Below, in pieces: positions 1-64,000 of a DNA stretch of 64,000 nt. Source of the DNA: Squalus acanthias (taxonomy: Eukaryota). The notes beneath the pieces are model-generated. The model was not told the DNA's origin, made no database searches, and saw only the letters and a list, made by a program, of their open reading frames with translations. The stretch is from NCBI GenBank assembly GCA_030390025.1, contig JASTWF010000033.1, forward strand, positions 1,366,001 to 1,430,000, in the 5' to 3' direction. Every line of letters starts with the position of its first letter. Positions within the stretch are counted from its first letter, which is position 1. A program made the translations under genes and the position numbers.

Positions 1-2300
1 ATTGTGCCCTGTATACCCAAGTCCAAGTCATTAATATATATCAAGTAAAGCAGTGATCCTGGTACTGGCCCCTGGGGAACACCACTGCATACTTTCCTCC
101 AGTCTGAAAAACAACCGCTCACCACTACTCTCTGGGCCAGAAATTCGGCTCTCCGGCTTCCTGTGGGTGCAAGCATCGCGCGCATACTTACCTACCGTGC
201 CTGCCGTTGAGCTTTGGGCCCACGAGGAATTCGGGTCCTGGGCCTCCTGCAGCTTCCGGCGCGCAGTGCTCGCGTATTGCAGGGGCGCAGTTAGTTCGAA
301 GCGTCCCCTGGGATCACGTGGGCCATGCAGAGCCAATCCTAGCAGGGCATTTTCATTCATAGATTTCACAGGAAGACCTGTCAAATCTAAGAATAGAGAT
401 CGGCCGCTAAACCAGATTAAAACTTCAAATAAATTTAAAAAAATACATCACATTTTTAAAATAACTATAAATTACATAAATTAACTACTTTAAACAAAAG
501 TTTAAATTTTTGAAAAAATTAATTACACTTTTTAACGATGCTAAAAATAAACTTTCCTTTCTTTAAAGTATGTAAAAAAAGTAAACCTTTTGAAAAAATG
601 TTTAAATTGTAATTAATTAACCAATTACCTTGTTAAAAACAGGCCTTGCACCTCCTTTTTAAATGTGCAGTTTCTCCATACTTACCCTCACGGAGAAAGC
701 TGACATAAACGAAGTTTGCTGCATGCGCGCTGCCTCTCCCGCAGACGTGTTCGACTTCTGAACCCCTTCCTTCAGTGGAACGAAAGGTCCGATTTCCAGC
801 GCATGCGCAGTGCATGCGTGAAACCGGCACTTCAGGTGGCCTTACGGGTGAGTACACAGCGCGTACTCACCTGACAAAAGCCGAATTTCTGGCCCACTGT
901 TTCCTGTCACATTGCCAATTTCGTGCCATGCTGCCACTGTCCCTTTTATTCCATGGGCTTCAACTTTTCTGGCAATCCTATTATCTGGCACTTTATCAAA
1001 CGCCTTTTTGAAGTCCATGTACACCACATCAACCGCATTGCCCTCATCAACACTCTCTGTTACCTCATCAAAAAACTACTCAAGTTAGTTAAACATGATT
1101 TGCCTTTGACAAATCCGTGCAGGCTTTCCATAGTTATTCCACACTTGTCCAAGTGACTGTTCCTTATGTCCCGGATTATCGTTTCTAAAAGCTTCCCCAC
1201 TATCGGGGTTAAACTGGCTGGTCTGTGGTTGCTGGGTTTATCCTTCCAGCCTTTTTTTGAACAAGGGTGTAACATTTGCAATTCTCCTTTCCTCTGGCAT
1301 CACCCCTGTATATAAAGAGGATTGGAAGATTATGGCCAGTACCTCCGCAATTTCCACCATTACCTCCCTCAGTATCCTAGAATGCATCCCATCCCGTCCT
1401 GGTGACTTATCTACTTTAAGTTCTGCCAGCCATTCTACTACCTCCTCTTTACCTATTTTTATCCCATCCAGTATCTCATCTACCTCCTCTTTCATTAAGA
1501 CTTTGGCATCATTCCTTCCTTGGTAAAGACAGATGCAGAGTATTCATTTAGTACATCAGCCATGCCCTCTGTTTCCATGCATAGGTCTCCCTTTTGGTCC
1601 CTAAACGATCCCACCCCTCCTCTTACTACCCGTTTATTATTTATACGCATATATAAGACTTTTGGATTCCATTTTTTGTTAGCTGTCAGTCTATTCTCCT
1701 GCTCTCTTTTCCCCTCGTATTTCCTTTTTCACTTCAACTCTGAACTTTCTATATTCAGCCTGGTTCTCACTTGTATTCTCAACCAGACATCTGTCATACT
1801 CCCCCTTTTCCTCCTTCATCTTATTCTCCATCTCTTTCATCATCCAGGGAGCTCTGGCTTTTGTTGCCCTACCGTTCCCCTTGTGGGAAAGTACCTCGGC
1901 AGTACCCAAACCATCTCCTCTTTAAAGGCAGCCCCTTGTTCAATTACAGTTTTGCCTGCCAATCTTTGATTCCAAATTACCCAGGCGAGATCAGTTCTCA
2001 AACCACTGAAATTGGCCTTCCTCCAAATAAGTATTTGTACTCTAGATTGCTCCCTGTCCTTTTTTAATATCTAATCTAAACCTTATGATTCTATGATCAC
2101 TGTTCCCTAAATGTTCCCCTACAGAAATTGCTCCACTTGACCCACCTCATCCCCCAGAACCAGATTTAGCAATCTCCCCTTCCTCGTTGGGCCGGAAACA
2201 TACTAATCAAGAAAGTTCTCCTGAACACACTTCAGAAATTGGTTCCCTTCTCTGCCCTTTACACGATTTCTATCCCAGTATATATTAGGATATTTGAAGA
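1..2300 (-). mobile_element. Degenerate CR1 LINE ORF2 fragment (RT and part of upstream region), interrupted by the element at 134-895
   Basis: Frameshifted ORF pieces with CR1 motifs: VYMDFKKAFDKVP, HGFVKGKSCLTNL, DKSPGRDGMHSRILREV, KEEKGEY. The sequence rejoins across 134-895 (accactactctct|gtttcctgtcac). Confidence 0.9.
134..895. mobile_element. Non-autonomous PIF/Harbinger-type element (MITE-like), 762 bp
   Basis: 17-bp TIR GGGCCAGAAATTCGGCT at 134-150, with its reverse complement at 879-895. Flanks are TCT/ACT (3-bp TSD with 1 mismatch). GC-rich arms surround an AT-rich core. The right arm aligns with the left arm of the Harbinger at 11350. Confidence 0.85.
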
Positions 2301-2562
2301 CCTCTATTTCTGTCCTACATTTCTAATTGAAAAGTTACCGTGTACCTCTTTCTTCCCCTATTCTCTGTTTCCAAATAAATAGTCAATGTGTTCCGCTAAA
2401 TTTCCAAGTCCTCTATTTCTAATTAAACAGTTGTTGTGTTCCCCATAATGGTCCTGTCCGATATATCTAACTAAACAATTACCGTGTCTTCCTTACGCCC
2501 CCTATTCTCTGTTTCTAATTAAACAGTTACCGTGTTCCCCTTACTTCCCCTGTTCTCAGTTT
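2300..2562. repeat. Degenerate tandem repeat, ~45-bp unit, about 5-6 copies
   Basis: Recurring motif ctattctctgtttctaattaaacagttaccgtgttcccc, e.g. near 2322, 2416, 2467 and 2513. Confidence 0.6.
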
Positions 2563-4196
2563 CATAGAAACATAGAAACATAGAAGATATGAGCAGGAGT
2601 AGGCCATTCGGCCCCTCGAGCCTGTTCCGCCATTTAATGAGATCATGGCTGATCATCCAAACTCAGTACCCTGTACCTGCCTTCTCCCCATATCCCTTGA
2701 TTCCTTTAGCCTTAAGAAATATATCTAGCTCCTTCTTGAATATATTTAATGAATTGACTTCTACTACCTTCTGTGGTAGAGAATTCCACAGGTTCACCAC
2801 TCTCTGGAGGAAGAAATTCCTCCTCATCTCAGTCGTCATCCTCATCCCTTATCCTTAGTCTGTGACCCCTGGTTCTGGACTCCCCCGCCATCGGGAACAT
2901 CCTTCCTGCATCTAGTCTGTCTAGTCCTGTTAGAATTTTATAATTTTCAATGAGATCCCCTCTCATTCTCTAAACTCTAGCGAATATAAGCCTAATCGAC
3001 CCAATCTCACTTCATATGTCATTCCTGCCATCCCAGGTATCAGTCTGGTAAATCTTCGCTGCACTCCCTCCATGGCAAGAACATCCTTCCTCAGATAAGG
3101 GGACCAAAACTGCACACAATACTCAAGATGTGGTCTCACCAAGGCCCTATACAACTGCAGCAAGACATCCTTGTTTCTGTACTCGAATCGTCTCGCTATG
3201 AAGGCCATCATACCATTTGCCTTCTTAACCGCCTGCTGCACCTGCATGCTTTCCTTCAGCGACTGGTGCACAAGGACTCCCAGGTCTCGTTGCACTTCCC
3301 CTTTTCCCAATCTATTGCCGTTCAGATAATAATCTGCCTTCCTGTTTTTGCCACTGAAGTGGATAACCTCGCATTTATCCACATTATACTGCATTTGCCA
3401 TGCATCTGCCCAATAACCCAACCAGTCCAAATCATACTGGAGTTTCTCTGCATCCTCCTCACAGCACACACACACACACACAGCTTTATGTCGTCTACAA
3501 ACTTGGAGATATTACAGCTAGTTACCTCGTCTAGATCATTTATATATATTGTGAATAGCTGGGGTCCAAGCACCGATCCCTGCCGTACCCCACTAGTCAC
3601 TGCCTGCCACTCGGAAAAAGACTCGTTTATTCCAACTCTTTACTTCCTGTCTGGCAACCAGTTTTCTATCCAAGGCAGTACCTTACCCCCAATCCCATGT
3701 GCTTTAAATTTTCTTGCTAATCTCTTATGCGGGACCTTATCGAAAGCCTTCTGAAAGTCCAAATACACCACATCCACTGGTTCTCCCTTATCTATTCTAC
3801 CAGTTACATCCTCAAAACATTTCAGTAGATTAGTCAAGCATGATTTACCTTTTGTAATTCCATGTTGAATTTGTCCGATCCTGTCACTGTTTTCCAAGTG
3901 CTCTGCTATTACATCTTTTATAATGGACTCAAGCATTTTTCCCACGTACCGATGTCAGACTTACCGGTCTATAATTCCCCGTTTTCTCTCGACCATCTTT
4001 TTTAAATAGTGGGGTTACATTAGCTATCCTCCAATGCATGGGAACTGTTCCAGAGTCGATAGAATTTTGGAAGATGACCAGCAATGCATCTACTATTTCT
4101 TGGGCCACTTCCTCACATACCCTATGATTTAGATTATCAGGCCCTGGGGATTTATCGGCCTTCAATCCCATCAATTTCCCTAACACCGTTACCCTA
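2563..4196 (-). mobile_element. 5'-truncated CR1 LINE (RT C-terminal half, 3' UTR, tail), cut at 4197 by the retroviral LTR
   Basis: ORFs with YLDFQKAFDKVPH, QGSVLGPQLF, SKFVDD, RPHLEYCVQFWSP. (CATAGAAA)n tail at 2563-2585. Confidence 0.95.
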
Positions 4197-6151
4197 TGTA
4201 AGTGGTTTTTGATCCTAGCCCAATTTCTAGACGGACGGTTCGAATCGCCCCCGCCTTACGAAAGTTCTTTCCCGAGGAAGTGTTATTTAGAGTGTAAATG
4301 AAATAAGTCACGGACAGGAATGCTTCAGTGAAAAATCAAACTTATATGTATTTGGTCTACCATACACTGGCTAAAACATACACTACTAAACGAAATCATT
4401 GTCTCTGTGGAGAATAAAATCCAGGTTACAAACAACATACATACAGTACAAAACTGAGGACTCTCATTCCACCCCTACCAATGAATTACCCAGTCGCTTA
4501 AGGCCCTTCGCCTGGCTGAACCAAACAAAGCTCCCACCCCGGAATAGCCCAAAAGCTTCACTTCTGAGAAACTCTGAGCCCTCTGGTTACCGGCTTGGGA
4601 CACTCGAGACCATGCTTACCCCCACACACAGTCCGTCTCGATCGCTCCACTTAGCTGCTTCTTCCTCTGGTATTTAATGTTAGGTCGATCTTGTTGGGGC
4701 GAGAGCGAGACAGAGAGAGAGAGATATGGTGGGAAAGTATCTATCTTTATAGGAGTCTTGCTACCCCTATCTTTCCCGCCAATGTTTAAAATCCTTTTGT
4801 TTCTAAGCACTCCAGTGCTTAATCAGTGATGGGGTCATCCTCAGACCCATGTGTACTCCGTGTTTGTACTAATGGCCCTAAGTCTGGGACATAATTCGGT
4901 TTTTGTGTTAGGAAAAACTGGCTCCTCCCCGGCTGGCTAGGCCAGTGGGTTTATTGCTCTGCTTCTCTTCTGAGATGGAGGTGAGAAGTGCTTTTGCATA
5001 TTCTGGATGACTGACAGTTAGAACATAGAACATAGAACATAGAACAGTACAGCACAGTACAGGCCCTTCGGCCCTCGATGTTGTGCCGAGCATTGTCCGA
5101 GACCAAGATCAAGCTATCACACTCCCTATCACTCTGGTGTGCTCCATGTGCTTATCCAATAAGCGCTTGAAAGTTCCTAAAGTGTCCGACTCCACTATCA
5201 CAGCAGGCAGTCCATTCCACACCCCAACCACTCTCTGAGTAAAGAATCTACCTCGGACATCCCTTCTATATCTCCCCCCATGCACCTTATAGTTATGCCC
5301 CCTTGTAACAGCTGCCTCTACCCGAGGAAATAGTCTCTGAACATCCACTCTATCTATCCCCCTCATCATCTTATAAACCTCTATTAAGTCGCCTCTCATC
5401 CTCCTCCGCTCGAAAGAGAAAAGCCCCAACTCCCTCAATCTTTCCTCATAAGACCTCCCCCCCAAACCAGGCAGCATCCTGGTAAATCTCCTTTGCACTC
5501 TTTCCAATGCTTCTACGTCCTTCCTATAGTGAGGTGACCAGAACTGCACACAATATTCCAAATGTGGTCTCACCAACGTCCTGTACAGTTGCAGCATAAC
5601 CTCACGGTTCTTAAACTCAAACCCTCTGCTAATAAACGCTAACACACCATAGGCCTTCTTTACTGCTCTATCCACTTGAGTGGCAACCTTCAGAGATCTG
5701 TGGATATGAACCCCCAGATCCCTCTGCTCCTCCACCTTCCTCAGAACCCTGCCGTTGACCCTGTAATCCTTATTCAAATTTGCCCTACCAAAATGAATCA
5801 CCTCGCACTTATCAGGGTTAAATTCCATCTGCCATTTTTCGGCCCAGCTCTGCATCCTATCAATGTCTCTTTGCAGCCTACAACTGCCCTCCACCTCATC
5901 CACTACTCCACCAATCTTGGTGTCATCAGCAAATTTACTGATCCACCCTTCAGTCCCCTCCTCCAAGGGTTTAAGTTCTTTCGTCACAGCCAACTTCCAT
6001 GCGTTCTCTGGAGTTTTAACAAACCACTTTTTCACATATCTTCACAGGGTGATCCCATCACAGGGAAAATATCCTCAGAAAAATCCCATAATACCCACAA
6101 AATATTCTCGACTTAGTCCATTCTTCAAACAGAGACTTTGCGATCTCTTCA
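4197..6151 (-). repeat. 3' LTR of the provirus (~1.0 kb after removing the CR1 insert at ~5019-5966)
   Basis: On the minus strand it begins TG(AAG) directly after a purine tract and ends ...CTTACA. The terminal 64 nt are repeated at 20931. Candidate TATAAA near 4745-4750 and ATTAAA near 4673-4678 (minus). The 6151 boundary is inferred from the PPT only. Confidence 0.7.
5019..5966 (-). mobile_element. 5'-truncated CR1 LINE inserted in the LTR
   Basis: Uninterrupted RT C-terminal frame (ISKFADDTKIGG...RPHLEYCVQFWSP...FFTQRVV), 3' UTR and (AGAACAT)n tail. Confidence 0.95.
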
Positions 6152-6163
6152 GTCCCCCGTTTG
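6152..6163 (-). promoter_or_regulatory. Putative polypurine tract (PPT)
   Basis: Minus strand reads CAAACGGGGGAC|TGAAG, a G-run ending just before a TG, as at retroviral PPT/U3 junctions. Confidence 0.6.
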
Positions 6164-6424
6164 ATGTTTGTCTTTCCACAAAGTATCACTCGACGAGAGA
6201 GCAAAGGCCAAAGTCTCCCACAAGTGAAGCTGTTTCTCTGATTTTACATTTTAACCCCAGAGCTGTACCCCCTTACTGCGTGTCATAGTTCCCTTCTACT
6301 AAGTCAAAACATCAGCGAAACGGCTTCTGAACACATTCAAATGACTGGGTTCCAACTCCCACCGACAAACTTCAAGTCAAAATACAGAAAATTAATAAGA
6401 TCCACAGGAGGTACCCAGAAAGTC

Positions 6425-7668
6425 ACCGCACACATCACACAGTACAGCATTGACAGGTGGTAACACATTACAAAAATACAACAGCGCACATCACACAGTA
6501 CAGCATTGACACGTGGTAACACATTACAAAAATACAACAGCGCACATCACACAGTACAGCATTGACACTCGGTAACACATTACAAAAACACAACAGCGCA
6601 CATCACACAGAACAGCATTGACAGGTGGTAACACATTACAAAAATACAACCGCGCACATCACACAGAACAGCATTGACAGGTGGTAGCACATTACAAAAA
6701 TACAACAGCGCACATCACACAGTACAGCATTGACAGGTGGTAACACATTACAAAAATACAACAGCGCACATCGCACAGTACAGCATTGACAGGTGGTAAC
6801 ACATTACAAAGATACAACCGCGCACATCACACAGTACAGCATTGACAGGTGGTAACACATTACAAAAATACAACAGCGCTCATCACACAGTACAGCTTTG
6901 ACAGGTGGTAACACATTACAAAAATACAACAGCGCTCATCACACAGTACAGCTTTGACAGGTGGTAACACATTACAAAAATACAACAGCGAACATCACAC
7001 AGTACAGCATTGACAGGTGGTAACACATTACAAAAATACAACAGCGCACAGCATTGACAGGTGGTAACACATTACAAAAATACAACAGCGCACATCACAC
7101 AGTACAGCTTTGACAGGTGGTAACACATTACAAAAATACAACAGCGCACATCACACAGTACAGCATTGACAGGTGGTAACACATTACAAAAATACAACCG
7201 CGCACATCACACAGTACAGCATTGACAGGTGGTAATACATTACAAAAATACAACAGCGCACATCACACAGTACAGCATTGACAGGTGGTAACACATTACA
7301 AAAATACAACAGCGCTCATCACACAGTACAGCTTTGACAGGTGGTAACACATTACAAAAATACAACAGCGCTCATCACACAGTACAGCTTTGACAGGTGG
7401 TAACACATTACAAAAATACAACAGCCAACATCACACAGTACAGCATTGACAGGTGGTAACACATTACAAAAATACAACAGCGCACATCACACAGTACAGC
7501 TTTGACAGGTGGTAACACATTACAAAAATACAACAGCGCACATCACACAGTACAGCATTGACAGGTGGTAACACATTACAAAAATACAACAGCGCACATC
7601 ACACAGTACAGCATTGAAAGGTGGTAACACATTACAAAAATACAACAGCGCACATCGCACAATACAGA
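6425..7668. repeat. 56-bp tandem minisatellite (~22 copies) between env and the 3' LTR
   Basis: Unit acagcgcacatcacacagtacagcattgacaggtggtaacacattacaaaaataca; copies are nearly identical. Confidence 0.97.
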
Positions 7669-7749
7669 GTGTAAAGCTATAACCAGAATACTATACACTT
7701 GCTTACAGAACCTTGGTACATTACAAGTTTTTGCAGGGAGAAACCATCA

Positions 7750-9057
7750 TCAACATAAATCAATTACACCTTTCCGGATCGATCTAACACCCCTTGCCAC
7801 CGCGCTCGGAGCATCTGGCTCCATCACCTGCAGCTGGTGTAGAACAAGTAGCTTACAAGCAACAATTGTATGATAACTAATGCATGGGAACAGATGCGGA
7901 TCCAGGGAGGAATCTCTATACTCAGACCGATGTCCCACCATGGTGGTGAGACAATCCCCCTGATCTCCTCCCCCACTTCTACTGTCTTTTGCTCCAAAGT
8001 GTAAAAATGTTTCTGGGAGAGTTCAGCGGTCTTTATTAACTCAGTGAGATGTTCCGGCAGAAAAGGAATTTTTCCAGGTCCCTCTTCTCTGCCTCCCGGA
8101 CCCCACATTGTCCCCAACATTCAGACTATAAAGCTGTTCTTTCTCTACATTTCCATGGCCCAGTTCAAAAAAATCCTGAAACATCGCTTTTAACAAAGCT
8201 TCATAAAGCTTCTCCGTCTTCCTTGGACACCACACAGGCAGGTGGACTTCAGTCAGGTTCGGGATCACGGCTGCCACGGCGTAGAGCACGTTCTGAAACA
8301 ACACTTTGTCAGTCGGGATTAACACCAACCCATTCCCTGGACCCCTGGTGGTGGTGGGACACCCATCTACAGCCGTCTGTACCGTCGGGGCTCTGGACGC
8401 GGGCTTCCTGGTGTATGGGATGAGCTCTGTGACGTTGATGGTATTCGGGGGTATTGGGGTTACACAGGAGTACACACTCCGATCCCAACCGATCCCACCC
8501 CCGGCGTCCTGCCATCGCCTGCTAAACGCGATCAACACACCCGCTGGGCAGATCTTTTCCGACCCCCACATACTCACATATATCCCTTCCTCGGATTCCC
8601 ACCACTTATCCCAACACACATTTACTCCTCTCTGAGAACCCGTGATCGTCCGGTACGTGTCATTACTTAGTCTTTCACAGTCAGCTGTCTGGTCCCCAGT
8701 ATCCATGCTCTGTTTCCTGAGCCACCACCACCTTCCCAGTGGAATGTGTCCCCTACAGCTAAGGCACACCCGTTTACCCTCTGTTACCCTAACCCGGGAG
8801 GTGATAACCCCTATTCTCGGGCATGGGATGGATGCTTCACCATGGATGAACTTGTCATGGCTGGAATACCGGGTGGAATTTGACCCCAGCCATCCAGGCC
8901 ATCTTCCCTCGTGAAGATAGACGCTCGCCGCATCCTTCGAGCCACCTCCAGTGGGCACGGTCGGTCCGTCTCCGCCGGTGCAGCCGAAGATAACCGATTC
9001 CTCGGTGTCGCCCCCGTGACTCGTGCTGGCTTCAATCATGACGCTCAGGACTACCAT
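7750..9057 (-). pseudogene. env: env-like gene (class I fusion/F-like glycoprotein), internally deleted and frameshifted
   Basis: Splice acceptor tgtgtcttttcag| at 9088 and Kozak gccATGg at 9057. Hydrophobic N-terminus, Cys/Trp-rich ectodomain with NxT sites, and furin site RQRR at 8094-8083. A second frame then encodes a heptad-like stretch, PPWWD and the TM segment ALVIIQLLLVSYLFY. Confidence 0.8.
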
Positions 9058-9206
9058 GGCTGACTTAATTTTGTTCTTAGGCGTTCCCTGAAAAGACACA
9101 GAATGCAACGTTGTCCTTGGGTGATGCCTCACCTAACCAGACGCAGCTACACACGATTACATTTGGTATCCACAACATACATGTAAATCCAAACTATACA
9201 GACAAG

Positions 9207-10603
9207 CTAAGGCAACAGACAGGAGAGAAAGAAGTTATGTACAGCGCCACCCGTCTCCGGGTGGCCACACCAGGTCTCCTCGACCCTGAGCCTATTACGA
9301 CTCCGGCTTCCTTCGTTCAATGGTGTGTAAGGAGGCGTCCACGGCTCCCTCGACTGTGGTATCCTGGCACTCCTTCTCACTCCTGTCCCCACAGGCGGAA
9401 CGACTGGTCCCTCTGTTGGCTCCTCACAATCCCAGAGTATGGGCTGGAGACCCACACCTGTAGCGCAGCTCACCACTCCCTGCTGTTTCCTCCTCTTATC
9501 AGCTCTTTCCCCAGGGTTGAAAAGCTTGCACTGATTGATATGGAACCAGTTAGTGCGTCGAGGAATTTTGACCGCATATACCATCGGACTTGCCCTATCC
9601 ATGATAATGTACGGTCCCATGTATAGCGGTTCAAAAGTCCCTACCCTGGCGAAGTTTCTAACCATTATTTGATCTCCGACCTTCCACTCGTGTTGCCTCT
9701 GAGGCTCAAGCAATAAACGATTTCTACGATGTTGCTTCCCCATGTTACTGGCAGCCTGCCAATGGATCTGTCTGAGATGCTCAAACAAATTCTTAACAAA
9801 CCTGTCCCGGTTCACCTCTCTCAACTGACCTTCCGTGAGAACCGGGGCCAGTACATGGCTGGGCGTTCTCATGACCCTGCCAGTCACGAGCTCATGCGGG
9901 GAATACCCTGTGCTTCTAGACGGGCTGGCTCAGACCCCCATCAGAACTAACGGCAAAACCTCCGCCCATTTTCTAGGCGAGTCTCCCGTCTCCTTCCGTA
10001 ACCTTTCCTTGATGGTCCTATTCATCCGCTGCACAATCCCCGATGACTGCGTGTTGTGTGTGACGTTCCATTTACCCTCTATACCTAGCATCTTCAGAGT
10101 CGCCTGCATGACTGCCCCTGTGAAGTGACTCCCCTGATCGGACAGCACATACCGTGTCAGCCCCCACCTAGAGAACACTTCTCTCACAAGAATCCTTGCG
10201 GTCCACAAAGCTGTGGCTGTTCGGCATGGGAAGGCTTCCACCTATTTAGTGAACACATCCACCAGGAGCAGGCAGTACTTGTAACTCCCCTGCGCGGTGG
10301 GCAGCGGTCCGATATAATCGAACTGTATGGACTGCCATGGTCCCTCCACTCTCCTAGTGTGTCCCATGGATACCTTCCTTTTTTGGGGGTCAAGGTTGTT
10401 TGCAGCACACACCAAGCAATCCGCGCAGAAGTCGCGGACGTCCTCCCTCAGTTGCAGCCACCACCTGCCTGTTCCACCCGTTGCCAGGAGGTCTCCGGCC
10501 CGGGCTGCCCCGCTCCTGGACCCTCGTGGGCCAAATTAAGGAATTCTCTCCGGTGCTGCTGCGGAACTGCCCACTGTTCCCCTCTGAAAACCATCCCTTC
10601 CTT
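9207..10603 (-). pseudogene. pol: pol 3' part: integrase (HHCC remnant, DDE core, GPY/F module)
   Basis: FCADCLVC, EAFPCRTATA, VLSDQGSHFTG, QSSGIVQRMNRTIK, WKVGDQIMVRNF...YMGPY. Stops and frameshifts are present. Confidence 0.92.
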
Positions 10604-12114
10604 TAGAGTCATAGAGTTATACAGCACAGAAAGAGGCCCTTCGGCCCATCGTGTCCGCGCCGGCCATCAAGCCCTGTCTATTCTAATCCCATTTTCCAGC
10701 ACTTCGTTCGCAGCCTTGTATGCTATGGCGTTTCAAGTGCTCATCTAAATGCTTCTTTAATGTTGTGAAGGTTCCTGCCTCTACCCCCCTTTCAGGCAGT
10801 GAGTTCCAGATTCCAACCACCCTCTGGGTGAAAAAGTTTTTCCTCAAAGCCCCTCTAAACCTCCTGCCCCTTCCCTTGAAACTATGCCCCCTGGTTATTG
10901 ACCCCTCTACTAAGGGGAAAAGTTCCTTTCTATCTACCCTATCTATGCCCCTCATAATTGTGTACACCTCAATCAGGTCCCCGCTCAGCCTTCTCTGCTC
11001 TAATGAAAACAACCCCAGCCTGTCCAGTCTCTCTTCATAGCTGAAACGCTCCAGCCCAGGTAACATTCTGGTGAATCTCTTCTGCAGCCTCTCCAATGAA
11101 CTCACATCCTTCCTATAGTGTGGCGACCAGAACTGCACACAGTATTCCAGCTGTGGCCTAACTACCGTTTTGTACAGCTCCATCATAACCTCACTGCTCT
11201 TATATTCTATGCCTCGGCTAATGAAGGCAAGTTTCCCATATGCCGTTTTAACCACCTTATCAACCTGCCCTGCTGCCTTCCGGTATCTATGTGCATGCTC
11301 ACCAAGGACCCTCTGATCCTCTGTCCTTCCTCGGGTCCTAACATTCATTGGCCCAAAAATTCATCCTGGTGCGCGAGAGTACGCACTGCGTACACTCGCG
11401 TATTCCCTCTTCAATTGCCGGTTTTCTGCATGCACTACGCATGCGCTGAAAACCGGCACTTCATGTCTGGTCAGTTTCATGGATCTGCGAGTAATCGCGT
11501 GGGCTGGTGATTCTGCGCGTGCGTCGGAAAATTCATGTATTTTGTGAATGAGAGAAGTGTGTGTCAGCTCCGAGCAGTTACACATTTTAAAACCAGGAGC
11601 AGCAGCCATTTATACATTTGCCGAGATAAGTAGGAGGAAGAAATCCTTTTGGAGTGTGGCTACTGAGGTGAGTTTTTTAAATTTGAAAGACACAAAAGTT
11701 TTAAATGAAGTCTTATATAAGTTAAGAGTTTTAAAAAAAAAATTTTAAAACGGGTTTTGACCATTTGGAGTAGTATAGCAACTGTGGGTATGTACAAGGC
11801 ATATTTAGGTATCTATCTGTGAAAATGAAAGTTTAAAAATGAACTGTTTACGTTTCAAAAAGTTTTAAAGATGAAAATGAGTAAGTAAGTAAGTATGTAT
11901 GTATGTATGTATGAATTTATGAAAATGTTACAGGTTTGGAAAATCAGCTAGGGCCGTGTGGCGGGTAGATGTGTTCCCAAGCTGATAGCGCACGTGTCCC
12001 ACCATAGCCTGACCTGATTTTATAGCCACTCACTTAACTAAAGTTACTTTAACAACTATTTCCATTTTTTCATTACAACTTTCAGTTTGAGGAGGAAGCC
12101 TGTGTGAGAGAAAG

Positions 12115-13266
12115 ATGCCCTTTTGCAATCGATTGTTCTTCCTCCTCTGTGTGATTACGTATCTGAGAATTTTCGAATACAGACAACGAATCAGACGGAG
12201 GAACCAAGCCCGTCTCCTCCAGAGAAGGAGAAACTACTACCCACCAAATAGAGTGTACAGGCAGAGGCTGTCATTTGAGATGCTGTCGGAGGAGCTGTGT
12301 GTGAGGAGGCTGCGCTTCAGTAAAGAGTCAATTGGCCGAATCTGTGAGATGTTACAGGAGGACCTTCAAACACGCACGAAGAACCGCAATGCATTGTCAC
12401 TGAGCATGAAGGTAACCACAGCACTGAACTTCTTTGCAAGTGGGACTTTTCAGGCAAGCACCGGTGACATTTGCAACATATCCAAGAATGCTGCGAGGGC
12501 CTGCATTCACCAGGTCACAGAAGCCATTTACCGTAGGGCTTCTGAGTTCATTAAGTATGACTTGTCTGCTCGCCATCAAAAGGAGATGGCGCTTGCATTT
12601 CATAACATTGCTGGATTCCCCAAAGTGATTGGGGCTGTCGATGGAACCCATGTAGCATTGAAGGCACCAGGGGTTGCACCTGTGACATTTATCAACAGGA
12701 AGGGGTTTCATTCACTGAATGTCCAGATTGTCTGTGATGCGCATCTCAGGATCTTAAATGTGAATGCAGGTAACCGTGGAAGTAATCATGACTCCTTCGT
12801 CCTCCGTAACTCTGACTTATATGGCGTCCTCAACGCATTGCCTCCAGGATCCGCATGGATATTGGGCGACAAGGGCTACCCGCTAAGACCATGGCTGATG
12901 ACTCCCTACCGCAAGACCAATAATGAGGCTCAGGAGAGATACAACCAGGCACACGTGTCCACACGGCAAGTGGTGGAGAGGACAATTGGAGTTCTGAAAT
13001 CACGCTTCCGGTGCCTGGACAGGTCAGGGGGGACCTTGCAGTATTCGCCTCAGAAAGTGGCAAAGATTGTGGTGGCCTGTTGTGCTTTGCATAACTTTGC
13101 CCTGCAGGAAGGACTGACCCTTAACGCTGCAGATGAACTACCTGCAGAAATGGAGGACGTGGACAATGCCAATGTGCCTGTGGGAAGGCATGATGGGGAA
13201 GAGCCAACTGCTGCTCAAAGTAAGGCTGCAAGGGAGCAGCTGGTAGCCAACACCTTCACGAGGTAG
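12115..13266 (+). CDS. Harbinger transposase (HARBI1-like DDE nuclease), intact 383 aa
   Basis: Motifs GAVDGTHV, NRKGFHSLNVQIVCD, GSNHDS, LGDKGYPLRPWLMTP, VERTIGVLKSRFRCL, ACCALHN. Probable 5' UTR intron 11668-12085 (GTGAGT...TTTCAG). AATAAA near 13463. Confidence 0.95.
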   Translation: MPFCNRLFFLLCVITYLRIFEYRQRIRRRNQARLLQRRRNYYPPNRVYRQRLSFEMLSEELCVRRLRFSKESIGRICEMLQEDLQTRTKNRNALSLSMKVTTALNFFASGTFQASTGDICNISKNAARACIHQVTEAIYRRASEFIKYDLSARHQKEMALAFHNIAGFPKVIGAVDGTHVALKAPGVAPVTFINRKGFHSLNVQIVCDAHLRILNVNAGNRGSNHDSFVLRNSDLYGVLNALPPGSAWILGDKGYPLRPWLMTPYRKTNNEAQERYNQAHVSTRQVVERTIGVLKSRFRCLDRSGGTLQYSPQKVAKIVVACCALHNFALQEGLTLNAADELPAEMEDVDNANVPVGRHDGEEPTAAQSKAAREQLVANTFTR

Positions 13267-13279
13267 TGTCGCCTTGTAC

Positions 13280-13452
13280 CTCCCGCTCCCCCTCCCCTCT
13301 CCCCCTTCCCCTCCCCTCTCCCCCTCCCCCTCCCCCTCCCCTCTCCCCCTCCCCCTCCCCCTCCCCCTCCCCTCTCCCCCTCCCCCTCCCCTCTCCCCCT
13401 CCCCCTCCCTCTCCCCATCCCTCTCCCTCTCCCCCTCCCCCTCCCTCTCCAC
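13280..13452 (+). repeat. (CCCCT/CCCCCT)n pyrimidine microsatellite
   Basis: About 170 bp of almost pure C/T directly after the transposase stop. Confidence 0.97.
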
Positions 13453-13955
13453 CAGCAAGGCAAATAAAGGTACAGACACAATTTAAAGTGAAACAGTGCT
13501 CTTTTATTGCAGCATTACAGACTTCTGAGGTTCATTGTTGCTTTACATAGTTTATAACTTTTCAATGTTAACTAGCTACTTTTCAACTTTGTAAACAATC
13601 GTAAACAGAAATAGGTTTTTCAAAAATTTGTTAACAATTCTCAGTAACTTTTTTGCTTCGTTAATGCAGTAAAGACATTCAAGATGGGAAATAACTCTTT
13701 CCTATATGTAAACAAGTTTAAATGTTCAATTTTTTTGTGAAAATAAACAATTTGAATTTTTATAAAGTGACTAAAGGCTGTACTTTTTCAATGAAAAGCT
13801 AACTTTCAGTTTCAGTGTCAAATATATATATAAATAAAGAAAAATGTAAACATGTAAGTTTTAAATAAAACTAAAAAGTAAACACTTGAGAAATTTAACC
13901 ACAAATAAACTATTCCTGAGGGTCAATGGATGTGCATTGTGGAACATGCAACACC

Positions 13956-15505
13956 CTAACGTCTCTTGCGCTTTCTTGATTGCATCATCGTTGGTGGCTC
14001 TTGGACCTGCACTGATTCTGCGCTGGGAGCAGGTAAGGTTGGTTCTGATGGAGTCACAGTAATTGCAGCAGAAATTATTCGCATGAGTCCTTCAAGAGAC
14101 TCATTTATTTTACTAAGCTGCACTCCCACCAGTCCTTCAAGAGACTCATTTAATTTACTAAGCTGCACTCCCACATCGGGTTTCTGCAACATTCCTTCAA
14201 GAAAATCATTTATTTTACTAAGCTGCACTCCCACATCGGGTTTCTGCAACATTCCTTCAAGAGACTCATTTATTTTACTAAGCTGCACTCCCACATCGGG
14301 TTTCTGCAACATTCCTTCAAGAGACTCATTATATTCTTAAGCTCCATTCCCAGATTTCCCAATCCCTGCTTGACCAAGGTAAGACAATCAACTTCTTTCT
14401 CTGAAATAGAAGAGATCGATTGAGTCAAGCCTACAAGTTGGTGGATGTCACCATGCATCACCTGTTCTGCTGCATATATATCTGTGTCTCCCACAGGCAC
14501 TGTAGTATCAAGCTGCTGTCTGTTTGGCACAGAGCCAGAGGGGCCAGGAGTTGGAGAGGAAGATTGAGAGGACCTCTCCTGCAACCCAGATTCCAGAGCC
14601 TCCATGTTTAATTCAGCAAAAACTTCCTCCTGCTGCTCCTCCACCAACACCTCACTCGCATCTCCCACTGGCTCAACATGCCCTTCACTAATGACCTCTT
14701 CGGCTGCAGACTCAACGCACTGCTCATCCCGTGACTGAGAAGTATGCTCAAAACCTATGTAAAGGAAACAGTAAAGATTAGCAAAGGTAAAGCATGATGT
14801 GCCACATCACAGAAGCTATTCAGCACACATCACCTTTGTCGAATCGTTCATTTCCAAAGGGACATCCGCTAAGATATCCAAAGATATGCTCGAGCCTTTC
14901 CTCATGTTCGGTTAAAGCCCTTAACATGACAACACCACCGCCTGTCAGTGAACGTTCTCTGGCGTTGTGAGCAGTTTTACTCTAAAATTGAAAATGAAAA
15001 TCTGAAATGTAAGGGTTTTTACACCAGAACTGCATTGGCACTCACACAGTTAACTCAGTAAGCAACTCAAAGCATTTCAATCAAGATGACATTAGCATTT
15101 TATGAGACTTGCCTGGCTACAAAAGCCACAAAAATTTATGGTAGCATCTTGTGACTTCAGTTAACTCAGCTTAGCAAACAAACACTTTTTCAAGGCTTTT
15201 CATTTTAAATGTAAAGACATTTTAACATTGACTTTTGTTATAACTATACAAACCTTCAGCGTTCGATATAAATCGCTGAATTTTTTGCGACATTGCTCGG
15301 CTGTACGTGGAATGGTCGAGGTTGCGCTCACACTTTGAGCAACCTCTTTCCACGCTGCCATTTGGCCTTTTCGCGGCGGCTTGGACTTCTGAGTTCCAAT
15401 TATCCGTGAACGTTTCGATTCTACCTCGTCAAGAAGTGTACGGAGATCATCATCACTGAAATTCTGTGTTCTTTTTATAAATTGGATAGTGCTGATAGCA
15501 GCCAT
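13956..15505 (-). pseudogene. Harbinger Myb/SANT-like DNA-binding protein gene, 3 exons (15505-15254, 14981-14834, 14754-13956), with a 1-nt frameshift near 14330
   Basis: Exon 1 has NFSDDDLRTLLDEV...AWKEVA...RTAEQCRKKFSDL. GT-AG introns splice in frame to SKTAHNARERSLTGGG...LTEHEERL, then to the acidic exon 3. The C-terminus RKRKRR is in the shifted frame. Confidence 0.88.
14088..14332. repeat. 60-bp coding tandem repeat (3 full copies plus a partial one) in the Myb-like gene
   Basis: Encodes INESLEGMLQKPDVGVQLSK repeats. Confidence 0.92.
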
Positions 15506-16643
15506 TTTCGTTTGCTGATTATAAACAGTTAAATCTCTGAAAAAAATGATTTCTGAACTTTTAAAAGTACTTAAATTACTTTAAATCTCTTTGCAAATGT
15601 TTAACATTACTCAAATTATACTAAAAATCTTTAAAAGTTTACAAAACCATGCATTTAAAACCTACTTACTGCAAATTCCACCTGAAACAGTGAGAAAACT
15701 GTGTCTCCAGCTGCTTTACAATGGCTGCAGTGGAGAAAAAAATCGGGGGCGTGGCCTATGGAAAAGAGACCTTAATGGGCGTGTCTTCACTCCACATCGC
15801 ACGCGATGCAACGCGCACGCTGCGCTGCAGGGCAGTGTGACGTCATACGCTGCCCTGCACTCAATCAGCCAGAAGATGAATTTTCAACGTGAAAAAGAGG
15901 AAACGGCAGACGCGGTATGTATTACCGCGCCTGCTCCTTACACCCGCGGGAACGGAGCCAGATGAATTTCTGGCCCATTGTGTATTCCCTTGCCTTGTTA
16001 GTCTTCCCAAAATACATCACCTCACACTTTTCAGGGTTAAATTCCATTTGCCACTGTTCTGCCCATCTAACAAACCCGTCTATATCGGCCTGTAGCCGGA
16101 GGCTTCCCTCCTCACTATTTACCACCCCACCAATTTTCGTGTCATCTGCAAACTTACTGATCATACCTCCTACATTCATATCTAAATCATTAATGTACAC
16201 TACAAACAGCAAAGGACCCAGCATTGGACACAGGCTTCCAGTCACAAAAGCAACCTTCGACCATCACCCTGTGCCTCCTGCCACGAAGCCAATTTTGGAT
16301 CAAAGGTGCCAAGTTGCACTGGATCCCATGGGCTTTTACCTTCTTGACCAGTCTCCCATGCGGGACTTTGTCAAAAGCCTTACTGAAGTCCATGTAGACT
16401 ACATCAACTGCACTAACCTCATCCATACACCTAGTCACCCCCTCTAAAAATTCAATCAAATTGGTCAGACATGATCTCCCCCTGACAAAGCCATGATGAC
16501 TATCCTTGATTAATCCTTGACTCTCCAAGTGGAGACTATTTCTGTCCCTCAGAATTTTTTCCAATAATTTCCCTACCACTGATGTTATGCTCACTGGCCT
16601 GTAATTCCCTGGTTTATCCCTACTACCCTTCTTGAATAATGGT

Positions 16644-19203
16644 CCTACGTATTTAGCGAGATACCTGCCACTCCGTATGGACGCTCTACCTTATCTCCCT
16701 TAGCCAGCGTCTCCAGAACAGTCTTCAGGACGGGATGCCGTGCCTGGACAATCTTTAGGTCCGGGGCCAATGCTACCCCTGCACTCCCTTAGGCCCCACC
16801 TCTGTCTCTGATCGCTACTACCTGACTCGACCCATATGGATCCCAAAACGTGCCCGTTCGAGCACCCTCTTTGGTCATCATGTTGGCCTGCTGATTGCCC
16901 TCCGCAAGGGGTTCCGCCTTTGAATGGGCCTTAACTTTGTGGATATAGAAATCCCCCTGGGTTCCTATACTTGTTATGATCTGTTGCAACAATGGCTTTG
17001 TTGCTCGGGGTTTCCCGTCTGCAGATGTGAACCCGCGACGAGACCAAATGGCTAAATATTCTGCACACGAAGTGCAAGTGAACATGCTGTCCGAGCAAAT
17101 AGTATAGGGCGTAGGGTACACTTCGGGGTGAGTAACCACATACACCACCGCCGACAGTTCAGCGTGCTGGGCGCTCATGGTGCTCAGGAGTTTAATGGCC
17201 TTGGCAATGCCTGCCTTTGGGTCAAAAATCCCGCATCCAGTGAGTCGCTCCCCTGCCACTACTGTACTGGACCCGTCGATATGGATCCCAGCCCGAAACC
17301 CTACGTCTACGTCCCATACCCCTTCAACAGAACATTTGTGGGCCACCCCTGGGTAGATCAAATTTGCGGGGAGCTTAGGCTCACAGAGGCCTTTCACACT
17401 CAAATTCGTCTGAGAGAGCGATAAAGTCCAGCGAGCAATGCGTGCACTGCTCACCGTGCCGTCCTTTATCCTCCCATCCAGAAGCATCTGAGTGGGCGTA
17501 TGATGGGTTAAGAGAGTTAATGGGGACGCCCCCGTGAAGATTTGTGATCTCCTCACGGCCCAATGTGTGGCAAGCAGGTGCCTCGCACAATTGGAGTACC
17601 CCCTCTCTACATCTGTGAGGATTCTTGATGAGTATACGACAGGCCTCAGCTTGCCATGCCGCTCCTGGAGCAGCACTGCGCTCAAACTGTCCCCTGTGGC
17701 AGCTACCTCCAAAACAAACTCCTTTCCCCCATCAATTGCTCCTAAAGCCGGTGCGGTCTGCAGATCTCTCTACAGACGACTAAAAGCTGTCATGCAGTCC
17801 TCATCCCACTCCCTTGTGAAGGAGCCGGAGTAGAGGAGCTGCCGTAGCGGCCGAGTCCTCTATGAAATCCCTGCAATGCCCTGTGAGTCCCAGGAAGGAT
17901 CTTACCCGCGTTATCGTGGTCAGGGCAGGTAGCTCCTGTACCGCCTTCCTTTTCGCCTCATCGATGGCCCTCTCCCCAGCACATATGGTCAGCCTGAGGA
18001 ATTTTACGTCCTGCTGGCCGATCTGTGCTTTCTTGTGATTAACCTTGAACCCAGCTACCTTTAACAGACTCAGCAGCTCAGCCAGCAGGGGGCCATGCTC
18101 CTCCCCCTCGTTGGAGAACAAAAGCAGATCGTCCACGTACGGTACAAGCTGCTGCGGTCTGCTGAACCCTTTTAAACAGTTGGCCATACATTGGTGGAAA
18201 ATAGAAGGGCTGTTATGAAACGCTTGGGGTAGGCAGGTCCATGTGTATTGCTGACCCTTCAAAGTAAATTCGAACTTATACTGGTCCTCCCTTTTGAGAG
18301 GGATAGACCAGAATCCGTTTGAAATGTCCAGCACCGTGACTATTTTCGCGGATGCCGGGATACTCCCGATCAGGTCAGCTACGGCTGCGACGGTGGGGGC
18401 ACAGGCCTAGGATGTTCTTGTTAAGAACCCGATAGTCCACAGCGGCTCTCCACGAATTATCCGGTTTCCTAACCAGCCAAATCGGAGAGTTCATATGGGT
18501 CGCTAAGGGTCTCAACACACCCTGCTCAACCAGTGATCCCAATGCCATCTCTAAATCCGCCTCTGCCTCTCTGGGGAAGTTGTACTGTTTCTGTGGTCGG
18601 GCCATGGGGTTTCCTTCTACTCTGACCTCCACCCCTATTACCCTCCCACAGTCGTGCTTGTGTGTAGCGAATGCTGCGAGGTTGACTCGTACATCCGCTC
18701 TGTACTCCGCCGGGGTAGAAGTCACCAAAAGTTCAAGGTCATAACTACCCTTGGGCTTCATCGTGCACACGGTTCCCTTGCCTTGCTTCCCTGGTATAAC
18801 TACCACCTCCTTCTCCTTTCCCGTGCATACTGCCCCCCAAAGACATTGATTCCGGAAATCCACCAATATCTTGTGGGCCAGTATGAAGTCTGCCCCAAGA
18901 ATGCCTATTCCGCCAGCTCCCACCGCATCAGCACACATTTCCACTATGGAGTGTACCCAGATCGATGGCTAGCGGGATGGAGAAAGACCCAGCCTGTTCA
19001 TTCCCGGTGAACCCTACTAAGTTATATGGGACCCCGCTCGATAGAGATGATGTGGTCGGGTTATCCGCATAGAGATTGGTGCTTGAAGCTCCAGTGTCCA
19101 GCAGATAGGTCCCTTGCACCTTCTCCACCCCCATCTTCACGCACGGTCTCTTCCAAGCATCATAACTTAGTGGGCACAGGTAAACGGGCTGAGAAGCCCC
19201 CAG
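16644..19203 (-). pseudogene. pol: pol 5' part: aspartic protease, RT, tether (degenerate RNase H), retroviral-type RNase H
   Basis: LLDTGAS; NSPIWLVRKPDNSWRAAVDYRVLN; LDISNGFWSIPL; LPQAFHNSP; YVDDLLL; SAVLLQE..RPVVYSSRIL..E.GYS; IDGSS, SAQHAELSAV, CSDS, KVKAHS, GNQQAN. Several frameshifts. Confidence 0.95.
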
Positions 19204-20881
19204 TCATGGGTCGGGATTGTTTGGGGCGGATGGGAGTACGCTGCCCGCTGCTGCATCCACCCTACCCTGCCCTGCCGTAAAGACTGTGCGGAGAGCAGCC
19301 ACTAATACCGCGAACGGATCAGTGCTGCTTCCAGCCACAGCTGCTGCTTTCTGCACTGGCGCTGGAGGATCCCCTTTCCCGCTCCTTTTGTCAGAGACTG
19401 GGCAGTCTTTCCTCCAGTGCCCTTTACTCCCGCACCCATAACAACCCTGCTTCTTCTCTGAGCTACCCCCTTCCTGGCGCCACTCTCTTCTAACGTTGCC
19501 TCCACTAGGCTTTAACTCGTGTACTCTGCCCTTTGGTTTGTCATCCTCACCCCTACCATTCTTAAAAGAGAGAGTCAACTGCCGGATCACACTCGCTTCT
19601 GTGATCTGGGGATCCCTGGAATCGAACCACCCCTCTGCTTTGGCCTTGATCCTGGGCAGGCTGTTCGCCACCAGGGTCCCCAACCAATGAGCCCTAGGCT
19701 CCCCCTGCAGCTGCGCCTGGTCGGGCAGCCACGCACAGGCACTCTGGTAGACGAGCCAAAGCCTGTCCGCGAAAGCCTGCGGTGCCTCCCCAGCTGATTG
19801 CAGTGTCCTTTCCACTCGGGAGAAGGGACTTTCATCACTGAGGCCCATAGCCTCTAGGATGTCATCCTTTATCCCCTCTAACTTACCCTGCCCCCTCTTG
19901 CTACCTGCTGAGAGCGACTGGTACAACCTACTATCCAGGGAAAATAATAGTAATTTGTCTGTCTCAGCTTGGTTACAATTATTGATCCCCCCCACTGCTC
20001 CACATCCGTAAAATGGAGAGATGGGTCCCCTGTGCTGGTCAGTTTGGTCAGGTTAGAGACCATTGCCTGCAGCTGGGGATCGTATACGGGACCACGAAGT
20101 CACTCTGCAGTGCTCCTTGCTCTTGACCGTCTACGGGCGCACCGTATTTCCGCTGCCGGACAGGGCACATGGGTCCTGGACCCGGCACTTCGGGCGGTGG
20201 TCGAGCGTCCTCCTCTGCCTCACAGTCCTCCTTATCTCCCTCCTGCTCTTCCTCATCTACCCGGGCCATTCCCGGAGCTACCAAGCAGACCATCCCTTTG
20301 GCCTTAGATAGAGCATCGGTCAAATTCTGGATCTGCTCCTGGCCAGGACCATGATTACCCGTATCAAACCCTCTAGTGCTGGCATCTCTGTATGCCACCT
20401 GAATATCCTTCAACTGCTCTCCCAGCACCATTACCTCACTCGACAAGCGAGCGTTCTCCTCCCTAACCACCCTCTCGTTCCCCTTTGCCTCAGTTACCTG
20501 GCATTGCAGGAACTCCTTATGGTTACGGAAGGTTTCCTCCTGGCTTATTCTTCCCTGCTTCTCATCCCTTAGCTCCGTGCATAACCTGCTCCCTACTACA
20601 GCCCTTGCATCTGACTGTGCCAATGGACTCCCTGAGCTCTGCCTCTAACTTAGCAACCTGCTTATCTATCAGTTGGACATGTCTTTGTAGACAGACGAGC
20701 CATATCACCTTTTCAATGCTGCGCCTATGGTCCTGGCCCTCCGTCCATTCTGCCGCTGCGTCCACCGGACGCTCAGCACGCAACAAGCCTAGCACCCACT
20801 TCTTAGTGACGCTACCTTCTTAAACTCATATGAAGAAATCCTTTCCTCCATTTGGGATCTTTCGCCAGAAGCGCTGTCCAT
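19204..20881 (-). pseudogene. gag: gag: N-terminal coiled-coil region, capsid-like region, single CCHC zinc knuckle; frameshifted
   Basis: First ATG at 20881, downstream of the PBS. Heptad-rich KQVAKLEAELRE...VREENARLSSEV; QSAGEAPQAFADRL; CYGCGSKGHWRKDC. Confidence 0.85.
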
Positions 20882-20907
20882 GACTGATTTACATTCCTTG
20901 AACCCAG

Positions 20908-20925
20908 GTCCTGCCGCGGTCGCCA
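20908..20925 (-). promoter_or_regulatory. Primer binding site complementary to the tRNA-Arg(TCG) 3' end
   Basis: Minus strand TGGCGACCGCGGCAGGAC, 5 nt after the LTR end. The plus strand GTCCTGCCGCGGTCG-CCA matches the vertebrate tRNA-Arg(TCG) 3' end as recalled from memory. Confidence 0.85.
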
Positions 20926-20930
20926 AGAGA

Positions 20931-20994
20931 TGTAAGTGGTTTTTGATCCTAGCCCAATTGCTAGACAGACGGTTCGAATCGCCCCCGCCTTACG
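20931..20994 (-). repeat. Remnant (terminal 64 nt of U5) of the 5' LTR
   Basis: 62/64 identical to 4197-4260; it abuts the G-rich array. Confidence 0.92.
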
Positions 20995-23900
20995 TGATAT
21001 TAGGTGGATTTTGAGTAGCTGAGGATATTAGGTGCGGTGGGGAGGAGCTGAGGATATTAGGTGCGGTGGTGAGGAGCTGAGGTTTTAGGTGGGGTGGGGA
21101 GGAGCTGAGGATATTAGTTGGGGTGGGGAGGAGTTGAGGATATTAGGTGGGGTGGGTGGGAGCTGAGGATATTAGGTGGGGTGGGGAGCAGCTGAGAATA
21201 TTAGGTGTCGTTGGGATGAGCTGAGGATATTAGGTGCGTTGGGGATGAGCTGAGGATATTAGGTGAGGTGGGGAGGAGCTGAGGATATTAGGTGCGGTGG
21301 GGAGGAGCTGAGGATATTAGGTGGGGTGGGGAGGACCTGAGGTTTTAGGTGGGGTGGGGAGAAGCTGAGGATATTAGGTGGGGCTGAGAGGAGCTGAGGA
21401 TATTAGGTGTGGTGGGGAGGAGCTGAGGATATTAGGTGGGGTGGGGAGGAGCTGAGGATATTAGGTCGGGTGGGGAGGAGCAGAGGATATTAGGTGGGGT
21501 GGGGAGGAGCTGAGGATATTAGGTCGGGTGGGGAGGAGCAGAGGATATTAGGTGGGGTGGGGAGGAGCTGAGGATATTAGGTGGGGTGGGGAGGGGCTGA
21601 GGATATTAGGTGGCGTTGGGATGAGCTGAGGGTATTAGGTGCGTTGGGGAGGAGCTGAGGATATTAGGTGAGGTGGGGCGGAGCTGAGGATATTTGGTGC
21701 GGTGGGGAGGAGCTGAGGTTTTAGGTGGGGTGGGGAGGAGCTGAGGATATTAGCTGCGGTGGGGAGGAGCTGAGGATATTAGGTGGGGTGGGGAGGAGCT
21801 GAGGATATTAGGTGGGGTGTGGAGAAGCTGAGGATATTACGTGAGGTGGGGTGGAACTGAGGATATTAGGTGGGGTGAGAGGACCTGAGGATATTAGGTG
21901 GGTTCAGGAGGAGCTGTGGTTTTAGGTGGGGTGGGGAGGAGCTGAGGATATTAGGTGAGTTGGGGAGGAGCTGAGGATATTAGGTGTGGTGGGGAGGAGC
22001 TGTGGTTTTAGGTGGGGTGGGGAGGAGCTGAGGGTATTAGGTGGGGTGGGGAGGAGCTGCGGATATAAGTGGGGTCGGGAGGAGCTGAGGATAATAGGTG
22101 AGTTCAGCCGGAGCTGAGGATATTAGGTGGGGTGGGGAGCAGCTGAGCATATTAGGTGGGGTGGGGAGGGGCTGACGATATTAGGTGGGGTTGGGAGAAG
22201 CTGAGGATATTAGGTGGGGTGGGGAGGAGCTGAGGATATTAGGTGGGGTGGGGAGATGCTGAGGATATCAGGTGGGATGGGGAGGAGCTGAGGATATTAG
22301 ATGGGTTGTGGAGGAGCTGAGGATATCAGGTGGGGTTGTGGAGGATCTGATTATATTATGTGGGGTGGGGAGTAGCTGAGGATATTAGTTGTCGTGGGGA
22401 GGAGCTGAGGACATAAGATGGCTTGTGGAGGAGATGAGGATATTAGGTGGGGTGGGGAGGAGCTGAGGATATTAGCTGGGGTGGGGAGGAGCTGAGGATA
22501 TTAGTTGTCGTGGGGAGGAGCTGAGGACATAAGATGGCTTGTGGAGGAGATGAGGATATTTGGTGCGGTGGGCAGGAGCTGAGGTTTTAGGTGGGGTGGG
22601 GAGGATCTGAGGATATTAGGTGGGGCGTGGAGAAGCTGAGGATATTAGGTGAGGTGGGGAGGAGCTGAGGATAATAGGTGAGTTTAGCCGGAGCTGAGGA
22701 TATTAGGTGGGGTGGGGAGCAGCTGAGGATATTAGGTGTGCTGGGGAGGGGCTGACGATATTAGGTGGGGTTGGGAGGAGCTGAGGATATTAGGTGGGGT
22801 GGGGAGGAGCTGAGGATATTAGGTGTGGTGGGGAGGAGCTGAGGATATTAGTTGTGGTGGGGAGGAGCTGAGGATATTAGGTGGGGTGGGGAGGAGCTGA
22901 GGATATTAGTTGTGGTGGGGAGGGGCTGACGATATTAGGTGGGGTTGGGAGGAGCTGAGGATATTAGGTGGGGTGGGGAGGAGCTGAGGATATTAGGTGT
23001 GGTGGGGAGGAGCAGAGGATATTAGGTGGGGTGGGGAGGAGCTGAGGATATTAGGTGGGGTGGGGAGGAACTGAGGATATTAGGTGGGGTGGGGAGGAAC
23101 TGAGGATGTTAGGTGGGTGGGGAGGAGCTGAGGATATTAGGTGGGGTGGGGAGGAACTGAGGATATTAGGTGGGGTGGGGAGGAGCTGAGGATATTAGGT
23201 GGGGTTGGGAGGAACTGAGGATATTAGGTGGGGTGGGGAGCAGCTGAGGATATTAGGTGGGGTGGGGAGGAGCTGAGGATATCAGGTTTGGTGGGGTGGA
23301 GCCGAGGATATTAGTGGGGTGGGCAGGAGCTGAGGATATTAGGTGGGATGGGGAGGAGCTGAGGATATTAGGTGGGGTGGGGAGCAGCTTAGGATATTAG
23401 GTGGGGTGGGGAGGAGCTGAGGATATTAGTGGGGTGGTCAGGAGCTGAGGATATTAGGTGGGGTGGGAGAAGCTGAGGATATTGGTTGGGGTGGGGATGA
23501 GCTGTGGTTTTAGGTGGGGTGGGGAGGAGCTGAGAATATTAGGTGGGGTGGGGAGGAGCTGCGGATAATAGGTGAGTTCAGGCGGAGCTGAGGATTGTAG
23601 GTGGGGTGGGGAGCAGCTGAGGATAATTAGGTGGGGTGGGGAGGAGCTGAGGATATTAGGTGGGGTGGGGAGGAGCTGTGGATAATAGGTGAGTTCAGGC
23701 GGAGCTGAGGATTGTAGGTGGGGTGGGAGGAGCTGAGGATATTAGGTGGGGTGGGGAGGAGCTGAGGATATTAGGTGGAGTGGGGAGGAGCTGAGATATT
23801 AGGTGGGGTGGGGAGGAGCTGAGGATATTAGGTGGGTTGGGGAAGAACTGAGGATATTAGATGGGCTGTGGAGGATCTGAGGATATTAGGTGGGGGTGTG

Positions 23901-26900
23901 GAGGAGCTGATGATATTAGGTGGGGTGGGGAAGAACTGAGGATATTAGGTCGGGTGGGGAGGAGCTGAGGATATTGTGTGGGGTGGGGAGGAGCTGAGGA
24001 TATTAGGTGGGGTGGGGAGGAGCTGAGGATATTGGTGGGGTGGGAAGGACCTGAGGATATTAGGTGGGGCGGGGTGGAGCTGAGGATATAAGGTGAGGTT
24101 GGGAGGGGCTGCGGATATTAGGTGGGGTGGGAAGGACCTGAGGATATTAGCTGGGGTGGGGAGTAGCTGAGGATATTAGGTGGTGTGGGAAGGAGCTGCG
24201 GATATTAGGTGGGGTGGGGAGGTGCTGAGGATATTAGGTGGTGTGGGGAGGTGCCGAGGATATTAGGTGGGGTGTGGAGGAGCTGAGGATATTAGGTGGT
24301 TTGGGGAGGAGCTGAGGATATTAGGTGGGGTGGGCTGGGGAGTAGCTGAGGATATTATTTGGGGTGGGGAGGAGCTGAGGATGTTAGGTGGGGAAGGGTG
24401 GAGCTGAGGATATTAGATGGGGTGGGGAGGAGCTGAGGATATTAGTTGGGGTGGGGAGGAGCTGAGCATATTAGGTGGGGTGGGGAGAATCTGAGGATAT
24501 TAGGTGGGGTGGGGAGGTGCTGAGAATATTAGGTGGGCTGGGGAGGAGTTGAGGATATTAGGTTGGGTTGGGACGGGCTGAGGATATTAGGTGGGGTGGG
24601 GCGGAGCTGAGGATATTATGTGCGGTGGGGAGGAGCTGAAGATATTAGGTGGGGTGGGGAGGAGCTGAGGATATTAGGTGGGGTGGGGAGGAGCTGAGGG
24701 TATTAGATGTGGTGTGGAGGAGCTGAGGATATTAGTTGTGGTGGGGAGGAACTGAGGATATTAGATGGGGTCGGGAGGAGCTGAGGATATTAGGTGGGGT
24801 GGGGAGGAGCTGAGGATATTAGGTGGGGTGCGGAGGAGCTGAGGATATTAGGTGGGGTGGGGAGGAGCTGAGGATATTAGTGGGGTGGGGTGGAACTGAG
24901 GATATTAGCTGGGGTGGGAGGAGCTGAGGATATTGGTTGTGGTGGGGATGAGCTGTGGTTTTAGGTGGGGTGGGGAGCAGCTGAGCATATTAGGTGGGGT
25001 GGGGAGGAGCTGAGGGTATTAGGTGAGTTCAGGCGGAGATGAGGATAGTAGGTTGGGTGGGGAGCAGCTGAGGATATTAGGTGTGGTGGGGAGGAACTGA
25101 GGATATTAGGTGGGGTGGGGAGGAGCTGAGGATAATTAGGTGGGGTGGGGAGGAGTTGCGGATATTAGGTGGGGTGGGGAGGAGCTGAGGATAATTAGGT
25201 GGGGTGGGGAGGAGCTGAGGATATCAGGTTTGGTGGTGTGGAGCCGAGGATATTAGGTGGGGTGGGGAGGAGCTGTGGATATAAGTTGGGGTGGGGAGGA
25301 GCTGAAGATATTAGGTGTGGTGGGGAGGAGCTGAGGATATTAAGTGGGGTGGGCAGGAGCTGAGGATATTAGATGGGGTGGGGAGGAGCTGAGGATATTA
25401 GGTTTGGTGGGGTGGAGCTGAGGATCTTAGGTGGGGTGGGGAGGGGCTGAGGATATTAGGTGGGGTGGGGAGGGGCTGAGGATATAAGGTGGCGTGGGGA
25501 GGAGCTGACGATATTAGGTGGGATGGGGAGGAGCTGAGGATATTAGATGGGTTGTGGAGGAGCTGAGGATATTAGGTGGCGGTGTGGAGGATCTGAGGAT
25601 ATTAGGTGGGGTGGGGAGGTGCTGATGATATTAGGTGGGGTGGGGAGGAACTGAGGATATTAGCTGTGGTGGGGAGGAACTGAGGATATTAGGTCGGGTG
25701 GGGAGGAGCTGAGGATATTAGGTGCGGTGGGCAGGAGCTGAGGATATTAGCTTTGGTGGGGTGGAGCTGAGGATATTAGTTGGGTTGGGGAGGAGCTGAG
25801 GATATTAGGGGGTTGGGGAGGAGCTGAAGATATTAGGTGTGGTCGGGAGGTGCTGAGGATATTGGTGGGGTGGGAAGGACCTGAGGATATTAGGTGGGGC
25901 GGGGAGGAGCTGAGGATATTAGGTGAGGTTGGGAGGGGCTGAGGATATTGGGTGGGGTGGGAAGGACCAGAGGATATTAGTTGGGGTGGGGAGGAGCTGA
26001 GGATATTAGGTGGGGTGGGGAGGAACTGGGGATATTAGCTGTGGTGGGGAGTAGCTGAGGATATTAGGTGGTGTGGGAAGGAGCTGCGGATATTAGGTGG
26101 GGTGGGGAGGTGCTGAGGATATTAGGTGGTGTGTGGAGGTGCCGAGGATATTAGGTGGGGTTTGGAGGAGCTGAGGATATTAGGTGGTTTGGGGAGGAGC
26201 TGAGGATATTATTTGGGGTGGGGAGGAGCTGAGGATGTTAGGTGGGGTGGGGAGGAGCTAAGGTTATTAGGTGGGGTGGGGAGGAGCTGAGGTTATTAGG
26301 TGGTGTGGGGAGGAGCTGATGATATTAGCTGGAGTGGGGTGGAGCTGAGGATATTAGTTAGGCTGGGAGGAGCTGAGAATATTAGGTGGGGAAGGGTGGA
26401 GCTGAGGATATTAGTTGGGGTGGGGAAGTGCTGATGATATTAGGTGGGTTGGGGAGAAGCTGAGGATATTAGGTGGGGTAGGGAGAGCTGAGGATATTAG
26501 GTGGGTTGGGGAGAAGCTGAGGATATTAGGTGGGGTGGGGAGCAGCTGATGATATTAGGTGGGGTAGGGAGAGCTGAGGATATTAGTTGGGGTGGGGAAG
26601 TGCTGATGATATTAGGTGGGTTGGGGAGAAGCTGAGGATATTAGGTGGGGTAGGGAGAGCTGAGGATATTAGGTGGGTTGGGGAGAAGCCGAGGATATTA
26701 GGTAGGGTGGGGAGAAGCTGAGGATATTAGGTAGGGTGGGGAGGAGCTGAGGATATTAGGTGGGGTGGGGAGCAGCTGATGATATTAGGTGGGGTGGGGA
26801 AGAGATGAGGACATTATGTGTTGTGGGGAGGAGCCTAGATTATTAGGATGTGTTGTGGAGGATCTCAGGTTATTAGGTGGGGTGGGGAAGTGTTTAGGGT

Positions 26901-26925
26901 ATTATGTGCGGTGATGAGGATCTTT
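20995..26925. repeat. G-rich 29-bp minisatellite, ~5.9 kb (~200 copies)
   Basis: Consensus gagctgaggatattaggtggggtggggag with many point variants; it degenerates at the right end. Confidence 0.98.
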
Positions 26926-27234
26926 GGGTGTTCGTTGCATAAACAGAGATCGAAAGTGACAAAGAGAGTCTGAGGCAAACAAATCAGCGTTTCTGTTCGT
27001 TGGACAATTGATAACCTCCCTAATTTCTTCGAAAAGCAGTGGTTAAAAATTGATGTAGAAGGAGTTTGCTCTGCAATAAATCGTCAGATGTTCTGATAAA
27101 ATTCTTAGCCTCTCACAGTTATAGATTATTCCTTTATTCATTCTTATTGTTTTTATTCAATAATACTGAGGCTTTGCTTCAAATTTTGAGGAAACATTTC
27201 TGTACATGACATCTCACAATAGACATTAGAAAAC

Positions 27235-29625
27235 ATACAGACTACGCAGTTAAGTGGCAAGTGAACTGTAGCATTGATGAAGGCGAGGTGATGCACTTTG
27301 GTCAGAAAAGTGAAACATCCTGAGGGTAGAGTGGTTGATGATGTGTATATGGACTTTCAAACGGCGTTTGACAAAGTACCACAGTATAGAATTTTTCGTA
27401 AAATTGTAGCCCATGGGATTAATTGGACTGTAGCAGCACGGATACCAAATTGGCTAATTGTCAGAAAGCAGAGAGTCGTGGTGACTGGTTGTTTTTCAGA
27501 CTGGAGGGAGGTATACAGTGATGTACTCCAGTGGTCGCTAATAGGAGTAACGCTCATTTTTATATATATTCGTGAACTTGAGTTCGGTTTACATGACATC
27601 CTTTTATAGTTTGCAGATGATACAAAACTCGGAAATGTCTTACACAATGAGGAGGATAGTAACAGACTTCATGAGGACGTAGACTGACTGGTCAATATGA
27701 GTACATAAGAAATTGGAGCAGGAGTAGGACATTCGGCCCTTCGTGCCTGATCCGCCCTTCAATAATTTCATAGCAGATCTTGGATTAAAAATACATTCGT
27801 ACAACACCATTTCACTTACACTCATTCCTGCATATACAGTTATATCATTAACAGTTTACTGGTCTATTTTGCATTAACTGAATGAAATATCAGTGGAACC
27901 AAAAATACCCTAAATAACCAGCAAATTTGACTGGGTCTTGACCCTCATACAATGTTCCTCAGACTGGAGGGCCTGTGAGCTGCAAAAGTAGTCCATGACC
28001 TGATCCTTTACTTCCCCGATGGCGTTTCTTTCCAAATCCAATCCCTTCGCATATAAAGTAACCTGAACTCTGATTGAAATGGGCAGACACAAGGCAGATT
28101 AAATTTAACCCAGAGAATTGTGAAGTGGGGCATTTTGTTAGGAAGAATGTGAGGCAATCTAAACGAACTGGTACAATTTTGCAGTTGTTTCTCTCTCCAC
28201 AGATGCTGCCTGACCTGCTGAGTATTTCCAGCATTTTCTGTTTTTGTTCCTGATTTCCAGCATCCGCAGTATTTTACTTTCGTTTTGGTACAATTTTAAA
28301 TTGGGTGCACGAACAGAGAGACCCAGGGGCGCATGTACACAAATCCTTGAAGGCAGCACGACAGGTTGAGAAGGCTGTTAAAAAGCACATCGGATCATTG
28401 GCTTTATTAATAGAGCAGTTGAGAACAAAAGCACGGATGTTATGCTCAAACTTCATAAAACAATGGCTTCAGCTGGAGTATTGTGTTCAGTACTGGGCAC
28501 CACACGTTAGGAAAGATGTCAATGCCTTGGAACGTGTGCAGAAGAGATTTACTAGAATTGTTCCAGGGATGAGGGACTTCGGTTGTGTGCAAGAGACTGG
28601 AGAAGCTGCGGTTGTTCTGATTGGAGCAGAGAAGGTTAAGAGGAGATTTGATAGAGGTGTTCAAAATCCTGAATGGATCTGATAGAGAATTAAGGAGCAA
28701 CTGTTTCCAGTGGCAGTGGGTTCGGTAACCAGAGGACACAGATTTAATGTGATTGGCAAAAGAACCCGAGACAACATGAGGATGCGTTTGTTTTACACAG
28801 CGAGTTGTTGTGATCTGGAATGCGCTGCCTGAGAGGGTGGTGGAAGTAGATTCAATAGTAACATTCAAAGGGGATTTGGGAAAAAATTCTTGAGATAAAA
28901 TAAAATACTGGGGAAAGAGCAGAGGAGTGGTATTAATTGGACAGCTCTACCAAAGAGCCGGCACAGGTACGGTGGGCCCAATGGTCTCCTTCTGTGCTGT
29001 ATCATTCCATGATTCTATAATCACCGATACCTTAGAAAATAAGAAACTGAACGTGGCAGATGAGCAAAGGATCTAGAGACACAGGTGAATAACAATGAAA
29101 ATCAGTATCACAGGTCAGCACAGCGATTCAAATGCTAACAATGAACTGGGGTTTATTTCTAAGGATATCGAATTCAAAAGTAGTGAAGCTGGCAAATGGT
29201 CGGAAGTGGTGTTCCGGAATGATCGGTGCTGGGAACACTAATGTTCACCATTTAATTAAACAATTTGGTCTCTAGAATCGGAAGTGCAATTTCAAACATT
29301 GTGGATGCCACACAAATGGGGGTTTATAGTTAATACAAAGGAGGACTGCGACAAAATCCAGGAATACATTAATAATCTTGCAGAATGGGCTTAAAATTGT
29401 CAAATGAACTTCAATATAGCGAAGTGTTAGGTAATGCATTTTAATAGGAAGAATAAGGAGTTCACAAATTCCTTGGAAAATAAGTTTCTAAGTACTGTTG
29501 AGGAACAGGGCGATGTGAGGGTACAGATAAACAAATCACTGAAAGTAGCAATGGAGATTGATAAGTCTTTAAAAGCAAAGAAAACACTCGGGATAATTTC
29601 TGGAGGGAGAGAATGTTAACGCATA
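27235..29625 (+). mobile_element. Cluster of old, fragmented CR1 LINE pieces
   Basis: VYMDFQTAFDKVP (27298-27690); QLEYCVQYWAP...KRFTR and 3' UTR (28080-29020); further RT remnants at 29050-29620. Confidence 0.8.
28185..28285 (+). mobile_element. Short Penelope-like terminal fragment inserted in a CR1
   Basis: cagatgctgcctgacctgctgagtatttccagc is reverse-complementary to the end of the Penelope element at ~35400-35440. It is flanked by a duplicated tggtacaatttt. Confidence 0.65.
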
Positions 29626-29639
29626 GATGTAGTAGCAGA

Positions 29640-30690
29640 GCTGGCGGACCTGGGCGGAACCGGAGTAGCAGCGGGAGCAGAATAAAGAGTGTGGAGAGAG
29701 TAGGGCTGAGAGCGGAGCCAGCGGACCTGGGCAGACCCGGAGCGGGAGCAGAATAAAGAGTGTGGAGAGAGGAGGGCTGAGAGCGGAGCCAGCGGACCTG
29801 GGCAGACCCGGAGCGGGAGCAGAATAAAGAGTGTGGAGAGAGGAGGGCTGAGAGCGGAGCCAGCGGACCTGGGCAGACTCGGAGCGGGAGCAGAATAAAG
29901 AGTGTGGAGAGAGGAGGGCTGAGAGTGGAGCCAGCGGACCTGGGCAGACTCGGAGCGGGAGCAGAATAAAGAGTGTGGAGGGAGGAGGGCTGAGAGCGGA
30001 GCCAGCGGACCTGGGCGGACCCGGAGCGGGAGCAGAATAAAGAGTGTGGAGAGAGGAGGGCTGAGAGCGGAGCCAGCGGACCTGGGCAGACTCGGAGCGG
30101 GAGCAGAATAAAGAGTGTGGAGAGAGGAGGGCTGAGAGTGGAGCCAGCGGACCTGGGCAGACCCGGAGCGGCAGCGGGATTAGAATAAAGAGCGTGGAGA
30201 GAGGTGGGCTGAGAGCAGAGCCAGCGGACCTGGGCAGACTCGGAGCGGCAGCGGGAGCAGAATAAAGAGTGTGGAGAGAGGTGGGCTGAGAGCAGAGCCA
30301 GCGGACCAGCGCAGACCCGGAGCGGCAGCGGGAGCAGAATAAAGAGTGTGGAGAGAGGTGGGCTGAGAGCAGAGCCAGCGGACCAGGGCAGACCCGGAGC
30401 GGCAGCGGGAGCAGAATAAAGAGTGTGGAGAGAGGTGGGCTGAGAGTGGAGCCAGCGGACCAGGGCAGACCCGGAGCGGCAGCGGGAGCAGAATAAAGAG
30501 TGTGGAGAGAGGTGGGCTGAGAGTGGAGCCAGCGGACCAGGGCAGACCCGGAGCGGCAGCGGGAGCAGAATAAAGAGTGTGGAGAGAGGTGGGCTGAGAG
30601 TGGAGCCAGCGGACCAGGGCAGACCCGGAGCGGCAGCGGGAGCAGAATAAAGAGTGTGGAGAGAGGTGGGCTGAGAGTGGAGCCAGCGGG
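29640..30690 (+). repeat. 59/65-bp purine-rich minisatellite (~17 copies) upstream of CR1 ORF1
   Basis: Unit gggagcagaataaagagtgtggagagaggagggctgagagcggagccagcggacctgggcagacccggagc, with a +6 nt (ggcagc) variant in the right half. Confidence 0.95.
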
Positions 30691-32730
30691 GGAGGAGCAG
30701 CGAGGCTCCAATTCAACAACAACAACATAAATCAATGTGTGACGTCACAGGTAAACCGGTATGTTATTGGTGGTGAGTATTTATTTTCTTTTTGCACTGA
30801 AGGCTTAGTTACAGTAAAGACGTACAGCATGTAACTAAATTTAAAACGAACGAAACTTATTTTAATACATTTAATAAATTAGAGAAAGTTATAACCTAGT
30901 TTACCTATATTAAATACTATAAATAGACAGTTTATTGATATTGACATAATTAATTAAATAAAATACAATAGAGATGGCAGGGCAGGTGATGTTTTGCAGC
31001 TGTTGCATGTGGGAGCTGGTGGACACCAGTGTGATCCACAGCGACCACATCTGCAGTAAGTGTCTGCAGCTCGAGAAACTTCGGCTCAGAGTTGATGAGC
31101 TGGAGTCCGAAATTCGGACACTGCGATATATCAGGGAGGGGGAGAGTTACCCGCACACTTTGTTCCAGGAGGCAGTCACACCCCTTAGGTTAAATACTTC
31201 AGATTTGGCCCGTGGTCAGGGACAGGAGTGTGTGACTGCGAGTGAGGCAGGTATGGGGATCCAGGAGGTAGCATTGGAGGAGCCTCAGCCCCTGAACTTG
31301 TCCAACAGGTACGAGGTACTTACTCTCTCTGTGGACAAGAGCAGGGACTGCAGGGAGGATGAGTAAACTGAACACGGGGAAGTAAAAATTAATGTTGTAG
31401 TGGTAGGGGACAGTATAATTAGGGAGATAGATACTGTTCTCTGCAGCTGAGAGCGTGAGTCCCGGAGGCTGTGTTGCCTCTCCTCTGGGCTGGAGATGAG
31501 CTTGGAGTGGGAGGGGAAAGATCCAGTTGTCGTGGTCCACGTAGGTACCAACGACATAGGAAGGACAAAGAAAGAGGTTCTGCTGAAGGGGTATCAGCAG
31601 CTAGGGACTGAATTAAAAAGCAGAACAACAAAGGTAATAATATCTGAATTACTACCTGAACCACGAGCAAAAATGGCTCAGGGTAAATAAGATCAGACTG
31701 ATGTGGGAGAAGGCATTCGTGCAGGGTAGCGGTAGGGGTTATGATAATCAGAGTGTGGCAGGAAGGGACAGAGCGTATACACGGGCACTTGGAGAGGATT
31801 AAGCTAATTAAGGAGAGCCAACACAGATTTGTAAACGGCAGATCGTGTTTGGCTAATCTAATTGATTTTTTTGATGAAGTAACAGGGAGGAGTGATGCAG
31901 GGAATGTAATGGATGTTGTCTACATGGATTTTCGGAAGGCGTTTGAAAAGTACCACAAAGAAGGCCGGTTAACAAAATTGAGGCTCATGAAATAGGTGGG
32001 TCATTGGCAGCTTGGATAAGGAATTGGCTTAACGACAGATAACAGGCAATTGTGGTAAATGGCAATGTTAAGGAGGTGGATGTATGCCGATCTGGTGATG
32101 GAGTGAAGATCTGGTCGGAAGATCATACCGTGGTCAAATCCGACAACAAGGTTGTAAACAGCAAACTGGTGCTAAGGAGAGGGCTGGAGTCGGTGGCTAG
32201 GCAACGGAGTTTGTGAAGGGGGCCAATAGCTTCGATCTTACAAATATTTAGTTGGATGGCACCAGAACTGAAAGATTGCAGCTATCGGTAAAGATTGAAC
32301 ACGTTGGGTCTCTCTGATATAGAAGAGAGAGAACTGTGATGAGGCCTGATAGAGATCTTGAAAATTATGAATGGGTTGGACAGGGTAGATGTGGAGAGAA
32401 TGTTTACACTTGTGGGAGAATGCAACACTTGGGTCATAAATACAAGATAGTTACTAATAAATTCAATAAGGAAATAAGGAGCAATTTCTGTACTCAGAGA
32501 GTGGATAGAATTTGGAACATACTAGCACAGGAAGTGATTGAGGTAAATAGATTAGAGTCTTTCAAAAGAATCTACACGTGTAAATAAGACAACAGGGGAA
32601 TAGAAAGATATGCTGAGCAGCTGAGATGAAGTAGATGCAATGAGAGGAGACTGGTGTGGAGCATAAACACCAGCACAGACAGATTGGGCTGAATGGCCAG
32701 TTTGTGTGCTGTATATTCCATGTAATATAA
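30690..32730 (+). mobile_element. Internally deleted CR1 LINE retaining 5' UTR, ORF1 (Cys-rich/leucine zipper + SGNH esterase-like), ORF2 fragments and 3' end
   Basis: 30974: FCSCCMWE...HICSKCLQLEKLRLRVDELESEIRTLR; VVVGDSII; VVHVGTNDIG; then SQHRFVNGRSCLANL, VYMDFRKAF and 3' UTR. Confidence 0.85.
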
Positions 32731-32989
32731 TCCTCTGAACTGCAGCTCAGCTCCGCTTTGTCTCCCTACCTACTGACCAGGCTCTTACTCTGGAAGCTGC
32801 GAATGAATTGCTGCCCTCAATAGCTGAAGGGACTCTTTACAGAGGAGCTCAGACGAAATGCAGCAAAATAGGGTCCTGTCCCGAAAGACAATGTGGGAAA
32901 TGTCAGTCAGAAACAGCGCCGAGTCCTAAACACAGTGTTCGCCCCGCCGCTGGCTTTATCTTCAGATCTCCAGCGATTGCTGGTGTAAT

Positions 32990-35900
32990 TCAGTGGATGT
33001 CAGTCTGGGGCTGAATATTACATTCCTGGACTGTAAACACTGGGAGCCGCCTCTGGGCTGCGCACACTTGTTTCTGATTATTAATGAATTGAATAATTGA
33101 GGTAACCGGATATTTCACCGCGCTCTTCGCCTGCTCTCTGAACTTGGACTGGGTTACTCCATAAATAAATGTGTTTGTGCAGCAACTTAAATTCCGCAGC
33201 AGGAATCCGACTTGTTCAAAGATATATAAAGAACCAGTGTAATAAGCGGGATCTGTTCCTGTAATGCTATAATATAAGAAATATATAACATAGACCAGCC
33301 ACAGGAGTATGAAGCTGCCGGATATGGTGAAGAGTAAAATCATAGACTTCCTTCTGCTCTCCATCTCTGGGTCTCTGCCATTATCTCCCTTACTGTCACC
33401 CCTCAGTCCCTTACGGACCCGACTGGCCACTAAAATGTGTCTGACTGTCAGAGCGTTAAGCAACAGAATTAAAGCGAATGGGAGCAATGGGGTGAAAACC
33501 GTGTCAAACCAGTCAAATCCCACCCACCCGGGCTCTGTATAATAGCTTGGGATTATGTCACAGTACCACGGCACATTGTTGATTATCTCCCCGTGTTGAT
33601 ACATAAAGTAGAAGGGAACTGCTTTTAAACAGAGCAGAATGCAGCTTGTTGCCAGAACCACAGCCGCAGTTCTGTCGGTGCAATATTTAGTTTTCAGCTT
33701 CTGGCAACAAATGGCGACAAATCGATCAAAGGTGAAAGTGACGGTGAACCAGACAGAACAGTCTGTGGCTGCACTGGCCAGGACAGCGATAACACTACAC
33801 ACAGGGGTGATGTCCAGGAAACACAGTGGGAAATAAAGTCCATTGATCTGGGTCAGTATGACCTCAGTGACAATGACCAGGAAATCCGCCGCTGCCATGC
33901 CCACCAGGTAGCGAGTGGTGCAGGTGGAGAGCCCGCACTTTCCCCGGGACAGGATCACAATCGCCAGCAAATTCACTGTAAAACACAGAAGGGAAAAGAG
34001 AGTGGAAATTACTGATCACACATTCTCCGTGTCTGACCCCAGACAGTAAGGGCTGGATTTAAAAACCCCAAATACGGGTGGGTTGGGTCGGGTCAGAGGT
34101 GAAAATTTAAAAATATCGTCCCAACACCAACCCGCTCCAACCCGCCCGCTTCCGAGTTTAACGGAGACGGGACAGGGGGCGGGCAGCGAACCGTATCCAG
34201 GAGGCGGGTTGGCTGTTAAATATTTTAATGAGGCGGGCAGCCTCTGATTCAACCTGTTTTACAGGTTTCACTATGGCTGGGCCTCGGGAATGATTTAACA
34301 GCCCCCAAGGTCAACTCTTCGCCCGAACCCCCCCATGGATAGACCCTCGTGGTCGTGGTCGGACATCCCCAAGACTGGGGACTGGACACACCCCCGGGCG
34401 CAGTCAAACCCCCGGGACCGGTCAAACCCCCGGGATTGGGCAAACGCACGGGTCCGGTCAAACCCCGGGACTGGTCAAACTACTGGGTCCGGTCAAACCC
34501 CGGGACTGGTCAAACCCCCGGATCTGGTCAAACCCCGGGAACTGGTCAAACCACTGGGTCCGTTCAAACCCAGGGACTGGTCAAACCACTGGGTCCGGTC
34601 AAACCCCGGGACTGGTCAAACCCCCGAATCTGGTCAAACCCCGGGACTGGTCAAACCACTGGGTCCGGTCAAACCCCGGGACTGGTCAAACCCCCGAATC
34701 TGGTCAAACCCCGGGACTGGTCAAACCACTGGGTCCGGTCAAACCCCGGGACTGGTCAAACCACTGGGTCCGGTCAAACCCAGGGACCGGTCAAACCACT
34801 GGGTCCGGTCAAACCCAGGGACTGGTCAAACCACTGGGTCCGGTCAAACCCAGGGACTGGTCAAACTACTGGGTCCGGTCAAACCCAGGGACTGGTCAAA
34901 CTACTGGGTCCGGTCAAACCCCGGGACTGGTCAAACCACTGGGTCCGGTCAAACCCCGGGACCGGTCAAATCCCCGGGTCCGGTCAAACCCCGGGTCCGA
35001 TCAAACCCCAGGGTTCGGTCAAACATCCGGGTCCGTGATCGAACACACCGCAGGATGGGGCGTCCCGTCCCCCCTCCAGATTTGTGTTTCGGACCGACCT
35101 GCTACGGCGTCCCCCAACCCACGTCCGACTGGAAGCCCGACTGTCAATCAGGCTGAATTTTGGGGTGGGGAACCAGTCAAGGACAAAGGACGTACACAGT
35201 GGAGTTAAGACATTCCAATATCCGGGAATACCCGGAATTCCAGGTATCCTGTCTGATATTCCGCATTCACCCCGCAACCCCCCCCCCCCCCCCCACTCCC
35301 GGCCCTCGTACATAATCCGCCTCTGTTATTATCTCGGCATAATTGTTTGACCCATAGCAAAATACGGAGACCGCTGTAAATCTGATAAAAAAGACATTGC
35401 TGAAAACACTCAGCAGGTCAGGCAGCATCTGTGCGGAGAAAAACAAAGTTAATGTTTCAGGTCGATGACCTTTCATCAGAACTGGAAGATATCAGAAATT
35501 AACCGTATTAAAGCAATGATAGAGTCAGGGAAAAGTGCGGTAGCATAAGGTAATTAAGGAGGATTGTCTGTGATCGGCTGGAGGGCAGGAGTGATTCAAT
35601 GACTAAAGGGATGATGGTGCAAGGCGAATGGGACAATTAAAGAAACAGAAGATGGGTCTAGAGGAGGTGTAAATGGTTACAGCAGAATAACAGAGGGGGG
35701 AAGCATGGAAAATGTGGCAGAGAAAGTTGGCTAGATCCCAGGTGTTTGGACCAGCCCACCAGCTTTTAAATTCAAAGTTGAGTCTGGCAGGCAAAAAATG
35801 CCTTTTTGAAAAATACGGTGCTGCTCCTCATTGAGTTGAAAAGGGGAACAATGCAGGAGGCCGAGAACAGAGAGTTCAGAGTGGGAATGGGTTGTAGAAT

Positions 35901-38900
35901 TAAAGTGGCAAGTGAGCTGAAGCTCAGAGTCACAATTGCAGCCTGAATGGAAGCAATCACTCAATCTGCATTTAGTCCACCCAATGTACAGGAGACTGGA
36001 TCGAGGGCAGCGAATACGATATACAAATTGGAAGAAGTACAAGTAAGTTAGTGTTTCACGTGGATGGAATGTTTGGCGCCCTGGCTGGTGGGATGGAAAA
36101 AGGGGAAAGGGCAGCTGTTGCATCTCCTGCGCTTGCATAGAAAGGTGCCGGGGAAGGGGAGAAGATGTTAGGGGTGACGGAAGAGTGGACCAGGGTGTCA
36201 TGGGGACCGGAGGGACGGGATGGCAGGGGAAAATATGTTTGTTGGTGGCCTTAGATGGACATGACGGAAATGGCAAAGGATGATCCGTTTAATGTGAAGG
36301 TTGGTGCAGTGGAAGCTTAAGACAAGGGGAACCCTACCTGGGTTCTAACAGGGAGGGCAAGGGGCGATGGCAGCAATGCAGGATTGACACGGTCGAGGGC
36401 CCTGTCAATCATAATGGAGGTGAATCCCCGGCTGATGAAATATGAAGACATTTCGGAAGCACTGGTGTGGAAGGTAGCATCGTCAGAACATATGCAACGG
36501 TGGCGGAGAAACTTTGAGAGTAGAATAGAGCACTTCCAGGAAGCCGGGTTGGGAGGAAGTCTACTCAAGATTCCTGCGATAATCGGTGGGCTTCTAGTCG
36601 ATATTGGTGGACGGCCTAGCCTCTGAAATGGAAATCGAGAAGTCCAGGAAGGGAAGGGAAGACCACTGTGGTTCACCATTTACATGTTATTCAAGGATTT
36701 AAAATGGAAGATAGAACAATTCCAAGGATCTACAGACTAGTTGGCATAACGTCGGTGGTAGGAAAGATAATGGAATCCTTACTCAAAGATGTAACAGAAA
36801 AACATCTAGAAACATAAAATATAGGAACGAGTAATCAGCAGGTATTACAAAAAGGGAATCATAGAATGTTTACAAAACAGAAGGAGGCCATTCGGCCCGT
36901 CGAGCACGTGCTCACTCTCTGCACACGTACTTCAGCTACTCCCAATCCCCCGCCCTTTCGTCGTAGCCCTGCATTTTTTTTCCTTCAGGTACTTATCCCA
37001 TTAACTTTTGAAAGCCACAATTGAATCTGCCTCCACCACCCTTTCAGACAGTGCATTCCAGATCATAACCACTCGCTGCCTTAAAATGTTTTTCCTCATG
37101 TCGCCTTTAGATCATCAGCACACCACCAAAAACCTGTGTACTCTGGTTCTCGACCGTTCAAACAATGGGAACAGCTTCTCTCTATCTACTCTGTCTACTC
37201 TGTCTAGACCTCTCATGATTTTGATCACCTCTATCAAATATCTTCTCATTCTTCTCTGCTCTAAGGAGAACAACCCCAGCTTCTCTGTTATATCTACGTA
37301 ACTGAATTCCCTCATCCCTGGAACCATTCTTGTAAATCTGTTCTGCACCATCTCTAAAGCCTTCAGCCCTTCCTAAAGTGCGGTACCCAGAATTGGACAC
37401 AATACTCAGGTTGTGGCAGAATAAATGTTTTACAAATGTTTATTATAACTTTCTTGCTTTTGTAATCTATACCTCTATTTATAAAGTCCAGATTCCCGGT
37501 AGCTGTTTTATTCGCTTTCTCAAACTGCCTGCCACCTTCAATGATTTTTGTACATTTACTCTCAGGTCCCTATGTTCCTGCACCCCCTTTAGAATGTCTT
37601 GCTAGAGTAACTTTAGTGAATTCTTTGAATAAGTATCAGAAAGAGTAGATAAGGGTAATATGGTAGATGTAATATATTTTGATTTTTTTTGTAAAGCCAT
37701 TCGATAAGGTACCACATAGCAGACTGAATCACAGAGCAAGTGGAGTTAGAAGACAAGCAGCAGAATAGATAGCAAGATGGCTGCAAGAACAGAAAATAGG
37801 GAGTAGTGGATAAAGCTTTTTACTCAGATAGGTGGATGGTGAGAAGTGATGTTCCACAATGATCGGCGTTGGGACCACAGTTGTTCCCCACTTACATAAA
37901 CGATATTGATTCGGGAAGCAAGCACACATTCAAAATATGCAGGCGAATCCAAATTGGGAATGCAGTTAATACAGAGGAATAATGCAACACAATACCTGAA
38001 GACATTAATAAACTTGCAGAAAGGGCGATTAAGTGGAAAATTAATGTCAATGTAACTAAGTGAGAGGTACTGCATTTTGGTAGGAAGAATAAGGTTCCCA
38101 AATAATGCTTGGAAAATCAGACTTGGAGTGGGGTACAGGGGCACCGATTAACAAATCATGTAAAGTAGCAACGCATGTTAACATGACCATAAACATGGAA
38201 AGAAAGCACTGGGGTTCATTTCTAGAAGAATAGAATCGTAAAGCAAAGTGGTTAGCTTAAACTTATATCGAACCTTGGTTATGCCACACTGAGCGTACTG
38301 TGTGCAGTTCTGATCTCCATATTACATAAAGGATATTAAGGCTCAGGAGAAAGTGCATTTTTTTACAAGGATGACACCAGAACTGAAACATTATAAGCAT
38401 CAGGAAGATTGAACAGGCTGGGGCTCCTTTCTTTACAAAATAGAAGGCTGAGGGGTGGCCTAATAGAGGCCTTTAAATTTTAAAGGTGTAACATAGAGTA
38501 GATGTTTATACTTGAGACGTGAGGGCAAAATTGGAGATTAAAGATAAAAGATAGTCACTAATAAATCCAATACGGAATTGAGGAGAAATTTATTTACTCA
38601 GAGATTGGTTAAAATGTGGAACTCGCTACAACTTGGAATACTTGAGGCGAATAGCAGAGATACATTTAAGGGTAAGCTAGAGAAGTACACCAGGTAGAAA
38701 GCAGTAAAGGTTATGCTGATAGGGTTAGATGAAGAGGGGTGGGAGGGGGCTGCTGTGGAGCATAAACACTGGCATGACCTAGTCTGGCCGAATGGCCTGT
38801 TTTGTGCTGTAAGTTCTAAGGAGTTCTCCGTAACTTGAGTAAAAAATTATCACATTCATCAGTTAATTTAATCATTGCGGATATTGAAGTGTTTTAGTTA

Positions 38901-40758
38901 TTGAAGCATTGCACTATTTATTTCATTATTATCACTTTATTAATTCTATTATTTACTCCCCCCGGGACTGATCTGTGTAATATGAATACCTGATATGCAT
39001 GTTCTTCAGTTATACGTGTCTCTCCTCGCATGGAATCACGTCACTGAGCTAAAACCAGAGATCGTTGTAGGTTACCTGTGTAGAAACTCTCAATCATAGA
39101 TAAGAACTGGTTCGACAAACCTTAATCAGTTACAGAAGTGGAATAATCAATAACCACAGCCCAATATTCATCCAGTCTAACGGTAACATAACGAAATTCA
39201 GCTCTCAGGACCACAGATTCTCAGAACCGTGTTGGGAGAAAGGGATTAATCAGCACCAAAACAATTAAAGTGCTTACAATAACTATACTTAGAGCAAGAA
39301 TAAGTCATTATAGAAAATAATTGAATACTGTAACATTGCTGTCTTTCTGCTTACCTCACAGTAATTAGTTAGCATATTTTTCTATTGTCGCAGTTCAATA
39401 GGAAACAAAGCATTATCAATGCATTTCACCTCATATATGAACATAAGAACATAAGAAATAAGAGCAGGAGTAGGCCATACGGCCCCTGAGCCTGCTCCAC
39501 CATTCAATAAGATCATGGCTTATCATCGACCTCAACTCCACTTTCCCGCCCGATCTCCAGATCCCTTGATTTCCCTCGAATCCAAAAATCCATCTGTCGC
39601 AGTCTTGAATATACTCAAAGACTCAGCATTCACAGGCCTCTGGGGCACAGAATTCCAAAGATTCAACACCCTCTGAGTGAAGAATATCCTTCTCATCTCA
39701 GTCTTAAATGGTCTACCTCTGATCCTGAGACTATGCCCCCTCGTTCTAGACACTCCAGCCAGTGAAACAACCTCTCAGCATCTAACCCTGGCAATCCCCT
39801 TCAGAATATTGTACGTTTCAATGAGATCAGCTCTCATTCTTCAAAACTCCAGAGATTATAGGCCCATTCTACACAATCTCTAATCTTGGGCAGCCCTCTC
39901 ATCACAGGAATCAATCTCGTGAACCTTCGTTGCAGCGCCTCATATGCTTACAATCAAACTTCTTCAACCAAAAGCAAAAATCTTCTCCTTTGCCATTGAT
40001 TACATTCGGAAAACACGAAGCAGCAACCTGAAGGGGAGAGATCAGTCATATAAAACAATTATTTCAAATTGGATCCGACGGCTTCCAGTCCATTTAGTGA
40101 CCCACACTCAGTACAATTCTACAGTGACAGATAATCCCAGTAATACATTACCATTAGGATTAAGTGTTCCACTCCGGTTAGTGACCCACACTCAGTACAG
40201 TTCTACAGTGACAGATACTCCCAGTAATACCTGGCCACTGGGGTCAGGTGTTCCACTCCGGTTAGTGACCCACACTCAGTACAGTTCTACAGTGACAGAT
40301 ACTCCCAGTAATACATGGCCACTGGGATGAGGTGGTCCACTCCAGTTAGTGACCCACACTCAGTAGTTCTACAATGACAGTCCCTTCCACTACTACCTTC
40401 TCTCACACAGTTGCTTACACTGTGGTCTGATTCAACAGTGCACAGTATTACACTAAAGGCAATGACTTTATTACACAGCGAGACCGGGAGTTACAAACAG
40501 AGTTTTAATTTCAGTCGAGGTAATGGAATAAAATCTCAGAGGTAATTCAGGACATTTGACGACGACACGAAATTTTTACACTGATCGGGAGTCTGTATAA
40601 CGGTGACCACTAGATCAGGATGTAACATTATCAGTCACAGAGACCAGCCCACACACAGATTTACCCAACTTCAATGGTTACACTCACTTACCAGTTACAC
40701 CAATGACGGCAATGATCATGTAGTATATTTTCTCCACACTGAAATATGTGTTGTACAT
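32990..40758 (-). CDS. GPR139-like class A orphan GPCR, two coding exons (40758-40692; 33975-32990), 350 aa, apparently intact
   Basis: Exon 1 MYNTYFSVEKIYYMIIAVIGVT ends G|GTAAGT (phase 1). Exon 2 starts ttacag|TG and gives VNLLAIVILSRGKCGLS, YLVGMAAAD, FTFDRFVAIC, PLLPFALILLLN, NTFIY, in a 7-TM pattern. Orthology to GPR139 itself is not established. Confidence 0.9.
34400..35030. repeat. 18-19-bp GC-rich tandem repeat (GGTCAAACC core, ~33 units, mostly 37-bp dimers) in the GPCR intron
   Basis: ggtcaaaccccgggact / ggtcaaaccactgggtcc alternate. The array sits in a GC-rich insertion of about 34050-35300. Confidence 0.92.
35355..36680 (-). mobile_element. Degenerate Penelope-like element (RT thumb/linker + GIY-YIG endonuclease + 3' terminal sequence)
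   Basis: LSKFLRHRCICSDDATFHTSASEMSSYFISRGF; VYRIRCPRSSLLYIGWTKCRLSDCF; CHFNSTTHSHSELSVLGL; EEQHRIF. Confidence 0.85.
36720..38820 (+). mobile_element. Old CR1 LINE fragment, interrupted by an opposite-strand CR1
   Basis: Degenerate RT remnants (VVGKIMESLLKDV; KPFDKVPH; GSALGPQLF; YCVQF) and 3' UTR at ~38700-38820. Confidence 0.8.
36859..37600 (-). mobile_element. 5'-truncated CR1 LINE nested in the older CR1
   Basis: VQNRFTRMVPGMREFSY...LGLFSLEQRRMR; 3' UTR and tail near 36859. Confidence 0.88.
39438..39942 (-). mobile_element. CR1 3' fragment
   Basis: (CATAAGAA)n tail; SRTRGHSLRIRGRPFKTEMRRIFFTQRV. Confidence 0.9.
40085..40380. repeat. 84-bp tandem repeat, ~3.4 copies, in the GPCR intron
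   Basis: ttagtgacccacactcagta recurs at ~40094, 40178, 40262 and 40346. Confidence 0.92.
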
Positions 40759-40822
40759 TTTCTTTGTGAAGCGATGTGTCCCTTCGTGCTGCAGGCAATC
40801 TCTCTGAATTAAACTCTGAGGC

Positions 40823-40850
40823 GGGACATTCCCAGAGCCTGCAATTTATA
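40823..40850 (-). promoter_or_regulatory. Candidate GPCR core promoter: TATAAA (40850-40845) and a kappaB-like GGGAATGTCCC (40833-40823)
   Basis: The TATA box is ~87 nt upstream of the exon 1 ATG; motif match only. Confidence 0.5.
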
Positions 40851-41299
40851 CCCTGCGGGATATCCACGGGGATATTGAGGTTGCAACATCGCTGAAAATA
40901 CAATTTTAAAACACATTTGAACAAACAGATGAAGTCAGCCGTGTTAATTCCCTGTTGGTATAGAATATATTTAATGCTGAGATTGTAATTGAAAACCCCA
41001 AAGACCGGACAATTCTGATCACATGAATTAACCAATGGAAATTGCCAGCTGTATTCTCCCAGCAATAGGGTTATTCCTTCAAACTTCACCACGCCCATCT
41101 CTAGACCTAATCTTATTTCGGTGATGTCCTTCATTTTTCTGAGGCCTTTCAGTAATTAAGTTCAAAATGTTACACTGCCCTTTCAGGGATGCTCTGCTGC
41201 ACTCTGGGATGGGGCTATCATCTTTAACTGTGGCCATTCAGTAATTCAATTCAAAATGTCATACTGCCCTTTCAAGTATGCTCTGCTGCACTCTGGTAT

Positions 41300-42371
41300 G
41301 AACATAAGAATATAAGAACATCTGAAATAAGAGCAGGAGTAGGCCATTCGGCCCCTCGAGCCTGCTCCGTCATTCAATAAGATGATGGCTGATCTTCTGC
41401 CTCCACTCCATTCACCGCCTCTACCGCCATATCACATGGTGCCCTTACTAGTCAGAAATCAATCGACTTCTGTTTTGAATATACCCAATGACTGAGCCTC
41501 CACAGCCCTGTGGGGTAGAGAATTTCAAAGATTCACCACCCTCTGTGTGAAGAAATTTCTTCTCATCTCTGTCCTGAATGGCCTACCCTTTATCTTGAGG
41601 CTGTGACCCTTGGTTCTAGACTCCCTAGCCAAGGGAAACATTCTCCCAGCATCCATCCTATCAAGACCTGTAATAATTTTGTATGCTTCAATGAGATCCC
41701 CTCTCCTTCTTCTGAATTCAAGAGAATACAGGCCTAGTTTACTCAATCTCTTCTAATACGACAGTCCCGCCATCCCAGGAACCATTCTCGTGAACCTTCG
41801 TTGCAATCCCTCTATGGCAAGTATATCCTTCCTTAGGTAAGGAGACCAAAATTGTGCACAGTACTCCAGGTGTGGTCTCACCAACGCCCTATATAATTGG
41901 AGTAAGACTTCCTTACTCCTGTACTCAAATCCTCTTGTAATGACGGCTAGCATATAATTTGCCTTCCTAATGGCTTGCTGCACCTGCACATTCACTTTCT
42001 GTGACTCATGTATAAGGACACCCAACTCCCTTTGAGCATCTATATTCCCCAGTCTTTCACTATTTAGGAAATACTCTGCCTTTCTGTTTTTCCCACTAAT
42101 ATGGATAACTTCACATTCATCCACATTATATTCCATCTGCCATGTTCTCGCCCACTCACTGAGCCTGTCGATATCCCCTTGAAGTCTCTTCACTTCCTCT
42201 TCGCAACTGACGCTGCCACCTAGCTTTGTATCATCAGCAAATTTTGAAATATTACATTTAGTCCCCTCATCCAAATCATTGATATAGATTGTGAATAGCT
42301 GGGGCCCAAGCACCGATTCTTGCGGTACCCCACTAGTCACAGCCTGCCATCCTGAAAAAGACACGTTTATC
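41300..42371 (-). mobile_element. 5'-truncated CR1 LINE in the 89-bp satellite
   Basis: SGVPQESVLGPQLF, ISKFADDTK, RPHLEYCAQFWSP; tail at 41300-41325. Confidence 0.95.
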
Positions 42372-43580
42372 CCTCTGGGAAGGGGCTGTCCTCTTTAACT
42401 GTGGCCATTTCAGTAATTAAATTCCAAATGTTAGATTGTCCTCTCAGGGCTGCTCTGCTCCACACTGGAATGGGTCTGTCCTTTTTAACTGTGGCTTATC
42501 AGTCATTCAATTCTAAATGTTATAGTGCTTTCTCATCGATGTTCTTCTGCTCGCTGGGATGGGTCAGCCCTCTTTAAATTTGGCCATTCAGTAATTAAGT
42601 TCCAAATGTTGTTATGTCCTCACACTGCTGCTCTGCTGCACTCTGGGATTGTGCCGTCCTCTTTTTATTTGGCCATTCAGTAATTAAATTCCAAATTTCA
42701 GAATGTTCTCTCGTGCTGTTCTGCTGCACTCTGCGATGGGTTTGCCTCTTTAACTGCGGCCATTCAATAATTAAATTACACATGTTAGTGTTTCCTCTCA
42801 GGGCTGCTCTGCTGCACTCTGGGATGGGTCTTTCATTTACAACTGAGGCTATTCAATAATTAGTTCCAACTGTTAAAGTGTCCTCTCAGGGCTGCTCTGC
42901 TGCAGTCTGGGGTGAGTCTGTCTTCTTTAACTGTGACCATTCATTAATTAAATTAAAAATGTTAGTGTGTCCTCTCAGGGCTGCTGTGCTGTACTCTGGG
43001 ATGGGTCTGGCTCTTTAACTGTGGTTATTCAGTAATTTAATTCCAAATGTAAGAGTGTACTCTCAAGGTTGCTCTGCTGCACTCTGTGATGGGTCTGCCC
43101 TCTTTAACTGTGGCCAATCAGCAATTTAATTCGAAATCTTAGAGTGTCCTCTCAGGGCTGGTCTGCTGCACGCTGGGATTGTATTGCCATCTTTAACTGT
43201 GGCCATGCAATATTTAATTTCTAAATTTTAGAGTGTCCTCTGAAGTTTGCTCCGCTGCACTCTGGGATGTGGCTGTCCCCTTTAATCTTGGCCATCCGAT
43301 AATTAAATTCCAAATGTTAGCGTGTCCTCTCAGGGCTGGTCTGCTGCACTCTGGGTTGTGTCTGTGCTCCTTAACTGTGGCCATTCAGTAGTGAATTTCT
43401 AAATTTTAGAGTGTCGTTTAAAAGGATGTACTACTGCACTCTGGGAAGGGGCTGCCCTTTTAACTTTGGCCATTCAGTAATTAAATTCCGAATCTCGGAC
43501 TGTCCTCTCAGGGCTGCTCTGCTGCACACTGGGATTTGGCTGTCCTATTTTACCTTGGCCATTCAGTAATTTAATTGAAT

Positions 43581-46500
43581 GGAGGAATTGAATAAAATCA
43601 GTATTTGTAGGGAAATGGTGTTAGGGAAATTGACGGGATTGAAGGCCGATAAATCACCAGGGCATGATAATCTAAATCCTAGGGTACTTAAGGAAGTGGA
43701 CCTATAAATAATAGATGCATTGCTGTTCATCTTCCAAAATTCTATAGACTCTGGAACAGTTCCCATGGATTGGAGGGTTGCTAATGTAACCACACTATTT
43801 AAAAAAAGGTGGTAGAGAGAAAACGGGGAATTATAGACCGGTCAGCCTGACATCGATAGTATCAAAAATGCTAGAGTCCATTATAAAAGATGTAATAGCA
43901 GAGCACTTGGAAAACAGTGACAGGATCGGACAAATCAACATGGATATACAAAAGGTAAATCATGCGTGAATAATCTACTGGAATTTTTTGAGGATGCAAC
44001 TGGTAGAATAGATAAGGGAGAACCAGTAGATGTGGTGTATTTGGACTTTCAGAATGCTTTTGATGAGGTCCCGCATAAGAGATTGGCGGGCAAAGTTAAA
44101 GCAGATGGGATTAGGGAGAAGGTATTGACTTGGTCAGAGAAGTGATTGGCAGACAGGAAGCATATAGTTGGAATAAATGTATCTTTTTTTCCGAGTGGCA
44201 GGCAGTGACTTGTGGGGTACCGCAGGGATCGGTGCTAGGAAGCCAGTTATTCACAATATATATGAATGATCTAGACGAGGGAACTAGATGTAATATCTCC
44301 AAGTTTGCAGACGACACAAAGCTGGGTGGGCGTGTGTGCTGTGAGGAGGATGCAGAGAAACTCCAGTATGATTTGGACAGGTTGGGTGATTGGGCAGTTG
44401 CATAGCAGATGCAGTGTAATGTGGATAAATGCGATGTTCTCCACTTTGGTGGCAAAAACAGGAAGACAGATTATTATCTGTGGATAAAGGGGAACCAATG
44501 GACGTAGTGTATTTAGACTTCCAGAAGGCATTCGACAAGGTGCCACATAAAAGATTATTGCTCAAGATAAAAAATCACTGGATTGGGGGGAATATTCTGG
44601 CATGGGTGGAGGATTGGTTATCTAACAGGAAGCAGAGAGTTGGGATAAATGGTTCATTCTCGGACTGGCAACCAGTAGCCAGTGGTGTTCCGCAAAGGTC
44701 GGTGCTGGGTCCCCAACTCTTTACAAGCTATATTAACGATTTGGAGGAGGGGACCGAGTGTAACATATCAAAGTTTGCAGATGATACAAAGATGGGAGGG
44801 AAAGTAGAAAGTGAGGAGGACATAAAAAACCTACAAGGGGATATAGACAAGCTGGGTGAGTGGGCGGAGATTTGGCAGATGCAATACAATATTGGAAAAT
44901 GTGAGGTTATACACTTTGGCAGGAAAAATCAGAGAGCAAGTTATTATCTTAATGGCGAGAAACTGGAAAGTACTGCAGTACAAAGGGATCTGGGGGTCCT
45001 AGTGCAAGAAAATCAAAAAGTTAGTATGCAGGTGCAGCAGGTGATCAAGAAGGCCAACGGAATGTTGGCTTTTATTGCTAGGGGCATAGATTATAAAAAC
45101 AGGGAGGTATTGCTGCAGTTATATAAGGTATTGGTGAGACCACATCTGGAATACTGCATACAGTTTTGGTGTCCATACTTAAGAAAATACATACTTGCTC
45201 TCGAGGCAGTGCAAAGAAGGTTCACTCGGTTGGTCCCCGGAATGAGGGGGTTGACATATGAGGAGAGGTTGAGTAGATTGGGACTCTACTCATTGGAGTT
45301 CAGAAGAGTGAGAGGCGATCTTATTGAAACATATAAGATTGTGAAAGGGCTTGATCGGGTGGATGCGGTAAGGATGTTCCCAAGGATGGGTGAAACTAGA
45401 ACTAGGGGGCATAATCTTAGAATAAAGGGCTGCTCTTTCAAAACTGAGATGAGGAGAAACTTCTTCACTCAGAGGGTAGTAGGTCTGTGGAATTTGCTGC
45501 CTCAGGAAGCTGTGGAAGCTACATCATTAAACAAATTTAAAACAGAAATAGACAGTTTCCTAGAAGTAAAGGGAATCAGGGGTTACGGGGAGCGGGCAGG
45601 AAATTGGACATGAGGCTGAGTTCGGATCGGTCGAGGCCCTGTAGGTGGCATTGCGGGCACAGGGGCTGAGTGGCCGGGTCCTGCTCCTACTTCTTGTGTT
45701 CCTTAGTTTTGAGGTGAGGATCAGATCAGCCATGATCTCATTGAATGGCGGAGCAGGCTCGAAGGGCCGATTGGCCTACTCCTGCTCCTATTTCTTATGT
45801 TCTTATGTTCTTATGTTCTTCTTATCTGAACGGCAATAGATTGGGAAAAGGGGTAGTGCAACGAGACCTGGGTGTCCTTGTGCAACAGTCGCTGAAGGTA
45901 AGTATGCAGGTGCAGCAGACGGTTAAGAAGGCAAATGGTATGCTGGCCTTCATAGCGAGAGGATTCGAGTACAGGAGCAAGGATGTCTTGCTGCAGCTGT
46001 ACAAAGCCTTGATGAGACCACACCTTGAGTATTGTGTGCAGTTTTGGTCGCCTTATCTGAGGAAGAATGTTCTTGCCATGTTGGGAGTGTTGCGAAGATT
46101 CACCAAACTGATACCTGAGATGGCAGGAATGACGTATGAAGAGAGATTGGGTCGATTAGGCTTATATTCGCTCGAGTTTAGAAGAATGAGGGGGGATGTC
46201 ATTGAAACGTATACAATTCTAACAGGACTAGACAGACTAGATGCAGGAAGGATGTTCCTGATGGCGGGGGTGTCCAGAATCAGAGGTCACATTCTATGGA
46301 TAAGGGGAAAGCCATTTAGGACTGAGATGAGGAGGAATTTCTTCACCCAGAGAGTGGTGAACCTGTGGAATTCTCTACCACTGAAGGCAGTTTAGGCCAA
46401 TTCATTAAATATATTCAAGAAGGAGTTAGATATATTTCTTAAGGCTAAAGGGACCAAGGGATATGGAGAGAAAGCAGGGACAGGGGACTGAATTTGGATG

Positions 46501-46590
46501 ATCAGCCATGATCGCATGGAATGGCGGACAGGCTCGAGGTGACGAATGACCTACTCCTGCTCCTATCTTCTATGTTTCTATGTTTCAATG
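43581..46590 (+). mobile_element. 5'-truncated CR1 LINE (same subfamily as 2563-4196) in the 89-bp satellite, split by a second CR1
   Basis: TSD TTGAAT at 43575-43580 and 46591-46596; RT motifs; (TATGTTTC)n tail. Confidence 0.93.
44481..45821 (+). mobile_element. Young 5'-truncated CR1 nested in same-orientation CR1
   Basis: TSD TTATCTG at 44474-44480 and 45822-45828; unbroken RT frame to 45613; (TTATGTTC)n tail. Confidence 0.95.
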
Positions 46591-48257
46591 TTGAATCTTA
46601 GAATGTCCTCTTAGGGCTCCTATGCTGCACTCTGGGATGGGGCTGTCCTATTTAACTGTGACAATTCAGTAATTAATTCCAAATGTTAGATTAATGTCTC
46701 AGGTCTGCTCTGTTGCACTCTGGGAGGTGGCGTCCAATCGAACTGTGGTCATTCAGTAATTAACTACCAAATTTCAGTGTGTCCTCTCAGGGCTGCTCTG
46801 CTGCACTCCGGGATGGGTCTGTCCTCGTTTACGGTGACCATTCAGTAATTAAATTCCAAATGTCAAACTGTCCCAACAGGACAGCTCTGCTGCACTCTGG
46901 TATGGGTCTATACACTTTAACTGTGAACATTCAGTAATTAAATTCCAAACATTATATATCCTCTAAGGGCTGCCCTGCTGCAATCTGGAATGGGGCTGCC
47001 CTCTTTAACCGTGGCAATTCAGTAATTACATTCCAAATGCTGGAATGTCCAAACAGGACTGCAGTGCTGCACTTTGGGATGGGTGTATCCTCTTTAACTG
47101 TGGCCATTCATTAATTAAAATCAAAATGTTAGTGTGTCCACTCAGGGCTGCTCAGCTACACTCTGGGATGTGGATGTCCTCTTTACCTGCGGCCATTCTG
47201 TGATTAAATTCCAAATGTTAGTGTTTCCTCTCAAAGCTGCTATGATGCACGCCGGGATGGGTCTATCCACTGTAACTGTGAGCGTTCAGTAATTAAAATC
47301 CAAATGTTAGCGTGTCCTCTCAGGGCTGCTCTGCTGCACTCTGTGATCGGGCTGACTCTTTAACTGTGGCCATTTAGTAATTAAAATCCAAATGTTAGAG
47401 TGTAATCTCAGGGCTCCTTTGCTGCGCTTTGAGATGATGAGCCCTCTGTAACTCTGTCCATTCAATAAATACATTCCAAATGTTAGGGTGTCCAAAGGGG
47501 ACTGCACAGCAGCACTCTGGAATGGCTCTATTTATTTTAACTGTGTCCATTCAGTCATGAAATTCCAAATGTGAGAGATTCCTCTCAGGAATGCACTGCG
47601 GCACTCTGGGATGGGTCTGACATCTTTAACTGTGGCCATTCAGTCATTCAATTACATATGTTAAAGTTTCCTCTCAGTGCTGCTCCGCTGCGCTCTGGGT
47701 TGTGCCAGCCCACTTTAACTGTGTCCATTCAGTAATTTAATTCCAAATGTTAGAGTGTCCTCTCAGGGCTGCTCTGCTGCACTCTGGGATGGGATGTCCT
47801 CATTAACTGTGGCCAATCTGTAATTAAAATCCAAATTTTAGACTGTCCTATCAGGGCTTTTCTGCTGAACTCTAGGATGGACCAGCACTCTAACTATGGC
47901 CATTAGGTAATTCCATTCCAAATATTAGGGTTTCCTCTCAGGGCTCCTCCGCTGCACTCTGTGATGGGTCATACCACTCTAATTATGAACGTTCAATAAT
48001 TAAATTCCAAATATTAGAGTGTCCTCTTAGGGCTGTTCTGCTGTACTCAGCGATGGGTCTGTTATCTTTAACTGTGGCCATTCAGTAACTAAAAACCGAA
48101 TGTTACAGTGTAATCTCAGGGCTGCTCTGCTGCACTCTGGGATGTGGCTGTCCTCTGTAACATTGGCCATTCAATAATGAAATTACCAATGTTAGAGTGT
48201 CCTCTCAGGGCTGCTCCACTGAACACTGGGACGGGGCAACCCTCTTTAACTGTGGCT

Positions 48258-48772
48258 ATTGAGGGAGTGCAGCGAAGGTTCACTAGATTGATTCCTGGGA
48301 TGGCCGGTCTGACATATCAAGAAAGATTGGGTCAACTGAATTTGTATCCTCTGGAGTTCAGAAGAATGAGGGGGGATCTTATAGAGACATTTAAAATCCT
48401 GACTGGTTTAGACAAATTAGATGCGGGCAGAATGTTCCCAATGTTAGGGAAAACTAGAACCAGGGGTCACAGTCTAAGGATTAAGGGGAAGCCATTTAAG
48501 ACTGAGCTGAGGAGGAACTTCTTCACCCAGAGAGTGGTGAATCTATGGAATTCTCTTCCACAGAAGGTTGTTGAGGCCAGTTCGCTAAATATATTCAAAA
48601 GGGAGTTAGATATAACACTCACAACTATGGGGATCAAGGGGTATGGCGAGAAAGCAGGAATGGGGTACTGAGGTAGCATGTTCAGCCATGAACGCATTGA
48701 ATGGTGGTGCAGGCTCGAAGGACCGAATGGTCTACTCCTGTACCTATTTTTTATGTTTCTATGTTTCTATGT
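48258..48772 (+). mobile_element. CR1 3' fragment in the 89-bp satellite
   Basis: AIEGVQRRFTRLIPGMAGLTY...FFTQRVVNLWNSLP; (TATGTTTC)n tail. Confidence 0.93.
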
Positions 48773-49747
48773 TATTCAGTAATTAAATTACCAATGTTAC
48801 AGTGACAGAACAGGACTGCTCTGCTGCACTCTAGGATGGGCCTATCCTCTTTAACTGTGGCCATTCAGTAATTAAATTCCAAATGTTAGAGTGTCCTCTC
48901 AGGACTTATCCGCTGGATACTGGGATGGAGCATCCTTCTTTATCTGTGGCCATTCAATAATTAAATTACCAATGTTAGAGTGTCCGAACAGGTCTGTTCC
49001 GCTGCACTCTGGGATAGGGAGTTCTCTTTAACTGTGGCCATTCATTTATTAAATTCCAAATGCTAGAGTGTCCTCTCAGGGCTGCTCTGCTGCACTCCGG
49101 GATGTCGCCGTCCTCTTTAACTGTTGCCATTCCATAATCAAATTACAAATGTTAGACTGTCCTCTCAGGGCTGCTCCGCTGCACGCTAGAATGGCCCAGC
49201 ACTCGTTAACTGTTGCCATTAAGTAATTAAATTCCAAATGTTAGAATGCCCACTCAGTGCTGCTCTGCTGCACTCTGGGTTGGGGAGTGTTCTTTAACTG
49301 TAGTCATTCTGTTATTAAATTCCAGATGCTAGTATGTCCTCTCAGGACTGCTGTGCTTCACTTTGGGATGGGGTGTCCTCCATAACTGTGGCCATTCTTT
49401 GATTAAATTCCATTTCTTAGAATGTCCTCTCAGGGTTGCTATTCTGCACCCTGGGATGGGGCTGTCCACTTTAACTATGACCATTCAATAATTGAATTCC
49501 AAATGTTAGTGTGTCCTCTCAGGACAGCTCTACTGCACTCTGGGATGGTGCTGCCCTCTTTACCTGTTTCCATTCAGTAATTACATTCCAAATGTTAAGT
49601 GTCCTCTCAGGCTGCTTTGCTGCACTCTGGGATTGGTCTGTCCTCTTTAACTGTGGCCATTAAGTAATTCAATTCCAAATTTTAGTGTGTCCTCTCAGGA
49701 TTGCACTGCTGCTCTCGTTAACTGTGACTATTCAATTAAACAGTTAA

Positions 49748-50940
49748 TGTGGGGAGTTTGTTTCTATGGATCCTCAGACTAATTTAGCACCTCAAACTAA
49801 TGCAGTATCTCAATCTAATAGAGTACCTCAAAAAAATACATCACCTGAAATGAATACAATATCTGAAACATATACAGCTCCTCAAATTAATATCCACTCC
49901 TCTCAACCTCTCTGGTACAAAGTCCTGTCAATTCTTGCTCGCAGACCGAGATCTCACCTGCCAGACACCATGAGGTCATTACCAGGGTAACAAGCACTGA
50001 CTGTACAGTGTATTTGTACAGTTTAACAATGCGAACCTACTGATTATTTGTCAGTAAATAGTTTAATTTCCGTTGATGCTGTTTGAGCAGAAGTACTGAC
50101 ACAATATCAATTAGAAATATAGGAGCAGGAGTAGGCCCTCGGCCCTTCGAGTCTGCTCCGTCATTCAATATGATCATGGCTGATCCTCTATCTCAATACC
50201 ATATTCTCGCTCTCTCCCCATACCCCTTGATGCCTTTTGTTTCTAGAAATCTATCTATCTCCTTCTTAAATATATTCAGTGACTTGTCCTCCACAGCCTT
50301 CTGTGGTAGCGAATTCCACATGTTCACTACCCACTGAGTGAAGGAATTTCTGCTCATCTCAGTCCTAAATGGTATTGAGATAGAGGATCAGCCCTGATCA
50401 TATTGAATGGCGGAGCAGGCTCGAAGGGCCGAATGGCCTACTCCTGCTCCTATTTTTCAATGTTTCTATGTTTCTAAATAAGTCTTGATGGTCAGAAACA
50501 CATGATGTCAGTGTATCGTGTGATGGGGAGCTGACAGGGGCAGGCGGGCTCATTAAGTTCGTTGCATCCCTGTAATTGGTTTCAGGTGTAAGGCAATGAT
50601 TGGGTTAGCTGGTCCCCACAGGCGTTGCTGGGACGAAGAAGTATGAGAAGGAGTCTCTCAAATACCGAGAGACCCCACACGCATCACACCGGGCGGTCGA
50701 GCAAGCCGAGAGGCCAGGTACAGTGTGGGTAGACCTGAGGAGATCGCGTCTTCTGCCCAAGGGGTAACGGGTAGTATAAACCTTGATGGCGCCTTGTTTT
50801 ATTGCTGCTCTTAATGCTGTAATTCATCAAGTCTCACTTGCATTGAATAAAATATAATTACTGTCACCAATTCGGGTCAACTCGAATCGTTTGTAACTTA
50901 GGAGTGAAAGGTTAATTGGCAAAGACCCACAAATTCAACA
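49748..50940 (+). mobile_element. Possible solo LTR (with CR1 insert 50110-50476)
   Basis: Starts TGTGG and ends CAACA; TATAAA near 50775, then AATAAA near 50846. No clear TSD. Confidence 0.3.
50110..50476. mobile_element. CR1 3' end with inverted duplication of its terminal ~90 nt
   Basis: 50112-50201 is the near reverse complement of 50370-50460. Confidence 0.85.
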
Positions 50941-51685
50941 GTCCATCTGTGTCTGTGTCTGAATCTCCTTGTCTGTCTGTCTGTTTCTATCTGTCTGTCT
51001 CTGCCTCAGTCTGTCTGTCTGGCTGTTTCTGTCTGCCTCTGTCTCTCTATATCTGTCAGTCTCTCTCTATCTGTCTGACGAAGCCTGCCTGTCAGTCTCT
51101 GTCTTTCCATCTTTGTCTTTGTCTCCCTCTGTCTCTTTCTCTCACTCTGTCTCTCTCTGTCTCTGTCTGGTTCTGTCTGTATCCATCTCTGTCAATCTGT
51201 TTGTCCACCTCGATCTCTGCAGGCTCTGTCTTTGTCTGTCTCAGCCTCCGGGTTTGCCTCTTTCTCTGTCTGTCTGTCCATGTATTCCGGCTCTGTCTTT
51301 GTCTGTCTCGATCTGCGGGCTTTTCTCTTTCTCTGTACCTTTGTTTGTCTCTGTATATCTGTCCCTGTCAGTCTGCCCATGTCTGTCTGCTCTGTCGTTG
51401 TCTGTCTCGGCCTGCGTGTCTTCCTCTTATTCTGTCTTTCTGTCTATCACTGTCTGTGTCTCTGTCTACCCCGTCTCTGTTTGTCTGTCTCTGTCTCCCT
51501 GTATCTGTCTGTCTGTCTCTGTCTCCGTCCGCCCGTCTCCTTCTATCTGTATCTAAATCTGACTGTCTGTCTGTCTCTGTCTGTTTGTCTGTCTCTACCT
51601 CTCTGCCTGACTCTGTCTGAGCCTGTCGTCACAGTCTCTGTCTGTCTGTGTTCCTGTCCATCTCTGTCTGTCTTTGTCTGCCTGT

Positions 51686-51820
51686 CCCGTTTACCCATCA
51701 CCCCTGTGCTCGCTGACCTACATTGGCTCACGGTTAAGCAGCGCCTCGATTTTAAAATTCCCAGCCTTGTTTTCAAATCTCCCCATGGCCTCGACACCAC
51801 CCTATCTCTGTAATATCCTT
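51686..51820 (+). mobile_element. L2-type LINE fragment
   Basis: Translates to ITPVLADLHWLTVKQRLDFKI, a typical L2 ORF2 C-terminal motif. Confidence 0.75.
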
Positions 51821-51821
51821 C

Positions 51822-52565
51822 ATGGGGAATGCAGATTATCAAATGGACCTGGGTGTCCTTGTACATGAGTCACTGAAAGTGAATGTGCAGGTGCAGCAAG
51901 CCATTAGGAAGGCAAATGGTATGCTGGCCTTCATTACAAGTGGATTTGAGTACAGGAGTAAAGAAGTCTTACTCCAATTATATAGGGCCTTGGTGAGACC
52001 ACACCTGGGGTACTGTGTACAATTTTGGTCTCCTTACCTAAGGAAGGATATACTCGCCATAGAGGAACTGCAACGAAGTTTCACGAGATTGATTCCTGGG
52101 ATGGCGGGACTGTCGTATGAGAAGATATTGAGTAAACTAGGCCTGTATTCTCTTGAATTCAGAAGAAGGAGAGGGGATCTCATTGAAGCATACAAAATTA
52201 TAAAAAGGGCTGAATAGGTTGGATGCTGGGAGAATGTTTCCCTTAGCTGGGGAGTCTAGAACCAGGGGCCACAGCCTCAGGATAAAGGGTAGGCCATTCA
52301 GGACAGAGATGAGACGAAATTTCTTCACACAGAGGGTGGTGAATCTTTGAAATTATCTACCCCAGAGGGCTAAGGAGGCTCAGTCATTGGATATATTCAT
52401 AACAGAAGTCGATAGATTTCTGACTAGTAAGCGTATCAAGGGATATGGCGATAGGGCCGTTGAATGGAGTTGAGGCAGAAGATCAGCCATGATCTCATTG
52501 AATGGCGGAGCAGGCTTGAAGGGCCGATTGGCCCACTCCTGCTCCTATTTCTTAGATTCTTATGT
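51822..52565 (+). mobile_element. CR1 3' fragment (same subfamily as 41300-42371)
   Basis: DLGVLVHESLKVNVQVQQAIRKANGML...LYSLEFRRRRGDLIEAYKI and 3' UTR. Confidence 0.93.
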
Positions 52566-53364
52566 TGAAGGCACTATATAAATTCAAATTGTTGTTGATG
52601 TTGTTGTCAGTCTCTGTCTATGTCCGTCTGTGTTTCTGGCTCTGTCTGCCTCTCCGTCTCTTTCTGTTTGTCTACGTTTGTTGTCGTTGTCTCTCTCTGT
52701 CTCTGTCCCTCTGTCTCTGTCTCTGTGTTTCTCTCTCTCTCCATCGCTGTCTCTCTGTCTCTCTCTCTCCCTCTCTGGTTCTTTCCCCCTGTCTGTCTAT
52801 CGCTGTGTCTGTCTGTCTGTCTCTCTATACCTGTTTGTCTATATATGTCTGTCCATGTCTGCCTGCTCTGTCGTTGTCTGTCTCGGTTTGCGTGTCTGCC
52901 TGTCTCTCTCTCTCTCTGTCTATGCCTCCTTTTCTCTGTCAGTTGGTCTCTTTCTTTCTGTCTGTCCTTCTCTGTTTTTGTCTCTCTCTCTGCCTGTCTC
53001 CGTCGCTGTCTGTCTGCCTCTGTCTGTTTCTGTCTCTGCCTGTCTCTGTCTGTCTGTTCCTATCTTTCTGCCCGTCTCCGTCTCTTTTTGTCGGTCGTTG
53101 TATGTGAACTAAAAACAGAAAATGCTGTAAATACTCAGCAGGCCAGGCAATATTTCCGGAGAGAGGAGCACAGTTAATGTTTGATATCAATTAGCTTTCG
53201 TCAGAACTGTCTGTCTTTGCCTCCTTCTGTACGCTTGCAACTCTCTCTGTCTGTCTGTGTCTCTGTCTGTGCCTCTCTCTCTGTCTCTGCATATCTTTGT
53301 TTTTCACTGTCACAGACTGCCTCTGTTTGTTTGTCTCTGGCTGCCTCTCTGTTTCTGTCTGTCT

Positions 53365-53675
53365 GATCTTGTCTGCGAGACTCTAATTCCAGCCTCTTGA
53401 GCATTCCTGATTTGAATTGCTCAATCATTGTTGGCCGTGCCTTCAGCTGCCGAGGCCCTAAGCCCCGGAATTCTCACCCTAAACCTCTCTGCCACTCTCT
53501 CCTCCTTTAAGACGCTCTGTAAAATTTACCTCTTTAACCAAGCTTTTAGTGATGTGCTCTAATATCTCCTTTTGTGGCTCGGTGTCAATTTCGGACTGAT
53601 TAACACTCCTGTGAAACGCCATGGGACGTTTTACTAAGTTAAAGGCACTATCTTTAAAAAGTTATTGTTGTTGTT
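53365..53675 (+). mobile_element. L2-type LINE 3' end fragment
   Basis: ggccgtgccttcagc (GRAFS), tcctttaagacgctctgtaaaatttacctcttt, and an aaggcactat...(TTG)n tail. Confidence 0.6.
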
Positions 53676-54454
53676 GTATCTCTGTTTGTTTCTTTCTCCT
53701 GCTCTCTTCCTCGTTCTGTCTCTCTCTCTTCTCTCTCTGTGTCTGCCTCTCTGTCTTTTTTCATGAATCAGTGTCTCTCTTCCTGTTTTCAGTACCTGTC
53801 TCTGCCTGAGTGTCTCTGTCACTGCAGTTGATCTGTCTCTGTCTGTCTGTTTGTCTCTGTTTGCCTGTCTGTCGCTCTCTGTCTCTCTCTATTTGTCTTT
53901 CTGTCTCTGTCTTACTCTGTATGTCTGTCTCTGTCAGTCCCTCTGTCGCTCTCTCTCTCTCTCTCTTTGTCACTGTCTGTCGATCTGTCTGTCTGCATCT
54001 TTTTCTGTCTATCTCTGTCTGGCTGCCTCTGTCTGTCTTTTTTTTTCTTGTATCAGTTTATCTCTTCCTGTCTGTCGGTACCTGTCTCTGCCTGAGTGTC
54101 CCTGTCTCTGCTGACGCTCTCTGTCTCTGTCTGTCTGTTTGTCTCTGTTTGTCTGTCTTTCGGTCTCTGTCTCTCACTATTTGTCTTTCTGCCTGTGTCT
54201 CGCTCTTTATGTCTGTCTGTTTGTCCATGTTTGCCTGGCTGACGCTCTCTGTCTCTCTCTATTTGTCTTTCTGTCTCTGTCTTACTCTGTATGTCTGTCT
54301 CTGTCAGTCTCTCTGTCTGACTGCATCTTTCTCTATTTCTCTCTGTCGTTGTCTGCCTTCATGTGACTCTTACTGGCTGTCTCATAATAACATGAGGACA
54401 AAAGAATTAGGAGCAGGAATAGGTCATACGGTCCCACGAGTCTGCTCCACCATT

Positions 54455-55252
54455 CATAGGATTACACAGGATGCACAGCACAGAAACAGGCCATTCGGCC
54501 CAACCAGTCCATGCTGGTGTTTATGCTCCACTCGAGCCTCCTCCCGTCTTTCCTCGTCTAACTCTATCAGCATCACCCTCTATTCCCTTCTCACGCATAG
54601 GCTTTTCCAACCGCCCCTTAAATGCATCTATACTATTCGCCTCAACCACTCCCTGTGGTAGCGATTTCCAGATTCTCACCACTTTCTGGGTAATGAAGTT
54701 TCTTCTGAATTCCCTATTGGATTTCTTGGTGACTATCTTATATTGATGGCCTCTAGTTTTGCTCTTTAGTTTTGCCTCACCCCACAAGTGGAAACATTCT
54801 CTCTGCATCCACTCTATCAAAACCTTTCATAATTTTAAAGATTTCTGTTAGGTCACACCTCAGCCTTCTCTTTTCAAGAGAATAGAGACCCAGCCTGTTC
54901 ATCCTTTCCTGATATGTATGCCCTCGTATTCAAGAAGATCATGGCTGATCTACTACCTCAACTTCATTTTCCCTCCTGACCCCTGCTTCATCTAATGACC
55001 AAAAGTCTATCTATCTCAGCCTTGAATAGGCTCAATGACTGAATATCCACAGCCCTTTCAGGTAGAGAATTCCGAAGATTCACAACATTCTGAGTGAAGT
55101 GATTCCTCCTCATCTCAGTCCTAAATGGCAGGCCCCTTATCCTGAGATCATGTCGCCTTTTTCTAGACTCTCCAGCCAGTGGAAACGACCTCTCAGCACC
55201 TACCCTGTCAATCCCCTTAAAAATCTTGTATGTTTTAGATTAGATCACCTCC
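54455..55252 (-). mobile_element. Two adjacent/nested CR1 3' fragments (54455-54930 and ~54395-54455 + 54930-55252)
   Basis: TRGHQYKIVTKKSNREFRRNFITQ. The second fragment runs directly into the 68-bp satellite. Confidence 0.85.
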
Positions 55253-58200
55253 CCAGTGAGTAGAGGCCCAGCCTACTCAATCTCTCATCATAGGACAGCC
55301 CGCTCATCCCAGGTATCAATCCAGTGAGTACAGGCCCAGCCTACTCAATCTCTCATCATAGGACAGCCCTCTCATCCCAGGTATCAATCCAGTGAGTACA
55401 GGCCCAGCCTACTCAATCTCTCATCATAGGACAGCCCGCTCATCCCAGGTATCAATCCAGTGAGTACAGGCCCAGCCTACTCAATCTCTCATCATAGGAC
55501 AGCCCGCTCATCCCAGGTATCAATCCAGTGAGTACAGGCCCAGCCTACTCAATCTCTCATCATAGGACAGCCCTCTCATCCCAGGTATCAATCCAGTGAG
55601 TACAGGCCCAGCCTACTCAATCTCTCATCATAGGACAGCCCGCTCATCCCAGGTATCAATCCAGTGAGTACAGGCCCAGCCTACTCAATCTCTCATCATA
55701 GGACAGCCCGCTCATCCCAGGTATCAATCCAGAGAGTAGAGGCCCAGCCTACTCAATCTCTCATCATAGGACAGCCCGCTCATCCCAGGTATCAATCCAG
55801 TGAGTACAGGCCCAGCCTACTCAATCTCTCATCATAGGACAGCCCTCTCATCCCAGGTATCAATCCAGTGAGTACAGGCCCAGCCTACTCAATCTCTCAT
55901 CATAGGACAGCCCTCTCATCCCAGGTATCAATCCAGTGAGTACAGGCCCAGCCTACTCAATCTCTCATCATAGGACAGCCCGCTCATCCCAGGTATCAAT
56001 CCAGTGAGTACAGGCCCAGCCTACTCAATCTCTCATCATAGGACAGCCCGCTCATCCCAGGTATCAATCCAGAGAGTACAGGCCCAGCCTACTCAATCTC
56101 TCATCATAGGACAGCCCTCTCATCCCAGGTATCAATCCAGTGAGTACAGACCCAGCCTACTCAATCTCTCATCATAGGACAGCCCGCTCATCCCAGGTAT
56201 CAATCCAGAGAGTACAGGCCCAGCCTACTCAATCTCTCATCATAGGACAGCCCGCTCATCCCAGGTATCAATCCAGAGAGTACAGGCCCAGCCTACTCAA
56301 TCTCTCATCATAGGACAGCCCTCTCATCCCAGGTATCAATCCAGTGAGTACAGACCCAGCCTACTCAATCTCTCATCATAGGACAGCCCGCTCATCCCAG
56401 GTATCAATCCAGAGAGTACAGGCCCAGCCTACTCAATCTCTCATCATAGGACAGCCCTCTCATCCCAGGTATCAATCCAGTGAGTACAGACCCAGCCTAC
56501 TCAATCTCTCATCATAGGACAGCCCGCTCATCCCAGGTATCAATCCAGAGTGTAGAGGCCCAGCCTACTCAATCTCTCATCATAGGACAGCCCGCTCATC
56601 CCAGGTATCAATCCAGAGAGTAGAGGCCCAGCCTACTCAATCTCTCATCATAGGACAGCCCTCTCATCCCAGGTATCAATCCAGTGAGTACAGACCCAGC
56701 CTACTCAATCTCTCATCATAGGACAGCCCTCTCATCCCAGGTATCAATCCAGTGAGTACAGACCCAGCCTACTCAATCTCTCATCATAGGACAGCCCGCT
56801 CATCCCAGGTATCAATCCAGAGAGTACAGGCCCAGCCTACTCAATCTCTCATCATAGGACAGCCCGCTCATCCCAGGTATCAATCCAGAGAGTACAGCCC
56901 AGCCTACTCAATCTCTCATCATAGGACAGCCCGCTCATCCCAGGTATCAATCCAGTGAGTACAGGCCCAGCCTACTCAATCTCTCATCATAGGACAGCCC
57001 TCTCATCCCAGGTATCAATCCAGTGAGTACAGGCCCAGCCTACTCAATCTCTCATCATAGGACAGCCCGCTCATCCCAGGTATCAATCCAGAGAGTACAG
57101 GCCCAGCCTACTCAATCTCTCATCATAGGACAGCCCGCTCATCCCAGGTATCAATCCAGTGAGTACAGGCCCAGCCTACTCAATCTCTCATCATAGGACA
57201 GCCCTCTCATCCCAGGTATCAATCCAGAGAGTAGCAGGCCCAGCCTACTCAATCTCTCATCATAGGACAGCCCGCTCATCCCAGGTATCAATCCAGAGAG
57301 TAGAGGCCCAGCCTACTCAATCTCTCATCATAGGACAGCCCTCTCATCCCAGGTATCAATCCAGTGAGTACAGGCCCAGCCTACTCAATCTCTCATCATA
57401 GGACAGCCCTCTCATCCCAGGTATCAATCCAGAGAGTACAGGCCCAGCCTACTCAATCTCTCATCATAGGACAGCCCGCTCATCCCAGGTATCAATCCAG
57501 TGAGTACAGGCCCAGCCTACTCAATCTCTCATCATAGGACAGCCCTCTCATCCCAGGTATCAATCAGTGAGTACAGGCCCAGCCTACTCAATCTCTCATC
57601 ATAGGACAGCCCGCTCATCCCAGGTATCAATCCAGAGAGTACAGGCCCAGCCTACTCAATCTCTCATCATAGGACAGCCCGCTCATCCCAGGTATCAATC
57701 CAGTGAGTACAGGCCCAGCCTACTCAATCTCTCATCATAGGACAGCCCTCTCATCCCAGGTATCAATCCAGTGAGTACAGGCCCAGCCTACTCAATCTCT
57801 CATCATAGGACAGCCCGCTCATCCCAGGTATCAATCCAGTGAGTACAGGCCCAGCCTACTCAATCTCTCATCATAGGACAGCCCTCTCATCCCAGGTATC
57901 AATCCAGTGAGTACAGGCCCAGCCTACTCAATCTCTCATCATAGGACAGCCCTCTCATCCCAGGTATCAATCCAGTGAGTACAGGCCCAGCCTACTCAAT
58001 CTCTCATCATAGGACAGCCCGCTCATCCCAGGTATCAATCCAGTGAGTACAGGCCCAGCCTACTCAATCTCTCATCATAGGACAGCCCTCTCATCCAGGT
58101 ATCAATCCAGTGAGTACAGGCCCAGCCTACTCAATCTCTCATCATAGGACAGCCCTCTCATCCCAGGTATCAATCCAGAGAGTACAGGCCCAGCCTACTC

Positions 58201-61200
58201 AATCTCTCATCATAGGACAGCCCTCTCATCCCAGGTATCAATCCAGAGAGTACAGGCCCAGCCTACTCAATCTCTCATCATAGGACAGCCCTCTCATCCC
58301 AGGTATCAATCCAGTGAGTAGAGGCCCAGCCTACTCAATCTCTCATCATAGGACAGCCCGCTCATCCCAGGTATCAATCCAGTGAGTACAGGCCCAGCCT
58401 ACTCAATCTCTCATCATAGGACAGCCCTCTCATCCCAGGTATCAACCAGAGAGTACAGGCCCAGCCTACTCAATCTCTCATCATAGGACAGCCCTCTCAT
58501 CCCAGGTATCAATCCAGTGAGTACAGGCCCAGCCTACTCAATCTCTCATCATAGGACAGCCCTCTCATCCCAGGTATCAACCCAGAGAGTACAGGCCCAG
58601 CCTACTCAATCTCTCATCATAGGACAGCCCTCTCATCCCAGGTATCAATCCAGTGAGTACAGGCCCAGCCTACTCAATCTCTCATCATAGGACAGCCCGC
58701 TCATCCCAGGTATCAATCCAGAGAGTACAGGCCCAGCCTACTCAATCTCTCATCATAGGACAGCCCGCTCATCCCAGGTATCAATCCAGAGAGTACAGGC
58801 CCAGCCTACTCAATCTCTCATCATAGGACAGCCCTCTCATCCCAGGTATCAATCCAGTGAGTACAGGCCCAGCCTACTCAATCTCTCATCATAGGACAGC
58901 CCGCTCATCCCAGGTATCAATCCAGTGAGTACAGGCCCAGCCTACTCAATCTCTCATCATAGGACAGCCCTCTCATCCCAGGTATCAATCCAGTGAGTAC
59001 AGGCGCAGCCTACTCAATCTCTCATCATAGGACAGCCCTCTCATCCCAGGTATCAATCCAGAGAGTACAGGCCCAGCCTACTCAATCTCTCATCATAGGA
59101 CAGCCCTCACATCCCAGGTATCAATCCAGTGAGTACAGGCCCAGCCTACTCAATCTCTCATCATAGGACAGCCCGCTCATCCCAGGTATCAATCCAGAGA
59201 GTACAGGCCCAGCCTACTCAATCTCTCATCATAGGACAGCCCTCTCATCCCAGGTATCAATCCAGAGAGTACAGGCCCAGCCTACTCAATCTCTCATCAT
59301 AGGACAGCCCGCTCATCCCAGGTATCAATCCAGTGAGTACAGGCCCAGCCTACTCAATCTCTCATCATAGGACAGCCCTCTCATCCCAGGTATCAATCCA
59401 GAGAGTAGAGGCCCAGCCTACTCAATCTCTCATCATAGGACAGCCCGCTCATCCCAGGTATCAATCCAGTGAGTACAGGCCCAGCCTACTCAATCTCTCA
59501 TCATAGGACAGCCCTCTCATCCCAGGTATCAATCCAGAGAGTAGAGGCCCAGCCTACTCAATCTCTCATCATAGGACAGCCCGCTCATCCCAGGTATCAA
59601 TCCAGAGAGTACAGGCCCAGCCTACTCAATCTCTCATCATAGGACAGCCCTCTCATCCCAGGTATCAATCCAGAGAGTACAGGCCCAGCCTACTCAATCT
59701 CTCATCATAGGACAGCCCGCTCATCCAGGTATCAATCCAGAGAGTACAGGCCCAGCCTACTCAATCTCTCATCATAGGACAGCCCTCTCATCCAGGTATC
59801 AATCCAGAGAGTACAGGCCCAGCCTACTCAATCTCTCATCATAGGACAGCCCGCTCATCCCAGGTATCAATCCAGAGAGTACAGGCCCAGCCTACTCAAT
59901 CTCTCATCATAGGACAGCCCTCTCATCCCAGGTATCAATCCAGAGAGTACAGGCCCAGCCTACTCAATCTCTCATCATAGGACAGCCCTCTCATCCCAGG
60001 TATCAATCCAGAGAGTACAGGCCCAGCCTACTCAATCTCTCATCATAGGACAGCCCGCTCATCCCAGGTATCAATCCAGAGAGTACAGGCCCAGCCTACT
60101 CAATCTCTCATCATAGGACAGCCCTCTCATCCCAGGTATCAATCCAGAGAGTACAGGCCCAGCCTACTCAATCTCTCATCATAGGACAGCCCTCTCATCC
60201 CAGGTATCAATCCAGTGAGTAGAGGCCCAGCCTACTCAATCTCTCATCATAGGACAGCCCTCTCATCCCAGGTATCAATCCAGTGAGTACAGGCCCAGCC
60301 TACTCAATCTCTCATCATAGGACAGCCCGCTCATCCCAGGTATCAATCCAGAGAGTACAGGCCCAGCCTACTCAATCTCTCATCATAGGACAGCCCTCTC
60401 ATCCCAGGTATCAATCCAGAGAGTACAGGCCCAGCCTACTCAATCTCTCATCATAGGACAGCCCTCTCATCCCAGGTATCAATCCAGTGAGTAGAGGCCC
60501 AGCCTACTCAATCTCTCATCATAGGACAGCCCTCTCATCCCAGGTATCAATCCAGTGAGTACAGGCCCAGCCTACTCAATCTCTCATCATATGACAGCCC
60601 TCTCATCCCAGGTATCAATCCAGTGAGTACAGGCCCAGCCTACTCAATCTCTCATCATAGGACAGCCCTCTCATCCAGGTATCAATCCAGTGAGTACAGG
60701 CCCAGCCTACTCAATCTCTCATCATAGGACAGCCCTCTCATCCAGGTATCAATCCAGAGAGTACAGGCCCAGCCTACTCAATCTCTCATCATAGGACATG
60801 CCCTCTCATCCCAGGTATCAATCCAGTGAGTACAGGCCCAGCCTACTCAATCTCTCATCATAGGACAGCCCTCTCATCCCAGTATCAATCCAGTGAGTAC
60901 AGCCCAGCCTACTCAATCTCTCATCATAGGACAGCCTCTCATCCCAGTTATCAATCCAGAGAGTAGAGGCCCAGCCTACTCAATCTCTCATCATAGGACA
61001 GCCCTCTCATCCCAGGTATCAATTCCAGTGAGTACAGGCCCAGCCTACTCAATCTCTCATCATAGGACAGCCCGCTCATCCAGGTATCAATCCAGTGAGT
61101 ACAGGCCCAGCCTACTCAATCTCTCATCATAGGACAGCCCTCTCATCCCAGGTATCAATCCAGAGAGTACAGGCCCAGCCTACTCAATCTCTCATCATAG

Positions 61201-64000
61201 GACAGCCCTCTCATCCCAGGTATCAATCCAGAGAGTACAGGCCCAGCCTACTCAATCTCTCATCATAGGACAGCCCTCTCATCCCAGGTATCAATCCAGA
61301 GAGTACAGGCCCAGCCTACTCAATCTCTCATCATAGGACAGCCCTCTCATCCCAGGTATCAATCCAGTGAGTACAGGCCCAGCCTACTCAATCTCTCATC
61401 ATAGGACAGCCCGCTCATCCCAGGTATCAATCCAGAGAGTACAGGCCCAGCCTACTCAATCTCTCATCATAGGACAGCCCGCTCATCCCAGGTATCAATC
61501 CAGTGAGTACAGGCCCAGCCTACTCAATCTCTCATCATAGGACAGCCCTCTCATCCCAGGTATCAATCCAGAGAGTACAGGCCCAGCCTACTCAATCTCT
61601 CATCATAGGACAGCCCTCTCATCCCAGGTATCAATCCAGTGAGTACAGGCCCAGCCTACTCAATCTCTCATCATAGGACAGCCCGCTCATCCCAGGTATC
61701 AATCCAGTGAGTACAGGCCCAGCCTACTCAATCTCTCATCATAGGACAGCCCTCTCATCCCAGGTATCAATCCAGTGAGTACAGGCCCAGCCTACTCAAT
61801 CTCTCATCATAGGACAGCCCTCTCATCCCAGGTATCAATCCAGTGAGTACAGGCCCAGCCTACTCAATCTCTCATCATAGGACAGCCCTCTCATTCCCAG
61901 GTATCAATCCAGTGAGTACAGGCCCAGCCTACTCAATCTCTCATCATAGGACAGCCCGCTCATCCCAGGTATCAATCCAGTGAGTACAGGCCCAGCCTAC
62001 TCAATCTCTCATCATAGGACAGCCCTCACATCCCAGGTATCAATCCAGTGAGTACAGGCCCAGCCTACTCAATCTCTCATTCATAGGACAGCCCGCTCAT
62101 CCCAGGTATCAATCCAGTGAGTACAGGCCCAGCCTACTCAATCTCTCATCATAGGACAGCCCTCTCATCCCAGGTATCAATCCAGTGAGTACAGGCCCAG
62201 CCTACTCAATCTCTCATCATAGGACAGCCCTCTCATCCCAGGTATCAATCCAGTGAGTACAGGCCCAGCCTACTCAATCTCTCATCATAGGACAGCCCTC
62301 TCATCCCAGGTATCAATCCAGTGAGTACAGGCCCAGCCTACTCAATCTCTCATCATAGGACAGCCCGCTCATCCCAGGTATCAATCCAGTGAGTAGAGGC
62401 CCAGCCTACTCAATCTCTCATCATAGGACAGCCCTCTCATCCCAGGTATCAATCCAGAGAGTACAGGCCCAGCCTACTCAATCTCTCATCATAGGACAAG
62501 CCCTCTCATCCCAGGTATCAATCCAGTGAGTACAGGCCCAGCCTACTCAATCTCTCATCATAGGACAGCCCGCTCATCCCAGGTATCAATCCAGTGAGTA
62601 CAGGCCCAGCCTACTCAATCTCTCATCATAGGACAGCCCTCTCATCCCAGGTATCAATCCAGTGAGTACAGGCCCAGCCTACTCAATCTCTCATCATAGG
62701 ACAGCCCGCTCATCCCAGGTATCAATCCAGTGAGTACAGGCCCAGCCTACTCAATCTCTCATCATAGGACAGCCCGCTCATCCCAGGTATCAATCCAGTG
62801 AGTACAGGCCCAGCCTACTCAATCTCTCATCATAGGACAGCCCGCTCATCCCAGGTATCAATCCAGTGAGTACAGGCCCAGCCTACTCAATCTCTCATCA
62901 TAGGACAGCCCTCTCATCCCAGGTATCAATCCAGTGAGTACAGGCCCAGCCTACTCAATCTCTCATCATAGGACAGCCCTCTCATCCCAGGTATCAATCC
63001 AGTGAGTACAGGCCCAGCCTACTCAATCACTCATCATAGGACAGCCCTCTCATCCCAGGTATCAATCCAGTGAGTACAGGCCCAGCCTACTCAATCTCTC
63101 ATCATAGGACAGCCCTCTCATCCCAGGTATCAATCCAGTGAGTACAGGCCCAGCCTACTCAATCTCTCATCATAGGACAGCCCTCTCATCCCAGGTATCA
63201 ATCCAGTGAGTACAGGCCCAGCCTACTCAATCTCTCATCAAAGGACAGCCCTCTCATCCCAGGTATCAATCCAGTGAGTACAGGCCCAGCCTACTCAATC
63301 TCTCATCATAGGACAGCCCTCTCATCCCAGGTATCAATCCAGTGAGTACAGGCCCAGCCTACTCAATCTCTCATCATAGGACAGCCCGCTCATCCCAGGT
63401 ATCAATCCAGTGAGTAGAGGCCCAGCCTACTCAATCTCTCATCATAGACAGCTCCTCTCATCCCAGGTATCAATCCAGTGAGTACAGGCCCAGCCTACTC
63501 AATCTCTCATCATAGACAGCCCTCTCATCCCAGGTATCAATCCAGTGAGTACAGGCCCAGCCACTCAATCTCTCATCATAGGACAGCCCTCTCATCCCAG
63601 GTATCAATCCAGTGAGTACAGGCCCAGCCTACTCAATCTCTCATCATAGGACAGCCGCTCATCCCAGGTATCAATCCAGTGAGTACAGGCCCAGCCTACT
63701 CAATCTCTCATCATAGGACAGCCCTCTCATCCCAGGTATCAATCCAGTGAGTACAGGCCCAGCCTACTCAATCTCTCATCATAGGACAGCCCTCTCATCC
63801 CAGGTATCAATCCAGTGAGTACAGGCCCAGCCTACTCAATCTCTCATCATAGGACAGCCCTCTCATCCCAGGTATCAATCCAGAGAGTACAGGCCCAGCC
63901 TACTCAATCTCTCATCATAGGACAGCCCTCTCATCCCAGGTATCAATCCAGAGAGTACAGGGCCCAGCCTACTCAATCTCTCATCATAGGACAGCCCTCT
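55253..64000. repeat. Homogeneous 68-bp satellite derived from CR1 ORF2, >8.7 kb (~128 copies), running off the window end
   Basis: Unit ccagtgagtacaggcccagcctactcaatctctcatcataggacagccctctcatcccaggtatcaat; the minus strand translates LIPGMRGLSYDERLSRLGLYSL. Confidence 0.97.

Follow-up and report, generated by a model that had tools for sequence, protein, structure and literature searches.

The described elements that come closest to the locus studied here are endogenous retroviruses (ERVs) like snakehead retrovirus (SnRV) and lokiretroviruses. An SnRV-related ERV lineage is reported from the elephant shark (PMC4422223), and PMC4977317 describes SnRV-like ERVs as the major ERV class of the coelacanth and gives 100–700 ERV insertions for the elephant shark. 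Lokiretroviruses (Wang and Han 2020/2022) carry LTR-gag-pol-env, and their discoverers scored none of six chondrichthyan genomes as Loki-positive.

ORF translations and Pfam matches of the window (the whole stretch of 64,000 nt analysed) demonstrated that positions 4197–20994 hold a real provirus, which lies on the minus strand and runs 20994 -> 4197. We put at roughly 60% the probability that this provirus is a single dead member of a highly abundant elasmobranch ERV family whose pol belongs with canonical retroviruses, nearest to the SnRV-like clade, and not with lokiretroviruses.

Anatomy and damage of the provirus

The gene order LTR-PBS-gag-PR-RT-tether-RNase H-IN-env-PPT-LTR given in the original prediction was confirmed by ORFs and Pfam, on the minus strand, except that the LTR pair was missing and the polypurine tract was weak. 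The Pfam matches on the ORFs were zf-CCHC (9.1e-05), RVT_1 (4.5e-27), RT_RNaseH (6.7e-19), RNase_H (2.2e-14), Integrase_H2C2 (1.1e-04) and rve (2.5e-04); the RT_RNaseH and RNase_H matches agree with the endogenous provirus with dual RNase H that had been proposed. All of the motifs quoted for it (LDISNGFWSIPL, LPQAFHNSP, YVDD and SAVLLQ..RPVVYSSRIL..ERGYS) were present in the ORF translations.

The 3' LTR (4197..5015, minus strand) is about 820 bp long, running 5016->4197 with TG..CA ends. All 39 non-self genomic matches covering its 5' part began at query base 11–13, and they sit at both 5' and 3' LTRs of other family copies. Of the 5' LTR, only the last ~65 nt, the U5 end ending in ..CA, survive (20931..20994, minus strand); the remainder is cut off and replaced by a 29-bp satellite, which starts at 20995 and was mapped to 21013–26920. 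The sole terminal repeat is 65 nt long (4196–4260 / 20930–20994, 63/65 identical). The primer binding site (20908..20925, minus strand), 5 nt past the LTR, is complementary at 18 of 18 nt to the 3' end of tRNA-Arg(TCG) plus CCA. The tRNA-Arg 3'-end pattern had 424 genomic occurrences, against none when read backwards, and ARAGORN called a tRNA-Arg (tcg) at both loci checked. In working family members, tRNA-Arg(TCG) would prime reverse transcription; SnRV is said to use a tRNA-Arg primer as well, reportedly described by Hart and colleagues in 1996.

The gag gene (19207..20880, minus strand, start coordinate approximate) is broken by frameshifts into at least three reading frames (ORFs 20819–20565, 20644–20051, 20099–19881 and 20052–19207), which encode a heptad-rich N-terminus, a region resembling capsid and a single zinc knuckle of CCHC type. 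An in-frame TGA (19204..19206, minus strand, context ..NNPDP*LGASQP..) separates gag from pro-pol. It was kept in all eight copies with the junction motif, that is, in the window and seven of nine loci, the motif not being found in the other two. The TGA is probably a read-through stop, by which working members would produce Gag-Pro-Pol.

The protease (LLDTGAS; RVP match weak, E 0.076) and N-terminal RT occupy 18378..19203 (minus strand), with frame changes near 18950 and near 18400, and are uninterrupted in a sister copy. The RT core (17804..18406, minus strand), with LDISNGFWSIPL, LPQAFHNSP and YVDD, is followed in a different frame by the tether, a degenerate RNase H-like domain, and an active-type RNase H (together 16792..17769, minus strand). 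The tether-RNase H part aligned over its full length with residues 328–640 of MLV RT, and its AF2 model from a sister copy reached a pLDDT of 88.5. The RNase H-like Pfam matches in the tether are not special, because gamma/epsilon-like Pol proteins give them too. The integrase (9210..10605, minus strand) is spread over three frames and retains its zinc-binding and core parts as well as an SH3-like C-terminus; its Pfam matches, which besides Integrase_H2C2 and rve included MLVIN_C (0.002) and SH3_Tf2-1 (0.0013), are all under curated cut-offs. Pol of working members would comprise PR, RT, tether, RNase H and IN.

A LINE (non-LTR) RT fragment of ~6 kb (10606..16660, minus strand; RVT_1 3.4e-14 at 16193–16690) interrupts the integrase in its N-terminal part. 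Nested in this fragment is a PIF/Harbinger DNA transposon (11346..15975), with its transposase on the plus strand (DDE_Tnp_4 1.1e-42, 12091–13266) and a Myb-like gene on the minus strand (Myb_DNA-bind_5 3.8e-14, 15203–15580). Contigs of three of four other runs contained the joint 10605->16661, which skips the LINE insert, and a contig joint 11345->15976 skips Harbinger. LINE parts of the integrase insert are common to the window and a sister copy, and Harbinger is missing from a sister copy. A second insert, a 3' fragment of a LINE RT (5016..5973, minus strand; RVT_1 4.6e-05) directly upstream of the 3' LTR, is skipped by the contig joints 5015->5974 and 5019->6016. Both inserts, originally placed at 5019–5966 and 10604–16643, are real, as judged by the contig joints and by a sister copy that aligns across, with slightly different ends (5015->5974 and 10605->16661). 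Between env and the 3' LTR, a 56-nt tandem array (6431..7667, 22.3 units) is expanded relative to other copies; a sister copy has ~3.6 units, and one contig joint reads 6427->7592.

The damage to the provirus exceeds that described earlier. It cannot function because its promoter LTR is gone, gag, PR/RT and RT/RH are frameshifted, the integrase is split by nested transposons and the fusion machinery of env is lost.

Copies searched for in the same 3.7-Gb genome gave at least 150 scored RT matches from 14,996 candidates and at least 104 Env matches from 12,728 candidates. The copy number appears to lie in the thousands, an estimate for which 83 of the 12,728 first-look env candidates were scored. 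The alignment of a sister copy ended exactly at the LTR end, though 61 nt of sister flank were available. As at least one sister copy at another site has both the same LINE insert and the same loss in env, a defective sub-lineage most likely spread by trans-complementation, on proteins from intact relatives.

Position of pol among retroviruses

The RT motifs had been called retroviral rather than Ty3/gypsy, and they are retroviral in type. In the supplement of PMC7947760, the motif LDISNGFWSI was present three times, always in SnRV rows and in no others; the Loki rows printed alongside have LDCAQGYWTI/LPFGYINAGHEF or LDVASGFWTI/CPFGYANSPAEF. The best solved relatives of the RT core were foamy PR-RT (3.2e-28), MLV/XMRV (~1e-25) and Ty3 (1.4e-21). 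The RT of a sister copy was 52–53% identical to coelacanth and frog proteins, 35–42% to Loki and 32–41% to gamma/epsilon-like proteins. Identity to the printed SnRV row was ~45% as counted by eye, and the highest identity in BFVD was 48% over 201 columns.

We built trees by 'quick' searches with SH-aLRT support only, in which rows were assigned to Loki when their motifs were identical to those of rows in the paper, and the 'canonical' side consisted solely of gamma/epsilon-like and coelacanth/frog proteins; SnRV, ERV-L, foamy, lenti, alpha and beta were not among the labelled rows. In the tree built from RT (70 rows x 269 columns), six natural Loki Pol formed a clade (97), and the window fell in its 48-row sister clade (99), where it shared a group of 9 rows (87) with proteins of coelacanth and frog. 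The RT-tether-RH tree (49 rows x 611 columns) gave the same split, with support of 100 for the Loki clade and 99 for the sister clade including the window. The integrase tree had no resolution.

The membership in lokiretroviruses put forward in the original prediction was thus not borne out by pol, for which RT motifs and both trees point to the canonical-retrovirus side, near coelacanth and frog. If the family were nevertheless a lokiretrovirus or a close relative, new to cartilaginous fish, its RT motifs would have to be convergent or ancestral. We consider this very unlikely, even though several features fit it: the dual RNase H, the F-type, Loki-like Env at family level (Atlas; by eye), the heptad-rich N-terminal Gag, comparable to the printed Loki 'Spc7-Gag-Pol', and an integrase nearly as near to Loki IN (39–45% identity) as to any other group (45–49% for coelacanth/frog). 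Furthermore, the AU test did not reject the union of window family and Loki on RT alone (p 0.181). The nearest named Pol proteins, from coelacanth and frog, are annotated as NYNRIN-like, and NYNRIN is presumably the same gene as CGIN1. The Loki paper ties Loki IN to CGIN1, which also fits. Against these points stand, besides the split in the trees, the rejection of the same union on RT-RH (AU p 0.023) and RT motifs unlike every Loki row seen. Moreover, a stop codon parts gag and pol where the printed Loki-Xtr frame is fused, and Env has its cleavage site near residue 330, against about 116 in Loki-Xtr. Finally, the discoverers' chondrichthyan genomes were all Loki-negative, despite the great abundance of the family and its relatives in skate and sawshark. 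The canonical placement next to SnRV-like elements is our preferred reading, and the family probably belongs to the SnRV clade.

Envelope of the window and of the family

The env gene (7827..9057, minus strand) starts with an SU-like part with N-glycosylation sites and RQRR, suffers a loss and a frame change at ~8070, and continues with a membrane-proximal helix, an anchor and a short tail. The window thus encodes a 330-aa SU and the RQRR site, followed by merely ~85 aa. Between window positions 8072 and 8069, sister copies carry 994 bp (two copies) or 1024 bp (one copy); one sister copy has the same loss. None of the three window env pieces matched a Pfam family. Env had been described as lacking recognisable gamma-type CXXC/CX6CC features; no CX6CC was seen in TM, but the SU contains the CXXC tetrapeptide CLSC. 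As ~994 bp are lost, the F-protein-like layout that had been claimed is not readable from the window, and it is at family level that the Env looks to be of F type. The four named env relatives all came from skate or sawshark, which, like the genome size of 3.7 Gb, is in line with the cartilaginous host that had been thought probable.

Full-length Env frames of 783–870 aa were found in three subfamilies of the same genome. Env of these fuller copies (~785 aa) consists of an N-terminal domain of ~240 aa and an F2/F1-like module. In the ESM Atlas, the 540-aa module matched Gypsy/Baculo_F clusters at 0.96 (212/256 features), followed by 13 clusters of Baculo_F (0.95) and 12 of Fusion_gly (0.94). 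Its ten best named matches were all of one family or clan, as, by the tool's own account, are those of one third of shuffled proteins, and its recognition value was 1805, known families usually reaching 2300. A shorter skate gene model gave a match of 0.77 only. By eye, the module appeared colinear with two printed Loki Env in ..EGRIP.., ..LP[IV][IV].., ..Y[RK].....NVG.., ..CP.. and ..CG... Relaxing the Pfam threshold to E<=10 brought no match of Env to Fusion_gly, Baculo_F or Gypsy. PDB gave none by sequence or by profile, and the AF2 model of Env (pLDDT 32) was unusable. A PF00523 search of the genome gave nothing, in a strict first look in which the controls were silent too.

From the Atlas matches and the colinearity read by eye, we infer that the family Env has the fold and function of an F-type protein. 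A working Env of ~785 aa would be cut at RQRR. Its N-terminal ~240 aa would be an extra domain, presumably for receptor binding. The ~85 aa that precede the cut, with a strand, a cysteine and a helix, would be the counterpart of F2 in class I fusion proteins of the paramyxovirus/baculovirus-F/lokiretrovirus type. The ~455 aa that follow the cut would be the counterpart of F1 and comprise a fusion peptide, a long helix with heptads, a beta region rich in cysteines, another helix and the membrane anchor.

Alternatively, the family could be an ordinary basal class I/III-type fish ERV whose class I glycoprotein is specific to its lineage and has no relation to F proteins. Generic features (furin site, long helices, cysteines, anchor) could then produce the language-model match, the Atlas value is low and the tool itself warns of such matches, the HMM, PDB and structure searches gave no F-fold support, and SU/TM lengths of 330/455 aa are nearer to an ordinary retroviral Env than to F0. 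Yet a TM of ~455 aa is far bigger than a typical retroviral TM, its parts follow the order of F1, and it has a cysteine-rich, predicted beta-rich region of ~270 aa between two helical regions. In addition, the 30 Atlas matches cluster in Baculo_F, Gypsy and Fusion_gly rather than in Env families of retroviruses, and several short motifs are shared colinearly with Loki Env. An Env unrelated to F proteins is hence, in our view, unlikely.

As pol and env indicate different relatives, a recombinant, in which an SnRV-like gag-pol acquired env from a lokiretrovirus or a mononegavirus-like source, plus the N-terminal domain, is possible but doubtful. According to the Loki paper, retroviruses have replaced their RH and IN repeatedly, although inheritance of an F-type Env by the entire SnRV clade would look alike.

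Comparison with known systems

Epsilon/gammaretrovirus-like class I ERVs of fish share with the family read-through gag-pol, YVDDLLL, an MLV-like tether and RNase H, and weak MLVIN_C. However, they form a separate clade (36 rows, SH-aLRT 91, for RT; 30 rows, 98, for RT-tether-RH) marked by MLVIN_C and Gag_p30, whereas the family lacks the gamma-type CX6CC and its Env is unrelated.

Ty3/gypsy errantiviruses and baculovirus F (PF07253, PF12259) gave the best language-model matches to the family Env (0.95–0.96), and have furin site, fusion peptide, helix, beta region, helix and anchor in the order of the module. In contrast to the family, they have invertebrate hosts and a gypsy-type pol, and the similarity here does not reach HMM level.

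Lokiretroviruses resemble the family in LTR-gag-pol-env organisation, tether plus RNase H, heptad-rich N-terminal Gag region and a Mononegavirales F-like Env with furin-type site, fusion peptide, coiled coil and anchor. They differ in RT motifs and tree position; the family has, in addition, the gag/pol stop codon and the extra N-terminal Env domain of ~240 aa. While Loki-Str matched PF00523 with E 2.2e-7 in the paper, the family Env did not.

SnRV has a cytoplasmic tail of 136 residues and accessory ORFs (PMC12193657), whereas the family tail is ~30 aa long and no accessory ORF was identified in the window family. The family copies seemingly number in the thousands, against the 100–700 elephant-shark ERV insertions given in PMC4977317. 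Nevertheless, SnRV and SnRV-like ERVs ('clade Huo', elephant-shark CmiERV lineage I, coelacanth, amphibian) have several features in common with the family: in the published alignment, the 10-residue RT motif of the window was confined to SnRV rows, and the nearest named Pol proteins are from coelacanth and frog. SnRV also has gag-pol read-through, which is probable in the window family, and a single zinc finger, like the zinc knuckle here (PMC1224870), and the clade has already been reported in a cartilaginous fish (PMC4422223).

Structure of the provirus in the window

The provirus is encoded on the minus strand and spans positions 20994 to 4197. Comparison of the window with itself revealed a single terminal direct repeat of 65 nt (4196-4260 versus 20930-20994, 63/65 identical), which represents the LTR end in the orientation of the element. 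The 3' LTR (5016 to 4197, minus strand) is complete and bounded by TG..CA. Of the non-self genomic matches to 4197-5030, 39 reach into its 5' part, and all of these open at query base 11-13, in the 5' and 3' LTRs of other copies alike, and this common start indicates an LTR length of about 820 bp. The original prediction had placed the coding regions between a pair of LTRs, but the 5' LTR is missing except for its last 65 nt (20930-20994), which abut a 29-bp satellite. The satellite (21013-26920; 204 units, about 85% alike) is strongly G-rich on the plus strand and begins where the 5' LTR is cut off. The left flank of the provirus (3323-4196) is another repeat, whose second copy was detected by window self-comparison at 43608-44480.

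Several other repeats were observed in the window. Blocks with a period of ~89 bp (42373-43576 and 46594-49716; 75-78% alike) alternate with copies of the LINE-like repeat located next to the provirus at 2563-4196. A very regular tandem array, in which shifted self-matches of about 97.5% identity return with a period of about 68 bp, starts at 55253 and runs off the window end at 64000.

Five nucleotides past the 5' LTR remnant lies an 18-nt primer-binding site (PBS; 20925 to 20908, minus strand), which is complementary at 18/18 nt to the 3' end of tRNA-Arg(TCG) with its CCA. The 3'-end pattern of this tRNA matched 424 places of the host genome, the reversed pattern matched none, and ARAGORN called tRNA-Arg (tcg) at both of the two loci checked. 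The genes of this tRNA form long tandem arrays on one contig of the same genome (C26, about 38.99-42.21 Mb), spaced about 1,623 bp apart, and the one repeat unit examined there also contains a tRNA-Ser(GCT). At the other end of the element, the predicted polypurine tract is weak, the region ahead of the 3' LTR being only slightly enriched in purines.

The gag region is distributed over at least three reading frames, encodes one CCHC knuckle (zf-CCHC, E 9.1e-05), and is separated from pro-pol by an in-frame TGA (19204-19206, minus strand). It is followed by a protease with the motif LLDTGAS, a reverse transcriptase (RT; Pfam RVT_1, 4.5e-27), the predicted dual RNase H, consisting of a tether (RT_RNaseH, 6.7e-19) and an RNase H (RNase_H, 2.2e-14), and an integrase (IN) that is spread over three frames and has weak Pfam matches throughout. 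The frame changes at the junctions of the protease with the RT N-terminus, of the RT N-terminus with the RT core, and of the RT core with the tether. The integrase is split by a fragment of a LINE reverse transcriptase (breakpoints 10605/16661), in which a Harbinger transposon is nested (breakpoints 11345/15976; DDE_Tnp_4 1.1e-42, Myb_DNA-bind_5 3.8e-14), and a second LINE fragment (5016-5973) is located directly upstream of the 3' LTR. All three insert boundaries are confirmed by contigs of other sequencing runs that join across them, as well as by a sister copy of the provirus; the two inserts recognized in the original prediction are therefore real. Inside the Harbinger insert, an open frame at 13959-14806 (minus strand), which matched no Pfam family, contains a 60-bp tandem repeat of 3.7 units that codes for a repeated 20-residue motif.

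Between env and the 3' LTR, the window copy carries 22 units of a 56-nt tandem array (6431-7667), as opposed to about 3-4 units in the sister copy, and contigs of three out of four other sequencing runs join position 6427 to 7592. These differences in unit number and the joining contigs indicate that the array acts as a variable minisatellite within the 3' untranslated part of the element. Taken together, the window copy is inert. Its anatomy was predicted largely correctly, apart from the 5' LTR, the polypurine tract, the layout of env, and the claim that env lacks recognizable gamma-type CXXC features, as a CXXC tetrapeptide is present in the surface (SU) part.

Abundance of the family and probable spread of a defective sub-lineage

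A search of the assembly from which the window derives (3.71 Gb, 3,882 contigs) revealed that the provirus belongs to a family that clearly comprises hundreds to thousands of copies. The RT core yielded at least 150 scored matches with 82-94% amino-acid identity, many of them in open frames of 900-1,400 codons, from 14,996 first-look candidates; the LTR yielded 42 matches among 608 candidates, and env more than 100 scored matches from 7,414 and 12,728 candidates, all candidate counts being unverified upper figures. Both its apparent abundance and its many long open frames, in an elasmobranch genome of 3.7 Gb, set the family apart from the usual fish endogenous retroviruses (ERVs). The TGA between gag and pol was kept in every copy with an identifiable boundary motif (8/8; the window copy and 7 of 9 loci). 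It thus characterizes the family rather than reflecting damage, and we infer that it is read through in translation.

The sister copy, which is located on another contig, has the same LINE insert in the integrase and the same loss in env as the window copy; it is devoid of the Harbinger transposon and has its own 3.1-kb insert in SU. The alignment of the two copies ends exactly at the LTR end, with 61 nt of the flank of the sister copy available, indicating that they reside at different sites. The distance from RT to the 3' end is alike, about 10.1-10.3 kb, in three close relatives. It appears that a defective sub-lineage multiplied after it had been damaged, with proteins supplied by intact relatives, and that the sub-lineage of the window copy probably spread as a passenger.

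At two of five env loci elsewhere in the genome (L016 and L018), the reading frame that precedes env fuses the putative N-terminal coiled-coil part of gag straight to the post-integrase tail, and pol is absent; at the other three loci, the integrase lies upstream of env. The copies without pol may derive from spliced env mRNA or from a deletion. Additionally, words near-identical to window 7750-10600, which covers env and IN, were present in sequencing runs of at least eight different organisms (shares 0.24-0.42), indicating that close relatives of the family exist in several species.

Relationship of pol to lokiretroviruses and to snakehead retrovirus

In the original prediction, the provirus was a member or relative of the lokiretrovirus lineage. 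Wang and Han 2020 screened six chondrichthyan genomes, none of which scored positive for lokiretroviruses (PMC7947760). In the RT alignments of that work, GFWSI occurs three times, always in the row of snakehead retrovirus (SnRV) as LDISNGFWSI, which the motif of the window RT matches exactly. The corresponding rows read LDCAQGYWTI and LPFGYINAGHEF in frog lokiretroviruses, and LDVASGFWTI and CPFGYANSPAEF in teleost ones. A second RT motif reads LPQAFHNSP in the window copy versus LPQGFHNSP in the sister copies, the retroviral form. Natural lokiretroviral Pol references were labelled by motif identity to the rows in PMC7947760. Among the 150 best matches that an exhaustive search returned for the tether-RNase H frame, several proteins carry the teleost motifs, and one of them agrees with the printed stretch of the lokiretrovirus Loki-Lro over the part shown.

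Two trees were obtained by quick searches among sequences that included no named SnRV, ERV-L, foamy or class II representatives, and in both of them the window was placed in the sister clade of the lokiretroviruses. In the RT tree (70 rows x 269 columns, IQ-TREE LG+C20, gypsy-type rows as the outgroup), six lokiretroviral rows formed a clade (SH-aLRT 97), and all remaining rows, including the window, its sister (99). The window, a sister copy, and one database protein made up a trio (SH-aLRT 100) inside a 9-row group with Latimeria and frog Rhinophrynus proteins (87), which was adjoined by a 36-row clade (91) that is gamma/epsilon-like by Pfam MLVIN_C and Gag_p30. In the tree of RT, tether, and RNase H (RT-RH; 49 rows x 611 columns), the support was 100 for four natural lokiretroviral Pol rows and 99 for the sister clade with the window. 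A plain Ty3/gypsy element could be ruled out, as the gypsy rows formed an outgroup clade in both trees (SH-aLRT 100), and as the provirus has a second RNase H as well as an env.

When the trio was forced to group with the lokiretroviruses, the AU test on RT-RH rejected this grouping (26.8 log-likelihood units worse, p 0.023), but that on RT alone did not (20.5 units worse, p 0.181). The family does possess the dual RNase H that is a hallmark of lokiretroviruses; however, canonical retroviruses show a tether and an RNase H too, and thus this trait does not discriminate between them. The family RT shares 80% amino-acid identity with one database protein and 52-53% with the coelacanth/frog group; the values are 35-42% for lokiretroviruses, 32-41% for gamma/epsilon-like proteins, and, counted by eye, about 45% for the printed SnRV row. 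The IN tree gave no resolved placement, the identity being 39-45% to lokiretroviruses versus 45-49% to coelacanth/frog proteins. The IN of lokiretroviruses is linked to CGIN1/NYNRIN, and the closest named Pol proteins are annotated as 'NYNRIN-like'. An AF2 model of RT-RH (pLDDT 88.5) had as its best named BFVD matches foamy viruses (25-26%), a bat gammaretrovirus (29%), and WDSV (27%), while the most similar entries were unnamed, one of them at 48% over 201 columns. Overall, it is unlikely that the family is lokiretroviral.

The family resembles SnRV in its PBS, which pairs over 18/18 nt with tRNA-Arg(TCG) and CCA. A tRNA-Arg primer, reportedly described by Hart et al. 1996, is a hallmark of SnRV. 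In the family, gag and pol share one frame with a stop codon between them (TGA, 8/8 copies), and gag encodes one zf-CCHC. PMC1224870 likewise describes gag-pol read-through and a single zinc finger for SnRV. According to other reports, an elephant shark ERV lineage clusters with SnRV (PMC4422223), the predominant ERVs of the coelacanth are SnRV-like (PMC4977317), and SnRV is the sole exogenous member of an ERV clade found in fish, amphibians, reptiles, and birds (PMC12193657). Taken together, these results point to a canonical-type retrovirus family, most likely one from the SnRV-like clade. The best explanation overall, to which we assign a probability of about 60%, is a canonical retrovirus family of this clade, of which the window contains one dead copy. 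The provirus itself and the SnRV-like ERVs of cartilaginous fish are of known kinds.

The envelope of the family compared with F-type fusion proteins

The env of the window copy encodes an SU-like part of 330 aa with several N-glycosylation sites and an RQRR site, past which about 85 residues remain, comprising a helix, a membrane anchor, and a short tail. Two sister copies carry 994 bp and one carries 1,024 bp at a point where 2 nt are left in the window, and this loss shifts the frame as well. With about 85 residues left after RQRR, an F-like layout cannot be read from the window copy. The F-like envelope of the original prediction, although not visible in this copy, is probably right for the family, as judged by the feature search and the colinearity described below.

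Database relatives of the Env were six proteins found with the SU frame and two found with the transmembrane (TM) part, a number too small to build a deep alignment, the named ones all being from Rhinoraja longicauda (skate) or Pristiophorus japonicus (sawshark). Three env subfamilies are present in the genome (about 85-90%, 59-60%, and 49% identical to the window SU). Full-length env frames have 783-870 codons; among the 83 matches listed for the N-terminal part of the skate protein, 22 have a frame of exactly 789 codons. Their product begins with a signal-like start, a variable cysteine-rich region of about 240 aa, and a conserved strand-cysteine-helix stretch, which lead to RQRR at about residue 330. 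Beyond this site, a moderately hydrophobic peptide and a heptad region (about 90 aa) are followed by a cysteine-containing region of about 270 aa, which is highly conserved, then by a second helical region, and finally by the membrane anchor with its tail (about 30 aa). This order was read from the sequences and recurs in the secondary structure of a low-confidence model. The subunit after the cleavage site, about 455 aa long, is F1-like in size and in the order of its parts, unlike the usual retroviral TM.

Pfam searches at E ≤ 10 assigned no family to the env pieces of the window; with these pieces, the skate protein, and four full-length Env frames, they gave chance-level matches such as Ig_3 and DUFs, and no F family. 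Comparison of Env with PDB by sequence and by profile yielded nothing relevant. The profile of the Mononegavirales fusion glycoprotein F0 (PF00523), to which lokiretroviral Env is similar, had no match in the Squalus acanthias genome, in a search whose first look was strict and whose controls were silent, so that this result is not evidence of absence. The fold could not be read from an AF2 model of the full Env (18-row alignment; mean pLDDT 32.1, pTM 0.22).

In contrast to these searches, a feature search of the ESM Atlas with the 540-aa F2/F1-like module of the full-length Env returned, among named clusters, Gypsy/Baculo_F clusters at 0.96 (212 of 256 features), 13 Baculo_F clusters at 0.95, and 12 Fusion_gly clusters at 0.94 (211 features), the best ten named matches all belonging to one family or clan. 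These scores are to be read with caution, since the recognition value of the module is low (1805), and since shuffled proteins reach 0.95 in about 1/100 tries and one third of them get ten matches in one clan. With the 516-aa skate gene model, the best match was 0.77. By eye, the module is colinear with two lokiretroviral Env proteins printed in the PMC7947760 supplement. Shared with them are a cysteine about 50 residues ahead of the cleavage site, ..[EQ]G[RL][IV]P.. past the long helix, ..LP[IV][IV].. or ..MPV.. about 45 residues beyond it, and the motifs ..Y[RK]...N[IV]G..., ..[IV].CP.., and ..CG.... On balance, the family Env is probably a class I fusion protein of the F type, akin to the Env of lokiretroviruses and with an extra N-terminal domain.

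Intact members of the family would be expected to prime reverse transcription with tRNA-Arg(TCG), to which the PBS observed is matched, to produce Gag-Pro-Pol by a presumed read-through of the conserved TGA, and to undergo processing and integration as other retroviruses do, in keeping with the domains observed. The putative Env trimer would be cut by a furin-like protease at the RQRR site that is present; its N-terminal domain may bind a receptor, and the F-like module may drive fusion through the refolding of two heptad regions.

The envelope of the family is the point of interest, the provirus in the window being an ordinary wreck. We tentatively propose that canonical retroviruses of the SnRV clade, abundant in elasmobranch genomes and with many long open frames, use an F protein of the lokiretrovirus/paramyxovirus type that has gained a presumed receptor-binding N-terminal domain of ~240 aa. 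If so, F-type envelopes reach beyond lokiretroviruses and gypsy elements, and an F-type env was either present already in the ancestor shared by retroviruses and lokiretroviruses, or env moved between the lineages. The literature searched contains no description of an F-type Env for the SnRV clade, though an earlier one may exist outside it. Wang and Han 2022 stated that canonical and lokiretroviral Env proteins have no detectable similarity to each other, and argued on this basis for independent origins of the two virus groups (PMC9040795). The reading proposed here would bear directly on that argument, and the combination of a canonical-type pol with an F-type, lokiretrovirus-like env would make the question of independent origins directly testable. 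The family Env differs from known F-type proteins in the length of its N-terminal fragment, which is about 330 aa, as compared with about 100 aa in those proteins. Similarly, the Env of the lokiretrovirus Loki-Xtr has its cleavage site at about residue 116, whereas the cleavage site of the family Env lies at about residue 330.
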